The translations under genes were made by a program, and so were the position numbers. This document shows, piece after piece, positions 1-64,000 of a stretch of 64,000 nt of DNA. This stretch comes from Gemmatimonas sp. (GTDB lineage: Bacteria > Gemmatimonadota > Gemmatimonadetes > Gemmatimonadales > Gemmatimonadaceae), in contig OZ257156.1 of assembly GCA_965279375.1 (NCBI GenBank), positions 32,001-96,000 on the forward strand, given 5' to 3'. Under the pieces are notes generated by a model that saw only the letters and a list, made by a program, of their open reading frames with translations, ran no database searches and was not told the origin of the DNA. Numbering within the stretch: the first letter of the stretch is position 1; every line of letters begins with the position of its first letter.

Positions 1-262
1 TGTCGCCGGTGACGAGGAAGCCCGTCTCGAGATGCCCCTGCACTTCCGGCTCACCCATGCCCCACTTCACGAAGAGCAGATACGCGCCCCATGGGGCCTG
101 CCGATCGCCCGTCGTGTCGGTGAGGATGTCGGCTGAGTACGAGAAGCCATCGATGCCTTCGAACGCGGCAGGCCGCGCGTGCACGGCCATGTAGCCACCG
201 AGCGTGCGTTCATCTCCCTTGGACGGATCCGCCGGGAGATGTTGCCCCGGATGCGCGCTCAG
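1..262 (-). CDS. Hypothetical protein, 3' end runs off the window; start uncertain (CTG at 262 or ATG at 190)
   Basis: Manual translation gives an open frame (M)SAHPGQHLPADPSKGDERTLGGYMAVHARPAAFEGIDGFSYSADILTD...YLLFVKWGMGEPEVQGHLETGFLVTGD directly after the proline dehydrogenase stop. Not in the ORF track because it is truncated. Confidence 0.6.
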   Translation of the reverse strand, partial: MSAHPGQHLPADPSKGDERTLGGYMAVHARPAAFEGIDGFSYSADILTDTTGDRQAPWGAYLLFVKWGMGEPEVQGHLETGFLVTGD

Positions 263-1236
263 TGCGCCCCGTTGCGCGAACCATTGCGCGCGTCGTTGGA
301 GGAGCTTGAGCCACCCAGCATTTCCTTGACGATGTTGCCCGTCATGAAAGCGAGATTGGCGGGACGTTCGGCGAGGCGGCGCATGAGGTACGGATACCAC
401 TGCGTGCCAAAGGGCACATACACGCGAATACGATAGCCGTCGCGCACGAGTTGTTCTTGCAAATCGCGGCGCACGCCGTAGAGCATCTGAAATTCGAAGC
501 GGTCGGTGGCAATGTTGCGCTCCTTCGCGAAGCGCTTGGCCTCGGCGATGATCACTTCGTCGTGCGTGGCGATGCCCGGGTAGTTGCCGTGTTCCATCAG
601 ACGATGCATCGCGGCGACGTAGTTCTTGTCGACGTCGGACTTTTCCGGGAATGCGACGGTGGGCGGTTCGAGATAGGCGCCCTTGCAGATGCGCACACGG
701 CACTCGAGCCGGTTGGCGCGATCGACGTCGTCGAGGGTGCGACGCAGCGAGCTTTGCAGCACGACGCCGACGTTCTTGGGGAAGTCGGGGTAGAGCTTGT
801 GCTCGAATGTGTCGAGCGTGCGATCGGTGTACGCACTCGACTCCATGTCGAGTCGCACGAACGAGTCGTACTGCTTGGCTCGCTCGAGAACGGCACGCAC
901 CACTTCGAGGCCGAGCGTATCGGAGATGTCCTGGCCGAGCGCGGTCAGCTTGACGGAGACGTTCGCGTCGAGCTTGCGCGACTGAATGCGGTCGAGGATG
1001 TCGAGGTACTGCCGACCGGTTTCGCGGGCTTCCGCTTCGTTGGCCACGCTCTCGCCGAGCAGATCGAGCGACGCACTGATGCCCTTCGCGTTCAGCGCGG
1101 CGACGGCATCGAGGGCTGTGGTGATCGTCTCACCCGCCACGAAGCGCGACGCCATCTTGCGGGCGAAGCCGACGTTGCGGATGAAGTTGAAGACGCCCTG
1201 TTGCCGCGAGAGGTACAGCAGTGAAGTGCGAAGCAT
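259..1236 (-). CDS. Monofunctional proline dehydrogenase
   Basis: RFVAGE, DLLGE, SVKLTALG, LDME, RICKGAY, ATHD, FEFQMLYG, RVYVPFG..WYPYLMRRLAERPAN motifs; 325 aa with no P5C dehydrogenase domain. Confidence 0.95.
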   Translation of the reverse strand: MLRTSLLYLSRQQGVFNFIRNVGFARKMASRFVAGETITTALDAVAALNAKGISASLDLLGESVANEAEARETGRQYLDILDRIQSRKLDANVSVKLTALGQDISDTLGLEVVRAVLERAKQYDSFVRLDMESSAYTDRTLDTFEHKLYPDFPKNVGVVLQSSLRRTLDDVDRANRLECRVRICKGAYLEPPTVAFPEKSDVDKNYVAAMHRLMEHGNYPGIATHDEVIIAEAKRFAKERNIATDRFEFQMLYGVRRDLQEQLVRDGYRIRVYVPFGTQWYPYLMRRLAERPANLAFMTGNIVKEMLGGSSSSNDARNGSRNGAH

Positions 1237-1360
1237 GTGGAGCTGGTTGAGCCCGCGCGACGGCCGTGACGTCGCCCAGAGTTGAGTGGTCGGCTCCCGT
1301 GCCGACGCAGACTTGCCGGGGGAATATAGGCGAGGGGGCCGGGCCGGGCGGCAGTCCGGG

Positions 1361-1912
1361 CTACGTTAAGTCGTTTTGGCGGCGGATCTGCGCGGCGTGC
1401 CGGCGCTCGTGGAGTGCGATGGTGAGGATCCACTGATAGCCCGTCAATGGACCGAAGAGCGGGTGCGGCCAGCTCACGGTGCCGAGCGCCAGTCCGGAGC
1501 CCTGCAGCAGCGCGGTGACGGTCCGTTCGCGCACCGCGGCCATGCGCTCGAGCGCCTCCACCGCACTGATGCCTGAGCGCGGCACGACGACCTCCGGGGC
1601 GATGATGCGACGGGAGGTGTCACTGATCTGGAACGCGTCCATGGCGCCGAGGATCGAGCTCGAGTCAACCTCGAAGGCACCATTCGCCTGTGCCTGCTTC
1701 ATCAGCTTGGAGACGAGGCGACCGCCCGCGTCCTCGACGATGCAGAGATGGTCGAGAATCTGTGACACCGACCAGAGGTCCCCCTCGGGCGGCGCGTCGC
1801 GCTGCTCCGGCGTGAGCTGTGCGACGACCGCCAGCAGCTCTCGGCGCGCGTCTTCCAACTCGAGGAGCAGTTCAGCGATGCGCGGATGCGGAGCGGACGT
1901 CGTCGCGGCCAT
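1361..1912 (-). CDS. DinB/YfiT family four-helix-bundle protein
   Basis: WSVSQILDHL near the N-terminus, HPLFG, and C-terminal HERRHAAQI His motif. Confidence 0.85.
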   Translation of the reverse strand: MAATTSAPHPRIAELLLELEDARRELLAVVAQLTPEQRDAPPEGDLWSVSQILDHLCIVEDAGGRLVSKLMKQAQANGAFEVDSSSILGAMDAFQISDTSRRIIAPEVVVPRSGISAVEALERMAAVRERTVTALLQGSGLALGTVSWPHPLFGPLTGYQWILTIALHERRHAAQIRRQNDLT

Positions 1913-1923
1913 GGCGGTCTCGG

Positions 1924-4155
1924 TTAGGCCGGCGAGCCGGCGGCAGGGTGAAAGCGTGCGCCCGATGCGGCCATCGAGCGGAGCAACGGTGCCGCGTCGA
2001 AGCGGCCCGGGAAGTGCGCGTTGAGCACGTCGAGCTGCTGCACTACAGTAGCCGCGCCGAGCGTATCGAGATAGCGGAACGGACCACCGAGGAAGGGCGG
2101 GAAGCCGATGCCAAACACGGCACCGATGTCACCGTCGCGCGGCGATCGGATGATCCCATCCTCGAGGCAGCGCACCGCCTCGTTGAGGAGCGGGAGCACC
2201 GCACGCCGCTGCATCAGCTCCAGCTCAAACGTACGTCGCGGTACGGCGGCTGGCGCGAGCGCATAGATCGCCTCGTCCACACCATCGCGCTTGCCGCTCT
2301 CGTCGTAGCGGTAGAATCCCTTGCGGGCCTTGCGCCCGGTGCGGCCGCTCTCGATGACGCGCTGCAGCGAGGCCGAGGGCGCCATGCGCTCTCCGAACGC
2401 GGCGGACATGATGGGTCCGGACTTTGCTGCGATGTCGATTCCGACCTCGTCGAGCAGCGTGATCGGGCCGACGGGAAAGCCGAAGCGCGTGAGCGCGTCG
2501 TCCACGGCGTCGATGCGTGCGCCGTCGTCGATCAGGCGACCGCTTTCGTTGAGATAGGGCGCCAGGATGCGATTGACGTAGAAGCCCGGTCCGTCCTGCA
2601 CGACGATGACCGTCTTGCCGATCGCGCGTCCGTACGCGACGGCAGTCGCGGTTGTCGTCGCGTTGGTGTGCGGCGTGACGATGACTTCGAGCAACGGCAT
2701 TTTGTGCACCGGCGAGAAGAAGTGCATGCCGATGACGCGCTCGGGGTGCGGCGACGCCTTGGCGATGTCGCCAATGGGAATGGTGCTGGTGTTGGAGGCA
2801 AAGATGGCGTGCGGCGCGGCGGCCTCCACCTCTCGTAGTACGGCGTGCTTGACGGCGAGATCTTCGAACACCGCTTCGATGACGAGATCTGCGCTCGCGA
2901 AGCCGCTGTAGTCGGTGGTGCTGCCCACTTGCGAGAGCATGTCGTCGTACTGCGTGCGCGTGATCTGCTTGCGTTTGAGTCGTTCGCGCACGACGTCACG
3001 GATGCTGCGGTAGCCGGCGGCTAGCCGCTCTAGCGAGGCGTCACGCATGCGCACCAGCGTGGCGTGCTGCACGGCCACCGCGGCGATCCCCGCGCCCATG
3101 AACCCCGCGCCGATGATGCCCAGTTTGTGCACGGGGGCTGCCGTCGCAGTCACTCCGGTCGGCAGCCCTGTGTCCTTCTTGAGCGCCGTCGTCGCGAAGA
3201 ACAGGTAGACGAGCTGACGCGATACGTCGCTGACCGCGAGTTCGCCGAAGTGTTTCGCTTCCTCCTTGAGCCCCGCCGGAACGCCGTCGCCAAAGCCGCG
3301 CTGGATCGCGTCGATGGCCGCGAGCGGCGCCGGATAGCGCCCCTTGGTCTTCTTGAGCACGGTCTCACGTGCCTGGCGAAAGACGAGTGCGCGACCGAGC
3401 GCGTTGTCTTCCAGCAGCATCGTCGTTGCGCCATGCTTGCGTGGACGCAGCGCCGGTGAATCGCCGCGCCCCAACTGCTGCGCGCGGGCGATCGCGATAT
3501 CGAGCAGGATGGCTGGGTGCACCAGCTCGTGCACAAGTCCGATCTGCAGCGCCTTTTTTGCGCGGATGTTCTTGCCCGTGAGAATCATGTCGAGCGCCGC
3601 CTGCAACCCGACCGTTCGCGGCAAGCGCTGCGTGCCGCCGGCACCGGGAATCAGCCCGAGCTGCACTTCGGGCAAGGCGAGCACGGTTTTCGGGTGCTCG
3701 CTGGCGATGCGATGATGACAGGCGAGCGCGACTTCGAGTCCGCCACCCAACGCGGCACCGTGAATCGCCGCGACCACTGGCGTGCGGAGCGCGGCAAGTT
3801 GATCCAGCAACTGCTGTCCGCTCCGCGAGAGCGCTTCGCCCTGCGCCGCGTCGCGTACGCGCGCTAGCTCGTCGATATCGGCGCCGGCAATCCACGTGTC
3901 CGCCTTGCCACTGCGTAGCACAACGGCCGTGATGGTCGTGTCCTGCGTGAGCCGTTCGAAGATCTGCGCAAAGACTGGCCCGACACGCGTGTTGAGCGTG
4001 TTCACAGGCGATGCCGGCTGGTCGTAGGTGACGATCGCGACGCGCTCGAACAGCTGCATCGTCAGCCCGACCGTGGCATCGTGCAGCAACGGCTCGCCGC
4101 GCAGCGCGGGGTGCAGCGCTTCGCTCGATGACTCGACGGCAGCGTGATCGCTCAT
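1924..4155 (-). CDS. fadJ: Fatty acid oxidation complex subunit alpha (enoyl-CoA hydratase / 3-hydroxyacyl-CoA dehydrogenase)
   Basis: AGADI, GGGLE, LPEVQLGLIPGAGGTQRLPR, GAGFMGAGIA, EAVFED, SNTS, GMHFFSPVHKMPLLE; ATG at 4155 overlaps the fadI stop (ATGA). Confidence 0.93.
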   Translation of the reverse strand: MSDHAAVESSSEALHPALRGEPLLHDATVGLTMQLFERVAIVTYDQPASPVNTLNTRVGPVFAQIFERLTQDTTITAVVLRSGKADTWIAGADIDELARVRDAAQGEALSRSGQQLLDQLAALRTPVVAAIHGAALGGGLEVALACHHRIASEHPKTVLALPEVQLGLIPGAGGTQRLPRTVGLQAALDMILTGKNIRAKKALQIGLVHELVHPAILLDIAIARAQQLGRGDSPALRPRKHGATTMLLEDNALGRALVFRQARETVLKKTKGRYPAPLAAIDAIQRGFGDGVPAGLKEEAKHFGELAVSDVSRQLVYLFFATTALKKDTGLPTGVTATAAPVHKLGIIGAGFMGAGIAAVAVQHATLVRMRDASLERLAAGYRSIRDVVRERLKRKQITRTQYDDMLSQVGSTTDYSGFASADLVIEAVFEDLAVKHAVLREVEAAAPHAIFASNTSTIPIGDIAKASPHPERVIGMHFFSPVHKMPLLEVIVTPHTNATTTATAVAYGRAIGKTVIVVQDGPGFYVNRILAPYLNESGRLIDDGARIDAVDDALTRFGFPVGPITLLDEVGIDIAAKSGPIMSAAFGERMAPSASLQRVIESGRTGRKARKGFYRYDESGKRDGVDEAIYALAPAAVPRRTFELELMQRRAVLPLLNEAVRCLEDGIIRSPRDGDIGAVFGIGFPPFLGGPFRYLDTLGAATVVQQLDVLNAHFPGRFDAAPLLRSMAASGARFHPAAGSPA

Positions 4156-5447
4156 GCGCGCTCCACGATCATCGCGTGCCCCATGCCGCCGGCGGCACAC
4201 ACGGTCAGCATGCCGAACTGTCCGTCGCGTCGCGCCAGCTCATTCACCAGCGTGGTCAACACGCGACCGCCGGTGGCACCAAACGGATGCCCAATGGACA
4301 GCGAACCGCCCATCACGTTCAGTCGCGCTGGATCGATCTCGCCGGTGGCCGTGCTGAAGCCAGCGCGCGCGGCCCATTCGGCGCTCGCGAGTCCCTGAAT
4401 GTTGCTGAGAACCTGCGCGGCAAACGCTTCGTGCATCTCCACGAGATCGATCTCCGCCAACGACAGCCCCGCACGCTTGAGCGCCACAGGCGCGGCCAAC
4501 ACCGGCGCCTGCAGCAGCTGTTCGCCTGGATCGACGGCCGCATACGCATACGACTTGATGAACGCACGCGGCGTGTATCCCAGCGCCCGCGCGCGCTCCT
4601 CGGACATCAGCAGCACCGCGCTGCCACCGTCGGTTAGGGGCGACGCGTTGCCCGCCGTCACGGTGCCATACTGCCGGTCGAACACCGGACGCAATGCGGA
4701 CATCAGCTCGTAGCTGCTGTCGGCACGGATGCCATTGTCCGTCGCCAGCATCGACTCGAATCGTGGTGGCACCGGAACGGGCGCGATCTCGGCGGTCAAC
4801 CGACCGTCCTTCGTGCCCGCGGCGGCCTTCATGTGCGACGCAAGCGCAAAGCGATCCTGTGCCTCGCGCGTGATGCCATTGAGCTTGGCCATCTTGTCCG
4901 CCGATTGCCCCATCGACTCGCCGGTACTCGGCTCCGCGATCGCCGGGGTGATGGGCACAAAGTCACGGGGGCGCAGCTTGGCGAGCGTGGCTATCCGCTG
5001 CGACATCGTCTTCGCCTTGGACGCCGCCACCAGCACATCACTCATCCCGCGCGAATGCAGAATGGGCACCTGCGTCAGCGACTCCGCGCCACCGGCAATG
5101 GCGATGTCCGCGTGGCCGAGTGCAATCTGATCGGCCGCGTCGGTGATGGCCTGATTGGCAGACGCACAGGCGCGACCGACGGTGTAGGCCTGGAGCGTCT
5201 TGGGGAAGTGCGGCAGCAAGGCGACTTCGCGCGCGATGTTGGGCGCGACCACCGACTGCACCACGGTACCGAAGACCAGCAGGTCCACGAGCGCGCCGTC
5301 GAGGTTGCTGCGCTGCATGAGTTCCGCGACGGCAAAGCGTCCGAGCTCGATGGCGGTGTAGTCCTTGAGGGCCGTGCCGGAGCGCGCGAAGGGGGTTCGC
5401 ACGCCGTCGATGATCGCGACTCGGCGCCCGTTTCCGAAGGAGGGCAT
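4152..5447 (-). CDS. fadI: 3-ketoacyl-CoA thiolase
   Basis: GVRTPF, RACAS catalytic Cys, MHEAFAAQ, GHPFGATG, CAAGGMG. Confidence 0.93.
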   Translation of the reverse strand: MPSFGNGRRVAIIDGVRTPFARSGTALKDYTAIELGRFAVAELMQRSNLDGALVDLLVFGTVVQSVVAPNIAREVALLPHFPKTLQAYTVGRACASANQAITDAADQIALGHADIAIAGGAESLTQVPILHSRGMSDVLVAASKAKTMSQRIATLAKLRPRDFVPITPAIAEPSTGESMGQSADKMAKLNGITREAQDRFALASHMKAAAGTKDGRLTAEIAPVPVPPRFESMLATDNGIRADSSYELMSALRPVFDRQYGTVTAGNASPLTDGGSAVLLMSEERARALGYTPRAFIKSYAYAAVDPGEQLLQAPVLAAPVALKRAGLSLAEIDLVEMHEAFAAQVLSNIQGLASAEWAARAGFSTATGEIDPARLNVMGGSLSIGHPFGATGGRVLTTLVNELARRDGQFGMLTVCAAGGMGHAMIVERA

Positions 5448-5544
5448 GGCGCAAGGTAACGCAGGCCCCGAGGGGCGTCACGAGATGGCGTGGAGTTTCG
5501 CCGTCCTCTGGCGAACGGCCCTCCCGTACCGCATCTCTGCGGGA

Positions 5545-7320
5545 ATGTCAGATTCGTCCGAACCCGCAGGCCGCCTCGCCGACCAAGCGTATCCCCGAAC
5601 GGGCGCGACCGAGATCGCGATCGGTACCACCGCCGAGCGCGTCGCGCCACGCGGGGCGACGGCCGTGACGAATCGTGCCGGGACGTTGGCAGCGTTGGCA
5701 GCGGAGCCGTTCGACATCGTGGTGATTGGCGGGGGGATTACCGGGGCTGGTGTGGCGCGCGAAGCGGCGCTGGCCGGCCTGCGCACCGCGTTGATCGAGC
5801 GAGACGATTTTGCGAGTGGCACCTCGAGTCGTTCATCGCGGCTGGTGCACGGCGGCGTGCGCTATCTCGAACACGGACACTTCGCGCTGGTGTTCGAGTC
5901 GAGCCGCGAGCGGCGCGTGCTGCTGGACATGGCGCCGCATCTGGTGCGTCCCCTGCCCTTCACCTGGCCGGTGTATCGCGGCGCGCGTGTGCCCCGCTGG
6001 AAGGTCCGCGCCGGACTCACGCTCTACGATGCGCTGGCGCTCTTTCGCAATGTGCAACGGCACGAGTCGCTCGACACGGCGGCCGTGCTGGCGCGAGAGC
6101 CGGCGCTGTCTCCCGAGGGGCTGCTGGGAGGTGCGCGCTACTGGGACGCGGCCACCGACGATACACGATTGACGTTGGCCAGTGCGTTGGCCGCGCGTGA
6201 AGCGGGTGCGGTGGTGGTCAACCACGTGGCGGTTGTGGGTGGCATTCGCGGCGGCGCGTCTGCAACGCGGCTGAGTGGTGTGGCGGTTGAAGATCGACTG
6301 ACGGGCGACGGCTTTACCGTGGCAGCGCGCGTGGTGGTGAACGCCACGGGTCCGTGGAGCGACGCGACCGCCGCGCTTACGGGCGCTCCGTCAGGCGCAC
6401 AGGTGATGGGCTCGGCGGGCGCGCACATCGCCGTTCCGCGGCAGCGCTTGGGCAACAACGACGCAGTGACACTCGTGTCGCCTCTCGACGGGCGCGTGCT
6501 GTTCGTATTGCCGGCCGGTGCGCACGCCATCATCGGCACCACCGAGCGTCCGGCACAGCGCGGCCCCGACGAGATTCGCGCGACCGAACTCGAGGTGCAG
6601 TACCTGCTGCGCACGGCGAACGCGTTCTTCCCGTTTGCTGCGCTCGAGATGGGTGACGTGATCGCGGCATGGTCGGGGATTCGCCCGCTCGCAGCGGTGC
6701 GCGCTGCGTCGCACAGCGCCAACAGTGCCTCGCGCGAGCACGCCGTGATGCATCGCGACGACGGGCTGGTGAGTGTGACAGGCGGCAAGCTGACGACCTA
6801 TCGCGCCATGGCGGCCGACGTGTTGGCGCACGCAGTGCAAGAGTCGGGACGCGGCGGCGCAACGATGTCGTCCAATACTCAGCTTCAGCCGAGCGACCGT
6901 ACGCCGCTACCCGGAGGCGACATCAGCTCACGCGAGGCGCTGATGCAGGAGGCGCGCACGACCGTGCATGACGCGGCGGTTGGTGAACGACTGGCGTTGG
7001 CGTACGGGTCGCGGTGGCGCAACGTGTGGAGCTACGCGCAACGCGATGCCTCGCTGTCGCGGCGATTGGTCGAGGATTTGCCGTATCTCGTCGCTGAGGT
7101 CCCGCATGCGGTGGAGCGCGAGCTGGCCTGTACGTTGGCCGATGTGCTGGTGCGTCGCACGCACGTCGCGTTCGAGACGCGCGACCATGGGCGTGCAGCG
7201 GCCCGACGTATCGCGCCAATGATGGGCGCCATGCTGGGATGGAGTGCGCTGGAACAGGACGAGCAGATTGCCGCGTATGATCGAGACGCCGCACGGCTGT
7301 TCTCGATCGACGCACCCTGA
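5545..7320 (+). CDS. glpD: FAD-dependent glycerol-3-phosphate dehydrogenase
   Basis: IGGGITGAG, DFASGTSSRSSRLVHGGVRYLE, VNATGPW, GTTE, SREH, GGKLTTYR; start moved to ATG 5545. Confidence 0.92.
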   Translation: MSDSSEPAGRLADQAYPRTGATEIAIGTTAERVAPRGATAVTNRAGTLAALAAEPFDIVVIGGGITGAGVAREAALAGLRTALIERDDFASGTSSRSSRLVHGGVRYLEHGHFALVFESSRERRVLLDMAPHLVRPLPFTWPVYRGARVPRWKVRAGLTLYDALALFRNVQRHESLDTAAVLAREPALSPEGLLGGARYWDAATDDTRLTLASALAAREAGAVVVNHVAVVGGIRGGASATRLSGVAVEDRLTGDGFTVAARVVVNATGPWSDATAALTGAPSGAQVMGSAGAHIAVPRQRLGNNDAVTLVSPLDGRVLFVLPAGAHAIIGTTERPAQRGPDEIRATELEVQYLLRTANAFFPFAALEMGDVIAAWSGIRPLAAVRAASHSANSASREHAVMHRDDGLVSVTGGKLTTYRAMAADVLAHAVQESGRGGATMSSNTQLQPSDRTPLPGGDISSREALMQEARTTVHDAAVGERLALAYGSRWRNVWSYAQRDASLSRRLVEDLPYLVAEVPHAVERELACTLADVLVRRTHVAFETRDHGRAAARRIAPMMGAMLGWSALEQDEQIAAYDRDAARLFSIDAP

Positions 7321-7404
7321 TTGATGGCCACATCGCTGTCCAACTCGATGTCCTGATTTCGCACGCGCGTCTCCCTATATTCGGGCGGGTATCGCACGAT
7401 CCCC

Positions 7405-9108
7405 TTGAATGGAGTAGCTGGCTACATGTCGTTCACGATTGGTCTGCTCGTCGTGACGTTCTTCGCCTCGCTCGGCGGACTTGGGCTGTTCATTTGGTCC
7501 ATGTCGAATGGACTCTTCGGTCCGGAATCGGCCGCGAGTCGAGTGATTTTCGGCGCCAAGGAAATCGGTCTCGCGGAAGAGCCGGCAGCGCAGAGCATCG
7601 CAGGACAGAATGAGCTGCAGGAGACGATGAACCGCACCGGACACACGGGCGAGTTCTCCGTGCTCACCGAAGAAGAAGCGGACGAGCGGTTGGTGCAGGA
7701 CGCATCGGGAAAGTGGCCTGTGCTCCTCTGCATCGGCTTCGCGGTGGCGTGGCTCGTGGCGGCCTCAGTGTTTGGTCTGATGGCGTCCATCAAGCTGCAC
7801 GTGCCGGACTGGCTGGTAGGTCAGTCGTGGTTGACCTTCGGCCGCATTCGCCCCGCGCACCTGAACGCGGTGGGCTATGGGTGGTGCAGCCTGGCGGCCT
7901 TTGGCGTCGCGTTGTGGTTGATGCCGCGCCTGTTGCGAACGCCGCTGGTCGGTGGCAAGACGGCAGCGATTGGTGCCACGCTCTGGGGATTGGGTGTGAC
8001 CGCTGGTGTGATCGCGATTCTCACCGGCCACAGCACCGGGCTCGAGTGGCTGGAATTCCCGTGGCAGTGCGATGTGCCTATGGTGATCGGCGGCACGCTG
8101 ATGGGTGTCGCGCTGCTGCGAACGCTGCGCAATCGCACCGTCGAGCACCTGTACGTCTCGGTGTGGTACATCGCCGCCGGATTGCTGTGGCTGCCGATTC
8201 TCATCACCGTGGCCAACTGGCCGGGCGTACACCACGGCGTTCAGCAGGCGGCGATGAACTGGTGGTACGGACACAACGTGCTTGGTCTTTGGTTCACGCC
8301 GATCGGCCTCGCGGCGATCTACTACTTCATTCCCAAGGTGCTCGGCAAGCCGATTCACTCGTACAACCTGTCGCTCGTCGGCTTTTGGACGTTGGCGTTC
8401 TTCTACAGTCAGGTAGGCGGGCATCATCTCATCGGCGGCCCAGTGCCGGGGTGGATCATTTCGCTGTCGATCGTGCAGAGCGTGATGATGGTGGTGCCGG
8501 TGATGGCGGTGGCCGTGAATCAGCATCGCACGTCGTGGGGACATCTTGGCGCGCTGCGCTACTCACCCACGCTCCGCTTCGTGGTGGTGGGCGGCATGAT
8601 GTACACCCTGGCGTCGGTGCAAGGCTCGATCGAGTCGTTGCGCGTGGTGAACACAGTCACGCACTTCACACACTACACCGTCGCCCACGCGCATCTCGGT
8701 CTTTACGGCTTCTTCAGCATGGTCATGTTCGGTGCGATCTACTTCGTGCTGCCGCGTGTGCTTGATTGGGAATGGCCGTCGCATCGACTGATCAGTCTGC
8801 ACTTCTGGCTCGTGATCGGCGGCTTCGCGATCTACTTCGTGGGCCTGAGCATCGGTGGCTGGCTGCAGGGGCTCGCGATGCTCGATGCTTCCAAGCCATT
8901 CATCGACAGCGTGCAGATCACCAAGCCGTACTTGCTCGTGCGAACGATCGGCGGATCGATGATGACGCTTGGCCATCTGGTGTTCGCGCTGCACGTCGCG
9001 ATGATGCTCTCGCGCCGTGGCGTGGCGAAGACGGGACCAACGCTGCTGCGCACGCGGTCATACACACCAACGTCGGCGTCGTTGGCCATCGGAGGGAAGG
9101 TCGCATGA
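7405..9108 (+). CDS. ccoN: cbb3-type cytochrome c oxidase subunit I with N-terminal extension
   Basis: TFGRIRPAHLN, WWYGHNVLGLWFTP, IHSYNLS, GGHHL, HFTHYTVAHAHLGLYG heme/CuB ligand motifs; start TTG 7405 or ATG 7426. Confidence 0.9.
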   Translation: MNGVAGYMSFTIGLLVVTFFASLGGLGLFIWSMSNGLFGPESAASRVIFGAKEIGLAEEPAAQSIAGQNELQETMNRTGHTGEFSVLTEEEADERLVQDASGKWPVLLCIGFAVAWLVAASVFGLMASIKLHVPDWLVGQSWLTFGRIRPAHLNAVGYGWCSLAAFGVALWLMPRLLRTPLVGGKTAAIGATLWGLGVTAGVIAILTGHSTGLEWLEFPWQCDVPMVIGGTLMGVALLRTLRNRTVEHLYVSVWYIAAGLLWLPILITVANWPGVHHGVQQAAMNWWYGHNVLGLWFTPIGLAAIYYFIPKVLGKPIHSYNLSLVGFWTLAFFYSQVGGHHLIGGPVPGWIISLSIVQSVMMVVPVMAVAVNQHRTSWGHLGALRYSPTLRFVVVGGMMYTLASVQGSIESLRVVNTVTHFTHYTVAHAHLGLYGFFSMVMFGAIYFVLPRVLDWEWPSHRLISLHFWLVIGGFAIYFVGLSIGGWLQGLAMLDASKPFIDSVQITKPYLLVRTIGGSMMTLGHLVFALHVAMMLSRRGVAKTGPTLLRTRSYTPTSASLAIGGKVA

Positions 9109-9716
9109 GTCGCGAAGCGCAGGTGGACCTGACGCGGCTGATTGGCGGCGCGCTGGCGATCGTGACGTTCTCGATCATCGCCCTCGTCGTGATGCCGTAC
9201 GTACTCACGCAGCAGAAGGAGATCCCGGCCAAGCCCGCGCCGTACACCGAGTCGCAGGCAGCGGGACGTGCGGTATACATCGCGAACGGGTGCATCTACT
9301 GTCACTCGCAGCAACCGCGCGATCCAAGCATCGCGCCGGACCAGCAGCGTGGATGGGGACGTCCGTCGGTGCCGGCCGACTACGTGCACGACCAGCCGCA
9401 TCTGCTGGGCACGATGCGCACCGGGCCCGATCTGTTCAACATCGCTGTGCGCCAGCCCAGCAAGGATTGGCATCTCGGGCACCTGTATCAGCCGCGCGCG
9501 TACATCGCGCAGTCCATCATGCCGTCATATCCGTTTCTCTTTGAAGAGCGGACGGGCGATGCGCAGCCGGGCGAGGTAGTGGTGACGCTTCCGCCGGGCG
9601 CGGCGAAAGCAGGCGTGCGCATCGTGGCCAAGCCGGAAGCCGTTGCACTCGTGGACTATCTCCTGTCGCTCGATCACACCTATCCCGTACGCGCGACCAG
9701 CGGAGGTACGCCATGA
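9105..9716 (+). CDS. ccoO: cbb3-type cytochrome c oxidase subunit II
   Basis: N-terminal TM helix, GRAVYIANGCIYCHSQQPR, GTMRTGPDL, SIMPSYPFL; ATGA overlap with ccoN. Confidence 0.9.
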   Translation: MSREAQVDLTRLIGGALAIVTFSIIALVVMPYVLTQQKEIPAKPAPYTESQAAGRAVYIANGCIYCHSQQPRDPSIAPDQQRGWGRPSVPADYVHDQPHLLGTMRTGPDLFNIAVRQPSKDWHLGHLYQPRAYIAQSIMPSYPFLFEERTGDAQPGEVVVTLPPGAAKAGVRIVAKPEAVALVDYLLSLDHTYPVRATSGGTP

Positions 9717-10294
9717 GGCGCGAGACGCGCGCTCCCCGCGATCGTGAGCACGGCGATCCGGAAGAACAGGTTCGCCCGCTGCCACGCGCGCTGCTCTCGC
9801 TGGCGTTGGTCGCTGGACTCTGGGGCGGCTGGTATCTGGCGACGAGTGAGTCGGATGTCTCGCCGATGCTCGGCGATCGCCGCACGGCGGCCGCGTTTCA
9901 GGCAGCACCAGCCAATGCTACGGTGGACGGCGCGCAGGTGTTCACGGGCAAGTGCGCGGCGTGTCATCAGGCAACGGGTCTCGGCTTGCCCGGCGTGTTC
10001 CCGCCGCTCGCGAAGTCGCCGTGGGTGGTGGGTGCGGAGGAACGGCTGTTGCAGATCCTGCTGCACGGCATTCAGGGGCCCATTGAAGTGCTGGGCGCGA
10101 CGTACAACGGTGCAATGCCCGCGTGGAATACACTGAGCGACGCAGAATTGGCCGCAGTGGCCACGTACATTCGCGGTGCATTCGGCAACAGTGCGGGCGC
10201 GATTACGGCGGAGACGGTGGCGAAGGCGCGCGCGGCCACGGCGTCACGCACGACGCCGTGGTCGGGTGGCGAGGAGTTGGAGCACATCCAGTGA
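9713..10294 (+). CDS. Membrane-anchored monoheme cytochrome c (CcoP-like position)
   Basis: One TM helix, CAACHQATG.GLPGVFPPL, axial Met in YNGAMP. Confidence 0.88.
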   Translation: MRRETRAPRDREHGDPEEQVRPLPRALLSLALVAGLWGGWYLATSESDVSPMLGDRRTAAAFQAAPANATVDGAQVFTGKCAACHQATGLGLPGVFPPLAKSPWVVGAEERLLQILLHGIQGPIEVLGATYNGAMPAWNTLSDAELAAVATYIRGAFGNSAGAITAETVAKARAATASRTTPWSGGEELEHIQ

Positions 10295-10944
10295 AGAGCT
10301 GGCGCGCAGTCGTCGGGGTTGGGCTCGCGTTGAGCGCGACGATGGCGATGGTGGCGACCGCCACCGACGGCTTTCGTGCCTGGACCACCGATGCTGCGCG
10401 CGCACGTGCTGTCAGCGCGAAGCCTGTGATGGTGCCACCTGTTGCACTGCTGGATATGCATCGCGCGCCACAACAGCTCTCGGACAGCACACGCAGCACG
10501 ATCGTGGATTTCGTCTACACGCGTTGTCCGTCGCTCTGTGGCACGCTTGGCTCGACATACCAGCGATTGCAAGCCGAGCTGCAGCAACGCGCCCTCGGCG
10601 ATCGGGTACGGCTGCTGACCATCTCGTTCGATCCAATGTGGGACACCCCCGAGCGTTTGCGCTACTACTCGATTACCATGCGCCCAGACCCGGCGCTGTG
10701 GACGATCGCGACGTTGCCTGACACGAATGGGCTCGCGTCGATGCTCGCGACGTTTGGCATTCGCGTGATTCCTGACGATGCCGGTGGCTTCACGCATAAC
10801 GCGGCGTTGCACGTGGTCGATCCGCAGGGGCGGCTCGTGGGCATTCTTCCGGTGGATGCGACGGCGGATGCGATCGATCTGGCCCTGGCGCGGGCCAATC
10901 CGCCCACGGCCGCTCATCGCAGTGCAACAGTGAGTGCGCGATGA
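10291..10944 (+). CDS. SCO1/SenC family copper chaperone
   Basis: FVYTRCPSLC (CxxxC), ISFDP.WDTPE, FTHNA His; GTG start overlaps the upstream stop. Confidence 0.88.
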   Translation: MKSWRAVVGVGLALSATMAMVATATDGFRAWTTDAARARAVSAKPVMVPPVALLDMHRAPQQLSDSTRSTIVDFVYTRCPSLCGTLGSTYQRLQAELQQRALGDRVRLLTISFDPMWDTPERLRYYSITMRPDPALWTIATLPDTNGLASMLATFGIRVIPDDAGGFTHNAALHVVDPQGRLVGILPVDATADAIDLALARANPPTAAHRSATVSAR

Positions 10945-11633
10945 CCCCAACAATGAGTACTCGCCCAGCTCGCGCTGATGCGCATGCCTCGGGCGCGCTC
11001 GACGCCGATGGGCAGTCGCGCCCGGCGTCTGAGCGCCGCGCACGGTACGTGTTCGCGCTGATTGCCCTCCTCGCCTGTCTTGCCTCGCGCTTGATACTGG
11101 AGCGCACCATGTGGGCGCAGATGCTGCTGCAACTGCCGCTCCTGCTCGTGGTGGGTGCGTACCTGGCATCCGCTCTTGCGCGACGTGACGTGCACGATTT
11201 GACCGCAGCACGCGCAAGTGCATGGAACCCTCAGGGAGCCGCCGGACTCGTACTCGCGTCTGGCGTCGTGACGCTCTGGATGATTCCGCGCCTGCTCGAT
11301 GCCGCACTCGAGCAGCCGCTCGTTGACGCTGCCAAGATGTCGATGCTGCTCGCGGCGGGCGCGATCGGATGGATTTCATGGCGCGCCGCCATGCCGATCG
11401 TGCGCGTGTTCATGCTCGGCAACGTGGCGTGGATGACGGCGACCGTCGGCGTGCTGCTGCTCGACTCTCCCGTGCGCCTGTGTGCGAGCTATGGCGCGAA
11501 CGACCAGCGCGTGACAGGATATGGGCTGGTACTGATCGCGTTGTTCGTGGTGGTGGCGGCGTTCGTGCGGTTCAGCGCGCCGGCTCTACCGGACAAGTCA
11601 TCGCTCACACGCCCAGCGCACCATGTCGTCTGA
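10941..11633 (+). CDS. Integral membrane protein, probable oxidase assembly factor (CtaG-like)
   Basis: About 6 hydrophobic helices, MWAQMLLQLPLL, LWMIPRLLD, PVRLCASY...DQ; coupled to SCO by ATGA overlap. Confidence 0.6.
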   Translation: MTPTMSTRPARADAHASGALDADGQSRPASERRARYVFALIALLACLASRLILERTMWAQMLLQLPLLLVVGAYLASALARRDVHDLTAARASAWNPQGAAGLVLASGVVTLWMIPRLLDAALEQPLVDAAKMSMLLAAGAIGWISWRAAMPIVRVFMLGNVAWMTATVGVLLLDSPVRLCASYGANDQRVTGYGLVLIALFVVVAAFVRFSAPALPDKSSLTRPAHHVV

Positions 11634-12426
11634 CGCTCAACACACCACAAACGCGCGCTCGGAGTTCGCTGGGTCGGAGTTCGCAGGGAAGGTCGCGTTC
11701 ATCACAGGTGGCGCGTCGGGCTTGGGGCGCGCGTCCGCGCAGCACCTCGCCGCGCAGGGTGCGCACGTCGCGATCGCCGACATCCAGCATGATGCGGCGC
11801 ACGCGCTTGCGGCGGAGATCGAGTCCAGCGGAGGGCGTGCGATCGCTGTACCGGTCAACGTGCGCCGCGATGACGAAATCGAAGCTGCGGTACACGCCAC
11901 GGTCGCGGCGTTCGGGCGGCTGGACATCGCGATCAACGCGGCGGGCATCGGCGGCCCGGAGCTGCGCACCGCCGAGTATCCGCCGGAAGCGTGGGACCTC
12001 GTGATCGATGTGAATCTCAATGGCGTCTGGCGCAGCATGCGCCACGAGATTCCCGCGATGCTCGAGCGAGGTGGCGGAGTGATCGTCAACGTCGCGTCGG
12101 TGGCCGGGCTGGGCGGATTCCCGCGGCATCCAGCCTACGCGGCCAGCAAGCACGGCGTGGTGGGGCTCACGCGGACAGCGGCGCTCGAATACGGCAAACG
12201 CGGCATTCGCATCAACGCGCTGTGCCCCGGCTTTACACTGACGCCGATGGTGCAGCAGATGATTGATGCGGGGCTGCCCGCCGAGCAGTTGGCGGCCCGC
12301 GTTCCGCTTGGTCGCCTGGCAACGGCCGACGAAGTGGCGGCGACGGCGCTTTATCTCTGCAGCAGCGCGAGCGCGTTCATGGTGGGACATGCGCTCGCGA
12401 TCGACGGCGGGATTACCGCGGGTTAG
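11623..12426 (+). CDS. Short-chain dehydrogenase/reductase
   Basis: TGGASGLG, NAAG, NVAS, YAASK, NALCPG. Confidence 0.95.
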   Translation: MSSDAQHTTNARSEFAGSEFAGKVAFITGGASGLGRASAQHLAAQGAHVAIADIQHDAAHALAAEIESSGGRAIAVPVNVRRDDEIEAAVHATVAAFGRLDIAINAAGIGGPELRTAEYPPEAWDLVIDVNLNGVWRSMRHEIPAMLERGGGVIVNVASVAGLGGFPRHPAYAASKHGVVGLTRTAALEYGKRGIRINALCPGFTLTPMVQQMIDAGLPAEQLAARVPLGRLATADEVAATALYLCSSASAFMVGHALAIDGGITAG

Positions 12427-12487
12427 GCGGCGGCGTCACCTCTCGCTCGCGAACGACGCGCCTCGATGCAAGCAGCGATGAGCGCTC

Positions 12488-13609
12488 TCACTGACGCCAT
12501 CGCTTGATGTACCATGTTCGCGAACCGTCCCGATCGCACTCGTACTGCACACCAGTGACGTTGTTGTCGGTGCTGACGCCGCCGGCGATGGTGAGACACT
12601 TGTCCGTCTGCGTGTTGCGGAGTTCGTACGCGGACCCACTGCCGATCGGTTCAAAATGCCAGTACCGAGATGGGTGCGCGTCGCAATCGTACTGCACGGC
12701 AGGAACGCTGTTGTCGGTGCTCACGCCACCGGAGATCGTCAGGCACTTCCCCGTTTGAACATTGCGCGCCTGAAACACCTTCGCGTCGTCGGTTGCAGAC
12801 AGCCGCCAGCGACGTGAGGGATCAGTATCGCAGTCGTACTGCACGGTCTCGAGGCTGTTCGCTTCGCTCACGCCGCCGGCGATCGTCAGACACTTGCCAG
12901 TCTTCGCGTTGACGAGCATCACCTCTCCGTCGGCGGCTTGTGCCAGCGCTGATCGACTCGGCGGCGGCACCGTCTCCGTCTTCGGAGCCGGCGGCTTCAC
13001 CTCCGAGTCTGGTGCGAGCACGCCTGCGTCGAGCGACGTCGTTGCGCTGTCTGCCGTCGACATCAAGACCGGCTCTCGCGTCAGCAGATAGCCGGTCCCT
13101 CCGAGTGCTGCGAGCAGCGCGACAGCAAGCACGCCCTTGGGAATTCCCGCTCGACGAACTGTGAGCGCTGGCTCCTTCGTCTTGGGCGCCGACCCGCCCA
13201 GACGCTTGCCCGCGAGCGCCGCACGAACGCCGGCCAGCACTTCCTGCCATTCGGGATTCGCAGGATCACCTCGCCATCCCGCCAGGTTGGCGCATTGCAC
13301 ATGACGAAAGCCGAGCGGGATCGCGCATGGCTCGATCTGCACGGGAATGATCGGCCGTTTCAGTCGTTGGGCCTCGTCGACCTCGTTGAACACCCACGCG
13401 GCGGACGCAGAATCCTCAGTCCGCTTGGACCACACCGCGATCACGACTTTCGCTTCTTCAAGGGCGGAGGTGATGGTCTCACGCCAAGTGCCGCCCACGG
13501 TGATCTTCTGATCCCACCACACACTCACTCCCTCGCGCTCCAATGCGAGCGCGAGCGTCTTCACCAGTTCCCGATCTTCACTCTTGTAGCTCAGAAAAAC
13601 GTCGGCCAT
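12488..13609 (-). CDS. TIR domain - TM - ricin B-type beta-trefoil lectin protein
   Basis: N-terminal DVFLSYKSED..VWWD..SAAWVFNEVDEA..IIPV (TIR_2 pattern), hydrophobic GVLAVALLAALGGTGYLL, three TGKCLTI.GG...QY.C.....R.W repeats. Confidence 0.85.
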   Translation of the reverse strand: MADVFLSYKSEDRELVKTLALALEREGVSVWWDQKITVGGTWRETITSALEEAKVVIAVWSKRTEDSASAAWVFNEVDEAQRLKRPIIPVQIEPCAIPLGFRHVQCANLAGWRGDPANPEWQEVLAGVRAALAGKRLGGSAPKTKEPALTVRRAGIPKGVLAVALLAALGGTGYLLTREPVLMSTADSATTSLDAGVLAPDSEVKPPAPKTETVPPPSRSALAQAADGEVMLVNAKTGKCLTIAGGVSEANSLETVQYDCDTDPSRRWRLSATDDAKVFQARNVQTGKCLTISGGVSTDNSVPAVQYDCDAHPSRYWHFEPIGSGSAYELRNTQTDKCLTIAGGVSTDNNVTGVQYECDRDGSRTWYIKRWRQ

Positions 13610-13688
13610 TGTGTCCTCCGTGCTGTGCGGAAGAACTTACCGGTGCCGCGCGACTGGAAACAATGAGGCAATTCAACCAGAGGCGCGC

Positions 13689-14681
13689 TTACGCGTCGCC
13701 GTTTGGTACCAGTACGATCTTACCGTTGCGTTCGCCTGCGGCAGCCGCCGCAATCGCCTCCTGAATCTGCTCCAGCGGATACGTCGCCTGCACGCGCGCC
13801 GACAGATGTCCGGTGGCGATCAGTGTGGCCAATTCGCCAAACAGTGCGCGCTGTCGCTCGGGCGCGGCTGTGCGAAACCAGAACGCGAGCCAGAAGCCGC
13901 GCAGCGTCACGTCGCGAAAGACGAACGAACTCGGCAACACCGTGCAGGGCTGGCCGCTCATGCCGCCGTAGTTCACCACCGTGCCGCCGATCGCCACGCT
14001 TTGCGCGAGGTAGTCGGTGGACTTGCCACCCACGGCATCGATGGCGAGGCGAATCTTCGCCTTCCCCGTCGCCTCGGCGATGCGATGCTTGAGATCCGGC
14101 CCATCCACGAGAACCACATCGCCGCCGATCGCCTGCACCTCGGCGACGGCGCTCTCGCGACGTACCACGTTCACCGTGCGCACACCCTGTCGTTTGGCCA
14201 GCTGAATGAGGTAGCCACCGACGGCCGAGTTGGCAGCGTTCTGAATGACCCAGTCGCCTTCGGCCAACGTGACGAACTCTGACAGCAGGAGCGCGGCCGT
14301 CGGCGGATTGACGGTGAGCATGGAGAGCTGCACCGGATCACCGACGTCGGGCAACGGCATCAGCGTCGCCGCGGGTGCAATCATGTGCGTGCTCCACGTG
14401 CCGGCACCAACGGGCAGCAGCACGCGCTGCCCTAACCTCACGTTGCTCACGCCGTCGCTCACTGCGGCGACGCGTCCGATGCCTTCGTTACCGCCAACGG
14501 CCGGTAGCGAGGGCAGCACTCCGTACAGTCCCGCGATGGTGAGGACGTCGCTCGGATTGATGGGCGTCGCCAGCACTTCGATCAGTGCTTCTCCTGCTTG
14601 CAGCGCAGGAGTCTCCATCTCTTCGCAATGAATCAGCGTCGCGGGCGTGGGACCGCGCTCATGGTAGATCGCTCGCTTCAC
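13689..14681 (-). CDS. MDR-family NADPH 2-enoyl thioester reductase-like protein
   Basis: PINPSD, GNEG, TVNPPTA, IQNAANSAVG, YGGMS; start GTG. Confidence 0.85.
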   Translation of the reverse strand: MKRAIYHERGPTPATLIHCEEMETPALQAGEALIEVLATPINPSDVLTIAGLYGVLPSLPAVGGNEGIGRVAAVSDGVSNVRLGQRVLLPVGAGTWSTHMIAPAATLMPLPDVGDPVQLSMLTVNPPTAALLLSEFVTLAEGDWVIQNAANSAVGGYLIQLAKRQGVRTVNVVRRESAVAEVQAIGGDVVLVDGPDLKHRIAEATGKAKIRLAIDAVGGKSTDYLAQSVAIGGTVVNYGGMSGQPCTVLPSSFVFRDVTLRGFWLAFWFRTAAPERQRALFGELATLIATGHLSARVQATYPLEQIQEAIAAAAAGERNGKIVLVPNGDA

Positions 14682-14712
14682 GACAACCTCCGGTACGACG
14701 GGAAACGCGTGA

Positions 14713-15198
14713 TCAGGACAGCTCGGCAGCGTTGCGCTGATGAATCGTGGTCAACTCGACGACGGTCAGGCGACGCAATCCCTTGGGCAGCTTGAGAATC
14801 GCCGTGTCTCCCACGCCCTTCCCCTGCAGCGCGAGGCCGATGGGCGACGCCATCGTCACGTGGCCGTCGTTGAGTTCTCCGGCGTCACCAAAGACGAGCT
14901 CATAGCTCTCGAGCTTGTTGGTCGCCTGATCCTGCACCACCACGCGCGAACCGAGTCCGGCCTTGTCCACCGAGATCTGCGCGATGTCGATGTTGGCCAG
15001 CTTGGTCACGCGCTGCGTCAGCTGTCCCAGGCGCGCCTGCACGAACTGCTGCCGCTCGAGGGCCGCCTTGTACTCGCTGTTTTCCTTGAGGTCGCCGAGC
15101 TCGACGGCTTTACGGATTTCGTTGGGCAGCGTGACGTTCAGCTCGAAGGAGAGCTTCTCCACCTCGCGCGCCATCTGGGCAATCAGTTCGTCGAACAT
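14713..15198 (-). CDS. greA: Transcription elongation factor GreA/GreB family
   Basis: ELGDLKENSEYKAA, SPIGLALQGK.VGD; start moved to ATG 15198. Confidence 0.85.
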   Translation of the reverse strand: MFDELIAQMAREVEKLSFELNVTLPNEIRKAVELGDLKENSEYKAALERQQFVQARLGQLTQRVTKLANIDIAQISVDKAGLGSRVVVQDQATNKLESYELVFGDAGELNDGHVTMASPIGLALQGKGVGDTAILKLPKGLRRLTVVELTTIHQRNAAELS

Positions 15199-15255
15199 CG
15201 TCGTACCCGCTGAAGTACGGTCACGCGTATCGCTGGCAGCGACATCGGGCGCCCG

Positions 15256-15294
15256 AAAAAAATACGAGCGCCCGGCCGTGGTTCGGCCGGGCGC
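15256..15294 (-). terminator. Intrinsic terminator between LOG and greA
   Basis: Minus strand GCGCCCGGCCG-AACCA-CGGCCGGGCGC (11-bp perfect stem) followed by TCGTATTTTTTT. Confidence 0.75.
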
Positions 15295-15354
15295 GCAGAA
15301 CATTCAAATATGTGGCGCGAGGTCGCCGATGCAAGCGCGGCCGTCTGGCTTTGC

Positions 15355-16335
15355 TCAGCGCGACGGGGCCGCCGCCTGCGCCGCGTGTGCGTCGATCACT
15401 GCCTGTGCCGCTTCCGCCGGATCGTCCGTGAGCAGGATGAGATCGAGATCGCCGGCCGCGATCTTTCCCTCACCCGCGAGTCGCGACGACATCCAACGCA
15501 CCAGCCCAGCCCAGTAGTGCCGCCCGAACAGGATGACCGGAAACTGAAAGATCTTGCCGGTCTGGATGAGCGTCAGCGCTTCGAACAATTCGTCCAGCGT
15601 GCCGAATCCGCCGGGGAAGATGATGAACGCGTTCGAGTACTTGATGAACATCGTCTTGCGAACGAAGAAATACCGGAAGTTCACCAGCGTATCGACGTAG
15701 GGATTGGCGCCTTGCTCGAAGGGAAGTTCGATGTTGCATCCCACCGAATGCCCGCCGCCAAGCTTGGCGCCCTTGTTGGCGGCCTCCATGATCCCCGGAC
15801 CGGCGCCGGTGATGATCGAGAACCCTGCTTCAGCCAGCAGCCGCGCCGTCTCGCAGGCCGCGATGTACTGCGGGTCGTCGGGGCCCGTGCGCGCCGAGCC
15901 GAAGATCGTCACGCCCTTCGTGATCTCGGCCAATGCATCGAACCCTTCCACAAACTCCGACGTGATGCGCATGACGCGCCACGGATCGGTGCGCGTGAAG
16001 GCACCGAGGTCGGTCCCAGGCGACTGCAGCAGCTTCTCGTCCTCGGTCAGCGACGGGAGATCCCGGATCGCTGCGTCCACCACCCGCGGGAACTTGCGGC
16101 GCACCGCGCGCGCTCCGCTGGAGACAAGCGCTTGGGCGTCGGGCACGCGGCCAGCCTTGCGATGCCCCTCCTCGGTCCGCTCCACGAGGCCCACTCGCGA
16201 TGCAAGCTCCGCCTTGGCACGCGTGACCGGTGAGGCTTTCTTGCCTGTCAGTGTTCGCGGCGTATTGGCTGCGACCTTGGCAGGCTTTGCTTTGACTTTG
16301 ACGGGGTCCTTGGACCGACGAGGCGACTTCGCCAT
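15355..16335 (-). CDS. LOG family nucleotide phosphoribohydrolase with basic N-terminal extension
   Basis: VTIFGSART, ITGAGPGIMEAANKGA, IELPFEQ, FFVRKTMF, PGGFGTLDELFE. Confidence 0.9.
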   Translation of the reverse strand: MAKSPRRSKDPVKVKAKPAKVAANTPRTLTGKKASPVTRAKAELASRVGLVERTEEGHRKAGRVPDAQALVSSGARAVRRKFPRVVDAAIRDLPSLTEDEKLLQSPGTDLGAFTRTDPWRVMRITSEFVEGFDALAEITKGVTIFGSARTGPDDPQYIAACETARLLAEAGFSIITGAGPGIMEAANKGAKLGGGHSVGCNIELPFEQGANPYVDTLVNFRYFFVRKTMFIKYSNAFIIFPGGFGTLDELFEALTLIQTGKIFQFPVILFGRHYWAGLVRWMSSRLAGEGKIAAGDLDLILLTDDPAEAAQAVIDAHAAQAAAPSR

Positions 16336-16449
16336 GAGGACGCAGTTCAGGGAAGGAATGACGCGACGGTCGAAACGGATTTCGACTGCTGCGAAGTGTA
16401 TGCATGCGCGTGCTGAGACCGCCACCCCAACGCGTGCAGGCTCGCTCTC

Positions 16450-17880
16450 GTGACATTGCTGAGTAGTCGCCTGCTGTTGGTGGTTGCCGATGGCGTTCGA
16501 CCAGACATTCTCGCGCAGGAACTCGATGCGGGGCGCGCGCCGGCTATGGCCGCGCTGCGCGAGCGCGGCGCGTTGCACGCCGTCACCTCCTCGTTTCCAT
16601 CGGTCACGGGTCCCGCGTACGTCCCATTCCTGATGGGTCGTCACGCCGCAACGGTCGGATTGCCGGGACTACGCTGGTTCGACCGCGCGCGCAATATTCG
16701 CTGGTCTCCCTCCAGCGCGCGCAGCTACGCCGGCATGGATATCTGGCATGTCGATGGCGACGTCGCACCAGGCATGCAGACGATCTTCGAACTCGCGCAG
16801 CCATCCCTCTCGGGCATGAGCATGCTCGCACGCGGCGCGAGCGTGGCGAACGTCGGGCGCTCCATCTCGTGGAGCGTGCGAGCCGCGATCCCGCACTTCC
16901 GCGGCGATCTGCTCGGCTGGCGCACGGTCGAGCGTGCAGCGACGGCAGAATTCTTTCGGCACTTCGCCACGGCGCGGCCGCGGTTCTCCACGCTCGCGAT
17001 CACCAGCCCCGACAAGTTCGCGCACAAGTTCGGCAGCGATTCCACGCCCGTGCGCGATGCGATCCTCGATATCGACAACGCCATCGCGAAGGCGCAGTCG
17101 ATCGCCAAGTCGGGCGGCTGGCACGAGAGCCTGCGCATCTGGGTGGTGGCGGACCACGGGCACGCGCCGGTGTCGAAGCACGAAGACCTGCATGGGTGGC
17201 TCGAATCCAACGACCTGCGCGTGCGCGCACATCCGCGGCTCCACACACGCAATCCCGATGTCGTGCTCATGGTGGGCGGCAACGCCATGGCCCATCTCTA
17301 CCTCGATCCCGCGTCACGCACGCGAAACTGGTGGCCGTCGCACGCCGCGCGCTGGGAAGCGCTGCACGACGCACTGCTCACGCGCGAAGCCGTCGATCTG
17401 GTGGCCGTCGGACTCTCTGCCACGCGCACGCGTATCGCGCATGCGTCACGCGGGTCTGCGGAGATCGTGCGACGCGAGGATGCCCGTGGCGGAACGCGCT
17501 GGGACTACGACGCATCCTCGGGCGACCCGTTGCTGCTCGGCGGAACCTTGCGCGACCTCGACGACATGTCGGCGTGGACGGCGTGTGCCGCCTCACCGTA
17601 TCCGGATGCGCTCGTGCAACTCGGCGCGCTCGCGGCGTCATCGCGAGCAGGAGATCTCATCCTCTCCGCCGCCGATGGGTGGGATCTGCGTTCGCGTTTC
17701 GAGCCGGTGTCGCACGTCTCCACGCACGGCGCGCTGCTGTCCGAGCAGATGATGGTTCCGCTCTTGATTGACGGTCCGGTTGCGCGCGCACCGCAGCGGA
17801 CCGCCGACGTGATGCCGAGTGCCCTCGACGCGTTGGGTATCGCGGTGCCGATGGGGCTGGACGGGCGCTCGTTTCTGTAG
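16450..17880 (+). CDS. Alkaline phosphatase superfamily (nucleotide pyrophosphatase/phosphodiesterase-like) protein
   Basis: VADGVR, FPSVTGP (Thr nucleophile), DKFAH, ADHGH, STHG....QMMVP. Confidence 0.85.
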   Translation: MTLLSSRLLLVVADGVRPDILAQELDAGRAPAMAALRERGALHAVTSSFPSVTGPAYVPFLMGRHAATVGLPGLRWFDRARNIRWSPSSARSYAGMDIWHVDGDVAPGMQTIFELAQPSLSGMSMLARGASVANVGRSISWSVRAAIPHFRGDLLGWRTVERAATAEFFRHFATARPRFSTLAITSPDKFAHKFGSDSTPVRDAILDIDNAIAKAQSIAKSGGWHESLRIWVVADHGHAPVSKHEDLHGWLESNDLRVRAHPRLHTRNPDVVLMVGGNAMAHLYLDPASRTRNWWPSHAARWEALHDALLTREAVDLVAVGLSATRTRIAHASRGSAEIVRREDARGGTRWDYDASSGDPLLLGGTLRDLDDMSAWTACAASPYPDALVQLGALAASSRAGDLILSAADGWDLRSRFEPVSHVSTHGALLSEQMMVPLLIDGPVARAPQRTADVMPSALDALGIAVPMGLDGRSFL

Positions 17881-17904
17881 GCACAGCCTCGCGCAGGACA
17901 GCGG

Positions 17905-18231
17905 CTACTCCGTGCGGTTCTTGCTGCGCTCGGGGTCGAATCCTTCGGGATAGCGCTTGCGCAACTTGTCGATGTTGCGCTGCGCGATCTCATCGAGTGA
18001 CACATCCAGCACCGTCGCGAACGCTCCGATGTACCAGAGGCAGTCGCCCAGCTCCTTGATGAGCGCATCGCGGTCGATCGGCGTGTCGTGAAAGAGATGC
18101 TTCTTGATGATCTCGGCGGTTTCGCCTGCTTCGCCGGTCAGCCCCAGCGCCGCGTTGGCCAGCTGCTGCTCATGCGTCCGGTCACGGCCGAGAGTGCGCG
18201 CGGCAAGCTGTTGATATTCATCGAGCGTCAT
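17905..18231 (-). CDS. MazG-like NTP pyrophosphohydrolase
   Basis: LGLTGEAGE..EIIKK, KELGDCLWY, NIDKLRKRYP. Confidence 0.9.
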   Translation of the reverse strand: MTLDEYQQLAARTLGRDRTHEQQLANAALGLTGEAGETAEIIKKHLFHDTPIDRDALIKELGDCLWYIGAFATVLDVSLDEIAQRNIDKLRKRYPEGFDPERSKNRTE

Positions 18232-19567
18232 GCGTGGTGGTCGTGGCGAGTGAAGGGGCGTTGGCGCCAGCAAGCGTTGGCGGGTTGTGTCTGGCGGGCA
18301 TCGAAAGATACTCGTCGATGAGGTCGCATGCGGTACGTGCGCCGTCTTCGGCGCGCACGATTTCACCGACGGCGGCGGCACGCGCTGCGAATGAGGGCGT
18401 CTGCTGCAGGTCCGCCAGTACGTCGATCACGTTCGATGCCCGGTAGTGATCGGCGTTGATGGTGCGAGCCACGCCCAACCGCGTTGCACGCCACGCGTTG
18501 TCGGGTTGATCGAAGGCGAAGGGCACGCACAGCAGTGGTCTGCCCGAGCGCAGTGCCGTACCGAGTGTGCCGACGCCGCACTGCTGCACAACGACCGATG
18601 CGCGCGGGAAGAGCTGCGAGTGCGGCGCGGCATCGAGCATGAGCATCGACGAGGGGAGCGTGCTGGCCAGACGCGCTGTGGTCTCTGCTCCGGCGAGAAA
18701 GACGGCACGTTGGTTGAGTCGCGTGATCGCGCGAATACTCTCGTCGTAAAATTCGCCGGAGGCGCGCACCGCGGACGATCCCAGCGTGAAGACGACAGGC
18801 GGCGGGCCAGCGGCGAGGAATTCCTCGAGCGTCGGTGAGAGTGCACTTCCATGTGCGGACTCATTCACCAGCTGGCCGGTGACGTGCGCATTCGCTGGCC
18901 AATCGGGCTGCGGCTCGCCGAGTACGCGGCTGAAGAGCGCGAGCACCAGCGGCGCGTTGAGCTGTCCCTCGAAGATCGGGTGGCGGCCGCGCGGCAACCC
19001 TAACTCTCGGCGAAACGCCTGCACCGGTTCAACCCAGCGTGCGGACGCCCAGCGCATGAACCAGGCGAAGAACCTCGCGACGCGCGGGCCGAGTACTTCG
19101 AGTCGCTTGAGCGCTGGCAGCGGTGGCGGGACCACCATCTCGTAGCCCGACCCGAACGACAGCGGCGCGAGCACCGTGGAGACCCAGCGAATGCCGGTCA
19201 GTTCGTGGATGATGGGCGCCGCGAGACCAAGCGGTTGGCTGACGACGAGATCAGCGCCGTCGGTCAGAGCGCGGAGCTGCGTGTACGTGTCGCGCAGCGA
19301 CGGCATCATCAGCTCTCGGAATAGCAGCTGGGTTCCTCGACGGGGGTCGAGCAGCGCACCCACCATCTGCGACGCGGCAGCGCTCTCGGGGTCCATCGTC
19401 AGACCGACCGGCGAGAAGCGGAGGCCTAGTCGAGCCACGTCCTCGCGGTAGTGCTCCGGAAGCGCCATCACGACCTCGTGTCCACGTCCGGACAGCGCGA
19501 GCGCGAGTGCGAGATACGGGTTCACATCCCCGTAAGAACCCCAACTGTTGATGACGATGCGGGCCAT
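18218..19567 (-). CDS. GT-B fold glycosyltransferase (GT1/UGT-like)
   Basis: GSYGDVNPY, VFTLGSS, PHSQLFPR, GVGT, PFAFDQPDNA. Confidence 0.88.
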   Translation of the reverse strand: MARIVINSWGSYGDVNPYLALALALSGRGHEVVMALPEHYREDVARLGLRFSPVGLTMDPESAAASQMVGALLDPRRGTQLLFRELMMPSLRDTYTQLRALTDGADLVVSQPLGLAAPIIHELTGIRWVSTVLAPLSFGSGYEMVVPPPLPALKRLEVLGPRVARFFAWFMRWASARWVEPVQAFRRELGLPRGRHPIFEGQLNAPLVLALFSRVLGEPQPDWPANAHVTGQLVNESAHGSALSPTLEEFLAAGPPPVVFTLGSSAVRASGEFYDESIRAITRLNQRAVFLAGAETTARLASTLPSSMLMLDAAPHSQLFPRASVVVQQCGVGTLGTALRSGRPLLCVPFAFDQPDNAWRATRLGVARTINADHYRASNVIDVLADLQQTPSFAARAAAVGEIVRAEDGARTACDLIDEYLSMPARHNPPTLAGANAPSLATTTTHDAR

Positions 19568-19616
19568 GGCCGGAAGATAGCTGGCGGCGGCGCGCTGGAC
19601 GGACGGGATATATTGC

Positions 19617-19868
19617 GTGATGCCTTGGTTGAGCCTCGTCGCGACGCTGTCGGTGCGCGCCCTCGTGAATCCGTTCCTTGCGATCGATCTGCTGCGCGTC
19701 GCATGGCGATTTCGTCATCGGCGTTGGATGACGCGATTCCCGTTTCTGCCGCTGCCCGCGATCTCGTACGTGAAGTGGCGCATGTACACCGCGTACGGTG
19801 CGGAAGATGCTGTGCCGCCTGCCGACGATGTGATCGCGTTTGCACGCTGGGTTGGACGACAGCCGTAG
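19617..19868 (+). CDS. Small hypothetical protein
   Basis: Fills the gap before queG; protein-like PFLPLP...YVKWRMYTAYG. Confidence 0.6.
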   Translation: MMPWLSLVATLSVRALVNPFLAIDLLRVAWRFRHRRWMTRFPFLPLPAISYVKWRMYTAYGAEDAVPPADDVIAFARWVGRQP

Positions 19869-19872
19869 CGCG

Positions 19873-20913
19873 ATGCGCGCGCTGACGGAGCGGCTCAAGG
19901 CGCAGGCGTACGGATTGGGCTTCGATCTGGCTGGCGTGACCACGCTTGGCGCCCCGGCCACCGTCGCCAAGTTCGATGCGTGGCTGGATGCGGGGCATCA
20001 CGCGGAGATGGCCTATCTGAGTGGCGACGGCGCCGAGCTACGGCGTGATGCACGACGGCCGCATGTTGGCGCGACGCACGCGCTCGTGGTTGCGATGAAC
20101 TACGGAGGCCGCGAGCCGAGCGGCCCGGTCGCGCGCTACGCCCGCGGCGACGACTACCACGAGGTGCTGCGTGCGAAGCTGCGCGAACTGCATGCGTGGC
20201 TCGAACGGGAGACCGGTCAGACTATCGACGCGCGCCCATACGTGGACTCGGGGCCAGTGCTGGAGCGGGATCTGGCGCAGCGCGCAGGGCTCGGTTGGTT
20301 TGGCAAGAACACGATGCTGATCAACCCGAAGCGAGGCTCGTTTTTCTTTCTGGCGTCGTTGTTCGTGAACATCGCGCTGGAGCCCGACGAGCCGTTCGCT
20401 GCGGATCGCTGTGGTACCTGCACGCGATGCCTCGACGCGTGCCCCACACAGGCGTTTGACGGACCGCGCGTGCTCGATGCGGCCAAGTGCATCAGCTATC
20501 TCACGATTGAACTGCGCGGGGCGATTCCGGAGCAGTTTCGCGAGGCGATAGGTGGGATGGTGTACGGGTGCGACGTGTGTCAGGACGTGTGTCCGTGGAA
20601 CGTGTCGTTTGCGAGGGAGCTCGATGTCGACGAATTCCGTCCGCGCGAACTGTTCGTTGGAAACGACTCGCGCGACGGGACGCGTGCATTCGCGCGCGAG
20701 ATCCTGATGATGGAGCCGGCAGACTACGCGACGGCGTTTCGAGGCAGTGCGATCAAGCGCGCAAAGCTGTGGATGCTCCAGCGTAACGCGTGCGTTGTAC
20801 TGGGCAATGTGGGGACGGCGGACGATGCGGCGGTGCTGGAGGCGATGCTGACAGACGAGCATGCGACAACGCGCGATCATGCGGCGTGGGCGCTCGACAT
20901 GATTCGTCGATGA
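19873..20913 (+). CDS. queG: tRNA epoxyqueuosine reductase
   Basis: ARYARGDDYH, VDSGPVLER, AGLGWFGKN, CGTCTRCLDACPT, CISYLTIE, GCDVCQDVCPWN. Confidence 0.95.
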   Translation: MRALTERLKAQAYGLGFDLAGVTTLGAPATVAKFDAWLDAGHHAEMAYLSGDGAELRRDARRPHVGATHALVVAMNYGGREPSGPVARYARGDDYHEVLRAKLRELHAWLERETGQTIDARPYVDSGPVLERDLAQRAGLGWFGKNTMLINPKRGSFFFLASLFVNIALEPDEPFAADRCGTCTRCLDACPTQAFDGPRVLDAAKCISYLTIELRGAIPEQFREAIGGMVYGCDVCQDVCPWNVSFARELDVDEFRPRELFVGNDSRDGTRAFAREILMMEPADYATAFRGSAIKRAKLWMLQRNACVVLGNVGTADDAAVLEAMLTDEHATTRDHAAWALDMIRR

Positions 20914-21116
20914 CCGTAGCGGCCACACCTGAGCGGCCACACCTGCCGCGTGGCAGCGCGCGCATACCATGCACTCCCCTCGCGTCGATGGCCGACCACG
21001 GCTCGCGGCGACCCACTCGAACCGTGTGGCGTCCATTTCGCGTCACCGAGATGAAACCGGGCGCAGTGCGCACTTACTCTGGGTGCATCACCAACCCCGA
21101 ACCGGAGCGCCTCACC

Positions 21117-21623
21117 ATGTCCAATGCTATGAATCTCCAGCGCCGTCGCCCTGCGAAGCTCGCCGCGAGGCTCTCGGTACTCTCCGCTGCCGCGCTGGTC
21201 GCCGCCCTGTTGGCGTCCGCGACGGCTAGCGCGCAGTCCACGCGGCCAACGACCGCGACGCCCCCCGTGCAGACCGCCGCAACTGCCACCACACTCGGAG
21301 GCGGCCCTGACCTGCAGGGGCTCTGGGACTTCGCGATGCGCGTGGGCGAACGGCCTTCCACCGGCTTCTTCGCGCTCGGCCCGATCGAACGGGGATGGGC
21401 TGGCTCGCTCACGCCATACCTGACGAACACGCTGGCGATCCGCCTGCTCACAGTGGATGGGGACTCGGTCAAGATGGTCGTTGCCTCGCGGGAGGGCGAT
21501 GTGCGATTTCAGGGGCGGTTGACCGACAATGGGCGCACGATGGAAGGCATCGTGGAGTACCACGGCGGCGTCCGCGTTCCGATGACGGCCACGCACCGCG
21601 CGCAACCCGTCGCGCCGCGCTGA
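21117..21623 (+). CDS. Secreted hypothetical protein
   Basis: Signal peptide ending ASA-Q, Thr-rich linker, small beta-rich domain (LQGLWDF...); GGAG upstream. Confidence 0.7.
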   Translation: MSNAMNLQRRRPAKLAARLSVLSAAALVAALLASATASAQSTRPTTATPPVQTAATATTLGGGPDLQGLWDFAMRVGERPSTGFFALGPIERGWAGSLTPYLTNTLAIRLLTVDGDSVKMVVASREGDVRFQGRLTDNGRTMEGIVEYHGGVRVPMTATHRAQPVAPR

Positions 21624-21693
21624 GTCCAGTCGCGCGAGTGGCGTGGCGGTACCTGCCCTTGATCGCGCCGAGTCCACACCCCGATACTGCAAC

Positions 21694-22854
21694 GTGAACA
21701 CACGCGCGCACGAGATCGAGGAGGTCGGCTCTCCGGAGTCCGTCATGGAGCGGCGCATCGTGCCGGTGGGGGCCGTCGTGCTGACGACGTTCTTCGCCCT
21801 CCTCTACGCGCTGCGCGGCAGCATCGCGTCCATCGACCGTGGCGAGGACCCGCGCTGGGCCGAGCAAGTTGGCCGATCCCTCGCCATGTGGTGGACGTGC
21901 CTGCCGTTTCTGCCGCCACTCGCGGCCATCGTCCGTCGTTTTCCAGTTGGGCGCCCGCGCCCGTGGCGAAACGCGGGCATCCTGCTGTTCGGCATCGTCG
22001 CGGCCGCCTGGCTCAGGCACATCGTGATGACCCCCGTCGTGGCGGCGATCAGCGGCGTCCCCGACGTGGACGCGAGCGCTGCCGCGCGGACGCTCACCTA
22101 CTTCACGGTCTTTCTCGTGATGGTCGCGCTCCTGCACGCGGCCCACTACTATCGCGCGGAACGTGCCCGTGCGGTGCGCGAAGCCGGGCTCGCCCGCGGG
22201 CTGGCCGAAGCGCGTCTTGCGGCGCTGCGCACGCAGCTGCAGCCGCACTTCGTCTTCAACGTGCTCAACGCGGTCACGACCTTGGTGCACACCGATCCGA
22301 TGGCGGCTGACCGCATGCTCACCCGCTTCGCCGCGCTCCTGCGCGTGATCCTGTACGAGGGGACGGAGGAGCACGCGCTCGAGCGCGAACTCGAGCTGCT
22401 GGCGCGATACGTCGAGCTGATGCAACTGCGTTTCGGTGACCGCATTGTCGTGGAATGGGCCGTGGCCGATGCGCCGCTCGGCGCACGCGTCCCCTTTCTT
22501 GTGCTACAGCCGCTGGTCGAGAACGCCTACGAGCACGGGCTTGGCGGAAGGGAGACGGGCGGACGCGTGCTGATCGGCGCGGCACGAGCGGGCGACAACC
22601 TACACCTCGTCGTCGAGGACGATGGAGCGGGTCTCGACGTGGACGCGGAATCGATCACCGGTGGTGGGAAGGCGGCCAAGCGCACTGGCATCGGCCTGCG
22701 CAACACGCGCGATCGGCTTGCACAGCTTTACGGCGCACGCGCCTCGCTCGTGCTGGAGCGACCGCGCAGCGGCGGCACGCGTGCGCTGGTGACGCTGCCG
22801 CTCACCGACGATACGCACGGCGATGCGCACTCGAACGAGGGGCCACGTTTATGA
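21694..22854 (+). CDS. LytS/YehU-type sensor histidine kinase
   Basis: Four TM helices, LRTQLQPHFVFNVLN, LQPLVENAYEHG, DDGAG, GIGLRN; start uncertain. Confidence 0.9.
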   Translation: MNTRAHEIEEVGSPESVMERRIVPVGAVVLTTFFALLYALRGSIASIDRGEDPRWAEQVGRSLAMWWTCLPFLPPLAAIVRRFPVGRPRPWRNAGILLFGIVAAAWLRHIVMTPVVAAISGVPDVDASAAARTLTYFTVFLVMVALLHAAHYYRAERARAVREAGLARGLAEARLAALRTQLQPHFVFNVLNAVTTLVHTDPMAADRMLTRFAALLRVILYEGTEEHALERELELLARYVELMQLRFGDRIVVEWAVADAPLGARVPFLVLQPLVENAYEHGLGGRETGGRVLIGAARAGDNLHLVVEDDGAGLDVDAESITGGGKAAKRTGIGLRNTRDRLAQLYGARASLVLERPRSGGTRALVTLPLTDDTHGDAHSNEGPRL

Positions 22855-23768
22855 ACGGACCGCCGAACCTTCGCAGTGAGGCGCTCGCCTCCGACGCGAA
22901 GCACTCGTGGAAGGTGCTGATTGCCGATGACGAACCCCTCGCGCGCGCCCGTCTGCGCGCGCTGCTCGCGCGACACCCCGAGTTCGAGCTCACGGCGGAA
23001 TGCGGGAGCGGTGCGGCGGTGCTGGCCGCGCTCCGCAACGGACCTGCCGACGTGCTGCTCCTCGACATCCGCATGCCCGGCCTCGACGGCGTCGCGACGG
23101 TCGAAGCGCTCGCCCAGGAGGCGCCGTGGTCGCTGGAGCGTCCTCCGTGCGTTGTCTTCGTCACCGCGAGCGAGGAGCACGCGATCCGGGCTTTCGATCT
23201 CGATGCGGTCGACTACCTCGTCAAACCGGTCGACATCGACCGTTTCGACCGGGCGATGCGGCGGCTGCTCGGGACCCTCGGGTCGCCGTCCCCAGCTCCC
23301 GACGCAGGAGCCATTGCGGCGGCCGATGCTGCGCTCCGGGTCGCACTTCAGGCCCTCCGTGGCGACACCCCCGCGCCGGCGAGCGACACCGCTGATGGCT
23401 CCCTGGCCCACGCAAGAATTGGGGCCGAGTCGGAGGGAGGGTATGCGAAGCGATTCGTGGTCCGCGACGCCCAAGGGATGTACTTCGTGGCTGTCGCGGA
23501 CGTCGACCGTGTAGAGGCGGACGGCAACTACGTTGCACTCGTCGCTGGGGGACGACACCACCTCGTGCGAGAGTCGCTGAATCTCATCGCATCGCGGCTC
23601 GACCCGGCGGAGTTCGTGCGGGTGCATCGGTCGCATCTGGTGCGGATCGACCGGATTCGCCGGCTGGAACCATGCGGCCACGGCGAGTACGACCTGACGC
23701 TGGTTGACGGCACCCGACTCACCTCGAGCCGGAGCTATCGGGAGCAGATGCGGCGACTGCTTCGGTGA
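22851..23768 (+). CDS. LytTR family response regulator
   Basis: IADDEPLAR, LDIRMPGLDG, FVTA, DYLVKP; C-terminal EADGNYV...FVRVHRS..SRSYR. Confidence 0.93.
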   Translation: MNGPPNLRSEALASDAKHSWKVLIADDEPLARARLRALLARHPEFELTAECGSGAAVLAALRNGPADVLLLDIRMPGLDGVATVEALAQEAPWSLERPPCVVFVTASEEHAIRAFDLDAVDYLVKPVDIDRFDRAMRRLLGTLGSPSPAPDAGAIAAADAALRVALQALRGDTPAPASDTADGSLAHARIGAESEGGYAKRFVVRDAQGMYFVAVADVDRVEADGNYVALVAGGRHHLVRESLNLIASRLDPAEFVRVHRSHLVRIDRIRRLEPCGHGEYDLTLVDGTRLTSSRSYREQMRRLLR

Positions 23769-23910
23769 CACCAGCGGCGCTCGGGTCCCGCCAGCACGCG
23801 TGAGACACGTTGCGCGAGGTCGCGACTGCGTCTCGGCCACGCACAGGATTCACAGATGCAAACAGTAACGACGGGTTAAATCCTTCAGTAGCGCGCGAAA
23901 GCCTCAACGC

Positions 23911-24408
23911 TCAGCACGGGACGCCGCCGCGCACCCCTGTGATGCTGACGAAGAGCGAATCACCCGTTCGCTCGATACCCGCGCGACGGATCGGCACCGC
24001 CACCCGCGAGCCGCATCGAGCCGGCGCACCGACCGCGCTGTTGCGGCCGCCGGCCACGATACCCACGGTGTACGCCGTCTCCGATTCAACGGGGCCCAAC
24101 GTCAACTGTGCGTGTGCAATCGTGTCGGTCGTCGCGCCGAGGAGCAGCACGGAGACGGGGAGCGTCGCCCCGCTGTCCAGCGGCATTTCACCCGACACGA
24201 GAAACGGGTGATATGGCACCAACTCCGCACCACGCAGACTCCGCAGCTGATTCCCTGAGCCGACGGACACTCTCAGCGGCTCCGCGTCAGTGAACGCGGA
24301 ATCCTGCGCGTAATACGACACTTTGAGCGAGGACGGTGCCTGCGTCGGCTCCTTGGTGCAGCCGACGCAGGCAACGACGAGACCGATCAGAACGAGCGCA
24401 CGATTCAT
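23911..24408 (-). CDS. Putative lipoprotein
   Basis: MNRALVLIGLVVACVG-C lipobox-like signal. Confidence 0.6.
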   Translation of the reverse strand: MNRALVLIGLVVACVGCTKEPTQAPSSLKVSYYAQDSAFTDAEPLRVSVGSGNQLRSLRGAELVPYHPFLVSGEMPLDSGATLPVSVLLLGATTDTIAHAQLTLGPVESETAYTVGIVAGGRNSAVGAPARCGSRVAVPIRRAGIERTGDSLFVSITGVRGGVPC

Positions 24409-24487
24409 GCGAGGGGCACACGAGAGAGACAGTCAACAGACCGCGCGTCCAACCACCCGCGCCTGTCGGAAGCTATCGCGTGCGCGC

Positions 24488-25399
24488 CTAGCGTGTACGG
24501 CACCCCACATTCAGCGCGGCGATCACTGGCAGGTGATCGGAGGGGAAGCGCTGATCCCAGCGATCGGTGAGAATGGCGTGCTTGAGTACTTCGACACCTG
24601 GTGAGACGAACACGTAGTCGATACGGGTGTCGCCGATCTCCTTGAAGCTGTTGAAGGATCCGGACGGTCCGTAGTTCCCTTCGCGACTCGACACATACCC
24701 GTCGATGAGCGGAGCGGTGCCGCCAGCGACGGCACCAGTGGTCAGTGTCTTGTACGCCGCCGATGTGGGAGCGGAGTTGAGGTCTCCCGTCACGATCAGC
24801 GGCAGAGTACCGGCGATGCTGTCGAGTCGCCGCCGGATGAGCTTCGCACTCTCCTGTCGCGCAACTTCTCCCACGTGGTCGAAGTGCGTGTTCAGATGCA
24901 CGTACGTGCAGCCCGACGCCCGGTCGCGGAACCGTCCCCACGTCGCGATGCGCTCCAGTGCCGCATCCCACGACTTCACACCGACCGCCTCGGGATTCGT
25001 GGAAAGCCAGAACGTCTTGTTCTCCAGCATCTCCACGCGGCTTCGCTTGTAGAGAATGGCGCTGAACTCTCCGGCGTTTTTTCCATCCGTGCGTCCCACG
25101 CCAACACGCGAGTACTCCGGCAACAGTGTGTCGAGATCGGCGAGCATGCCGGAGAGCGCTTCCTGCACGCCAACGACGTCGGCGTCATGAAAGCGAATCA
25201 GCTTCGCCACCCACGCCTTGCGATTCGGCCACGCATTGATGCCGTCGCCGGGGTTGTTGTAGCGGATGTTGAACGTCATCACACGGAGCGGTGCTCCGGC
25301 GGACGTGCCCGGTGAGGTGGCCGAAGCCACCCCACCGGTGTTCGTGGACGCGCACGCAGCCAATGCGAACGCGAGAAACGGAAGCAGCATCCTTCGCAT
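24488..25399 (-). CDS. Endonuclease/exonuclease/phosphatase family lipoprotein
   Basis: LAAC lipobox, VMTFNIRY, GVQE, NTHFDH, TGDLN, RIDYVF, PSDHLPV. Confidence 0.92.
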   Translation of the reverse strand: MRRMLLPFLAFALAACASTNTGGVASATSPGTSAGAPLRVMTFNIRYNNPGDGINAWPNRKAWVAKLIRFHDADVVGVQEALSGMLADLDTLLPEYSRVGVGRTDGKNAGEFSAILYKRSRVEMLENKTFWLSTNPEAVGVKSWDAALERIATWGRFRDRASGCTYVHLNTHFDHVGEVARQESAKLIRRRLDSIAGTLPLIVTGDLNSAPTSAAYKTLTTGAVAGGTAPLIDGYVSSREGNYGPSGSFNSFKEIGDTRIDYVFVSPGVEVLKHAILTDRWDQRFPSDHLPVIAALNVGCRTR

Positions 25400-25404
25400 G
25401 AAAC

Positions 25405-27186
25405 TCACCATCCGGGGTTCTGGCCGAGCTTCGGATTGACGACCAGGTCCGACGCGGCGATGGGTCGAAGATACATGCGATCGTTCCAGGCGCGCACGAT
25501 GTTGATCTGCCACTGCAGCAAGCCGGACGTCCCGTTCTGCAACGAGCGCTGGCTGCTGTTCCCGGTCGTGATGTTGTGGTACACGACGCCCGCAACTGTC
25601 GGCGATGGCACCGTCCCCGTGTGAAAGTACACGTCCTGAATGCCGTCTTCGTTGAGGTCGTAGTATCGGTTCGCCGTGACGTTCATGCCACGCCACGGAC
25701 GGGCCAGCAGCTCGCCACGCTTCCAGCGCATGAGGTCATCCCAGCGCAGTCCTTCGAGCGCCAGTTCGACGCCACGCTCGCGGCGAATCTCCAGAACGCT
25801 CGGATCCACAACGCCCGGAAAGTACACGCTCTGGAGGTACGGATCTGCACGGTTCGGGCGTGACGACAGACCACCCGTGATCCCCGCGCGAGCGCGCAGC
25901 GCGCCGACGGTCCGCTGCCAATCCCCATCCGTCAGTGTCCCCAGTTCCGCCTTGGCCTCGGCGAGGTTCAGGAGCACTTCCGCATAGCGGATGATCGGAA
26001 TGTCGTTGGTGTTGTTGGCACCGGCATCGAGACCGATGTCATCGATCGTCCACTTGATCGGCTGGTAGCCAGTGAGCGTGACCGTGAAGGCGGGCGGCGA
26101 CGCCACCAGCGCGCCGGCGTTGAGTCGCTTGAAGTCGCCCATGCGAATAGTCTGCTGCAGGCGCGGATCACGGTTCTTCGTTTCTGCCATGAAGGCCAGC
26201 GTATCGTATCCGGGGCGGTCGGTGAACGGCGTCCCGTCGGCCATCAGGTACGTGTTGATGAAATCGCGCGTGAAGCTCGCACCCACACCGAACGTGCCGG
26301 AGGTGTAGCGCCAGTTGGCCTCGTGCCGCACGGCGAGGTTCACGTCCATCACGTACATGAGCATCGCCTCGTTGATCGGCGGTGCCTCGCTGCTGAACAT
26401 CGAACGGTACGATCCCAGCGTGCCGGGCGATGTATTCAGACTGTGGCGTCCGCCATCGATCACCTGCTGCGCAGCTGTTGCCGCTTCGGTGAGCCACACG
26501 TTCGCGGTGCCACCGAGCCCGTTGGCGAGACCGGACGCGTGATACTTGCGGAACGTTCCTTCGAAGAGCGCGATGCGTGACTTGAACGCACGCGCGACGT
26601 CCTTCGTGACTTCTGTGCGCGACGCACTGGTGACCGTGCGGATGTTGGCGATGGCGAAGTTCAGATCGTCGAGCACATGGCCCATCACCACATCGCGCGA
26701 GTCACGTCCGGCGAACAGCATCGCGGTGTCGGTGATGGCAATCGGCCGATCGATCCACGGCACCGCGCCGTACGTCTTCACCTTGTCGTAGTAGAACATG
26801 GCGCGGGCCAACCGCGCGAGCCCCATGTAATGATTCCGCGTCGCTTCAGGGACAGCGGGGTCGACGTTGCTCTCGATGAAGTAGTTGATGTTGCGCAGGG
26901 CGGTCCAGGACCATCCACCCTGATTGTTCGGCGTGAACGTCGGCAGCAGGTAGCTGCTCGCTCCACGCACGGCGAGGTAATCGGACACATCGTCGCCAAT
27001 GTAGACGGCGTTCACCGATGGCCAGGTATTCGTGAAGGAGTTCGTGTAGAGCTGGAGGCCAGCCTCGCTGCTGAACACGGACTTCTGGTTGGTCGCCGAG
27101 ACGGGCGACTGTTCCAGATCGCACGCCGCGGCCAGAAGGCACAGGCCGCCGATGGCCGCGAGTCGGATCGTAGTATATGAGGTCAT
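25405..27186 (-). CDS. RagB/SusD family outer-membrane nutrient-binding lipoprotein
   Basis: LAAAC lipobox, ARAMFYYDKVKTYGAVPW, NRDPRL, IRYAEVLLNLAEA, IRRERGVELALEGLRWDDLMRW, C-terminal QNPGW. Confidence 0.92.
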   Translation of the reverse strand: MTSYTTIRLAAIGGLCLLAAACDLEQSPVSATNQKSVFSSEAGLQLYTNSFTNTWPSVNAVYIGDDVSDYLAVRGASSYLLPTFTPNNQGGWSWTALRNINYFIESNVDPAVPEATRNHYMGLARLARAMFYYDKVKTYGAVPWIDRPIAITDTAMLFAGRDSRDVVMGHVLDDLNFAIANIRTVTSASRTEVTKDVARAFKSRIALFEGTFRKYHASGLANGLGGTANVWLTEAATAAQQVIDGGRHSLNTSPGTLGSYRSMFSSEAPPINEAMLMYVMDVNLAVRHEANWRYTSGTFGVGASFTRDFINTYLMADGTPFTDRPGYDTLAFMAETKNRDPRLQQTIRMGDFKRLNAGALVASPPAFTVTLTGYQPIKWTIDDIGLDAGANNTNDIPIIRYAEVLLNLAEAKAELGTLTDGDWQRTVGALRARAGITGGLSSRPNRADPYLQSVYFPGVVDPSVLEIRRERGVELALEGLRWDDLMRWKRGELLARPWRGMNVTANRYYDLNEDGIQDVYFHTGTVPSPTVAGVVYHNITTGNSSQRSLQNGTSGLLQWQINIVRAWNDRMYLRPIAASDLVVNPKLGQNPGW

Positions 27187-27191
27187 GGCGA

Positions 27192-30100
27192 TCAGAAGGT
27201 CAGAGAGACGCCGGTGACGAACGTGCGCATCATCGGATAGTTCAGGCCATCGCCGCTGCCGCCGCCCGTGAGAACGCGGTCGGAACCTTGGCTGATGTTC
27301 TCCACGTCGATGTTCTTCACGATCTTGTAGAGCGGCGAGTACGTCCACAGGTTCTCGCCCGAGAGGTAGACCTTCGCGCGACGCGCACCAACGCGCGTCA
27401 GCCAACTCTTCGGCAGATCATAGCCGACCTGCAGATTCTTGAGCCTGATGTACGCGACGTTCATCAGGTACTTCGTCTGCGGGCGCGACATCTGGCGCTC
27501 GCCACTCTGCGCCGCATAGCCGTTCAAGCGCGGGAAGAACGCATTCGGATTCGGGTTGGCCGGGTCATAGATGACGCCCGGAGCCATGTGCCACGACGGG
27601 ATGTTGTTGTACGGGCGATTGTACTGCCCCCAGAAGTAGTCGGCCTCGGGATTCGCGTGCCAACTCTGCTTGCCGACGCCCTGGAAGAAGGATCCGATGC
27701 TGATGCTGCGCCAAGCGCCGTTCAGGTTGATGCCGTAGCTGTAGCGCGGTGTCGTGTTGCCGATGACCGAGAGGTCACCTGAATTGGCCTGCGTCTGCGT
27801 GCCGACGTCGATCTTGCCGTCACCATTGATGTCCCGGAACTTCAGGTCACCCGGCAGCCACACTCGGGAGTTGCGCGACTGGATGAAGCTCTGATTGGCG
27901 TGGCTGAGAATGTCCGCCGAGTCGCGAAAGAAACCCTCGGTCGTGTAGCCCCAGATCTCGCCGACCTTCTGGCCAACGCGATAGTCGCTGAGCAGGCCGT
28001 TGGGATTGTTGTACTTGAGGATTTCCGATGAGTTGTCGGAGAGTGCAACGCGGATGCCGTACGTCGCGCGACTGCCCGCAAGACGGAAGCCGTCCTGCCA
28101 GCCGGCAGAAATCTCCCAACCGTTGGTCTTCAAGTCGGCGTAGTTGCCTCGCGGCGCCGACGCTCCGAACACGGCCGGCGGCGTGATCGCCGTCGTGAAC
28201 ATGTCGGTCGTCTTCCGCGTGTAGACGTCGGCACTGAAGTTGAGACGATTGTCGAGCATATCGGCGTCGAGTCCGAAGTTCGTCGTCGTCGCCGTCTCCC
28301 AGGTCAATCCATTCGGCAACACGGCAGGCGCGCTCGTCTGCTGCGGCCGCGTGCCATTCACGATCACGCCGGACTGCCCGATGTTGAACGTCTGCTGGAA
28401 CTGATACGCGCCGCCGTTACCGTTGCCCATCGAGCCGTGCGACACGCTGAGTCGGAGGTCGTTGACCAATCCACGCGACACCTTCCAGAACGGCTCCTGC
28501 GAAATGCGCCATGACGCGGACGCCGACGGGAAGAACGCGTAGCGCTGGTCCACGGGGAACTTCGACGAGCCATCATAGCGGCCCGTGAACTCAAGCAGAT
28601 AGCGGTCCGCGTACGAGTAGTTCATGCGCGTGAAGCCGCCGAGGATGTTCCACTTCTCGTAGCCACCGCCAATCAGGGTCGCCGTACCCAACGCAAGATT
28701 GAGGTCCTTGGCGTCCGGGAAGATGAGCCCGTTGCGCTCCGCGCTCACCTGCTTCGACGTCCGCTCTTCGTAGTTCACGCCGCCCATCACGCGCAGGGAA
28801 TTCCGGCCACCGAAGGTCGTGTTGTACTCGCCGTAGGAATTCGTCGCGACGTAGTCGGCCGTGGCGTGCGTTTCGTTCAGCGTGTTGGTGGCCGCGCCAA
28901 CGTACTCGATCACTCCAGGACGGCGGCTGTACGGCACCGGGACGCGGCGACGCATCTGATCGTTCGTCGTGCGCTGGAATGTGAAATCGCTCGTAAACTT
29001 GAGCCGATCATCGAAGAACTTCGTAGCCGCTTCGACATTGGTGCGGTACACATCGACATCGAAGTCAATGCCGTTCTTTCCGTAGGCAAAATCGCCAACC
29101 GTATACGCAGCGGACTGCGTCAGCGTGCCGTCCGGATTGTACAGCGCCGAAAGGACATGCCCTTCGTCCTGCAGATTGCGCCAGATCGCGCCGCCTTCGC
29201 CCACGTTCTCCGGATTGTGATACGTGCGATTGGAGTACATGAAGCCGCTGCGCACATTCAGCCAATCTGCCGCGCGGATGGTGCCGTCGGCGCGCAAATT
29301 CTTCTGCGCGAAGTTGTCGGAGTTGTAGCGGAACATGCCATCCTGTCCCAGCGTCCGACCCGAGATCATGAACTGTGCGTTCTCGGTGCCACGCGAGATG
29401 GAGAGGTTGTGCTCCATCGTCATCGCGCTTGGCCGGTATAGGTAGTCGTACCAGTTGGTGCTGTTGAAGTACTGATAGGCACCGTCAGAGCCCACGATGG
29501 TTTCCGGAGCGCGATTGGCTTGCGAGCGAACACGCAACGAATCCAGATAGGCCGCCGAGAACACCAGGGTCTTGTTCACGTTCTGTGGCGCGAAGCCCTG
29601 CCAGCTCTGAAAGGCTTGATCGAACGTACGCGCGAACGTGTAACCGTCCGTGACCATCGACGTCTTCTCCACGGGAGCGCGGCTTCCGTAGGTGACGCCA
29701 TAGTTGATCTGGAACTGGTCCTTCTGCGGGCGCTTGGTCGTGATGAGCATGACGCCGAATGCGCCGCGGGCACCGTACACGGCGGCGGCGGAAGCGTCTT
29801 TCAGCACCGTGACGGATGCGACATCATCGGGATTGATCATCGACGGATCACCTTCCACACCATCAATGAGCACCAGCGCACTACCACCGGTCCCAATCGA
29901 CGTCGTTCCGCGGATGTTGATGGAGGGCGCTTGAATCGGCTTGCCGTCCTGCGGCCGAATGTTGACGCCGGGAAGCATGCCCTGCAGCCCCAGTGTCAGG
30001 TTCGGGACAGGCCGTTCCGCCAACTGCTCGGCGTTCACCTGTTCCACCGCACCCATCACGTTCCGACGATCCGCCGTTCCATAGCCAATTGCCACCACTT

Positions 30101-30437
30101 CATCGAGCTGCACCGCTGCGCGAGCAAGCGAAAAATTCGCTGTGAATGTACCGGTGGCCGCGACCGCAATCTGCGTCTGTCCCACGACAAAGCCGAGACG
30201 ACGCGCCACGACAGTATGAGTGCCGGAAGGAACGCGCGCGATGGTGTAGCGCCCCTGCGCGTCAGTGACCGCGCCGATGTTTAGCCCCTGCACGACAACC
30301 GACACTTGGGGAATGGGACTCGACGACAGCTTTTCCTGCACGGTACCGCTGATCGTAGCTGACTGCGCCTGCGCTGTCCTCGCCATGAGGGCAAGCAGCG
30401 CGGCGACGCCGAGCATCGGAAGCCGAATATTTCGCAT
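27192..30437 (-). CDS. SusC/RagA family TonB-dependent receptor
   Basis: Signal peptide, N-terminal carboxypeptidase-regulatory-like domain, LKDASAAAVYGARGAFGVMLITTK, RYDGSSKF, LTWET, C-terminal Phe. Confidence 0.95.
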   Translation of the reverse strand: MRNIRLPMLGVAALLALMARTAQAQSATISGTVQEKLSSSPIPQVSVVVQGLNIGAVTDAQGRYTIARVPSGTHTVVARRLGFVVGQTQIAVAATGTFTANFSLARAAVQLDEVVAIGYGTADRRNVMGAVEQVNAEQLAERPVPNLTLGLQGMLPGVNIRPQDGKPIQAPSINIRGTTSIGTGGSALVLIDGVEGDPSMINPDDVASVTVLKDASAAAVYGARGAFGVMLITTKRPQKDQFQINYGVTYGSRAPVEKTSMVTDGYTFARTFDQAFQSWQGFAPQNVNKTLVFSAAYLDSLRVRSQANRAPETIVGSDGAYQYFNSTNWYDYLYRPSAMTMEHNLSISRGTENAQFMISGRTLGQDGMFRYNSDNFAQKNLRADGTIRAADWLNVRSGFMYSNRTYHNPENVGEGGAIWRNLQDEGHVLSALYNPDGTLTQSAAYTVGDFAYGKNGIDFDVDVYRTNVEAATKFFDDRLKFTSDFTFQRTTNDQMRRRVPVPYSRRPGVIEYVGAATNTLNETHATADYVATNSYGEYNTTFGGRNSLRVMGGVNYEERTSKQVSAERNGLIFPDAKDLNLALGTATLIGGGYEKWNILGGFTRMNYSYADRYLLEFTGRYDGSSKFPVDQRYAFFPSASASWRISQEPFWKVSRGLVNDLRLSVSHGSMGNGNGGAYQFQQTFNIGQSGVIVNGTRPQQTSAPAVLPNGLTWETATTTNFGLDADMLDNRLNFSADVYTRKTTDMFTTAITPPAVFGASAPRGNYADLKTNGWEISAGWQDGFRLAGSRATYGIRVALSDNSSEILKYNNPNGLLSDYRVGQKVGEIWGYTTEGFFRDSADILSHANQSFIQSRNSRVWLPGDLKFRDINGDGKIDVGTQTQANSGDLSVIGNTTPRYSYGINLNGAWRSISIGSFFQGVGKQSWHANPEADYFWGQYNRPYNNIPSWHMAPGVIYDPANPNPNAFFPRLNGYAAQSGERQMSRPQTKYLMNVAYIRLKNLQVGYDLPKSWLTRVGARRAKVYLSGENLWTYSPLYKIVKNIDVENISQGSDRVLTGGGSGDGLNYPMMRTFVTGVSLTF

Positions 30438-30777
30438 GAGCTGGTGGGCAAAGAATGAATTGGCCGGTGTGACCGGCAGCAATTAGCGATTCATTCCAAC
30501 ACGGACGTGTTGTGTGCCTGTCACAATCGCAGCACAGCATTCGGAACCACCTACTTCGTCGCCAACGGAGTAGGGACATGAGGTGACGTTCACGCGCAGC
30601 GCGATCACGCGCGATGCTGTACAAGCACCAGCGGCTGACGTGGCGTGGTGTGAGCGATACCAGATCTCACACACCGGACCGAACAGCGTTGCAACCGAGC
30701 TCCTGCTTCGCGAACACGGGCGATGTCGTATTTTCTTGCGCTATGGTCCCGCATCACATCGTCCGCCCTCAGCCTGC

Positions 30778-31584
30778 ATGACGATTCATTTCGCACGCCA
30801 CGCGAGTCGCGCACTCTGCGCGCTGCTCCTCGCCTCCCCGATGGCTGCGCAGACGACCGGCGCGCTCCGGGGACGCGTCGTGAACGAGCGCACCAGTCAG
30901 CCGGTGGCGGGAGTGGAGGTGAGCATGCCGGCGATTTCTCGCGCGGTAATCACGGACTCGACGGGAGCGTTCGCGATCCGGGACCTGGCGCCAGCGCGTT
31001 ATGAGGTCGTCGTTCGCAAGCTCGGGTTCCAGCCAACAGCCGCGACGATCACCATTTCGGGTGCTGACGACCCCGAGCAGATCCTCCGACTCGTTCCCGC
31101 GCTGACCGAGCTGTCCAAGGTCGTGGTCGCATCCACCGCCGTCGATCGACGGCTTGCGTCGTTCGAGGAGCACCGCAGTGCGTACAAGGGCGGATCGTTC
31201 CTCACGGCCGAACAGCTCGACAAGGAGAAGGGGCGCGCGTTGGTCGATGTGCTGCAGAAGGTCGGTGGGGCAGACATCGTACGCCTCGGCAGTGGGTCGG
31301 CCTACTTCGCCACACGCCGAGGCTACGATTCATTCATGAACATGCCGACGGTCAGTGCCGGCGACCGTATGCGCGGCGCGCCACCGGGACTCTGTTACGC
31401 GGCAGTGGTGGTCAACAACGTCTTTGTATACCGCGGCGAAAGTAGCGATGAGCTGTTCGACCTGAACGTCCTCGCCCCCACCAATGTTCTGGCGATCGAG
31501 GTGTACAAAGGTGGCGCAACCATGCCTTTGGCATACAACGCCACGCGAAAGACGTGCGGGTTGCTGGTGATCTTTACCAAGTAG
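30778..31584 (+). CDS. Secreted carboxypeptidase-regulatory-like domain plus TonB plug-like domain protein, no barrel
   Basis: Signal peptide, GRVVNERT.QPV.GVEV...TDSTGAF, plug-like end AIEVYKG....CGLLVIFTK. Confidence 0.75.
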   Translation: MTIHFARHASRALCALLLASPMAAQTTGALRGRVVNERTSQPVAGVEVSMPAISRAVITDSTGAFAIRDLAPARYEVVVRKLGFQPTAATITISGADDPEQILRLVPALTELSKVVVASTAVDRRLASFEEHRSAYKGGSFLTAEQLDKEKGRALVDVLQKVGGADIVRLGSGSAYFATRRGYDSFMNMPTVSAGDRMRGAPPGLCYAAVVVNNVFVYRGESSDELFDLNVLAPTNVLAIEVYKGGATMPLAYNATRKTCGLLVIFTK

Positions 31585-31599
31585 TCGCGTTCGAAGGTG

Positions 31600-32421
31600 C
31601 TACGACGACGCGCCATCCGACGTACGAGTGCGCGCGCGACGGCGACGGGCCGTCCATCCAAGTGCCGCGAGTCCGGCACTCACGAGCGCCACCGAGCTTG
31701 GTTCCGGCACCGTGGTGACAGGCGACGACGTGAAGTCGATTCGATAGATGTCCTGTCCACCCGTGAGCTGGCTGTCGAACTGGTATCCTGCGCCGGTCGT
31801 GAGACCGTTGAATCCCTTCAACTCAGCGAAGTTGAACGCCACAACAGAGTTCTGCGGGGTTCGCAGGCTGTTGTTCCCGACGAATGCCGCCGCCGCAGGG
31901 TCGAACAGCTCTGAGCCAGCGTCCCAGATCTGACTGGACGTCTGAATGATCGAACTTGTGGTCAGGTTTCCCATCGCGTCGAACAGGCGGATGGGATTGT
32001 CGTTGCCGATGAACAGGTCATTGCTGGGCACGACCATCCCGGCAAAGGTGAAGAACGGATTCATGGCCGTATTCACCAGAAAGCTCAGGCTGGCAGAGGA
32101 TCCGGGTGTGAGCAGACCACCGATGGTCCCGCGCACTGCGGTGGGATCGGCTGCGGCGAAATCCGTCTGCCACTGTCCGCCTGCCCCGCCTTCAGCCACG
32201 GAGATGATCGCCGCGCCGGGAAACTGACCGATGTTGAATGCGTCAAAGACTCCCCGATGAAAGCCCACATGGAGCGGTGCGAAGCTCACGCTATTGGTTG
32301 GCGCCAGGTTTGTGACCGTTGCCGTGACCATGCGCTGTTGCGCGTCCGCAGCGGTGGAGGCGATCGATAGCGCGGCGGCAATTCGAACGGTGTGAGTGAG
32401 CGTGCGAGTCTTCCAGGGCAT
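31600..32421 (-). CDS. Spondin-N-like domain protein with PEP-CTERM sorting signal
   Basis: Signal peptide, VAEGG, MVVPSNDLFIG, WDAGSE; C-terminal VPEPSSVALVSAGLAALGWTARRRR. Confidence 0.85.
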   Translation of the reverse strand: MPWKTRTLTHTVRIAAALSIASTAADAQQRMVTATVTNLAPTNSVSFAPLHVGFHRGVFDAFNIGQFPGAAIISVAEGGAGGQWQTDFAAADPTAVRGTIGGLLTPGSSASLSFLVNTAMNPFFTFAGMVVPSNDLFIGNDNPIRLFDAMGNLTTSSIIQTSSQIWDAGSELFDPAAAAFVGNNSLRTPQNSVVAFNFAELKGFNGLTTGAGYQFDSQLTGGQDIYRIDFTSSPVTTVPEPSSVALVSAGLAALGWTARRRRARTRTSDGASS

Positions 32422-32605
32422 GGAGTCGTTCCGGTAATGGGAAGTGATTGCGGCTCGGGGTGAACGGCGCCCCACCACACACCATCACACCAGAACCTCG
32501 GAAACCGGCTCACGACCATCTGGAATCGTCTCGTGGAGTTAGCGCAGGGACACTTGCGGCCTGTCGTGAGGGTGTGGATGCTTCACCCGAAAGCTTCTCC
32601 AGGGA

Positions 32606-33214
32606 GTGAAAACTGAGGTGTTTGATTCGGACGACGCAGTGACAAGCCTCCTCAGGGAGTGGGCGAACGGACACGCGGCGGCCGGAGATCGCCTGTTCGC
32701 GCTCGTCTACGACGAGCTTCGTGCGGTGGCACGACGTCAGCGACGGCGGTTGCAGCACGACGATACGCTGAACACGACGGCGCTCGTGCATGAGGTGTAC
32801 CTCCGCCTTTCAACACACGCCTCCTTCAGCGTGAATGATCGCGCCCACTTTTATGCGCTCGCGGCACAGGTGACACGACAGATTCTCAGCAACTACCTGC
32901 GACGCGGACGAACGCACAAACGCGGCAGCGGCGGCACGCCGATCCCGCTCGAAGATCAGCGCGCGCTCAGTTCGGTCGCTCCCGACGGCGCAGATCATGC
33001 GTTCGATCGACTCTGGGATCTCGAACAAGCATTGCAGCAGCTGCAACGATTGCATCCGCGTCCCTGTCGCGTTGTCGAGTGCCGGTACTTTGGCGGGCTG
33101 TCCATTCCCGATACGGCGATCGCACTCGGCATCTCGGAAGCAACGGTCAAACGCGACTGGGCGCTCGCGCAGGCGTGGCTCTATCGCGTCCTTCGCCAGC
33201 ACGCACTCACATGA
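32606..33214 (+). CDS. ECF sigma factor (TIGR02999-like, kinase-associated)
   Basis: VYDELRAVA, TLNTTALVHEVYLRL, VECRYFGGLS, SEATVKRDW..AQAWL. Confidence 0.9.
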   Translation: MKTEVFDSDDAVTSLLREWANGHAAAGDRLFALVYDELRAVARRQRRRLQHDDTLNTTALVHEVYLRLSTHASFSVNDRAHFYALAAQVTRQILSNYLRRGRTHKRGSGGTPIPLEDQRALSSVAPDGADHAFDRLWDLEQALQQLQRLHPRPCRVVECRYFGGLSIPDTAIALGISEATVKRDWALAQAWLYRVLRQHALT

Positions 33215-36200
33215 TGGAAGATCCTGCGAACGCGACGCAGGCGTCGTGGGATCGACTGTCTGCGCTTTTCGATTCCGCCTCGTCATATCCACCACACGAG
33301 CGGGACGCCTATCTCGACCGAGCGTGCGCAGAGGATCCGGTTCTGCGAGCCGAGATCGGAGTGCTGCTCGCAGGCGCGGACGATGCGCCGCAATTCCTGC
33401 AGCATCTGGTTCGCGACGTAGTCAGTCCGGCGTTGGTCGCTGCCACCACCGAGGAATCGGAGTCCGATGATCCGCTCACCGAAGAGGCGGCGACTCTGGC
33501 GATTGCATCGGGGACGCGCATTCGCCACTACGAGGTACTCGAACAGGTGGGCGCGGGCGGCATGGGCGTCGTCTACCGCGGGCGCGACCTCCGACTCGGA
33601 CGCGACGTCGCACTCAAGTTCCTCGCACCGGAGCAGATCGCCGATCCTCAGGCGCGACGCCGTCTCGTTCGCGAAGCACAATCGGTGTCGGCGCTGGACG
33701 ATGCGCATGTGTGCGCGATGTACGCCGCAGAAGAGACGGACGACGGTGGACTCTGTCTGGTGATGGCCTACTGCGAAGGCGGCACACTGCGTGACCGTTT
33801 GCGACGCGGTTCGCTGACTGTCCCCGATGCGCTGAACGTGGCGACGCAGCTCGCCTCAGGGCTCGCGCGTGCGCATCAAGTCGGCATCGTGCATCGCGAC
33901 ATCAAGCCGGCGAACGTCGGCTTCACAGGACATGATCTCGTGAAAGTCCTGGATTTCGGCATCGCGGTGCGCACACACCATCACACCGATGGAGAGACCA
34001 CGGAGCCCACCGCAACGGTCGTGCCGGTGGGCACGTTGCCGTACATGGCGCCCGAGGTGCTGCAGTTGCAGCGGCCGGATGCGCGATCCGATGTGTGGTC
34101 GCTTGGTGTCGTCCTCTATGAAATGCTTTCGGGCGTCCGACCATTCGGCGCAGATACGCCGGTTGGCACCGTCGCGGCGATCCTTTCGAACGAACCGGCG
34201 CCGCTGGTCCGTGGAGATGGCGCGCCGATTCCAGAGGCGCTTGCACGTCTGGTCCACGAGATGCTCGACAAGTCGCCAGTGCGGCGCCCGGCCGATGCGA
34301 GCGCGGTCGTCGAATGTCTGCGCGCATTGGATTCCGCGACGGAGAATTCACGCAACTCAGCGGAAGGTCGCGCGGCCGCCCCAGCGACATCTCGCGGCAT
34401 GATCGGCTGGCTGCCGTGGATAGCGGCGGCTGGCGTACTCACAATCGCGGCGGTCTTCGTGACGTTGCGTGGCAAACGGGAATCGCCTCCACCGGCTCCG
34501 CTGTCCGTAGTACGAACGATTGAGCCGTTGCCGACGATTGCCGTGCTACCGTTCGCCGTGCGCGGCGACGCAACGCTCGCCTATCTGCGCGAGGGCATGG
34601 TCGATCTCCTGACCCCGATGTTCGATGGCACCGGCCTGCTGCGAGGTGTGGACCCGAACTCGGTGCTTGGCGCCATCGACGGAAACGCCACCATGACGTT
34701 GGACTCCGCCGAGGCTCGCGCCTTCGCCCGACGTCTGGATGTGCAGCGGTACGTGTCCGGCAGCATCGTACGCGCGGGCTCACAGCTGACGATTCGTGCA
34801 ACGCTTCACTACGCGGACGGACGCGATGTCGCGCGAGCCCTCGTCACGGTGAAGGACGCGGACGGCCTGTTGCTCGGCGCCGAGTCCGTTGTGCGGCAGC
34901 TGGTGGCCGCCGAGCTGCGCGCGCCCGGAGACACGCTTGCAGCACAGGCCGCGTCCATGACCACCTCCAAGCGCGCGCTCCGCGCCTACATCGACGGTGA
35001 GCGTGAGCTCCGCGACGCGCGTCCTGCTGCCGCTGTCGAGTTCTTCTCGCAAGCAGTCGACGCGGACTCGCTCTTCGCGCTGGCGTGGTATCGATTGGCC
35101 CGTGCGGCGCGCTGGAGTGAGGTGGACTCGATCAATGCGCAGGCCGTTCGTCGTGCGTTCTCGCTGGCGCCTACACTTCCCCTGCGCATTCAGCAGCTCG
35201 TGGGCGCATATCACGCGCTCCGCGTGGGCAGTCCGATGATAGCAGAACGCCAGCTGCGCGGTATCGTCGCCGACTACCCGACAGACGTGGATGCGTGGAT
35301 GCTGCTCGGTGAGACGCTCTTCGACAACAACCCGTACGTCGGACGTCCCTCGAGCGAGGCGGCCGCGGCGTTTCAACGCGTGATGGCGCTCGACCCGAAG
35401 AACCGCGAGGTGACGGTGTACCTCATGGATCTTGCCGCGCGATCCGATTCGCGTGGTCTGCTGGATACGCTCTTTCTGATGTACTTCAGCCCGAACAGCG
35501 CGGGCGAACAACCGGGGATCCGGCAGACATATCTCGCGTTGCATGCTCGACGCGTTCGCGCTACCGATCGTCCGATTCTCGACCCGACGGCGGCACGGAT
35601 CGCCTTGCGCCGCACTGGTGCTACGCCTGTCGACCTGCGCGCTGCCGCGCAGTTTGCGCGCACTCTGGCCGCACCCGCGAACGAAGCCAGCTTGCGCGTC
35701 GAGGGACTGCTCGCGCTCGCAGTACTCGACTGGGCGAATGGCCGGACAGATGCGGCCTACGACGCGTGGGCACAGGCGACGCGACTGAACGCCAGCGCCG
35801 CGCTGTTGGCTCGCGCGGTAGCAGCCGCGGCACCATCGTCACCCGCCAGCGCGGACACGTTGCGTTCATTGCGGCTTGCCTTGGCGCGCGGCGACCAGCC
35901 TCGCGCGGGACTCGGACTGAACGCAGACGAGTGGGGCACTCTTCGCGCGTACCTTGGCGGGCTGCTGAGCGCGCGGCTTGCTGATACGCTGACATTGGCC
36001 ACATCAGTTCAGCAGCTGGCATCCCCGCGCAACGGCAACCGCCTTGCCGCACCACTCCGCGAAGCGCTACGCGGACATCTCGCTCGGGCGCGCGGAAACA
36101 ATGACGCCGCCATCGCAGCGTTCGAGAAGAGCATCGTCCAGTTGCCGTTCGAAGTGCGCGCTCGCATTCCCGCGCTTGGCCAGCAGGCCGATCGGTTCGC

Positions 36201-36342
36201 GCACGCTGAGGCACTTCACTCAGCGGGGCGCGACGTCGAGGCTCGTGCGTGGTACGCATCACTGCGCGACGGGCCGGCACTCTGGAGTACGCCATATCTC
36301 GCCGCAGTGGCTTCACGGATTGGCGAGCGACTCGCACCCTAG
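33211..36342 (+). CDS. Hanks-type Ser/Thr protein kinase with TM helix, TolB-N-like and TPR-like C-terminal region
   Basis: GAGGMGVVY, VALK, HRDIKPAN, DFG, GTLPYMAPE, DVWSLG; TM helix; IAVLPF; ATGA overlap with the sigma gene. Confidence 0.93.
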   Translation: MMEDPANATQASWDRLSALFDSASSYPPHERDAYLDRACAEDPVLRAEIGVLLAGADDAPQFLQHLVRDVVSPALVAATTEESESDDPLTEEAATLAIASGTRIRHYEVLEQVGAGGMGVVYRGRDLRLGRDVALKFLAPEQIADPQARRRLVREAQSVSALDDAHVCAMYAAEETDDGGLCLVMAYCEGGTLRDRLRRGSLTVPDALNVATQLASGLARAHQVGIVHRDIKPANVGFTGHDLVKVLDFGIAVRTHHHTDGETTEPTATVVPVGTLPYMAPEVLQLQRPDARSDVWSLGVVLYEMLSGVRPFGADTPVGTVAAILSNEPAPLVRGDGAPIPEALARLVHEMLDKSPVRRPADASAVVECLRALDSATENSRNSAEGRAAAPATSRGMIGWLPWIAAAGVLTIAAVFVTLRGKRESPPPAPLSVVRTIEPLPTIAVLPFAVRGDATLAYLREGMVDLLTPMFDGTGLLRGVDPNSVLGAIDGNATMTLDSAEARAFARRLDVQRYVSGSIVRAGSQLTIRATLHYADGRDVARALVTVKDADGLLLGAESVVRQLVAAELRAPGDTLAAQAASMTTSKRALRAYIDGERELRDARPAAAVEFFSQAVDADSLFALAWYRLARAARWSEVDSINAQAVRRAFSLAPTLPLRIQQLVGAYHALRVGSPMIAERQLRGIVADYPTDVDAWMLLGETLFDNNPYVGRPSSEAAAAFQRVMALDPKNREVTVYLMDLAARSDSRGLLDTLFLMYFSPNSAGEQPGIRQTYLALHARRVRATDRPILDPTAARIALRRTGATPVDLRAAAQFARTLAAPANEASLRVEGLLALAVLDWANGRTDAAYDAWAQATRLNASAALLARAVAAAAPSSPASADTLRSLRLALARGDQPRAGLGLNADEWGTLRAYLGGLLSARLADTLTLATSVQQLASPRNGNRLAAPLREALRGHLARARGNNDAAIAAFEKSIVQLPFEVRARIPALGQQADRFAHAEALHSAGRDVEARAWYASLRDGPALWSTPYLAAVASRIGERLAP

Positions 36343-36383
36343 CCAATAGTGTCGAGTCGCTCTCCTGAGTGAATTCGCCACGC

Positions 36384-36824
36384 TCAGGGCGTCAGCGCAA
36401 TCGCCGCCTCGGCCATTGGTACGTTGAACGGATCACACCAGATGATCACCCACGCGTAGCGCACGCCGGGCGGCAATTGAAACGTGTATGTCTGCCCGCC
36501 GTTCCTCGATTTGAGCGCACCGATGCGAAGAGGCGTTCCCGTATTGGGATTGTTCGTCGTGCCGAGATAGACCGTCGGGCCCGGAGTCTGCGCGATGGAA
36601 AAGTCGCTCGAGAACGTCAGCTGCCCGACTCCCTTCTCGGCGACGAATTGCACAGTGCCCGTGACGTCGTAACGGGTTCGCCGAAAGATTCCGGAGGTGG
36701 CATTGCCCATCGGCGAGCCCATGCTCGGATCGACGGTCATCGCGTCGGGTGCCATTGGGGGTTCTGCAGTGTTGCAGGCCAACAGCACGATGGGCAGCAT
36801 GAGGAGACGAATCAACAGCCGCAT
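36384..36824 (-). CDS. DM13 domain lipoprotein
   Basis: LLAC lipobox, GP.VYL, GALKS.NG.QTY, VIIWCDPFNV. Confidence 0.8.
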   Translation of the reverse strand: MRLLIRLLMLPIVLLACNTAEPPMAPDAMTVDPSMGSPMGNATSGIFRRTRYDVTGTVQFVAEKGVGQLTFSSDFSIAQTPGPTVYLGTTNNPNTGTPLRIGALKSRNGGQTYTFQLPPGVRYAWVIIWCDPFNVPMAEAAIALTP

Positions 36825-36935
36825 TGTGTATGATCTCCGCGAGAGTTCATGGGTCCAACTGGCGTGTAATGCGCGTCTGCACGTACGCGCCACGCCCGAC
36901 ATTAGATCCATGAACCGGTTGCGCACGATTTGGTG

Positions 36936-38453
36936 TTAAGAAGCACAGCCCGCCGTTGCTTGGCGTTCCGCCACCAGCTTGCGCGCACGCCAATCGCTCA
37001 CGTTCCACGTCCGCCATCCACCCTCCCGCTCCCCGCGCCAGCGCTTGTCGAGCATGCGCATCACGCGACAGCGTTCGAGTTCCGGAAGCTGCTCGAGACG
37101 TGCGATCAATGTCGGCACTGCATCCGCGCTCAGGCTGCTCAGGTACTCGCCATCGTACACCGCGCCCGCTGCGGCACGCGCAATGTTCACGCGCGCAATC
37201 AGCGCATGCGGATTGATGGTGTAGAGCAACGTCAGGCATGCGTAGCCGGCCATGACTGCGCCGAAAGCAAAACGTCGGCGCCTGCCGCGAAGCACGGTGG
37301 CCGCCAGCCACGCTAACACCAACGTGAGCCAGAGAATGAATACGCTCACGTAGAGTCGCTGCTCGGTGAGCCCGTACGCCGCCTGATACAGGCGCATTCT
37401 GTACGCCGCCGACGCGATCACGCCCACCAGCAGCGTGATCAACACGAGCATCGCGAGGCGTAGCCGCGAGCGGGCGCGTGACGTCTCCGTGGCGGCCGCC
37501 CAGTCGGCGAGCAACAACATGGGCACAACGAGCGCTGCGCACAGCACGAGTTCAAAGAATCCACGACGTGCGTACGCCGCGTAGCTCAACCCGACGGTCA
37601 CTTCAACGAGATTGGCGCCGCCAAAGAGATAGCGCAGCTGCACCACGGTGAAGACCAGAAACAGCAGGTTGAGCAGCCAGAGGGCCACCGAGATTTCTGC
37701 CGACGGCATCGCCGGCTGCGGGACGCGCAGACGTCCCATGATCGCATCGTCGGGCACGAGCAGCGATCGCAGGTAGCCCGCGGTGATCCACGCAACCACT
37801 CCGGCAAATGCCGCGTGCTGCACCAACGGCTCGATGTCCACTCGAAATGCGTTCTGCACCAACTGCGCGAATACGAGATCCGCAGACATGAGCAACGCGC
37901 CCAAGAGGAACAGCGCCGGCAACGCCAGCAGCGATCCTCGCAGCAGCGTTCCCGCTCGCCGTGTCCACGGTTCCGACTTCGCTGTATCGTCCCCTGCACC
38001 TGCGGCCGTCTCTTGCTCGCTCTGTCCGTCGGCCACGCGCGTCGCGCGCCCCCATCCGAAGGGTCCGAGTGCAGTGAGCAGCGCAGCGCGCACGACGGCG
38101 AACGCGCCTTCGCTCAGCTGTGCGTCGGTCACCCACGCCTTGGTGGAGCGCCCGGCCGCGAGCACCAGCAAGGCAATCGCTCCCAATATGCTGAACACCG
38201 CCAACACCTCCGCATCGCGCAGTGCCAACGTTGCCGCGCACATCATCGCTCCGCCGATGAGCCAACGTGATTCCGTGGAGGGGCGACTGTCCGATCTTTG
38301 CAGCAAGACCGCGAGCGCGAGCACACCTGCGACCGCCCAGAGTGCGAGGCCGATTCCTGGTCGGCCCTGCGCACGCACCAACACATCGGCAAGGATACCA
38401 AGCGACAGCGCGCCATAGAGCGCCGATTTGCGAAGCACGGTCGGCACACTCAC
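36936..38453 (-). CDS. DUF4153/DUF4173 family membrane protein
   Basis: [50 protein letters not shown]. Confidence 0.8.
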
Positions 38454-39172
38454 GACGCCACCGCCGTAGCCAAGGGCACGTCGACGAGTCCACCGAATCG
38501 ACGCTGCCGACGACTGAACTCGGCGAGCGCATCGCTGAACGCTTGTTCATCGAAGTCCGGCCAGGCCACTGCGGTGAAGTACAACTCGGCGTACGCGCTC
38601 TCCCAGAGGAGGAAGTCACTGAGTCGTTGCTCACCCCCCGTGCGAATGACGAGGTCCACGTCGGGCGCGGGGGCATCGGTTGAGGCTGCGAGCAGGCGCG
38701 CGAATGCGGCACGGGTACGCGGCGCCTGCGCGGCCGCCTGCACGATCGCGTCGCGCGAGGAGTAATCGATGGCGAGGCGCAGTCGGAGGCGCGTGCCGGC
38801 TGACGTTGCGGCTTCTGCGGCAGCGATCGCCTGCGCGAGTCGCGCGGGCAGCCGATCGCGCCGTCCGATGACTTCCAATCGCACGCCCTGTTCGACGCAG
38901 TTGGCGACCTCGACGCGCAGATAGCGCTCGAGCAGACGCATGAGCACGTGCACTTCGGGTCCGGGTCGCTTCCAGTTGTCCGAGGAGAAGGCGTAGAGCG
39001 TGAGCACGCTGACGCCGTGGGCCGGCGCCGCTTCGACCGTGCGGCGGACCGCGGTGACGCCTGCACGATGTCCAAGGCTGCGCGGCATGCCACGCGCCTG
39101 CGCCCAGCGTCCGTTGCCGTCCATGATGACGGCGACGTGGAGGCCGTCTTTCGCCAAATTACTTTGCACCAT
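38450..39172 (-). CDS. uppS: cis-prenyltransferase (undecaprenyl diphosphate synthase family)
   Basis: [56 protein letters not shown]. Confidence 0.9.
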
Positions 39173-39177
39173 AAAGC
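39161..39177. promoter_or_regulatory. Putative operator copy 1 (ACTTT-N7-AAAG), overlapping the uppS start
   Basis: ACTTTGCACCATAAAGC; AT-rich dyad, 15/17 identical to 40265-40281. Confidence 0.7.
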
Positions 39178-39218
39178 GTAATCCCACAAAGAATGGTGAA
39201 GGGGTCCTGCGATTGGGC

Positions 39219-39623
39219 TCAGCCTTCGCGCACGCGCCGGATGAGCGATTCCATGTGATCGAGGTACTCGTCGAGCGCCTTGCGACCGGCGGCGGTGAGC
39301 GTGAACTCAGTGCGCGGCACGCGGTCCACGAACGACTTCTCGCAGGTGACGAAGCCGGCTTCCTCGAGACGGCGCGCGTGCACGCTCAGGTTGCCGTCGG
39401 TGATGTCGAGGAGGGTCTTGAGCTCGTTGAACGTGAGCGACTCGGCGCCGGCGAGTGCGCTGACGATCGCGAGCCGTGCGCGTTCATGAATGACGCGATT
39501 GAGCTCGACGGGAGTGTCCCGCGGCGCGCGCTTGCTTCCCTTGACCGGTGCCATCGACGCTTCCGCCTCCTTGGCCCCGCCCGCGTCTTCCGACTCGCGT
39601 CGTACTGCCGATCCCTTAGCCAC
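39219..39623 (-). CDS. Winged-helix transcriptional regulator (HTH_34 / ArsR-MarR-like)
   Basis: [46 protein letters not shown]. Confidence 0.88.
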
Positions 39624-40227
39624 CGTGCCGCCTCGCGATCAGGAGTCCAAAGCCGATGTGAAATCCACCGAATCCTGCTGCCATCCACGCATCGCCCCAC
39701 TCGGCAGGCGAGGCCAAGGCGAGCGCGCCAAACAACATGAATCCCGTACCCATCAGCGGCACCGCTCGCACCGAAAAGGTGCCTGCCGTGACGATAGCGG
39801 CGCCGTAGGATAGGAGCCATAATCCGGGCAACAACGAGACAGCATCATGCGAGTGAAGCGCAGCTGTGAGCGCAACCGCCGCAGCCACCGGAGGCAGGAA
39901 GCTGAGCAGGAACTTTCGCCCTGGCCCAGAACGCAGCGGCACTCGGGCCCGACGCGCCTTCTGATACAGCGTGCCGCCTCCGAGGAGCGTGGCCAGCACC
40001 GCCGTGGCGAGCCACGCCGCCAGCCAGCGATCGGACGACGGTTGACTGTGCGCGACGAGCGCCGCCGCTATCGCGGTGCAGCCAATGGCGACACCGCCCC
40101 ATCCCGGCACCGCCGTGAACGAACCGGCCCGCTCCATGGTTTGGCGGATGAAGCGCAGATCGTCCATGGCACGTTCGTGCAGGGCGATCGGCGGATCATC
40201 CCGGTCCTGGCGCAGCGGTAAAGGCAT
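39616..40227 (-). CDS. Integral membrane protein coupled to the HTH regulator
   Basis: AMDDLRFIRQTMERAGSFTAVPGWGG followed by about 6 TM helices, GFGGFHIGFG. Confidence 0.75.
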   Translation of the reverse strand: MPLPLRQDRDDPPIALHERAMDDLRFIRQTMERAGSFTAVPGWGGVAIGCTAIAAALVAHSQPSSDRWLAAWLATAVLATLLGGGTLYQKARRARVPLRSGPGRKFLLSFLPPVAAAVALTAALHSHDAVSLLPGLWLLSYGAAIVTAGTFSVRAVPLMGTGFMLFGALALASPAEWGDAWMAAGFGGFHIGFGLLIARRHGG

Positions 40228-40264
40228 GCCCGATGATAAGGACTGACCAGTGCTGCTGTCAAGC

Positions 40265-40281
40265 ACTTTACACCACAAAGC
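40265..40281. promoter_or_regulatory. Putative operator copy 2 (ACTTT-N7-AAAG), upstream of the operon
   Basis: ACTTTACACCACAAAGC; near-identical to 39161-39177. Confidence 0.7.
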
Positions 40282-40299
40282 TAATCGGCGCCCGACGCG

Positions 40300-40788
40300 C
40301 TAGTCCCGCGTCGACTCCCGCGTCATCTCGATCATCGTCTCGCGGAAACCCGCGCTCGCGAACAGCCGTTGCGCCGCCTCGTTGCGCGATGCGGTGGAGA
40401 GCACCACCCGAGGCGCTCCCAGCTCCTTCAGGGCCCGCAGCATCGCCTCCAGCAGCGCGCGACCGATGCCCTGCCCTCGCAGTGGATCATCCACGATGAT
40501 GTCGTAGAGCACCCCCGCCGGCCCACGCAGCGCCATGTAGTCGATCCCTTCGATCGCGCCCCACGCATACCCGAGCACCGCGCCGTCGCGCTCCGCCACC
40601 AACACCACCGCTTCAGGCTCTTTGCGCTGGGCGTTCACGTAACCGCCGTAGGACCGCTCCGTCTGCGGCGAGACGTCGATGAAACGCAGCGAATCGAAGG
40701 CGTGATGCACGCGCACCAACGCCGCGCCCAGACGACCGATTGCGGCGGTGTCGGCGTTAGCCGCGCGTCGAATGACCACATCAGACAT
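40300..40788 (-). CDS. GNAT family N-acetyltransferase
   Basis: DIIVD..LRGQGIGRALL, N.AAQRLF..AGF. Confidence 0.9.
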   Translation of the reverse strand: MSDVVIRRAANADTAAIGRLGAALVRVHHAFDSLRFIDVSPQTERSYGGYVNAQRKEPEAVVLVAERDGAVLGYAWGAIEGIDYMALRGPAGVLYDIIVDDPLRGQGIGRALLEAMLRALKELGAPRVVLSTASRNEAAQRLFASAGFRETMIEMTRESTRD

Positions 40789-40861
40789 TGGTGGTTGGTT
40801 CGTAGACACTAGCGCCTTCACCCTGACTCGTGAAATGGACGGCGGACCACCGCGTGATGCA

Positions 40862-41341
40862 CTAGCCCGGCGGGCGCGTGCTGTTGTCCATGTCGGAGAA
40901 GATGAGCCATGGCCCACCAGGGCGTCGTTTGAGCGTCAACGTGAACTTACCCTGGTCTCCCGGCGTGGTGCCGTAACCATACGCGCCGACGATGAACCCC
41001 ACGGTGTCGGCGACCGAGACCGCGAGCGCGCGCAGTCGCAGAGGCGCGCCACCTTGGCCGGCGTATGCAGCTTGAATGGCGGCTCGGCCGCGAGCCGGTG
41101 CCTGTCCGCTCTGCAACACGAAGCCATCCTCCGCGAAAAGCGCGGCCAGCCCAGCCGCGTCACGCTTTCTCCATGCGGCTTCATAGTCGCGCAGGACACG
41201 ATCGAGCGACGGCGGCAGCGTGATCGATGGCAGTTCCGCCGACGATTTCGTCGGCTGCTTCGAGGAGAGTTGCGCCGCCGCGTCACTGGCAGTGAGAGCG
41301 ACGGCGAGGGTCAGGCCGAACAGCGCGCACGATCGACGCAT
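40862..41341 (-). CDS. Secreted NTF2-like (DUF4440/YybH-type) protein
   Basis: Signal peptide, DAAGLAALFAEDG, GRAAI, GKFTL.LKR...GPWLI. Confidence 0.8.
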   Translation of the reverse strand: MRRSCALFGLTLAVALTASDAAAQLSSKQPTKSSAELPSITLPPSLDRVLRDYEAAWRKRDAAGLAALFAEDGFVLQSGQAPARGRAAIQAAYAGQGGAPLRLRALAVSVADTVGFIVGAYGYGTTPGDQGKFTLTLKRRPGGPWLIFSDMDNSTRPPG

Positions 41342-41378
41342 CACGGACGAAAAGCAAAGGTAGTGAACGACACGCGAC

Positions 41379-43430
41379 TCACTGCGCATTGAGCAGCCGC
41401 TCGGCCTTGAGCCCGTATCGCTCCAGCCGGCGATAGAGCGTGCTACGATTGATGCCCAGCTCCTCGGCGGCGTCGCGCATGGACCGCGCGGAGCGCATGG
41501 CGTGAATCGTTCGCGCGCGCTCGTCCTGGTCGGCGATTCCAGCGGCCGACTCCATCACGCTTGAAGACCGCACTGTTCTCTCGGGCACATTCGGTCGCGG
41601 CGCTGGCAATTCGGCGACCGTGATGCTGTCGCCGTGCGCGAGCGCGGCGGCACGCCGCAGCACGTTCTCCAACTCGCGCACATTCCCCGGCCACGACATG
41701 CTCGCGAGCTGATGCAGCGCTGGTAAAGTCAGTCGGAGCCTCGGACGACCCAATTCCGCGGCAGCGCGCGCGAGCAAGTGCTCCGCAAGCATCGGAATGT
41801 CGGCGGCGCGGTCACGCAATGCCGGGAGTTCGATGGCCAGCACGTTGAGGCGGTAGTACAGATCTACGCGCAAACGTCCGTCGCGCACAGCCGTCTGCAC
41901 GTCACGATTGGTCGCGGCAATCACTCGCACGTTCACTCTGCGCGACTCGCTGCTGCCAACGGCACAGATTTCCTGCTCCTGCAACACGCGCAGCAGCGAC
42001 GCCTGTGCGCCATACGACATCTCGCTGATTTCGTCGAGGAAGATCGTACCACCATCCGCCGCACGGAACTTGCCCGCGCTTCCTTCGCGACGTGCACCCG
42101 TGAAGGCGCCACCGACGTAACCGAAGAGCTCCGCCTCGATGAGATCGGCCGGGAGGGCGGCGCAGTTCACGGCAATGAATGGCCTGTCGCGTCGTGCGCT
42201 CGCGTGGTGAATCGCCTGGGCGAACACCTCCTTGCCGGTGCCAGACTCGCCGAGCAGCAGTACGGGCAGTGCGTTTCCCGCCGCGACGCCCGCCAGTCTC
42301 CGCGCATCGACGATGCCTTGTGAGACACCAACGATGTGCTCAAGCGCGTAGCGGGTCTCACGCCGAGGTGTTGCGCGCTCGGGTGCACGCGACGCGTGCG
42401 TCATTGTGCCCTGCACGCCTGTGCTCAGCCGAACGTCACCGCGTCGAGGTGAATCGCTGCGCAGCAGCAGGCAGGCACCGACTGCGCGCTCACCCTCCAT
42501 GACGGGAAAGCTGAGCGCGGACAATCCGATATCGTGGCCGAGCGACAGGAACACTTCGGTGGAGCCATCGACTGGCGCGTGCGCGCCAACACTGCGCACA
42601 TGTTCCGCGAGGGCAGCGCGCAGTGCGCTGGGTGTGGCGGTGCCGGGCCTCAGTCCGTCCGGGGCGGCGTCGGTCGCCATCACGACGCGGCCGTAGCGAT
42701 CGACGGCGATCATGGCATCCTGCGCGTAGCGACTGCTCAGCCCCGCGAAGCGTTGCAGCACGGAGCAGCGTTGCTCCATGTCGCGTGCGGTGAGCATCTC
42801 GCGCACCGACGCGGCCAGCGACATCGCCAACTGCAGCGTGTGTGGATGTGCGTTGCGACTGAACCCGGAGATGTCGATGACGCCGAGTAGCTCGGTGGAG
42901 GTGGCATCGGCGAGTGGGACCGCCGCGCAATGCCACCCTTGCCACGCCTCGCAGAAATGCTCCGCGCCGACGATGTGCACCGGGCGACGCGTTGCGAGCG
43001 CGGTTCCCGGGCCGTTGGTGCCGACCGCGCTCTCCGTCCACAATCCGCCGGGGCGGAAATTGATGGCGGCCAGTCCGTCGAGTACGGCGGAGTCGCCATT
43101 GCAGGAGAGCATGCGCCCTTCGGCGTCGAACAGACTGAGAATGTGGCCGTTGGTGAACGCGTCGCTGAGGTTCTGCGCGGCCCGCAATGCGAACGGCACC
43201 CAGTCGGCGCGCTCCTGTGCGTGGCGCAGCGACGAGTCGGCAAGCACCAGAGGAGCCTGCGGCAAGTCCGCGCGAACCGATGCCGACAGCGATCGCTCCC
43301 ACGAATCACGCACGAGCGCGCGCGCCGGCGTCTGCGACAGCGATAGCCGCCCATCCACCACGCGATCCCACATCCGACTCACCGCACGCTGCGCGTCGTG
43401 GTCGAATGGCGTGAATTCCATGTCAGGCAT
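41379..43430 (-). CDS. Sigma-54-dependent activator, GAF-AAA+-Fis HTH (AcoR-like)
   Basis: [61 protein letters not shown]. Confidence 0.93.
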
Positions 43431-43579
43431 GGTTCGTCTCGACGAAAGCGCGTCTGTATCGAGGAGCGTGAGCGATGCGCAGGAACGGACGGCGCACGCC
43501 AACCGCGGCGGAAGGAAGGAGAGCATGCTGGAGCGTCACGACGGACGCAAGATGCGACGAACAGCCCAGTCCGACACGC

Positions 43580-43640
43580 TGTCGCGCCATGGCACACTCT
43601 GTCGCGCGACAGAGTGTCGCGTGTCCTCGCGACGAGCCTC
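43580..43640. promoter_or_regulatory. Putative upstream activator sequences for the sigma-54 activator
   Basis: Three TGTCGC half-sites including the perfect 24-bp palindrome ACACTCTGTCGCGCGACAGAGTGT (43594-43617), about 100-135 bp upstream of the -24 box. Confidence 0.6.
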
Positions 43641-43714
43641 CACGCGACCAGTGCAGGAATCTGCAACTGACTGCCGGCCATCCACTTAGCGTCGCGACGT
43701 CCGCTCGTCATGGA

Positions 43715-43731
43715 CCGGCCCGCTCTTTGCT
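43715..43731 (+). promoter_or_regulatory. Sigma-54 (-24/-12) promoter of the aldehyde dehydrogenase operon
   Basis: CCGGCCCGCTCTTTGCT with GG(43717-8)-N10-GC(43729-30); divergent activator adjacent. Confidence 0.75.
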
Positions 43732-43813
43732 AAACCGAATGCCCGACGCTGAGCTCCGGCACGCGTTCCCACCTGCAGCTCCCTCCTCTCTTCCCACCTC
43801 TCGAGGCCCGCGC

Positions 43814-45370
43814 ATGTCTGCTACCATCGAGCCGACCGCCGTACGCGCCACCCTGCCCGACGCTGCTCGCTCCTTCGCGATCGGCATTCCAATCAAGGCA
43901 CGCTACGAGAACTTCATTGGCGGCACGTTCCGCGCGCCCGTGCGCGGGCAGTACTTCTCGAATCCAACGCCCATCACGGGCCAGCATCTGTGCGACGTGG
44001 CGCGCTCCACGTTTGAGGATGTCGAACTCGCCCTCGACGCAGCGCACGCCGCCGCGCCCGCATGGGGCAAAACGTCGGCGACCGTGCGCGCGAACATCCT
44101 GAACAAGATTGCGGATCGTCTCGAAGAGAACCTCGAGTCCATCGCCGTCATCGAAACGATCGACAACGGCAAGCCGATTCGCGAAACGATGGCGGCCGAT
44201 CTGCCGCTCGCGATCGACCACTTCCGCTACTTCGCGGGCGCCATCCGCGCGCAGGAAGGCAGCGCGGGCGAATTGGATGACGACACCGTCGCATACCACT
44301 TTCACGAACCGTTGGGTGTCGTTGCGCAGATCATTCCGTGGAACTTCCCGCTGCTCATGGCGGCGTGGAAGCTGGCGCCGGCGCTCGCCGCAGGAAACGC
44401 GGTCGTGCTCAAGCCGGCCGAGCAGACGCCGGTGTCGATCATGGCCTTCGCCGAGTTGATCGCCGACCTGCTGCCGCCGGGTGTGTTCAACATCGTGAAT
44501 GGTTTTGGCGTCGAAGCGGGTAAGCCGCTCGCCTCGAGCCCGCGTGTTCGCAAGGTGGCGTTCACCGGTGAAACCACGACGGGCCGACTGGTGATGCAGT
44601 ACGCATCGGAGAATCTCACCACGGTCACGCTCGAACTCGGCGGCAAGTCGCCGAACATCTTCTTCCCGGACGTGATGGCGGCGGACGACGCGTTCTTCGA
44701 CAAGTGTCTCGAAGGATTCTCGATGTTCGCACTCAACCAGGGCGAGGTGTGCACCTGTCCGTCGCGCGCCCTCGTGCACGAATCGATCTATGACGCGTTC
44801 ATGGAGCGTGCGGTCGCGCGCGTGAAGGCGATAAAGCTGGGTCACCCGCTCGACAAGTCGACGATGGTCGGCGCCCAGGCCTCCAACGATCAGCTCGAGA
44901 AGATTCTCAGCTACTTCGACATCGCCAATGCCGAAGGCGCGAAGGTACTCACCGGTGGCGCGCGCGCGCAGCACGAGGGCGAACTGGCCGGCGGCTACTA
45001 CGTGCAGCCGACGATTCTGGAAGGGCACAACAAGATGCGTGTCTTCCAGGAAGAGATCTTCGGCCCGGTCGTCTCGGTCACGCGCTTCAAGGACGCAGAC
45101 CACGCGCTCGAGCTGGCCAACGACACGCTCTACGGACTAGGCGCCGGCGTGTGGTCGCGCGACGCGAACACCTGCTATCGCATGGGTCGTGGCATTCAGG
45201 CCGGCCGCGTGTGGACGAACTGCTACCATCTGTATCCGGCGCACGCGGCGTTCGGCGGCTACAAGCAGAGCGGCATCGGCCGCGAGAATCACAAGATGAT
45301 GCTCGGCCACTATCAGCAGACCAAGAACCTGCTGGTGAGCTATAGCCCCAACGCGCTCGGCTTCTTCTGA
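43814..45370 (+). CDS. aldB: NAD-dependent aldehyde dehydrogenase (AldB/ExaC type)
   Basis: [58 protein letters not shown]-terminal LGFF. Confidence 0.9.
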
Positions 45371-45377
45371 GCCCGCA

Positions 45378-45779
45378 GTGACGCCATCACGCGTAGACGT
45401 CTCGCCCGCCGCCGAGCAGTTGCTGCGCAAGTTGCAGTCGCTGCACGGCGAGTTGGTGTTCCATCAGTCGGGGGGCTGCTGCGATGGCAGCTCCCCGATG
45501 TGCTATCCGCGTCGGGAGTTCCGCATCGGTGCGCGTGACGTGTATCTCGGAACGATCGCCGACGTGCCGTTCTACATTGGCGCGCAGCAGTTCGAGTACT
45601 GGCAGCACACGCATCTGACCATCGACGTGGTGCCTGGTCGCGGCGCAGGCTTTTCGCTGGAGACGCCGGAAGGACTGCGATTCCTGACGCGCTCGCGTCT
45701 GTTCGAAGACGCGGAGTATCACGCGCTGGAGGCGGCGGGTCCGCCACCGCGTGGGGATCAGAGTGCGACGGCGCGTTAG
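45378..45779 (+). CDS. DUF779 family protein
   Basis: FHQSGGCCDGSSPMCY, QFEYWQHTHLTIDVVPGRG.GFSLE; usual partner downstream of AldB. Confidence 0.92.
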   Translation: MTPSRVDVSPAAEQLLRKLQSLHGELVFHQSGGCCDGSSPMCYPRREFRIGARDVYLGTIADVPFYIGAQQFEYWQHTHLTIDVVPGRGAGFSLETPEGLRFLTRSRLFEDAEYHALEAAGPPPRGDQSATAR

Positions 45780-46228
45780 GCGTTCGATCCGTTGCCGCGT
45801 GGGATCGACGATGCGGTCAGTCCGAATAGTGCACCAAAGGCGCGGCGGTCGCTGATGTTACCGAGCAAATCGATGTAGATGGGCAACGCACCGCGCACGG
45901 GGATCCAGACCCGCGGTGCGTTGATGGGCCCGCTGTAGCCGGCCGCGGTGCGTTTCACTCGCGCGATGCCAAGGTCACCGCGCGCCACTCGTCTCTGCCA
46001 AAAGAGAAGCGTCTGGATGCGCAGCACGTCCGTCGCGTCGTGCTGCACCTCCACGGCGAGCACGGCCCCGAAGAACCACGCCGGCGCCACGAGAACGCTC
46101 CCCATCGCAATGAGCGTGAGACTCGCGAGTTGGGCGCCCAGCACGATGGCCGCACCGCCAGCGAGCAGCGCGCCCAGGATGACGATGCGCCACACCCAGG
46201 CGATGGCGCCGTAGCGATAGAGCGTCAC
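45776..46228 (-). CDS. Hypothetical membrane protein (2 TM helices plus small beta-rich cytoplasmic domain)
   Basis: Two hydrophobic helices, then LRIQTLLFWQRRV; GTGA overlap with the upstream gene. Confidence 0.65.
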   Translation of the reverse strand: MTLYRYGAIAWVWRIVILGALLAGGAAIVLGAQLASLTLIAMGSVLVAPAWFFGAVLAVEVQHDATDVLRIQTLLFWQRRVARGDLGIARVKRTAAGYSGPINAPRVWIPVRGALPIYIDLLGNISDRRAFGALFGLTASSIPRGNGSNA

Positions 46229-46566
46229 TCCGTGCCCGCGTCGTCGTGGTGCGTGCCGTCCGACTGACTGCCCACGATCGTGCCGTCCGCATCAATCGTC
46301 GCCTCTACATTGGTGTCCGCCTCCGCGTCGAACGAATCGATCTCGGTGTCCATCTCCTGCTCGGAGATCGCGTCAACGATCGTTGAGTCATCGGAGGCGG
46401 CGGTGACCTCGGCCGTGACGATCTCGTTGAGCGAGCCCACGACCTGACCGATTACTTCGCTGATCTGCGCGCTGATGCCGTTCACGCCATCGGCGATCGC
46501 CGGCGTGATCTCGCGCGTGACGCCGGCGGCGGTCTCCGCGATGTTCCCGAATAGTGAGTCTGCCAT
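46225..46566 (-). CDS. Highly acidic hypothetical protein
   Basis: 113 aa, about 25 D/E versus 1 R and no K by hand count; purine-rich RBS. Confidence 0.7.
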   Translation of the reverse strand: MADSLFGNIAETAAGVTREITPAIADGVNGISAQISEVIGQVVGSLNEIVTAEVTAASDDSTIVDAISEQEMDTEIDSFDAEADTNVEATIDADGTIVGSQSDGTHHDDAGTE

Positions 46567-46635
46567 GTTCCCGTCTCGGTGAAGATGCTGATACCACGTG
46601 GCGCTGCGCGTGGAAGCGCACGCGTCATGCCCGTG

Positions 46636-47451
46636 CTACGCCTCGGTGATTCCCGTTTCCTGGTGCATCTGCTCGAGCATGTGCGGATCGCTGATCGCCG
46701 CCGGGCTCACATCGTTCACATGGGAGTCCGGATGTGATTCGGCGTAGGAGTGCAGCGCCTCGGACGCAGCGGGGAGTTCGTCGTGTACGCGGTCAGCGAA
46801 GGCGTCGAGTGCCTCATGCACCTTGTCGGCGTCTGCGTCGAGGGTTTCCCGGACGGCTTCCACCTTCACGCGCGAGGCGTCGATCTCGTTCGCATCCGCA
46901 TTCTGCATGTCGGCGCGTGCATCAATGAAATCCTGGGCGGTATCGCCGAGGTCGGTGGTGACGACATCAACGAGTCCGCCAATCATCCCGACTGTCGGAT
47001 CGATGATTGGATCGATGACTTCCACGACGAGATCAAAGCTTGTCGCGACGGTGCCGATGCTTGGATTCGGGTTGTTCGCGTCGGCGATAATCTCGGGATG
47101 CTCGGCCTTGAAGTCCTGAAAGTGTTCTACGACGTCGCCCTTCCAGCTCGTGATGGCATCGCCGAACTCTTCACCGACTTCCTGCACGTGCGCCCGAATC
47201 GACTCGACGCGCGACTCGCTGAGTGAACGAAACGACGCGTACTCCTCGTCGCTGATCAGCCCTGCCGCATGATCCGACGCGACCTTCGCTTCCTGCTCGA
47301 AAATGACTTTACCGATCTCCGTCTGCGAGAGCGGCGTGTTCTTGTCTTCCGGATGCTCCTTTGCCCACTTGGCTTCGGATTCCTGCACGAAGGTGGTGAA
47401 GGGCATGCCGGTCGTGGCGGTCTCGGTTGCGCCTGGAACGAATTCAGTCAT
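46636..47451 (-). CDS. Acidic helical hypothetical protein
   Basis: 271 aa ORF, D/E-rich, internal SHOCT-like AGLISDEEYASF. Confidence 0.75.
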   Translation of the reverse strand: MTEFVPGATETATTGMPFTTFVQESEAKWAKEHPEDKNTPLSQTEIGKVIFEQEAKVASDHAAGLISDEEYASFRSLSESRVESIRAHVQEVGEEFGDAITSWKGDVVEHFQDFKAEHPEIIADANNPNPSIGTVATSFDLVVEVIDPIIDPTVGMIGGLVDVVTTDLGDTAQDFIDARADMQNADANEIDASRVKVEAVRETLDADADKVHEALDAFADRVHDELPAASEALHSYAESHPDSHVNDVSPAAISDPHMLEQMHQETGITEA

Positions 47452-47587
47452 GGACGACTCGCGGTGTAGGTCGATGCGGTATGCAACGTCGGTCTTGCAT
47501 CACATGTCAGAAGGCGCAGTTTTTACGACAACTGGCTCATGCGCATCAATCGATTCACCTCCCAGGCACTTCGCCGAGGCACGACAC

Positions 47588-47890
47588 ATGACCGCACCGC
47601 TCGTCAATGGCCAGCCAGACCCCGGCGAAAACGCGTCGGCCTCCGATGCGTTCGAAGTGTTCGTCTCCGAGACGCTGCCTGACGGCGTGATGGAGGTGAT
47701 CGAGGCGGTGCACGAACTCACCTCCTCGCCCGTCGAGCTTGCGCAGGAGCATCTCGAGGCGGTGGGCGAACTGCAGATGCAGAGTGTGGAGGCGTTGATG
47801 AACGACGACCCGGACACCGCGCGAGCGTTGCTGGCGGAGGCGGATCAGGAGATGCGCGCGGGAGAAGACGCGCTGAACAACACCGACTGA
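47588..47890 (+). CDS. Small acidic helical hypothetical protein
   Basis: GAGG RBS, 100 aa, E/D-rich, no Lys. Confidence 0.65.
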   Translation: MTAPLVNGQPDPGENASASDAFEVFVSETLPDGVMEVIEAVHELTSSPVELAQEHLEAVGELQMQSVEALMNDDPDTARALLAEADQEMRAGEDALNNTD

Positions 47891-47919
47891 GGTCGCCCGG
47901 CGCTGGTACGACCACGCAG

Positions 47920-47949
47920 CGGCGCGGCTGCCGTATTGCGGCCGCGCCG
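47920..47949. terminator. Hairpin between convergent genes
   Basis: CGGCGCGGCTGC-CGTATT-GCGGCCGCGCCG, 12-bp stem with one G-U pair; no clear U tract. Confidence 0.45.
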
Positions 47950-47960
47950 AAGCCCGTCGC

Positions 47961-48578
47961 TTACTCGGTGGTGGCCTCCGCTGAGGTATCCGCAACCGTC
48001 GACGCCGCGTAGCTGCCGCCTGCATCACCGGCATCGGCGTGCGCGTCCGCCGCATCAGCATGCGACGCGGCAGTATCGGCATACTGCTCGGCGTGCGCAT
48101 AGTCGCCTTCGGCTGCGTATGACGCGGCGGAGTCTGCGTTCATGTTCGCGGTCTCCTGCTCGTCGCTCGCATTCTCCAACGCCTTCACTTCGTCGTACTG
48201 GGTATCCTGCTGCGCGTCGATGGTCGGGTGCGCGGCTTCGGCGCCACGATCATCCGCTTCCTTGAGATCGTATTCGGCGAGCTTGGCCATCTCTTCGGCC
48301 TTTTCGTAGTCGCCTGACTCGACTGCGACCGCTTGCTCGTGCCGCGCTTCACGCGCGCTCTCGAGCGCATCATCGGCTGCCTGCGCGTCGAGCTTGGCGT
48401 CGAAGATCTCTTCTTCGGTGAGGGTACCCGCGGCGAGATCGTCGGCGACGGTCACGGTCACCTGCTCCGCCTCTTCCTTCGAGAGCCCCGCCACTTCGAG
48501 ATCGAGCGCATCCTGGACGCGCTGCTGCTCTGCCGCCCGCTGTGCGAGTTCCTCTGCTTCGGTTTCTGTGTCGGCCAT
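47961..48578 (-). CDS. Acidic Ala-rich helical hypothetical protein
   Basis: GGAG RBS; 205 aa dominated by A/D/E; two GDY..AE..A motifs. Confidence 0.75.
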   Translation of the reverse strand: MADTETEAEELAQRAAEQQRVQDALDLEVAGLSKEEAEQVTVTVADDLAAGTLTEEEIFDAKLDAQAADDALESAREARHEQAVAVESGDYEKAEEMAKLAEYDLKEADDRGAEAAHPTIDAQQDTQYDEVKALENASDEQETANMNADSAASYAAEGDYAHAEQYADTAASHADAADAHADAGDAGGSYAASTVADTSAEATTE

Positions 48579-48680
48579 GGTGCGCTCCGATTGGTGTGGC
48601 GAGTGAGGTAGCGATGGTGGTGTCGAACGACTTGTCGGCAGATCCGGCCGTGCGGATGCATTTCGACGTTCTACGTGTGC

Positions 48681-49214
48681 TCAGCCGCTGTCGGGCTCCG
48701 TGGTGGCTGCGGCATCGTGCGCCGCTTCCACGGGCGCTGGTGGCGGCGGAGGTTCCGGCTCGGGCTCCGGCTCGACGGTGGCCTCAGGTTCTTCCGCGGG
48801 GCCGGCGCCACGTGGGTCCGGCGTCGCGTCCTCCACGTGCCCGGTGGCACTCGATCCTTCGTCGTGATGCGGATCGGTCGTTGTGGATGCATCTGTGGCC
48901 GCAGATGCCTGCGCGGTCTGCTGCTGAGCGGCTTGCTGCGACGCCTGTTGCGCAGACTGTTGTGCCGCTTGCTGCGACGCTTGCTGCGACAGCTGCTGCG
49001 CGCCGTGCGATTGCGCGAGCATGTGCTGCGGCTCGACGCGCGCGCCGAGTGCGTCCATGCCCATGCCATCGGGTTGCCCTTCGATGTCCACCGATCCGGT
49101 GGCGCGCGTGTTCAGCTCGACCTCGACGACGGGCGCGTCTTCGTGTGTACCGTCGACGGTGGGCCCGTCTGCCGAATCGACGACTGACACGCGGACCTCG
49201 CTGGGGCTCGTCAT
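48681..49214 (-). CDS. Acidic low-complexity hypothetical protein
   Basis: GAGG RBS; SQQA/AQQS repeats, PEPEPEP and poly-Pro tail. Confidence 0.65.
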   Translation of the reverse strand: MTSPSEVRVSVVDSADGPTVDGTHEDAPVVEVELNTRATGSVDIEGQPDGMGMDALGARVEPQHMLAQSHGAQQLSQQASQQAAQQSAQQASQQAAQQQTAQASAATDASTTTDPHHDEGSSATGHVEDATPDPRGAGPAEEPEATVEPEPEPEPPPPPAPVEAAHDAAATTEPDSG

Positions 49215-49275
49215 GCGTGCCTCATGCGGCCGTCCTGCGTGGCGCCTGCGATCGTTGCGGCGTGTTCATGCGCGT

Positions 49276-50880
49276 TCACTCGCTCTGTGTGGACGCGGCC
49301 GCGAGGTCCGCGTTCGCAGGTGCGACGTTCGCAGGTGCGACGTTCGCAGGTGCGGTGTTTGCAGGTGCGGTGTTTGCTGGCGCGGCCGGTTTGGGCTTTA
49401 CCAGCAGAATTGCTCGGCAGGTTGGCGTCGGGCAGCGCACGTTGAGCGACTCCTTGCCGGCCAGCGCTGCCGCGGGAATTCGCATCCCCTCGCTGCACTT
49501 CGCACACACAATGCGGATGGTATCCGCATCGGCGGCTGGCGCTGGTGCGGGAGGCGTAGGAGGCGGCGACGGCGCTTTCGGCGTAACCGTCAACACGGCG
49601 CGACAGTTCGGATTGGGACAGCGCACGTTCACCGGCGCCGTGCCTTCGAGTGCGGTGCGTGGCACACGCATGCCTTCGTTGCACTTCGCGCACACCAGGC
49701 GCACCGTGTTGGGGTCCGGCGGCACCGGCGTGTTGCTCACGCGCGTCGTGGCGTTCGTCGGTGCGCTCTGCGTCGCCGTTCCATTTGCGGCCGCTGCGGG
49801 AGGCAACCAGTGCGTGATGACCGCGCGCCACGCCTGCACATACTCGCTGCGGGCGAACTCGCGCATCAGTCGCAACCGACCGGCGAGATAGGGCGCCGAG
49901 GCCAGCGTCCACTCGGAGAACTGGGTGAGGCTGTCGTCGGCGGCGTCCTCCTGCTCCATCCATGCGTCGTGGTTCATGCGCTGGAGGAGCGGAAACGAGC
50001 GGAACGTCCAGGCCTGCAGCACGCGACGCGCGATCGCTTCGTTGCCGACACACATCACGCCGGCATAGTCGGCGGTGATTTCCGCGTGTCGTGCCCACGC
50101 CATGAGCGGCGCATCGATTGCGTTCTCGATCAGCTTGGCCGGGTTGAGCATCTTGAGCACGCCGTCGCCCATGATGGAGCGCTTCTGACTCCGGCCGGAG
50201 ATGAACTGCATCACCGTCTTCCAGAGCGCGTGTCCGGCACGACAGTGTCCCATCTCGCGCCCCAGCACGAACAGGAGCTCGTCCTCCTTGAAGTTGAGGA
50301 GCACGCTGCCGATGACGATGAAGGCGCTGTTCTCCGTGCCGAGCGTCATCGCGTCCCACATCTGATCTCCCGAGATGTAGATCTCGGGCAGATATGGCAG
50401 TCCGACGATGCGTGCCGCGCGGATGGCGGTGTCGAAGACATCCGGGAGCTGACGTTCGCTCAGACGCAGGCCGTTGACGGCGGACTCGAACCACCGTCGA
50501 CCAACCTTTTCTGATATCGCGTGCGCGGCCTGCGTGAGCGGGCCGAGCGAACGCAGCACGTTCATCGCGTCAGCGTCGAGGCGCCAGAGAAACGCTTCGA
50601 CGGGGAGCGCATAGTCGGGCGCGAGTGGCCGAAGCCAGCGACAGGTGCTGCAGTAGACCTTTGCTGCGGGAAGTCCGGAGCCGTCGCCGTTGCAGGTGGG
50701 ACAGACGTATCCCATCGCGTACGGAGAGTACGCCATCGGCACGGGCGGCTGATACGCGTGTTCGGCGTAGCCGTTGGGTGCGTACGCCGACGACGCGTTG
50801 GCCGTCGCCACCGACGCGCCGCAATGAATGCAGAAGCGCGCGTCGGCGGCGAGCGTACCGGAGCAGGAGGTGCACTGCAC
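49276..50880 (-). CDS. M48 (HtpX/Ste24)-like peptidase domain with four Zn ribbons; HExxH replaced by RExxH
   Basis: LSERQLPDV, P.IYI, DAMTLG, ELLFVLGREMGHCRAGH, WARHAEITADYAG; CxxC pairs at both ends. Confidence 0.8.
   Translation of the reverse strand: MQCTSCSGTLAADARFCIHCGASVATANASSAYAPNGYAEHAYQPPVPMAYSPYAMGYVCPTCNGDGSGLPAAKVYCSTCRWLRPLAPDYALPVEAFLWRLDADAMNVLRSLGPLTQAAHAISEKVGRRWFESAVNGLRLSERQLPDVFDTAIRAARIVGLPYLPEIYISGDQMWDAMTLGTENSAFIVIGSVLLNFKEDELLFVLGREMGHCRAGHALWKTVMQFISGRSQKRSIMGDGVLKMLNPAKLIENAIDAPLMAWARHAEITADYAGVMCVGNEAIARRVLQAWTFRSFPLLQRMNHDAWMEQEDAADDSLTQFSEWTLASAPYLAGRLRLMREFARSEYVQAWRAVITHWLPPAAAANGTATQSAPTNATTRVSNTPVPPDPNTVRLVCAKCNEGMRVPRTALEGTAPVNVRCPNPNCRAVLTVTPKAPSPPPTPPAPAPAADADTIRIVCAKCSEGMRIPAAALAGKESLNVRCPTPTCRAILLVKPKPAAPANTAPANTAPANVAPANVAPANADLAAASTQSE
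49311..49385. repeat. Five tandem 15-bp units encoding PAN(T/V)A
   Basis: cgttcgcaggtgcga-type unit three times, then two tgtttgc(a/t)gg(t/c)gcgg variants. Confidence 0.9.
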
Positions 50881-50886
50881 AGACTA

Positions 50887-51891
50887 TCAGAGCCGCTTGA
50901 GGATTTCGGCCTTCTTCGCGTCGAATTCTTCCGCCGTGATGGCGCCCATGTCCCGCATTTGCGCGAGCTGCTTCATCTGCTCGACGAGACCGGACTCCGC
51001 AGGCGCGGCGTTGGCGGGTGGCTGCGGTACGTGCGGCGGCGGTGGCGGTGGCGGCGCGTACTGCCCCGGCGGCGGAGGAGGTGGTGCGTACGCACCGTTC
51101 GCCTGCGGCGGAGGCGGCGGTGGCGTGTAGCTCTGCTGCGGTGGCGGTGGTGGTGGCGGCGTGTAGCTCTGCTGCGCGCCGGCCGTGGCGCCATAGGTGC
51201 CCATCTGCAGCTGCGAGAGCAGCTTTTCGGCCATCTCCTTGGGCACGGTGCTGGTGAGGCTGTACGCCTGCCATGCCAACGAGGCCGCGCCCAGAATCAG
51301 GATGATGAAAGCGAGGCCGGTATAGATGTTGAGAAAGACACCAAGGATCGTGACGCCGATGGCGATCGTCATCTGCTTCGAGATGCTTTCCGGCTTGCAG
51401 TCGATGCGCACCTGGCTCTGGCGCGGTCCGCTGCCCGTGACCGTGATGTCGCCGACGTACGTGACCTTTTGTCCACCGGTGGTCCAGAAGTCCTTCTTTA
51501 TCACGGAGTACTTGATGGTCTGCGGCGGTGCCTGCCACATCACCTGGCCGTTGATAGTTCCGACGGCCGCGATCGCCTGCGCAAACGCCGTCCCTTGATC
51601 GACGTTCAGGCCGACCTGCACACCGGCGCCACCACCACCGATGCCGCGACTGAATCCGGCTGCAGGCGGTGGAGGCGGTGGTGGCGGTGGTGGATAGTTG
51701 TTCGGCGGCGGAGGCGGTGGTGCCTGAAAACCGTTGGGCGGCGGTGGAGGCGGCGCTGACTGCCCCGCATTGGGCGCTCCTCCGGCGACGAGTGTGCCGC
51801 CGCACCCCGCGCAGAAGCGCGCTTGGGCAGGGTTTGCGGCTTGGCAACGCGGGCACTGCACGGTCGCGGCGGAATTCGGCGGCGCAGTCAC
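50887..51891 (-). CDS. Zn ribbon - polyPro - 2 TM - polyPro - SHOCT membrane protein
   Basis: CPRC..N...ARFCAGCG, two TM helices, C-terminal QMKQLAQMRDMGAITAEEFDAKKAEIL; GTG start with AAGGA RBS. Confidence 0.8.
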   Translation of the reverse strand: MTAPPNSAATVQCPRCQAANPAQARFCAGCGGTLVAGGAPNAGQSAPPPPPPNGFQAPPPPPPNNYPPPPPPPPPPAAGFSRGIGGGGAGVQVGLNVDQGTAFAQAIAAVGTINGQVMWQAPPQTIKYSVIKKDFWTTGGQKVTYVGDITVTGSGPRQSQVRIDCKPESISKQMTIAIGVTILGVFLNIYTGLAFIILILGAASLAWQAYSLTSTVPKEMAEKLLSQLQMGTYGATAGAQQSYTPPPPPPPQQSYTPPPPPPQANGAYAPPPPPPGQYAPPPPPPPHVPQPPANAAPAESGLVEQMKQLAQMRDMGAITAEEFDAKKAEILKRL

Positions 51892-52061
51892 AGATCGGTC
51901 CTTGCGGGTAGTGAATCGGCGGAGGGACGCACACCAGAGAGAGCGCGAAATGGCGCGGCCGAGGCTCATCCATGCGCGACGAGCCACAGTCGACCGCTTT
52001 TGCGCCTTGGGTGGAGACGCGATCGCCGAACGGCGCGTCGTTCCCCAGCCCGGAGCAGGAG

Positions 52062-52997
52062 ATGCACCGACTGCAGCACGCAGCACTCGTCAGCGCGATG
52101 GCCGTCGTCGCCCACGTGAGCGCGCCCCAAGATCTCTTTCGCGACCCGGCGGGGCGCTTCACGCTGATGGTGCCATCGGGCTGGCGCGCCACCCCACAGG
52201 GTGGCGGCGTCGTGATCACCAACGGGAACGTGATGGCGATGTTCTCGCCATTCAGCGGCGTGCGTTCCGGCAACGACGTCGTGGCCGCGCTGAATGCGCA
52301 GTACGGTGCGCAGTGGCGCGATCTGCGTACGATGGATCAGGGGACGTTCAGCGTGGCCGGCCGCCCCACCGCATACGCGGTGTATTCAGGCACCAATCCG
52401 CGCGGAGTGCCGTCCATCTTGCGACTCGCCGGGCTGACCGATTCGCGAGACGGCTACGCCATCGTGATGTCCGCGCCGCAAAGCGAATTCAACGCCGCGA
52501 GCCAAACGCTGCAGGCGCTCGAACAGAGCTTCACTCTTGCCGACGCAGGTGGCGCGGGACCGGCACCCGCGCCCGTTCCGGGCCCGCTTCCGCCACCGAT
52601 GCAGGGAGGCGGTGCGTTAGGCATTCGCGGCAATGGCATGCCGCCGAACGGTGGGATGCCGAATGGCCCCGTGCCAAATGGCCCAGTGCCGAACGGCGGC
52701 GCGCCGTCGGGACGCGCCACCCTCGGCGTCTACACGCGCAACGTCGAGGCGGCCGATCTGCCGCGCATTGGCATCAAGGAGCAGTTGGGTGCTCTCATCG
52801 AGCAGGTCGCACCCGGAAGCGCCGCGGAACGCGCGGGATTGGTGCCGGGCGACGTCATACTCAGCGCGGACCAGCAGACGATTCGTCAGCACACCGAACT
52901 CCAGCGCGTGGTGCAGAGCCATCGGCCAGGCGAGTCCGTGTCGCTGATCCTGATGCGCGGCGGACGCCCACTGACGCTGGCGGTGACGCTGCGGTGA
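52062..52997 (+). CDS. Secreted protein with PsbP/DcrB-like N-domain and C-terminal PDZ domain
   Basis: AGGAG RBS, signal-like N-terminus, FRDPAGRFTLMVPSGW, Pro/Gly/Asn linker, LGVY...GALIEQVAPGSAAERAGLVPGDVI. Confidence 0.8.
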   Translation: MHRLQHAALVSAMAVVAHVSAPQDLFRDPAGRFTLMVPSGWRATPQGGGVVITNGNVMAMFSPFSGVRSGNDVVAALNAQYGAQWRDLRTMDQGTFSVAGRPTAYAVYSGTNPRGVPSILRLAGLTDSRDGYAIVMSAPQSEFNAASQTLQALEQSFTLADAGGAGPAPAPVPGPLPPPMQGGGALGIRGNGMPPNGGMPNGPVPNGPVPNGGAPSGRATLGVYTRNVEAADLPRIGIKEQLGALIEQVAPGSAAERAGLVPGDVILSADQQTIRQHTELQRVVQSHRPGESVSLILMRGGRPLTLAVTLR

Positions 52998-53069
52998 CGT
53001 TGCGGTGAGTCGCGATAGCTCCGCGCAGACGTCGCGGAGCGCGCGCCATCGCAGGAGTTCGCGTCTCAG

Positions 53070-53537
53070 CTACCGCTGTCGCGAACGTACGTATGCCTGG
53101 CGGCGCGATTCCAGTTGCTCGACGGCCGCACGCGGCACCAGCGCATCGACTGCGCCTCGCGCCGAACGTGCTCGCTCTTCGAGGTCGTCAGCGACATACG
53201 ACGGAATCACGACCTGACGTCCGCTTGCAATGACCAGCAGAGAGTCGCCGCCGGCGCCAACCGGTACGTCACGGCGCTCACGCCAGCGCGCGCGAAAGAG
53301 ATCGAGCTGCTCGAACGCGCCGTACAGCCAATCGAGGTGCGTGACGTAGAGCGGAAACGGTTGCGTCCAGACCGGCGCGCGAGGCGCTCCCGGGTCCACC
53401 TGCAACTCGATCAGCCCCTCGGCGCGCGGCCCGATTCGCACAATGCGTCGCCAGTTGTGCGGCGAAGCAAGCGGCGGTGAACTTTGCGTCCACTCCGCAC
53501 GAAAGTCGGCCGGACGCGGTGTGCTTCTTGTGAGCAT
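53070..53537 (-). CDS. Hypothetical protein
   Basis: Globular-looking 155 aa 3' part of ORF 53070..53777 (PLYVTHLDWLYGAFEQL...GRQVVIPSYV). Confidence 0.55.
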   Translation of the reverse strand: MLTRSTPRPADFRAEWTQSSPPLASPHNWRRIVRIGPRAEGLIELQVDPGAPRAPVWTQPFPLYVTHLDWLYGAFEQLDLFRARWRERRDVPVGAGGDSLLVIASGRQVVIPSYVADDLEERARSARGAVDALVPRAAVEQLESRRQAYVRSRQR

Positions 53538-53562
53538 TGTGTGCCGTGTGGCCGTGTGGCGG

Positions 53563-53826
53563 TCAGCTGAGTGGCGTTGTACCGCCCGCGGTGTGCTGCT
53601 CCATCGGCAGCCCCACGTGTTCATCGGACACGCGATCATCCGGCGACATCGGGCTGTGCGCGCTGTGCGGGTCAGCCATCGCGGATTCGTCGATACAGAG
53701 CGGCGCAGGCGCGTCAGGCACGGCCACCGGAATCTCGGCGGTCGCCTCCAGCGGCTTCGGTGTCTCCGCAGTCGCATCGATGACCACGGGGAACTCCGCC
53801 GTCGCGTCGACGATGGGCTCCTGCAC
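53563..53826 (-). CDS. Small acidic hypothetical protein with three (D/E)ATAExP repeats
   Basis: GTG start sharing one base with the upstream TAG; GAAGGGG RBS; repeats with 10-aa period. Confidence 0.5.
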   Translation of the reverse strand: MQEPIVDATAEFPVVIDATAETPKPLEATAEIPVAVPDAPAPLCIDESAMADPHSAHSPMSPDDRVSDEHVGLPMEQHTAGGTTPLS

Positions 53827-54446
53827 TACCCCTTCGTCTTCTGGTTCTCGTAGCTGATGTTCGCGCACGTCATCGACGCGTCGATGGCGGGCGTGAAGTT
53901 GTTCACCAGCTTCATGCTGCTGGCACCGGGCAGAATCGGATCGGAGCAGGTCGACGCGACATGACGGCCATCGTTGCACATCACCACGACGTCGAGGCAC
54001 ATCGTGCGATTGGCCTGCGCCATGTTCTGAAAGCCGCACTGCACCGCGTCCGCGCTCACCCCGGTGCACCCCATGAACGTGACCGAGGTGTCGCCGGACA
54101 GTTCGTTCATGCCGTCCTTCATCTGACCAACGCCGCTGTAGATCGCGAAGGCACCGAGCGCGCCCATCAATCCACGTACGACGAGACGCGCCTTGGGATC
54201 CTTGGGCATCCAATCCATCCGCGACTTCTTCTCTCGCGGCTCAGGCGAAACCGGTGCGGGTGGCGGCGACGCGGCCAAGGTGGATACCAACGGTGTGGAG
54301 GCGGCTGCGACCCAGTCTCCATAGCCCGGCGAAACCAGCGTCGAACCGTTGATGGCCCCTGAGCGGATCAGCGCGTCCATCGCAGCACGCGGCAGCGGAC
54401 CGACGCTCGCGCCGTCCTGCACGTAGTACCACGTCTCGACACTCAT
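53826..54446 (-). CDS. GYF_2 (DUF4339) domain membrane protein with Cys-rich C-terminal domain
   Basis: WYYVQDG...GPL....M..LI.SGAI...TLV..G..DWV; one TM helix; 6-Cys C-terminal domain. Confidence 0.82.
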   Translation of the reverse strand: MSVETWYYVQDGASVGPLPRAAMDALIRSGAINGSTLVSPGYGDWVAAASTPLVSTLAASPPPAPVSPEPREKKSRMDWMPKDPKARLVVRGLMGALGAFAIYSGVGQMKDGMNELSGDTSVTFMGCTGVSADAVQCGFQNMAQANRTMCLDVVVMCNDGRHVASTCSDPILPGASSMKLVNNFTPAIDASMTCANISYENQKTKG

Positions 54447-54676
54447 GACGCCAGCCCCCTCTGCGCGAGCGCAATGGACGCGCGGTGCTGAGTGTACGCG
54501 ATCGATGCGAGCGAGCCGAGCATGGTAAATCCTCCGCAGGAATGAACGCGCCCATCTGGCAGGGAGCGGCACCTCGTGTGATATCTGACAACAAGGCGCA
54601 AAAGTCCGCCGAACAGGCTCACCGACAGATCGCGACGGTTCAAACCCTTATGTCCTCCACGGCGTCCGAGACCGGT

Positions 54677-56149
54677 ATGACATACCGCCCAGCCATCCGT
54701 TGCCCGAAGCGGCGCCCTTCCCGCGCGCGTCCCGCGCTACGCTGTGCCGCGAGCGCGACTCTGCTGATCCTCGCGCAAGTGCCTGCGCTGACCGCGCAAA
54801 CGCGACCGACGCAGCCGGCCGCAAAGCGCGCAGCGACGGTGCGCACGACGTCGGCCCTGCGATCGGCGATCGACTCGACGGCGCGAGCACTGGTCAAGGA
54901 GGGACGCATCGCCGGGCTGTCGATTGCGGTGCTCAGAGGACGAGACACCCTCGCACTGGCTGGCTATGGATCGGCGGACCTCGAGCTGAATGTGCCGACG
55001 CCCGCACGCGCGATCTACGAGATCGGCTCGGTCACCAAGCAGTTCACCGCCGCTGCGATTCTCATGCTTCGCGACGAGGGCAAGCTCTCACTCGATGCCG
55101 ACATCACCACCTACCTACCGGACTATCCGACGCAGGGACATCGCGTGACGGTGCGTCGACTTCTCGACCACACATCGGGCATCAAGGGCTATACAGAGAT
55201 CGAAGCGTTCGAGGCCATGATGCCGCGCGACCTTCCCAAGGATTCGCTGGTCGCGCTGTTCAGCAAGGCACCATTCGACTTCGCACCTGGCGAGGCGGAG
55301 ATCTACAACAACTCCGCGTTCTTCCTGCTGGGGCTCATCATCGAGAAGACGTCGGGGATGACCTATGCCGACTTCGTGCAGAAGCGACTTTTCGACAAGG
55401 TAGGCATGCCGGATTCACGCTACTGCTCCGAGAGCGCGATCACGCCGCGCAAAGCGCACGGCTATGACATGTCCTCCAAGGGTCTCGTGCACAAAGGCTT
55501 CATCGTGCACACATATCCGTACTCGGCCGGCTCGCTTTGTTCGAGCGCTGCCGATCTGCTCACGTGGCTCGTTGCGCTGCACGGCGACCGCGTGCTTCCG
55601 GCTGCGTCGTATCGGGAGATGACGCGCCCCGCCACGCTCTCTGACGGCACCACGCTGCGCTACGGCATGGGACTCGCCCTACACACACTGGGCGGACATC
55701 CGGCCATCGAGCACGGCGGTGGCATCCCGGGTTTCCTGTCGAGCACCGCGTACTTTCCGGCGCACGGGAGTCAGCCCGACATGTACGTCGTCGTACTGCT
55801 CAACACGGCGGGACCCGTGTCCGCCGAGAGCGTGACGAGCCAGATCGCTGAGTTGGTACTGGGCCCAGCGGTACGCGTCGCGCTGCCGTCGCCAACCAGT
55901 GCATCGACGCTCGTCGGCACGTACGCGGGTACGGGACGCGGAGAGGTGCGGACGGTTTCCATCACGTGGGAGAACGGTACGCTCAACGCCGCCGTGGGGA
56001 AGCGACCGGCGCGCGCGCTGCGCTACATCGGCAACGACACATGGGAGATGGACGACACCCGACTGACGTTCACCACCGCTTCCGGCGCGACGCACACGCT
56101 GCGCTACGACACGGCCTACGGCTACTCGATTCTCTCGCGCACGCCGTAG
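54677..56149 (+). CDS. Serine hydrolase, beta-lactamase/AmpC-like peptidase family
   Basis: IGSVTKQF (SxxK), LLDHTSG, YNN (YxN), HGGGIPGF; signal-like N-terminus. Confidence 0.9.
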   Translation: MTYRPAIRCPKRRPSRARPALRCAASATLLILAQVPALTAQTRPTQPAAKRAATVRTTSALRSAIDSTARALVKEGRIAGLSIAVLRGRDTLALAGYGSADLELNVPTPARAIYEIGSVTKQFTAAAILMLRDEGKLSLDADITTYLPDYPTQGHRVTVRRLLDHTSGIKGYTEIEAFEAMMPRDLPKDSLVALFSKAPFDFAPGEAEIYNNSAFFLLGLIIEKTSGMTYADFVQKRLFDKVGMPDSRYCSESAITPRKAHGYDMSSKGLVHKGFIVHTYPYSAGSLCSSAADLLTWLVALHGDRVLPAASYREMTRPATLSDGTTLRYGMGLALHTLGGHPAIEHGGGIPGFLSSTAYFPAHGSQPDMYVVVLLNTAGPVSAESVTSQIAELVLGPAVRVALPSPTSASTLVGTYAGTGRGEVRTVSITWENGTLNAAVGKRPARALRYIGNDTWEMDDTRLTFTTASGATHTLRYDTAYGYSILSRTP

Positions 56150-56898
56150 CCCGACGCACCACCTGTCTGCAGAAACGCGGCATACTCCAGCGGCAGTCCC
56201 GCGTCGATCACGCCGCGCGCCGCTTCATCCACGTCGTATTCCACGCGCACGAACTCGACCTGCGGAGCCCCTTCGCCGATCGTGAGCACCGCGTAGCCCG
56301 CGCGCGGGTCGTGATCCTTGGGACGCCCTACGCTGCCCGTGTTCACGAAGTGCATGCCGTCCACCTCACGATGCCACGGCAGGTGCGTATGGCCAAACGC
56401 TATGACGTCGCCCGCCTTGAGCGAGACCGTCGCCGCCATCTTGCGACAGAAGTCGTCGGAGCGATCAGCGGTCCAGTAGAGCGTGTTGAGTGTGGGTGTG
56501 CCGTGCACCAACACGACGCGAGGGCCTGCTGCATGTCCGCCCAGCGGACGAACGTCGAGCGAAAACGGCAGCGCGCGCAGGTACTGCTTGCTGGCCGGCG
56601 TCACCGTCGCGCGCGTGTACTCGTAGCTGATGTGCGCCAGCTCCTCTTGCCGCGCCGATTCGCTGCGGCATCCGCAGTGCGGATAGTCGGTGGCTACGGT
56701 GGAATCGTAGTTGCCGGCTATGCCCTGAATGCCGCGCTCGCGCAGCAGCGTGATGACCTGATTGGGGAAGTTGGCATATCCCACCAGATCGCCGAGGTGA
56801 TAGGTGCCATCGATATCACCACGTGCGTCGATGTCGGCCAACACGGCCTCGAGCGCGAAGAGATTCGCGTGAATGTCGGAGAGGAGAGCGAGTCTCAT
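56122..56898 (-). CDS. Calcineurin-like metallophosphoesterase
   Basis: SDIHAN, LGDLVGY, GNYD, HGTP, GHTH, NTGSVG; CGC motif. Confidence 0.9.
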   Translation of the reverse strand: MRLALLSDIHANLFALEAVLADIDARGDIDGTYHLGDLVGYANFPNQVITLLRERGIQGIAGNYDSTVATDYPHCGCRSESARQEELAHISYEYTRATVTPASKQYLRALPFSLDVRPLGGHAAGPRVVLVHGTPTLNTLYWTADRSDDFCRKMAATVSLKAGDVIAFGHTHLPWHREVDGMHFVNTGSVGRPKDHDPRAGYAVLTIGEGAPQVEFVRVEYDVDEAARGVIDAGLPLEYAAFLQTGGASGYGVRERIE

Positions 56899-56913
56899 TT
56901 GGCGCTCAGCGGG

Positions 56914-58026
56914 TCAGGTGTTCGCAACGGCATGCGGAGATGCAGCGAAGTACCGCCCCTTCGCCCAGAGTGACGCGTAGACGAGCGCCACCAGCGCAGG
57001 GACTTCGATCAGCGGGCCCACCACTGCGGCAAGCGCCTCGCCCGACGTGATGCCGAACGTCGCGACCGCGACGGCAATGGCGAGTTCGAAATTGTTGCCT
57101 GCCGCTGTAAACGACAGCGACGCCGTGGTTTCGTAGTCGAAGCCGAGCGCGCGAGAGAGCCAGAAGGCGAGGCTGAACATCAGGCCAAAGTACACGAGCA
57201 TCGGAATCGCAATGCGCAGTACATCGAGCGGCAGCGAGAGAATGCGACTTCCCTGCATCGCGAACATCAGCACGATCGTGTACAACAGGCCCAGCAACGC
57301 CGTCGGTCCGATTTTCGGCATGAACACGTCGTCGTACCACGCGATGCCTTTGGCGGATACCAGCGTTCTGCGAGTGAGGTAACCCGCGATCAGCGGCACG
57401 CCGAGGAAGATCGCGACGCTGCGCGCGATCTGTCCCATCGAGATGTTGAGCGCGGCGGTCTCCGCACCAAACCACCCCGGCACGACCGTGAGAAAGAGAT
57501 AGCCGAGCAGCGAGTACGTGAGAATCTGAAAGACGGAGTTGAGTGCCACCAACACCGCAGCGAGCTCACCGGAGCCGCAGGCGAGCGCGTTCCAGATCAG
57601 CACCATCGCAATGCAACGCGCGAGGCCAATCAGCACGAGCCCGTTGCGGTATGCTGGAAGATCCGGCAGGAAGATCCACGCGAGTGCGAACATCACGAGT
57701 GGACCGATCACCCAGTTCAGCAGCAGCGACGTGCCCAGCAACTTGGTATCGCGCAGATGCGGTCCGATCGTTTCGTAGCGCACCTTGGCGAGCACGGGAT
57801 ACATCATCCACAGCAGTCCGATGGCGATGGGCATCGACACGCCGGCAAGCTTGACGCGATCGAGCGTCGCGCCGAGGTCGGGCACCGCACGGCCGAGTAG
57901 GAGTCCCGCGGCCATGGCCGCGAAGATCCAGAGCGGCAGGAAGCGGTCGGTCGTCGAGAGCTTTCCGAGAACCACCGCCTTTGGCACGACGGCTGACGGC
58001 GTCTGACGCGCAGAGAGAATCACCAT
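56914..58026 (-). CDS. acr3: ACR3 family arsenite efflux transporter
   Basis: DRFLPLWI, MMYPVLAKVRY, GLARCIAMVLIW, AGNNFELAIAVA, GPLIEVP. Confidence 0.95.
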   Translation of the reverse strand: MVILSARQTPSAVVPKAVVLGKLSTTDRFLPLWIFAAMAAGLLLGRAVPDLGATLDRVKLAGVSMPIAIGLLWMMYPVLAKVRYETIGPHLRDTKLLGTSLLLNWVIGPLVMFALAWIFLPDLPAYRNGLVLIGLARCIAMVLIWNALACGSGELAAVLVALNSVFQILTYSLLGYLFLTVVPGWFGAETAALNISMGQIARSVAIFLGVPLIAGYLTRRTLVSAKGIAWYDDVFMPKIGPTALLGLLYTIVLMFAMQGSRILSLPLDVLRIAIPMLVYFGLMFSLAFWLSRALGFDYETTASLSFTAAGNNFELAIAVAVATFGITSGEALAAVVGPLIEVPALVALVYASLWAKGRYFAASPHAVANT

Positions 58027-58472
58027 CAGCAGGGCGCCATCGCGCGCGCGCGCGCGAGCTCGAGCGCGAGAGCGCGTTCCGTGTCGAGCGACGGGACACC
58101 GGTGAAGCAGGAACGCACGCAGGCGATCAGGTTGCGATGCACCGTGTTGGCCGGCTCCGCCAGGCGATAGTGCGCGAACTTCCAGTCGCGCGTGACCTCG
58201 ACGAGTCCAGCACGACGCAGATAGGCGAGGTGCCTTGAGACCACCGGCTGCGCGAGCCCCAGCAGCTCCACCAGGTCGCACACGCACAGCTCCCCCGCGG
58301 CGAGCGCATTCAGCACGCGCAGGCGAGTCGGATCGGCGAATCCCCGAAACAACGCATCCAGATCCGCCACCTCGGGCGGACTGCATGTCGTGCGCGATGC
58401 CGCGCCGAGTGTGTCATCCGCGACAGTGCAGGACATGCCGGCAGCTCCGGAACCCGTTGGAGAATCCATCAT
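58026..58472 (-). CDS. arsR: ArsR/SmtB metalloregulator
   Basis: FADPTRLRVL, ELCVCDL, VSRHLAYLRRAGLV; start uncertain (58472, 58469 or 58436). Confidence 0.92.
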   Translation of the reverse strand: MMDSPTGSGAAGMSCTVADDTLGAASRTTCSPPEVADLDALFRGFADPTRLRVLNALAAGELCVCDLVELLGLAQPVVSRHLAYLRRAGLVEVTRDWKFAHYRLAEPANTVHRNLIACVRSCFTGVPSLDTERALALELARARAMAPC

Positions 58473-58491
58473 ATATGCCTAGCCGCATATA
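58472..58491. promoter_or_regulatory. Putative ArsR operator
   Basis: Perfect inverted repeat TATATGC-N6-GCATATA abutting the arsR start. Confidence 0.7.
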
Positions 58492-58631
58492 AACTGCGCG
58501 ACGATGGCGTCGTGCGCAAGCGATCGCCCGAAACCGTGCCAGCATTCACACCGTCGTGGGTCGAGCTACCTTCTCCCCGTCCGCGCCCGCGATGGGCGCC
58601 TGCCGTGTACCCACCTCTGGCCCGTCCCCAG

Positions 58632-60044
58632 ATGCCTCCCTCACGATCGACCTCCGCATCACGTCGCGCTGGCCGCACGCGGCTTGCCACGGTCCTCGGC
58701 CTAACCTTCGCTGGCATCGGCGCGGTGGTGCTGACTCGTCAGCCGGCCACGCTAGGCGCGCAGGACGCGGCGCCGACGTTTGCAAAAGACGTCGCGCCGA
58801 TCATCTATCAGAACTGTGCGAGCTGTCATCGCCCCGACGGGCTGGGCCCCTTCTCGCTGATGGACTACGACAGCGTGAAGGAGAACGCGAGCGATATCAA
58901 GAAAGCGGTGAAGTCGGGATACATGCCGCCGTGGCACGCCGAAGGACCGCACGGAACGTTCCGCAACGACCGCCGCCTTTCCGATCTGGACAAGCAGACG
59001 ATTCTGCGCTGGATCGATGCAGGCGCCAAGCCGGGCAACTTGAAGGAGCTCCCCGCCAAGCCGGTTTTCCCGACCGGCTGGGGCATGGGCACACCCGACG
59101 CGATCGTGTCGATGCCCGAGGACTACGTCGTGCCAGCCAAGGGCACGGTCGAATATCAGTACTTCGAAATCCCGACCAACTTCACCGAAGACAAGTGGGT
59201 GCAGGCGATCGAGATTCTTCCAGGCGCGCGCGAAGTCGTGCATCACGTATTGGTGTACGCAAAGGTGCCGCCGGCTCCACGCCCTGCGGTTGCACCCGGT
59301 GGCGCGCCGGCCGCAGCCGCTGGAGCAGCACCCGCCGCGCCGCCACGCCCACTCTTCGTACGCAAGCCACAGTACGACAACCCGCCTGACCCGCCGCGCC
59401 AGGACATGCTGCATCCGCCGCCGCGCCAGTTGGGTGCGCTGATCGGCAGCACGGCTCCGGGTACCAACCTGACGGAGTTCCCTGCGGGCACGGCGCTGCG
59501 GCTGCGCGCCGGCACCATCCTGACGTTCCAGATGCACTACACCGTGCACGGACACGAGGAAAAGGACCGCACGCGTGTCGGCTTCAAGTTCGCCACCGCG
59601 ATGCCCGACGAAGAAATCCGCGCGGCCGCGTACATCAATGGCGCGTTCACGCTGCCGGCTGGCCAGAAGGACGTGGCAGTGACGGCCGATCTGGAGCCGA
59701 CCGAGACCGTGAAGATCTGGGGCTTGCTGCCGCACACACATCTGCGCGGTACGCGCTGGCGCTACACGCTCGAGAAGCCGGACGGCACGAAGGAAGTGGT
59801 GCTCGATGTACCGCGCTACGACTTCAACTGGCAGACCTACTATTTCTTCGCCAAGCCGCTCGAGATTCCGGCCGGTGCGAAACTCGTCTCCACGGCGTGG
59901 TACGACAACTCGGCGAGCAACAAGAGCAACCCCGACGCGACGAAAGACGTGAAGTGGGGTGATCAGACGTGGGAAGAAATGCAGTACACCGGCTATCTCT
60001 ACAGCGTCCCGAGTCGGCGCCTTCGTCCAGCAGGAGACAAGTAG
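58632..60044 (+). CDS. Exported heme-c plus copper type II monooxygenase-like protein
   Basis: PTFAKDVAPI...CASCH, MPPW; VVHHVL, QMHY, PHTHLRG, YDFNWQ..Y, WEEM. Confidence 0.8.
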   Translation: MPPSRSTSASRRAGRTRLATVLGLTFAGIGAVVLTRQPATLGAQDAAPTFAKDVAPIIYQNCASCHRPDGLGPFSLMDYDSVKENASDIKKAVKSGYMPPWHAEGPHGTFRNDRRLSDLDKQTILRWIDAGAKPGNLKELPAKPVFPTGWGMGTPDAIVSMPEDYVVPAKGTVEYQYFEIPTNFTEDKWVQAIEILPGAREVVHHVLVYAKVPPAPRPAVAPGGAPAAAAGAAPAAPPRPLFVRKPQYDNPPDPPRQDMLHPPPRQLGALIGSTAPGTNLTEFPAGTALRLRAGTILTFQMHYTVHGHEEKDRTRVGFKFATAMPDEEIRAAAYINGAFTLPAGQKDVAVTADLEPTETVKIWGLLPHTHLRGTRWRYTLEKPDGTKEVVLDVPRYDFNWQTYYFFAKPLEIPAGAKLVSTAWYDNSASNKSNPDATKDVKWGDQTWEEMQYTGYLYSVPSRRLRPAGDK

Positions 60045-60505
60045 TGCTCGACAAGTTGCGTCGCCTCATCGGCGACTCTGTGCAGGGCACGCCGGGTGCG
60101 CACTCGCGTACGCACCCGGCGGATGTACGTGTGGCTGCGTGTGCGATCCTGCTCGAGCTGGCCAATGTCGATGGCGAGTTCAGCGACATCGAGCGACAGC
60201 GCATTCTCGACATCCTGCAGCGCCACTTCGGCGTCGACGCGGAAGGCGCCGAGTCGCTGATGGCCGAGGCGGCGAGCGCGAGCAAGGATGCGGTGGACGA
60301 TTTCGTGTTTACGCGACAGGTGGTGCGTGACTACGATCTCGCGCAGCGCATGGTCTTGGCAGAACTCATGTGGCAGGTCGTGCTCGCGGACGGCACGATC
60401 GACGGTCAGGAGTCGTATCTGATGCGCAAGCTGGCCAACCTCCTGCAGCTCGAGCCGGCGTTTCTCTCCGAGGCGCGCAAGCGCAGTCAGGAAAGCGCTG
60501 GTTAA
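60044..60505 (+). CDS. TerB-like domain protein
   Basis: AACAILLELANVDGEFS..E, WQVVLADG.ID.QE.YLMRKLANLL; GTG shares one base with the upstream TAG. Confidence 0.85.
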   Translation: MLDKLRRLIGDSVQGTPGAHSRTHPADVRVAACAILLELANVDGEFSDIERQRILDILQRHFGVDAEGAESLMAEAASASKDAVDDFVFTRQVVRDYDLAQRMVLAELMWQVVLADGTIDGQESYLMRKLANLLQLEPAFLSEARKRSQESAG

Positions 60506-60523
60506 CCGGCGCTCAGTCGGATG

Positions 60524-62065
60524 TCATTCGCGCCGAAGCACGCGACCGGGATGTAACCCGGTCGCGTTGCCGTTTTCCCACACGCGCTGACCATTCACCC
60601 ACACGCCGCTGATGCCCGTCGCCACCACATGCGGTGTCTTGGGCGTGGCGTTGTCGAGAACGGTGGCCGGGTCAAACAGCACCAGATCGGCGTAGTTGCC
60701 CGGCGCGATGGTGCCGCGCCGCTTGAAGCCCATGTGCGCTGCCGACAGGCTGGTCATCTTGGCGATCGCTGCTTCAAGCGACATCAGCTTCTGCTCGCGC
60801 ACCATGCGGCCGAGCACACGCGGGAACGCGCCATAGCCGCGTGGATGTGCTCCGTTCATCGAGCCGTCCGAGCTGACATTGCTCTGCGGCCACTTCATCA
60901 GCGTGGCCACGTCGGCCTCGGACATGCCTGTCGCCACGACGCTCTCGGCGCTGCGGTCTTCGTCCGACGTCCCCTTCACGCGCGCCTTCCATGCGATTGA
61001 TTCGCGAATGAGGCCCATCAGCGTGCTCGCCGCATCTTCGTGTCGCATGACCGCGATTTCGGCGACGGTCTTCCCCTGATAGGTGGTGTCGGCGGCGAAC
61101 GTCCCGATCAGCAACCCCTCTGGCTTGGCGATCTCGCGCAGGATCTTCTCGGCTTCCGCGCGATTCTCGAAATCGCGCTTCGGGAAGAGCACCTGCAGCG
61201 TCGCCTGCCAGTAGGTGTACGGGTACACGTCGGCGGTGATGTCCACGCCCGACGCGCGCGCTCGATCGAGTACGTGCAGGAGGCTGTCGCCCTGCCCCCA
61301 GAGCGGAATCATGCCGAGCTTGGCGTGACTGATCTGTACGGGCAGCTTGGCTTCGCGTCCGATGGTGATGATTTCGTCGACCGCATCCCAGAACCAGCGA
61401 TCTTCGCTGCGCATGTGACTGATGTATCGTCCGCCCGCGGCCGCTGTGACCTTCGCCAGCGCCATCACTTCGGCGCGATCGGAGAAGATGCCGGGATCGT
61501 ATTCGAGCCCCGTGGAGAGGCCGAGCGCGCCCGCCGCGAGTTCGCGCTTGAGCAGCACGACCATCGAGTCCACTTCCTTCGGTGTGGCCACGCGCTTGAA
61601 ATCATCGCCGAGTACCGCGTCGCGCAGCGTGCCGTGTCCCACGTAGTACGCCACGTTTGCGGCCGGTGGCACTTTCGCGAACGAATCGATCGCTGCGGCG
61701 AGCGGCATCGGGTGACTGCCGTCCTGTCCCGCCACGATGGTGGTGATGCCCTGACTCACCACGGGCACTGCGTCGAGCGACGCACGCATGCCGGACGCAT
61801 GATGGCTGTGCGTGTCGATGAAGCCCGGTGCAAGCGTAAGCCCCTGTCCGTCGATGACCGAGTCGCCCGGGAGTGGCGTGACGTTGCCCACTGCGACGAT
61901 GCTGTCACCGAGGAATCGGACTGCGCCAGCGCGCGCCGGCGCACCGGTGCCATCCACGATGCTGACGTTGCGAATGACGGTACCGCCTTCGGACGACGAC
62001 GCACCGCGCGCACAGGCCGCGAGACAAAACGGGAGGATCGCCCAACGACGAGCGGTCAGGGACAT
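60524..62065 (-). CDS. N-acyl-D-amino-acid deacylase family amidohydrolase (lipoprotein)
   Basis: LAAC lipobox, PGFIDTHSH, GLSTGLEY.PG, SHMRSE, DVYPY, HPRGYGAFPRVL, ADLVLFDP. Confidence 0.9.
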   Translation of the reverse strand: MSLTARRWAILPFCLAACARGASSSEGGTVIRNVSIVDGTGAPARAGAVRFLGDSIVAVGNVTPLPGDSVIDGQGLTLAPGFIDTHSHHASGMRASLDAVPVVSQGITTIVAGQDGSHPMPLAAAIDSFAKVPPAANVAYYVGHGTLRDAVLGDDFKRVATPKEVDSMVVLLKRELAAGALGLSTGLEYDPGIFSDRAEVMALAKVTAAAGGRYISHMRSEDRWFWDAVDEIITIGREAKLPVQISHAKLGMIPLWGQGDSLLHVLDRARASGVDITADVYPYTYWQATLQVLFPKRDFENRAEAEKILREIAKPEGLLIGTFAADTTYQGKTVAEIAVMRHEDAASTLMGLIRESIAWKARVKGTSDEDRSAESVVATGMSEADVATLMKWPQSNVSSDGSMNGAHPRGYGAFPRVLGRMVREQKLMSLEAAIAKMTSLSAAHMGFKRRGTIAPGNYADLVLFDPATVLDNATPKTPHVVATGISGVWVNGQRVWENGNATGLHPGRVLRRE

Positions 62066-62249
62066 GTAGAAGCCGTACAGAAGGGGAGGTGAGATGAGCC
62101 AATCGTCCCAGAGGATGCCCCATCGGGTGCCTTGCCGCCAGAGTGTCGCGCACTACCTTCTTGCCCTTGGGCGCCTCGACTGGGGCTCAGCCCGGTTGAC
62201 GTGTTGAACTATGCGTTGATCTCCGAAATCCGCGACGAGGTGGAGCGAC

Positions 62250-62726
62250 ATGGGATTGCTAGACGGTGCGCTTGGTGATGCGCTTGGATCGGCGCTTGGT
62301 GAATCGAACGCAGCAGGTGGCTTGCAGGGCATGTTGGGCGGTGTGCTCGGCCAGCTTGGCGGTGCACAGGGTGGATCCAACGCGCTGCTGACGACGGCGA
62401 TGACGTTGCTGCAGCAGAGTGGCGGTCTCGAAGGGATCGTGGAGAAGTTCCGCGCGGGCGGTATGGGCAGCATGGTGGACTCGTGGGTGGGTACGGGAGC
62501 GAATGCGCCCATCACGGGATCGCAGCTGACACAGGTCCTCGGTGAATCCACGGTGACGGGACTCGCGAAGCAGCTGGGCACCGACCCGCAGCAGGCCAGC
62601 GGTTCGCTCGCGTCGATGCTGCCCGAGCTCGTGAACCAGCTGACGCCGAACGGGCAGATTCCCGCCAACAGCGGCGACCTGCTCACGCAGGGGCTCGCGC
62701 TGCTCAAGGGCCGCCTCGGCGCCTGA
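62250..62726 (+). CDS. YidB/DUF937 family protein
   Basis: GGLEGIVEKF...G.G..VDSWVGTG.N.PI, LPELVNQLTPNG. Confidence 0.9.
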   Translation: MGLLDGALGDALGSALGESNAAGGLQGMLGGVLGQLGGAQGGSNALLTTAMTLLQQSGGLEGIVEKFRAGGMGSMVDSWVGTGANAPITGSQLTQVLGESTVTGLAKQLGTDPQQASGSLASMLPELVNQLTPNGQIPANSGDLLTQGLALLKGRLGA

Positions 62727-62740
62727 CGCTGCACCGCTTG

Positions 62741-62783
62741 TGATGCGTCACGCGCGGGCTTCACGCGCTCGCGTGACGCATCA
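62741..62783 (+). terminator. Stem-loop downstream of the yidB-like gene
   Basis: TGATGCGTCACGCG...CGCGTGACGCATCA 14-bp perfect stem followed by a pyrimidine-rich tract. Confidence 0.55.
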
Positions 62784-62833
62784 GCTCGCTCTTCCTTCCG
62801 CACCTCCTCTCGCTCTTCACTTCGGAGTCGCCG

Positions 62834-63742
62834 GTGGCTGAACTCGGCAGCGCCAAGACCATCCTGCTCGCGGCACTCTGCGCCGTGGCCGTCGTGTACA
62901 CGATCCTGCTCGTCGTCGGCGTGCGTCGCCGTCTGCGTGAAGATCCGGCGCTACCGGCCAAGCCAACCCTCGGCGGACTGGCGACGGGCTTCGTGACGAA
63001 CTTCTTCGACACGCTGGGCATCGGGTCGTTCGCGCCGACCACATCGATCTTTCGCGCCACGAAGATGGTGCCAGACGTCGAGATTCCGGGCACGCTGAAT
63101 GTAGGCTACGTGCTGCCGACCATCGCGCAGGCGTTGATCTTCACGCAGGCGGTGCCGGTGGATGCCACCACGCTCATCGTTTTGATCGCCTCCGCGTCGC
63201 TGGGCGCGTGGTTGGGCGCAGGCGTCGTGGTCTCGTGGCCCAAGCGGCGGGTGCAGCTAGGCATGGGCTTCTGCCTGCTCGGCGCGGCCACGCTGATGTT
63301 GCTGGGCTTGTTCAACATCGCGCCGATGGGCGGCACCGCACTCGGCCTGACCGGTGGTGCGCTCGTGTTTGGCGCGCTCATGAACATGCTGCTTGGCGCG
63401 CTGATGACGCTGGGCATTGGCCTGTATGGACCGTGCCTCATTCTGATCAGCATGCTGGGCATGAACCCGACGACCGCATTCCCGATCATGATGGGTTCGT
63501 GCGCGTTTCTCATGCCGGTCGCCAGCGCGCGATTCATTCGCGAGAACGGCTTCAATGTGCGTGCGACGATCGGCGTGCTCATCGGCGCGGTGCCAGCGGT
63601 GTTGATCGCGGCGTACCTGGTGAAGTCGATGCCGCTGACGGTTGTGCGTTGGCTGGTCGTCGTGGTGGTGCTCTACACCGCGTACGGCTTGCTCAAGAGC
63701 GCCTTTTCGGAGAAGGCTGCCGGCGAGTTGGCGGCGGCGTAA
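62834..63742 (+). CDS. TauE/SafE family membrane permease
   Basis: NFFDTLGIGSFA, IPGTLNVG, GALMTLGIGLYGP, AFPIMMGSCAFLMP; multiple TM helices. Confidence 0.8.
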   Translation: MAELGSAKTILLAALCAVAVVYTILLVVGVRRRLREDPALPAKPTLGGLATGFVTNFFDTLGIGSFAPTTSIFRATKMVPDVEIPGTLNVGYVLPTIAQALIFTQAVPVDATTLIVLIASASLGAWLGAGVVVSWPKRRVQLGMGFCLLGAATLMLLGLFNIAPMGGTALGLTGGALVFGALMNMLLGALMTLGIGLYGPCLILISMLGMNPTTAFPIMMGSCAFLMPVASARFIRENGFNVRATIGVLIGAVPAVLIAAYLVKSMPLTVVRWLVVVVVLYTAYGLLKSAFSEKAAGELAAA

Positions 63743-63743
63743 A

Positions 63744-64000
63744 TCAGCGAGGCGATCCGACGACGCGTTTCAGGAAACGTCGGGTCGCCTCCCAGGCGCG
63801 TGCATTGCCCTCCGCAGTGGCGCGCGCTGTTGCGGTGTCGAGCGGCGCGTAGCGAGGCCACGCAATCGTGCCGTCACCGCAGATGCCGTGTGCAGCCGCC
63901 GGATAGGTCTCGAGTGTGACCTGTGCCCCTCGCCCGGCCGAAGACATCGTCGACTTGATTTGTCTCGCCATGGGACCCGAGGCCCAGACATCATCGGCGT
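63744..64000 (-). CDS. C-terminal part of an alpha/beta hydrolase (BAAT/acyl-CoA thioesterase C-terminal-like); 5' end beyond the window
   Basis: Frame reads ADDVWASGPMARQI...YPAAAHGI...GNARAWEATRRFL (catalytic Asp and His pattern). Confidence 0.6.
   Translation of the reverse strand, partial: ADDVWASGPMARQIKSTMSSAGRGAQVTLETYPAAAHGICGDGTIAWPRYAPLDTATARATAEGNARAWEATRRFLKRVVGSPR

Follow-up and report, generated by a model that had tools for sequence, protein, structure and literature searches.

A TIR-transmembrane-beta-trefoil gene in Gemmatimonas sp.: a candidate stand-alone surface receptor

Sensors that couple a lectin fold to TIR-type effectors have been published for the FGS/CLec and NPCBM folds (PMC8195603, PMC10907252), and in the available sections of these papers some CLec sensors are predicted to be periplasmic. 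According to the same sections, the FGS/CLec systems involve STAND/MoxR NTPases, adaptors or DGR hypervariation. In animals, Toll-like and IL-1 receptors are single-pass proteins with a binding domain outside and a TIR domain inside the cell (available text of PMC7075850). The word "ricin" is absent from the available main texts of PMC8195603, PMC10907252 and the TIR survey PMC7075850. No description of a TIR-TM-trefoil/ricin architecture was found in the largely open-access main texts searched.

Here, we analyze a gene of this architecture (P0001) in a 64,000-nt stretch of a Gemmatimonas genome, hereafter called the window. Like the FGS/CLec and NPCBM conflict sensors, P0001 joins a lectin-fold domain to a TIR-type effector. 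Unlike FGS/CLec sensors, which have the FGE/C-type-lectin fold, its ectodomain is a beta-trefoil, which is conserved and comes without an NTPase or adaptor partner; P0001 thus lacks the ectodomain fold and the partner gene that mark membership in those systems. With Toll-like and IL-1 receptors it shares the single-pass layout, but a trefoil replaces the LRR or Ig domains and the catalytic Glu is kept. Whereas a Toll-like receptor has an N-terminal LRR and a C-terminal TIR domain, P0001 has the reverse order and no LRR, and the likeness is an analogy rather than membership. Weak PADLOC matches to ThsB of the Thoeris system cover the first 30-90 residues of P0001 (E at least 0.0014). Unlike ThsB, P0001 carries an ectodomain behind a predicted membrane helix, and thsA neither adjoins it nor was detected in the genome; in place of the cognate thsA of a Thoeris operon, its neighbors are an SDR and an MDR gene.

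Domains and predicted topology of P0001

Table 1. Positions in the window of the P0001 gene, its parts and its flanking genes.
Feature	Position	Strand	Basis
TIR-TM-beta-trefoil gene (P0001)	12488..13609	-	ORF, 373 aa, ATG start
Shine-Dalgarno-like GGAGG	13615..13619	-	sequence; 6-10 nt upstream of the P0001 ATG
TIR domain, residues 1-135, predicted cytoplasmic	13205..13609	-	Pfam, AlphaFold, structural match, dN/dS
WxxxE motif, W72 to E76 (AbTIR cyclization Trp, catalytic Glu)	13382..13396	-	profile alignment
Basic flexible linker, residues 136-158 (positive-inside signal)	13136..13204	-	sequence
Predicted transmembrane helix, residues 159-177, marginal hydrophobicity, stronger in relatives	13079..13135	-	hydropathy, AlphaFold
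Pro/Ser/Thr/Ala-rich stalk, residues 178-228	12926..13078	-	composition
Ricin-type beta-trefoil, residues 229-373, three repeats, non-canonical T/Y/S/R subsites	12491..12925	-	Pfam, fold match
Flanking SDR gene (context, not partner)	11623..12426	+	Pfam
Flanking MDR-family reductase gene (context, not partner)	13689..14681	-	Pfam

Pfam assigns residues 4-113 to TIR_2 (E 6.9e-23; 81.9 bits against a cut-off of 28), residues 1-134 match a TIR structure with a Z-score of 16.6, and the domain is modeled by AlphaFold with a pLDDT of about 95 (alignment A4). The best solved sequence matches of the TIR profile are those of AbTIR (PDB 7uwg/8g83; SARM1-type active site), with an E-value of 1.9e-10. When a profile of 48 near relatives was aligned to AbTIR through alpha-C, W72 and E76 of P0001 fell on W204 and E208, and G39, T41 and R43 of the BB loop fell on G174, S176 and R178. 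This bears out the sequence-only reading, in which an N-terminal TIR domain had been credited with a candidate catalytic Glu in the motif WVFNE (residues 72-76). Unlike AbTIR, P0001 carries an Asn (N75) at the position of Y207. The equivalent of E76 is kept in all 48 near TIR domains and all 29 TIR-TM-trefoil proteins, and that of W72 is a Trp in 45 of the 48. The available text on AbTIR reports that E208A, R178A and Y207A are inactive, that G174A and S176A retain very little activity or none, that activity increases with self-association, and that W204 favors cyclic ADPR products (10.1101/2022.05.07.491051). Given the conserved active-site residues, the TIR domain of P0001 is probably competent to cleave NAD+. 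AbTIR self-associates by a coiled coil (same text), whereas a predicted membrane helix links the TIR domain of P0001 to an ectodomain.

In an AlphaFold model based on a 29-sequence alignment, two confident domains flank a region of low confidence. The stretch 159-177 is the sole hydrophobic one (Kyte-Doolittle 19-mer 1.79), flanked by five K/R within the preceding 20 residues and by one K/R after it, so that hydropathy predicts a single positive-inside helix between the domains in a single-pass layout. The one TM helix after a basic stretch proposed earlier was recovered as a prediction, weak in P0001 and clear in its relatives. Its GES20 value (1.26) is the second lowest among 18 near relatives; with alignment A1 the region was left unfolded, and residues 161-175 became helical (pLDDT about 60) only with alignment A4, which includes close TIR-TM relatives. 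Net positive charge precedes the helix in 18 of the 18 nearest TIR-TM proteins. TIR and trefoil occur together in 34 of 247 fetched proteins, about 18 of these being near-copies of one clade, and in 33 of the 34 a hydrophobic 19-mer of at least 1.6 lies between the two domains. This family-wide predicted helix, together with free trefoils that follow signal-peptide-like stretches and with the Cys pair of each trefoil repeat, supports an N-in/C-out topology, which is very probable for P0001. Both domains of the earlier description stand on Pfam and fold matches, and its topology is predicted from hydropathy and the family pattern, with a marginal helix in P0001 itself. Genes for a PEP-CTERM protein and a TonB-dependent receptor plug in the window suggest that the host has a two-membrane envelope.

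The stalk is of low complexity, as first described (28 of its 51 residues are S/T/P/A). In 17 relatives measured, its length ranges from 8 to 288 residues, and in some relatives (P0153, P0199) BON or PASTA domains, which are linked to envelope binding, precede the trefoil.

The trefoil is covered by three stretches of RicinB_lectin_2 over residues 226-370, approximately (E 3.9e-29), and each repeat holds a Cys pair (240/260, 289/309, 338/358), in accordance with the C-terminal beta-trefoil with two Cys per repeat seen at the outset. Against R-type lectin trefoils it reaches Z-scores of about 26 at an rmsd of 1.1-1.5 A. The top fold matches are ThreeFoil (Z 25.9) and Ct1,3Gal43A (Z 25.7) at 1.1-1.2 A, and the protease inhibitor cocaprin also matches (Z 21.9). 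The fold, the three-fold repeat and an aromatic residue at the sugar-stacking position are shared with R-type lectin/CBM13 trefoils (Ct1,3Gal43A, 3vsf; ThreeFoil, 3pg0; Tpp80Aa1 N-domain, 8bad), but at 22-30% identity P0001 has T/S/R in place of D/N/Q. Subsites were mapped by profile alignment to ThreeFoil and to the 3VT1 protein, whose galactose site consists of D416, Y431, N438 and Q439 (available text of PMC9784298). They are T242/Y258/S265/R266, T291/Y307/S314/R315 and T340/Y356/S363/R364. Thus, of the galactose tetrad D/Y/N/Q only the aromatic is kept in all three subsites, and QxW reads RxW, which departs from the Asp/aromatic/Asn/Gln plus QxW of galactose lectins. With three of four tetrad residues replaced, glycan binding does not follow from the Pfam name, and the earlier label "glycan sensor" lacks support in that form. 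Tpp80Aa1, on the other hand, is described in the available text of PMC9784298 as binding galactose through a tetrad that ends in Ser and Glu and retains the Asp, so that substitution in the tetrad is compatible with sugar binding.

In 40 non-redundant loci, the Ser is found in 118 and the Arg in 119 of 119 repeats, the Thr count there being biased because the search pattern forced it. The corresponding figures for 29 TIR fusions are 81 (T), 81 (S) and 83 (R) of 86 repeats; all repeat sets were ranked by similarity. We read these fixed residues as a conserved putative site, the ligand of which would be something else than simple Gal/GalNAc. Our guess, at a little under even odds, is a conserved surface polymer, possibly an acidic one in view of the invariant Arg. 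No solved structure of this T/Y-F/S/R subfamily occurs among the solved-structure matches, a literature search for Arg-type CBM13 sites was without result, and the ESM Atlas returned generic ricin clusters only. A cytolethal distending toxin subunit, suggested by Pfam (CDtoxinA, E 9e-8) and JGI labels, was rejected as a generic trefoil match, since CDT chains rank below the lectin modules in fold matching and the neighbors of P0001 are reductases.

Relatives, origin and genomic context

Of 111 genome matches and 268 metagenome matches to the trefoil patterns, the 80 best in each set were taken as trefoil loci. In 139 of these 160 loci the trefoil directly follows a signal-peptide-like stretch, without a TIR domain; a TIR domain in the same ORF was found in five, and three more are cut fragments of that type. 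The trefoil family is thus, as judged from these sequences, made up for the most part of stand-alone proteins some 180 residues long, with records from Nonomuraea, Nostoc, Pseudoduganella and Mycolicibacterium among others. Trefoils of this length (L034-L193) form an unnamed family in Actinomycetota, Cyanobacteria, Proteobacteria and Acidobacteriota with invariant T/Y-F/S/R subsites. Several Mesorhizobium proteins of about 700 aa (L098, L099, L102, L109, L110) contain several trefoil repeats of the subfamily and are followed by a paralogous gene. Conserved neighbors of the family were sought and dismissed, as the largest cluster comprises eight of the 160 loci and resembles synteny among kin. 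Carriage by phages or plasmids was likewise discarded: no trefoil relatives were found in viral contigs, and no plasmid match at E 1e-15.

Proteins with other C-termini share 55-76% identity with the TIR-helix module of P0001; NCBI names two of them as Vitreimonas and Terricaulis. An unnamed ectodomain of about 90 residues is common to 13 of the 16 nearest TIR-TM relatives with other C-termini. The relatives in question include P0005-P0014, P0023, P0024, P0124, P0125 and P0128, and for the shared ectodomain the ESM Atlas gave a sub-threshold lead, a cluster with 17% PF12151 MVL. Within the family of a Hyphomonadaceae bin (G103), 2 of 148 genomes, G219 and G229, contain the nearest TIR-helix modules (67-68%). 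TIR trees (a quick one of 117 rows and a second of 37 rows, 33 of them from the 117 and four added) place P0001 and its closest homologue P0002 inside the clade with the 90-residue ectodomain, apart from three other TIR-trefoil groups. The TIR-trefoil label needs four changes on the 37-row tree, of which at least three are forced by strong branches, and a single TIR-trefoil clade was rejected (p-AU 1.25e-61, with long branches present and rows picked after the first tree). Hence, the fusion arose more than once or the ectodomain was often swapped, and the survey of the architecture called for at the start shows that it recurs.

Between P0001 and P0002 (85% identity; one pair), dN/dS is 0.10 for the TIR domain and 0.08 for the trefoil at a dS of about 0.5. 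The gene is under purifying selection, and the trefoil is conserved rather than diversifying.

P0001 is present in one of 87 genus genomes, many of them incomplete, and the gene is an accessory insert. In 12 of the 19 genus loci read, which come from the best 20 of 50 matches with the window's own locus excluded, the two reductase genes face each other with nothing between them, and a P0001-type gene stands in none. In two metagenome contigs, P0002 follows a 3' remnant of the MDR gene with stop codons and precedes the last SDR codons. In one of them, L114, both flanking reductases are remnants and the TIR-trefoil gene is intact. An IS91-type zinc domain and a reverse-transcriptase fragment adjoin the P0002 loci (L114:2080-3780, L115:1352-5010), and P0002 was possibly moved by an IS91-type element. 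Decayed flanks and low dN/dS indicate that the TIR-trefoil gene is a selected unit that needs neither neighbor. The lone position between two reductases was described correctly before; a functional link to them was rejected, since they are adjacent on their own in most of these genus loci and are both remnants in L114.

No shared partner gene was found among eight TIR-type loci inspected, all on short contigs. With PADLOC at E of 1e-8 or less, the 61 other window ORFs gave matches to a Ser/Thr kinase, a sigma-54-type ATPase and a small HTH protein only, all at least 19 kb from P0001. A surrounding defence island thus finds no support, and the defence role suggested at first receives none from context. 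No RNA data set was listed with the gene, and no sigma-70 promoter or terminator matched for P0001, whose codon score lies in the lower fifth of the window genes; the in-frame GC3 of its trefoil is 0.766. Logan contigs from two runs of one sample, which may be the window's own source, show no differences over 11600-14700. In a second study, a single contig of 239 bases covers the gene start and upstream region (window 13445-13683) with three differences, a match too short to be read further.

A candidate receptor and its rivals

Taken as a whole, P0001 may be a stand-alone surface receptor whose TIR domains cleave NAD+ when an outside ligand clusters its trefoils, a reading to which we assign a probability of roughly 40% on sequence evidence. 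A multivalent ligand would bind the three equal trefoil subsites and draw receptors together; clustered cytoplasmic TIR domains would then form a two-subunit active site and cleave NAD+. We infer activation by lateral clustering, for which the odds are slightly better than for a rigid conformational relay, because the linkers are flexible and very variable and TIR NADases need self-association. The chances are about even for an output in which loss of NAD+ or an ADP-ribose-type alarm would bring a cell under attack or envelope insult to arrest. In favor of selection on the TIR-trefoil combination are the rejection of a single origin, the low dN/dS of both domains against P0002, and the intact gene of L114 between decayed reductases. 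The receptor reading has against it the marginal helix of P0001, the change of Y207 to N75, the loss of the galactose tetrad, and the lack of defence neighbors and of a shared partner.

The same layout could serve non-lethal signaling, with a TIR domain that makes a cyclic ADP-ribose-type messenger or scaffolds other TIR domains in a paralogous network. Two 3.4-Mb genomes, G219 and G229 (L206-L244), hold 21 and 18 TIR_2 matches. Among their TIR ORFs read, 19 of 34 have a hydrophobic stretch of at least 1.7, several are without the catalytic Glu, and one carries cytochrome c1 and c domains. The window's genome has six TIR_2 genes, four with membrane helices, including by eye TIR-TM-FGE-like, TIR-TM-helical and CHASE2-like-TM-TIR forms. 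TIR-TM-X is thus a modular chassis, and the about 20 TIR_2 matches each of G219 and G229 fit everyday signaling better than suicide defence. The housekeeping gene context of P0001 and the widely kept W72, a Trp that favors ADPR cyclization in the AbTIR text available, point the same way and make this a real rival. Known receivers of such a messenger, however, were not found in the genome, neither SIR2_2 (control positive) nor STALD and ThsA_Macro (both controls silent), and P0001, an orphan among the genus genomes, must work without its donor's network; on balance, we consider non-lethal signaling unlikely. Quite unlikely is an envelope-damage sensor, in which the trefoil holds receptors apart on the cell's own envelope polymer until damage or proteolysis frees the TIR domains to assemble. 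The BON or PASTA domains before some trefoils would suit such a sensor and the invariant subsites a fixed ligand, and amoeba TirC is lytic once its helix is removed (PMC13142454, available text). However, the trefoil is free and secreted in Actinomycetota, Cyanobacteria and Proteobacteria, a spread that speaks against an anchor specific to one host, and no protease partner lies nearby.

A protein or peptide instead of a sugar as trefoil ligand is improbable. The replaced subsite residues and the cocaprin match would allow it; the top fold matches are lectin modules, however, the aromatic is kept, and Tpp80Aa1 shows that galactose binding tolerates Ser and Glu where Asp is kept. Finally, rarity, patchy distribution, the absence of a promoter match and the low codon score could mark a recent chance fusion or inert passenger without a working signal. 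The low dN/dS in both domains at the dS given above, repeated independent fusions, and an intact gene between the decayed flanks of L114 speak against it and leave it very improbable.

To our knowledge, the bacterial TIR and NLR-type proteins that sense phage respond to intracellular cues. A periplasm-activated TIR would, if true, be a bacterial counterpart of the Toll receptor. In its boldest form the receptor reading makes P0001 a bacterial one-polypeptide pattern-recognition receptor of the cell surface, in which a captured secreted trefoil is coupled through the inner membrane to a TIR domain that cleaves NAD; this we regard as doubtful. TIR assembly would be triggered, in Toll-like fashion but with the enzyme built in, by a conserved surface polymer in the periplasm, either foreign or derived from damage, and a secreted beta-trefoil with new binding-site chemistry would have been captured repeatedly by bacteria. 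Two-domain and partner-free, P0001 offers a simple test case, and it brings to light a secreted, unstudied trefoil family with a fixed, non-canonical putative binding site. Genomes with about 20 TIR_2 matches further raise the question whether many bacterial TIR domains serve everyday sensing rather than defence.

Other features of the genomes and the window

The cytochrome fusion of G219 (L219:1486-3114) is a single ORF of 543 aa reading TIR_2-TM helix-cytochrome c1-cytochrome c, a haem ectodomain on the TIR chassis. A TIR domain fused to a ParA/MinD-like ATPase occurs in both G219 and G229 (L217:556-1812, L239:595-1863). In the window's genome, two low-GC (0.57 and 0.55) soluble TIR genes lie 26 kb apart (G000:C1:1275068-1276108 and 1302293-1303159), one of them with a restriction-endonuclease-like C-terminus by eye; the pair is a possible defence island far from the window. 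Within the window itself, positions 45776-54446 hold mostly unannotated genes along with M48 peptidase, SHOCT, PDZ and GYF_2 proteins, and positions 7405-11633 a compact cbb3-type oxidase-like cluster with COX1, FixO, cytochrome c, SCO and a CtaG-like gene.

Follow-up and report, generated by a model that had tools for sequence, protein, structure and literature searches.

The window analysed here, 64,000 nucleotides of a Gemmatimonas sp. genome, contains an interval of 12 ORFs bounded by a DUF779 gene and a beta-lactamase-family hydrolase gene (Table 1). Ten of these ORFs lie on the minus strand and two, the PDZ gene and ac3, on the plus strand; the ORF list, GC3 and homology all agree here with the earlier note on this DNA. 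GC3 ranges from 0.74 to 0.85 in 10 of the 12 ORFs versus 0.54-0.66 in long alternative-frame ORFs, the values for hyp and ac6 having been measured on longer ORFs only (53070-53777, 0.71; 53563-54213, 0.60). By composition, the frame of hyp is ambiguous, with a competing plus-strand ORF at 53115-53480 (GC3 0.80), and the minus-strand frame was chosen because homologues settle it. The start of TM2 overlaps the stop of ac1 by 4 nt and the GYF_2 gene overlaps ac6 by 1 nt, while gaps of 6 and 25 nt separate the M48-like gene from the SHOCT gene and hyp from ac6, respectively. Six proteins, ac1 to ac6, are indeed very acidic (pI 4.05-4.24, net charge -14 to -44), and hydropathy gives no hydrophobic segment in any of them. 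The SHOCT, GYF_2 and PDZ assignments made previously also stand, with Pfam scores of 37.2, 40 and 56 bits for cut-offs of 27, 25.8 and 27. Synteny with same-genus genomes ends at DUF779, so that the region is variable.

Table 1. Coordinates of the features discussed (window positions, unless a locus is named).
Feature	Coordinates	Strand	Length	Remarks
DUF779 (left flank)	45378-45779	+		Pfam E 1.5e-47
TM2	45776-46228	-	150 aa	
ac1	46225-46566	-	113 aa	
ac2	46636-47451	-	271 aa	
ac3	47588-47890	+	100 aa	
ac4	47961-48578	-	205 aa	core operon, gene 4
ac5	48681-49214	-	177 aa	"small acidic" slot
M48-like pseudopeptidase (predicted)	49276-50880	-	534 aa	Pfam Peptidase_M48
SHOCT membrane protein	50887-51969	-		Pfam SHOCT; core operon, gene 1
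PsbP-like/PDZ protein	52062-52997	+	311 aa	Pfam PDZ_2
hyp	53070-53537	-	155 aa	frame fixed by homology
ac6	53563-53826	-	87 aa	GTG start
GYF_2 protein	53826-54446	-	206 aa	Pfam GYF_2
beta-lactamase-family hydrolase (right flank)	54485-56149	+		Pfam E 2.2e-68
Core operon	47961-51969	-		four genes
ac1-like N-terminus, L013	12325-12642			shared motif
ac1-like N-termini, L040	8235-9464, 7498-8157			shared motif
ac1-like N-termini, L041	9420-10625, 8839-9318			shared motif

The interval is a real gene cluster, though not one uniform system, and its invariant part is a four-gene operon encoding, in this order, the SHOCT protein, the M48-like protein, a small acidic protein and ac4. This gene order recurs in 26 distinct genome loci belonging to two phyla, in Gemmatimonadaceae and in a Terricaulis-like alphaproteobacterial clade. 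Scattered homologues that never co-localise would have spoken against the earlier note; instead, the SHOCT gene lies directly upstream of the M48-like gene in 25/26 loci, the exception having no upstream DNA, and ac4 lies downstream of it in 24/26, the two exceptions ending inside the M48-like gene. Across these loci the M48-like proteins are 48-82% identical (48-56% for the proteobacterial ones). Genomes G125 and G052 carry the same core, which is also present in two further proteobacterial loci, a Pseudomonadota MAG (L018) and a gamma-type metagenome contig (L045). The cluster is rare, being found in 5 of 401 Gemmatimonadaceae-family genomes (including the unpublished G174) and in 27 of 148 genomes of the alphaproteobacterial family. 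The specific family occurs on none of 72,556 plasmids, and ordinary cellular genes flank L024, the one alphaproteobacterial locus examined in full. The cluster has probably spread laterally. Alphaproteobacterial pairs give dN/dS values of 0.06-0.19 (ac4), 0.11-0.35 (small acidic gene) and 0.07-0.16 (M48-like gene), which are rough since dS is saturated. Around the core, gene order is rearranged among Gemmatimonadaceae, and ac3, ac6, hyp and the PsbP-like/PDZ gene are still linked to it. Co-localisation, which the single envelope-associated system suggested earlier would entail, is thus seen for the core four and these four genes, but not for ac2, TM2 and the GYF_2 protein, which have no linked homologue in three other cluster-bearing genomes (G009, G052 and G125), even though the GYF_2 gene is translationally coupled to ac6.

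The SHOCT protein is composed of an N-terminal Zn ribbon, a poly-Pro linker, a KA1-like alpha/beta domain, a two-helix membrane hairpin, a second poly-Pro linker and a C-terminal SHOCT domain (Pfam E 2.1e-9), an order also based on the family alignment (A7) and the AF2 model. Two start codons are candidates, ATG 51969 or GTG 52086. In the AF2 model the KA1-like domain packs onto the membrane hairpin, and VIA-align of this model retrieves the KA1 domain of Chk1 (Z 11.4, rmsd 2.4, 92 residues aligned), BamC-N (11.1) and the AMPK C-terminal domain (11.1). Because there is no signal peptide and the SHOCT protein has a two-helix hairpin, a cytoplasmic location is predicted for the M48-like protein, for the Zn ribbons and for the KA1-like and SHOCT domains of the membrane protein; the core would therefore act at the inner face of the membrane. 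In the literature, SHOCT-like domains are predicted to be inner-leaflet anchors for domains (PMC11237479), and membrane proteins bind partners through Zn ribbons, as in ZitP-PopZ (PMC5182065) and GltJ (PMC11135422).

The M48-like protein matches Peptidase_M48 with 47.2 bits (cut-off 20.3; E 3e-12) and belongs to a family of 746 clusters at E <= 1e-30. The four Zn ribbons attributed to it earlier, two N-terminal and two C-terminal, agree with the distribution of Cys: there are CxxC motifs at residues 3, 17, 60, 77, 397 and 459, and the partner motifs CPNPNC and CPTPTC complete the two C-terminal ribbons, ahead of an (APANx) repeat at the C-terminus. It had also been counted as part of a membrane module; it is, however, without any hydrophobic segment by hydropathy and is thus soluble, not itself a membrane protein. 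Moreover, the HEXXH position reads REMGH. Among the 120 best family members, this motif is REMGH in 96, REMGR in 19 and RQMGH in 2, with 3 unmatched and HEXXH in none. The first zinc-ligand His is thereby replaced by Arg in 117/120, and the third-ligand Glu is replaced in 40/120 (Ala 38, Asp 2). Alignment with canonical 337-aa M48 relatives likewise shows the H to R exchange, the change of THP to SAP or NAP (SAP in the window protein, at the expense of a conserved His) and the loss of a hydrophobic hairpin. Judged by these residues, the protein is a pseudopeptidase whose zinc site has been lost, and it can therefore be proposed that it binds without cutting. The processing of acidic proteins envisaged by the earlier note is hard to reconcile with a family throughout which this first His is absent. 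Nevertheless, an unusual metal site and residual activity may exist, since most members keep the catalytic Glu (115/120), the second His (98/120) and the third-ligand Glu (74/120).

Two acidic proteins belong to the core. According to AF2 (pLDDT 87.3, pTM 0.74), ac4 (pI 4.05, net charge -44) is predicted to fold into an all-helical bundle that contains GD[YW]xxA hairpins and is followed by a disordered tail with TTE as its last residues. Its family, which has conserved small and aromatic residues, comprises 107 clusters, none of which has a name or a Pfam domain; Glu is the last residue in 99 of them, TTE the last three in 73, and the median His content is 1.4%. A profile search with ac4 returned 146 representatives, TPR proteins being the weakest matches, and a structure search gave no specific fold match. 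The structural neighbours include the small metal-binding protein SmbP (Z 8.7), within the noise for helical bundles. The other acidic core protein, ac5, is rich in Q, A and P, and its gene comes immediately after that of the M48-like protein. In 21 of the 24 loci that yield an M48-like ORF, this place is taken by an acidic ORF of some 100-180 aa (22 ORFs passed the filter, of which one, a fragment of the M48-like gene itself, was left out). The start of this ORF overlaps the stop of the M48-like gene in those alphaproteobacterial loci that were inspected. On present comparisons, the position of ac5 is conserved and its sequence hardly so, the one match being local (L014 4572-5039, pairwise E 6e-4).

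The other acidic genes are conserved to different degrees. ac3 (pI 4.05) is conserved next to ac4 in genus g23, and tblastn with ac3 finds L040 (E 2e-10) and L041 (E 8e-12), where it adjoins both ac4 and hyp (alignment A8); hhalign gives a probability of 19% to a distant kinship of ac3 with ac4. ac6 (pI 4.05) has a GTG start preceded by AAGGGG, and in L014 its homologue (5697-6053; pairwise E 2e-7, 41% over 71 residues) immediately follows ac4. ac1 (pI 4.05, net charge -24, C-terminal TE) has an N-terminus, MADSLFGNI..., like those of acidic proteins encoded in related clusters (Table 1), and its similarity to a G009 protein is weak (pairwise E 0.005). A Flagellin_IN match of ac1 remained below threshold (22.1 bits for a cut-off of 22.7) and is not relied on. 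ac2 (pI 4.24, net charge -41) has no relatives in the metagenome scan and a single weak match in G009, G052 and G125 (G052:C88, E 2.2e-5, 24% identity), in an ORF located away from the core, between a 225-aa ORF and one for a 443-aa multi-helix membrane protein. As to the conservation of acidic ORFs on which the earlier idea depended, ac3, ac4 and ac6 bear it out, ac1 and ac5 do so weakly or by position, and ac2 does not. His/Asp-rich stretches occur in the acidic proteins from genus g23 and from L018.

The PsbP-like/PDZ gene is divergent from the core operon. Its product, probably secreted to judge by a putative signal peptide in its sequence, has a PDZ_2 domain (E 4.9e-15) and no protease domain; the PsbP match is weak in the window protein (E 0.005) and exceeds the cut-off for the orthologue in L040 (25.1 bits versus 23.5). 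Linkage of the gene with the core is seen in L015 and L040, in L013, where it is split into two genes, and in L014, where only the PDZ part is present. The basic protein hyp, with no Pfam match even at E 5, is very rare (5 clusters among 5.8 billion proteins). Its homologues adjoin ac3/ac4 in L040 and L041, with a fragment in L015, and TM segments are present at the C-terminus of some relatives (P0112 and the version in L040). TM2 is basic (pI 11.3; GC3 0.81), and its residues 6-48 make up an N-terminal hydrophobic hairpin. It has no Pfam, NCBIfam or PADLOC match and no homologue in G009, G052 or G125, and the TM protein encoded at the corresponding place in G009 is not similar to it. The GYF_2 protein combines an N-terminal GYF domain (E 3.2e-10), a type of domain that binds a Pro-rich segment (PMC11135422), with a probable single membrane helix and a C-terminal region containing 6 Cys. 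Matches in G052 and G125 are limited to the GYF domain and lie on other contigs, and G009 has none; co-transcription of the GYF_2 gene with ac6 and hyp is predicted in the window genome only.

The cluster, uncharacterised so far, thus brings together a membrane anchor, a protease look-alike apparently devoid of its zinc site and very acidic helical proteins, and recurs in distant bacterial groups. We tentatively propose, with a probability of about 0.4, that it forms a non-catalytic platform for protein binding at the cytoplasmic side of the inner membrane, with a link to envelope signalling, rather than a machine for processing or export. The conserved gene order, the domain content, the loss of catalytic residues and the confidence of the ac4 fold are the observations behind this proposal. 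In the topology and binding steps that we infer, the SHOCT protein, a bitopic-hairpin protein of the inner membrane, would tether the pseudopeptidase under the membrane; the latter would use its degenerate substrate groove, its Zn ribbons or both to hold the acidic proteins, among them ac4 as a TPR-like bundle with its conserved carboxy-terminus. Additions to the platform in Gemmatimonadaceae would be extra acidic proteins resembling paralogues, together with the hyp domain and a PsbP-like/PDZ protein of the periplasm, and the window genome would add a receptor-like GYF_2 protein that could read the poly-Pro linkers.

An active system, in which the M48-like protein works as a metalloprotease, if an unusual one, and the acidic proteins are matured or degraded by it, would account for the significant M48 match, for the retained catalytic Glu, second His and third-ligand Glu, and for the acidic genes that follow the M48-like gene and, in the alphaproteobacterial loci inspected, overlap it. 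We consider it unlikely, because the first ligand is almost always Arg, the THP His is gone too, and the REMGR and RQMGH variants and the Ala/Asp at the third ligand are the relaxed pattern expected of a dead site. Just as unlikely is a rare mobile conflict or anti-phage module with the membrane protein as effector and the acidic proteins as mimics or inhibitors. The rarity of the cluster would also fit an accessory or conflict function, and its patchy presence in two phyla, the variable region beyond DUF779 and the fast divergence of the acidic proteins point the same way. However, PADLOC gives only one marginal match (ZorA, on ac2, E 0.0047), no nuclease, NTPase or other usual effector domain is present, and the absence from plasmids, the cellular flanks of L024 and purifying selection on the acidic genes of alphaproteobacterial loci all argue against it.

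That the acidic proteins buffer divalent metals, organised by the membrane and Zn-ribbon proteins, is doubtful: their charges, the His/Asp-rich stretches and SmbP among the ac4 neighbours are in keeping with it, but the SmbP match is within noise, His is scarce in the ac4 family, ac4 is a predicted folded bundle and not a low-complexity chelator, and Pfam and NCBIfam reveal no metal transporter or metal-sensing regulator in the cluster. A polarity or scaffold hub like ZitP-PopZ, with Zn ribbons on membrane-associated proteins recruiting acidic hub proteins to the cell pole or bud site, is more doubtful again. The main host clade belongs to Caulobacterales, and in ZitP it is an N-terminal PF13719 ribbon that binds PopZ (PMC5182065); the C-terminal ribbons of the M48-like protein resemble the related PF13717, but below cut-off (E 2.5e-4, 21.3 bits versus 30.3), no cluster protein matches PopZ or DUF3426, and rarity in Gemmatimonadaceae argues against a basic cell-biological role there. 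Export of the acidic proteins by the membrane components, also raised by the earlier note, is very improbable. Acidic genes do adjoin membrane-protein genes, and Gemmatimonadaceae have the periplasmic PDZ protein; however, Pfam and NCBIfam searches of the cluster ORFs show no transporter, ATPase or secretion component, no channel-forming or outer-membrane component is present, the core has a two-helix hairpin as its sole membrane element, and the acidic proteins have no hydrophobic N-terminus.

For the non-catalytic platform, envelope-linked signalling or stress response would be the likeliest role, because an ECF sigma/Hanks-kinase pair adjoins the cluster in four related loci. In L013, L040, L041 and L018, the genes for an ECF sigma factor and a Ser/Thr kinase (with or without FHA) are adjacent and convergent to it. 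ECF sigma/kinase pairs may be common in the group of the window genome, so that this adjacency may partly be inherited synteny. No such pair occurs within about 10 kb in the 21 alphaproteobacterial loci; a partial ECF gene lies at the very edge of one of them. In L045, an ECF sigma gene alone stands beside the cluster, and in the window genome the nearest ECF/kinase pair lies 12 kb off (32639-34194).

The conserved order of the genes for a SHOCT-domain membrane protein, an M48-like protein, a small acidic protein (ac5 in this genome) and a further acidic protein, ac4, indicates that these four genes, found on the minus strand, form a core operon within the island. Among 40 related genomes searched, a true ortholog of the M48-like protein was found in one of the 24 that belong to the same genus (G009, 66% identity); its neighborhood holds the SHOCT-protein and M48-like genes together with genes for three acidic proteins and for PDZ/PsbP-like proteins. 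A scan using one genome per species yielded 26 distinct loci carrying the M48-like gene: four from Gemmatimonadales/Gemmatimonadaceae MAGs, 21 alphaproteobacterial (titled Terricaulis, Hyphomonadaceae, Caulobacteraceae, Alphaproteobacteria or Proteobacteria) and one titled only Pseudomonadota. Identity to the M48-like protein of the window is 48-82% over the 26 loci and 48-56% in the proteobacterial ones. The SHOCT-protein gene stands directly upstream of the M48-like gene in 25 of the 26 loci, the remaining one having no upstream DNA, and ac4 is found downstream in 24, the other two ending within the M48-like gene. Of the 24 loci with an extracted M48-like ORF, 21 have an acidic ORF of about 100-180 aa between that gene and ac4; in the alphaproteobacterial loci inspected, the start of this small gene overlaps the M48-like stop. 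At L024, the one alphaproteobacterial locus examined in full, the four core genes are flanked by ordinary cellular genes. The SHOCT/M48-like/acidic order is also present outside the main clades in a Pseudomonadota MAG (L018) and in a metagenome contig (L045, 67% identical to a gamma-type member). The outcome by which the earlier note would have been refuted, homologs that are scattered and never co-localize, does not hold for the core, whose order is kept in the 26 loci as well as in L018 and L045.

The M48-like gene occurs in 5 of 401 genomes and 2 of 77 genera of the family to which the window belongs (one of the five, the unpublished G174, enters the count only), and in 27 of 148 genomes of the alphaproteobacterial family of L024. 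At E <= 1e-30 the protein family comprises 746 clusters (90% identity), whose sources include Pseudomonadaceae, Pseudomonadales and Candidatus Tectomicrobia; two complete genomes also carry a member. A search of metagenome contigs with P0212, a gamma-type M48-like representative, gave a true relative in 1 of 26 loci, the other matching loci aligning only to its first 46 residues, which are the N-terminal Zn ribbon. On plasmids, only generic M48 genes were found (at most 34% identity over at most 39% of the query), and ac4 had no match there. One alphaproteobacterial M48-like copy (G519:C7:163946-165214) has an in-frame TGA, which could be a sequencing error or the mark of a decaying copy. To our knowledge, no model organism carries the operon.

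The M48-like protein matches PF01435 over profile positions 11-179 of 186 (E 3e-12, 47.2 bits, cut-off 20.3) and by this match shares the fold family of zinc metallopeptidases of the HtpX/Ste24/BepA type. The nearest relatives found are 337-aa housekeeping M48 proteins, with which it has in common the motif context xEMGHxxxGHAL...RxxE(I/L)(T/S)xDRAG. Ordinary proteins of this kind from related Gemmatimonadales genomes (loci L003, L004 and L009) were used as the reference for alignment; they carry AHE[ML]GH, KSELSxDRAG, THP and a hydrophobic hairpin. In the cluster family, by contrast, the first zinc-ligand position holds Arg instead of His, THP is changed to S[AT]P or NAP, the position of the hairpin aligns to a polar segment, and Zn ribbons are added. 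Among the 120 best family members, the first motif reads REMGH in 96, REMGR in 19 and RQMGH in 2 (three unmatched) and never HEXXH; at the third ligand, 74 members keep Glu, 38 have Ala and 2 Asp (six unmatched). The window protein keeps this Glu, in HAEITAD (ExxxD motif). The scattered further decay of site residues across the family argues for a pseudopeptidase. We read the M48-like protein in this way from its motifs, though an unusual metal site may be present.

The family carries two N-terminal and one to five C-terminal Zn ribbons. The C-terminal ribbons score just under the cut-off for Zn_ribbon_12 (26.5, cut-off 27) and below it for Zn_ribbon_4 (PF13717; E 2.5e-4, 21.3 bits, cut-off 30.3). 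The C-terminus of the window protein also holds a fivefold APANT/APANV repeat (window 49276-49360), and ac5 a QQA(S/A)QQ run (window 48800-48950); both are absent from the aligned relatives.

The SHOCT domain of the membrane protein (PF09851; E 2.1e-9, 37.2 bits, cut-off 27) covers residues 369-396 of the 399-aa ORF and is conserved among 13 aligned relatives. The domain order in this alignment is Zn ribbon, Pro-rich linker, a conserved domain some 80 residues long, a pair of hydrophobic helices, another Pro-rich linker and SHOCT, with a Pro content of 17% in the window protein. In an AF2 model of a 342-aa form (mean pLDDT 71), the central domain reaches about 90 and adopts a beta-alpha-beta4 unit (residues 97-175), followed by helices 178-195 and 201-242. 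The best structural neighbors of this domain are Chk1's KA1 domain (Z 11.4, rmsd 2.4 over 92 aligned residues), BamC's N-terminal domain and AMPK's C-terminal domain (Z 11.1 each), and SRPBCC/Aha1-type domains (Z about 9-10). As modeled, the KA1-like match is one of fold class, with no function implied. The two membrane helices would place both ends of the protein on the same side and, because of the Zn ribbon, we infer that the ribbon and SHOCT ends face the cytoplasm.

The ac4 family counts 107 clusters among 5.8 billion proteins, all annotated as "hypothetical" and none with a Pfam domain. The C-terminal residue is Glu in 99 of the 107 members, and 73 end in TTE. The AF2 model of ac4 (35 sequences) is all-helical, with a pLDDT of 87.3, a pTM of 0.74 and a disordered tail from residue 189. 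A full profile search returned 146 representatives, 98 of them at E <= 1e-10. Many of the matches are longer acidic proteins having the ac4 core at the C-terminus; in the representatives P0248, P0289, P0295 and P0306, it ends highly acidic proteins of 520-740 aa devoid of Pfam domains. The weakest matches are TPR proteins, in agreement with the GD[YW]xxA hairpins of the family. Of 221 Foldseek matches in the PDB at E <= 10, none reached E <= 0.001, and the best Z score of the wide VIA-align search was 10.0, under the value of about 13 expected for helical bundles. The ESCRT-III and MIT chains among the fold neighbors of ac4 lie within helical-bundle noise. Weak PDB matches to the SonA/LigA domain (E 0.005-0.009, residues 56-106) had raised the possibility of a RiPP precursor; they were judged compositional and set aside because RiPP enzymes are absent and ac4 is a folded protein of 205 aa. 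The hhalign comparison of ac3 with ac4 (probability 19%, E 0.0012) was insufficient for paralogy.

The acidic ORFs, which the earlier note had counted as genes of the system, behave as conserved coding genes: in alphaproteobacterial pairs, dN/dS lies in the purifying range, with rough values, dS being saturated, of 0.06-0.19 for ac4, 0.11-0.35 for the small acidic gene and 0.07-0.16 for the M48-like gene. Among Gemmatimonadaceae, the dN/dS comparison is saturated (dN 0.53-0.80) and uninformative.

The source genome is a single contig of 5.31 Mb, and the window has about 65% G+C. Between the DUF779 gene and the beta-lactamase-family hydrolase gene lie 12 ORFs, 10 of which are on the minus strand. 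GC3 is 0.74-0.85 in 10 of the 12, compared with 0.54-0.66 in long overlapping ORFs of other frames. For hyp (a hypothetical protein) and the acidic ac6, it was measured on longer ORFs only (0.71 and 0.60, respectively); the frame of hyp is ambiguous by composition, and its homologs decide for the minus-strand frame. TM2 (encoding a protein with two transmembrane segments) and the acidic ac1 overlap by 4 nt, the start of ac6 is preceded by AAGGGG and overlaps the stop of the GYF_2-protein gene by 1 nt, the M48-like gene begins 6 nt downstream of the SHOCT-protein gene, and 25 nt separate ac6 from hyp. As judged from the sequence, two gene pairs of this genome are translationally coupled, GYF_2 with ac6 and TM2 with ac1. 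A promoter and terminator scan of positions 45300-54800 stayed at chance level (0 promoters versus 1.0 expected, 4 terminators versus 4.6 expected). The six acidic products have pI values of 4.05-4.24, net charges of -14 to -44 and no hydrophobic segment, and the Pfam domains above cut-off are Peptidase_M48, SHOCT, GYF_2 and PDZ. NCBIfam gave only generic HtpX and PDZ matches on the 12 proteins, far under the cut-offs. The description in the earlier note therefore holds for the ORFs, the acidic products, the Pfam domains and, by Cys pattern, the four Zn ribbons of the M48-like protein, and needs correcting on two points concerning this same protein. Its HEXXH position reads REMGH, and it is not a membrane protein, since no 19-residue window has a mean hydropathy above 1.6 and the transmembrane helices of HtpX/Ste24 type are absent.

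Around the core, the gene set is partly shared within Gemmatimonadaceae. In G125 and G052, from a second genus, genes for ac3-like, hyp and PsbP-like/PDZ proteins come after the core, in an order that differs from that of the window. A Gemmatimonadales MAG (L014) has an ac6 homolog after ac4 (pairwise E 2e-7), and the closest relative (L015, 82% identity) shows the hyp/PDZ/SHOCT/M48 arrangement of the window. Robust linked homologs are found for seven genes (those of the SHOCT and M48-like proteins, ac4, ac3, ac6, hyp and PDZ) and weak or positional counterparts for two, ac5 (E 6e-4) and ac1 (pairwise E 0.005), the latter sharing the N-terminal motif MA[DE][SG]xxGDI with its counterparts. The three genes without a linked homolog are ac2, TM2 and GYF_2. 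A weak match to ac2 (E 2.2e-5) occurs elsewhere in G052, on a 5-kb contig without a core gene, and none of 114 pattern matches in metagenome contigs is a relative. TM2 had no match in the other cluster-bearing genomes searched and is not similar to the TM protein of G009. The GYF_2 protein (PF14237; E 3.2e-10, 40 bits, cut-off 25.8) has no Zn-ribbon Pfam match and no Cys ahead of its membrane segment; elsewhere, its GYF domain alone finds matches, on contigs other than those of the core. The hyp family has only five clusters in the collection searched, two versions bearing C-terminal membrane helices, and nothing under E 0.2 among PDB sequences. An assignment of hyp to Emfourin, which came from a labeled cluster (score 0.91, family share 21%; the nearest clusters are unnamed), was dropped because Pfam gave no match even at E 5. 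The PDZ protein resembles HtrA/DegP in its PDZ domain but has a PsbP-like N-terminal part, above the Pfam cut-off in the L040 ortholog (second genus), instead of the trypsin-like protease domain; NCBIfam degP_htrA_DO reaches only 69.7 bits (cut-off 416), over residues 248-340.

In G009, G125 and G052, genes for an ECF sigma factor (PF07638 type), a Ser/Thr kinase (long C-terminal region, TPR-type) and an FHA protein adjoin the cluster (Table). Identity is 56-57% among the kinases and 60% among the FHA proteins. In L045, an ECF gene is upstream of the cluster. None of the 21 alphaproteobacterial loci has the ECF/kinase pair within about 10 kb; a partial ECF gene lies at the edge of one of them. 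In the window, the nearest such pair (32639-34194, plus strand) is 12 kb from the island and so not adjacent; its sigma factor and kinase are 43% and 35% identical to those beside the G009 cluster. In G009 and L045, but not in the window, the region upstream of the SHOCT gene encodes papain-like membrane-anchored proteins (Peptidase_C70/C39_2) and Q/Y/P-rich membrane proteins; in the genome of the window, the best papain-like match lies far from the island, at about 1.34 Mb, with 27% identity.

Table. Positions of the genes bordering the island and of genes beside the cluster in other genomes
Feature	Position	Strand or orientation	Remarks
DUF779 gene	window 45378-45779	+	Pfam E 1.5e-47; flanks the 12-ORF island
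Beta-lactamase-family hydrolase gene	window 54485-56149	+	flanks the island on the other side
ECF sigma/kinase/FHA set	L013 (G009) 13679-17318	convergent to cluster	Gemmatimonadaceae genome
ECF sigma/kinase/FHA set	L040 (second genus) 109-3618	convergent to cluster	Gemmatimonadaceae genome
ECF sigma/kinase/FHA set	L041 (second genus) 2184-5736	convergent to cluster	Gemmatimonadaceae genome
ECF sigma/kinase pair	L018 12668-15641	convergent to cluster, same position as in Gemmatimonadaceae	Pseudomonadota MAG
Papain-like protein	L013 (G009) 8188-9009	+	Peptidase_C70 E 4.4e-11, plus Peptidase_C39_2; just upstream of SHOCT gene
Papain-like protein	L045 848-1513	-	Peptidase_C70 E 1.3e-7, plus Peptidase_C39_2; just upstream of SHOCT gene

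The cross-phylum operon order, a protease fold without its metal site and an acidic partner that is folded in the AF2 model and has a conserved C-terminus are the basis of our main reading, to which we give a probability of about 0.4: the cluster would encode a non-catalytic sub-membrane platform tied to envelope-linked signaling. The SHOCT protein, a membrane protein made solely of interaction-type domains, would tether the pseudopeptidase at the inner membrane face, and the pseudopeptidase would hold the acidic proteins via its former substrate groove, with Arg at the metal-ligand place, and/or via its Zn ribbons. More loosely, the platform might take part in envelope-linked signaling, an idea suggested by the neighboring sigma/kinase genes and the periplasmic PsbP/PDZ partner of Gemmatimonadaceae. 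Much firmer than this role is the view of the core as a genuine, conserved module whose M48 fold appears, from its motifs, to be catalytically dead. The complex prediction for residues 55-450 of the M48-like protein with residues 1-190 of ac4 scored 0.00 and bears on neither side. A more specific scheme, which we consider improbable, is that the zinc-less M48 fold, with its Arg at the ligand position, reads the acidic ...TTE C-termini of the TPR-like acidic family and holds them on the SHOCT/KA1-like anchor; the neighboring Hanks kinase and FHA protein would control release or capture via Ser/Thr-rich tails, and the signal would pass into the ECF sigma factor. If true, this would be a new signaling architecture built around a pseudoprotease, and an unrecognized kind of sub-membrane assembly.

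Pseudoproteases such as iRhoms and CspC act as regulators or scaffolds; in common with the M48-like protein they retain a protease fold and have lost catalytic residues, but they belong to another protease clan. ECF sigma factors of the ECF43 type are activated by Hanks-type Ser/Thr kinases. PF07638-type ECF sigma and kinase genes adjoin the cluster in L013, L040, L041 and L018, but the pair is outside the island of the window and absent near the 21 alphaproteobacterial loci, and a regulatory link would be hypothetical. We class the cluster with the sub-membrane operons of interaction-domain proteins that have been catalogued around SHOCT and PSP systems. In that catalogue, one such operon combines a membrane-associated metallopeptidase with PspAB and an occasional SHOCT-like gene, and SHOCT-like domains are predicted to position domains at the inner leaflet (PMC11237479). 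Like these operons, the core joins a 2-TM protein that bears a SHOCT domain to a partner from a metallopeptidase family, and its predicted role is likewise at the inner face; it differs in that its peptidase homolog is soluble and, by motif, presumably inactive, and in that its acidic partners are new families. None of the 12 proteins has a Pfam match at E <= 0.01 to PspA/Snf7, PspAA, PspAB, Toastrack, PspC or LiaI-LiaF-TM. For SHOCT, whose function is described as open, initial experiments did not support oligomerization (PMC3581485). ZitP and GltJ each bind protein partners through a Zn ribbon, and the target of GYF is a Pro-rich segment (PMC5182065; PMC11135422); published SHOCT, Zn-ribbon and GYF work backs single steps of the platform only by analogy. 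The Myxococcus ZnR-linker-GYF protein GltJ resembles the window GYF_2 protein in its N-terminal cytoplasmic GYF followed by a membrane/receptor part, and its GYF binds Pro-rich partners, a feature to be set beside the Pro-rich SHOCT protein (PMC11135422). The window GYF_2 protein differs in having no Zn ribbon of its own and in not being beside the core in other genomes, and no MglA/AglZ context was seen around it.

Of the other explanations, an active protease carries the most weight, followed by a conflict system, then a metal buffer and a polarity hub, with an export device last. Active proteolysis is among the worst fits to the sequence data. Public records label the M48-like subfamily "M48 family metallopeptidase" or "Zn-dependent protease with chaperone function", an annotation that is probably misleading because the zinc site is lost in the subfamily. 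Against a conflict system, 11 of the 12 proteins have no match in PADLOC-DB 2.0, and ac2 has a single marginal one, to ZorA (E 0.0047, 13.5 bits). In a metal buffer, the acidic proteins would bind divalent metals and the membrane and Zn-ribbon proteins would organize them; the predicted folding of ac4 speaks against a low-complexity chelator. For a polarity hub, the comparison is with Caulobacter, whose PopZ is acidic. The likeness to ZitP-PopZ is that a membrane-associated protein binds its partner by a Zn ribbon (PMC5182065), but the ribbon match of the core (PF13717) is below cut-off, ac4 is predicted to be folded rather than disordered, and the 12 proteins have no Pfam match to PopZ or DUF3426. 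An export device would correspond to part of the suggestion of the earlier note that the membrane components bind, process or export the acidic proteins. Pfam, NCBIfam and PADLOC revealed no enzyme, transporter or NTPase in the island and, with the M48-like zinc site lost, processing or export is not supported; export is, with active proteolysis, among the worst fits.

As far as full-text searches reach, neither the operon nor a Zn-ribbon-flanked M48 pseudopeptidase has been described. The parts are members of known superfamilies; within the same reach, no description was found of their combination, of the pseudopeptidase subfamily or of the ac4 and hyp families. New are an operon that is conserved across phyla and has, within the searches made, no studied member, an entire subfamily of M48 homologs that lack the zinc site, and at least two protein families without a Pfam model, ac4 and hyp. 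The cluster offers a testable set of partners for the SHOCT domain. If the link to the ECF sigma/Hanks-kinase pairs holds, the cluster would also be a candidate for the output or the sensor in a form of sigma-factor control that is poorly understood.

The ALDH-like/DUF779 gene pair is syntenic in two genomes of the same genus (76-86% identity). Synteny ends at the DUF779 stop codon, which marks the left edge of the island, and none is seen to the right of DUF779 in genomes G370 or G090. On the other side, the hydrolase has relatives at no more than 44% identity, in two of five same-genus genomes. A minus-strand ORF for a 715-aa regulator, sigma-54-activator-like by eye, is divergent from the ALDH-like gene and DUF779 (window 41379-45779). 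To the right of the hydrolase gene lie two minus-strand ORFs (window 56122-58386) of 258 aa and 490 aa, the latter encoding a multi-helix membrane protein.
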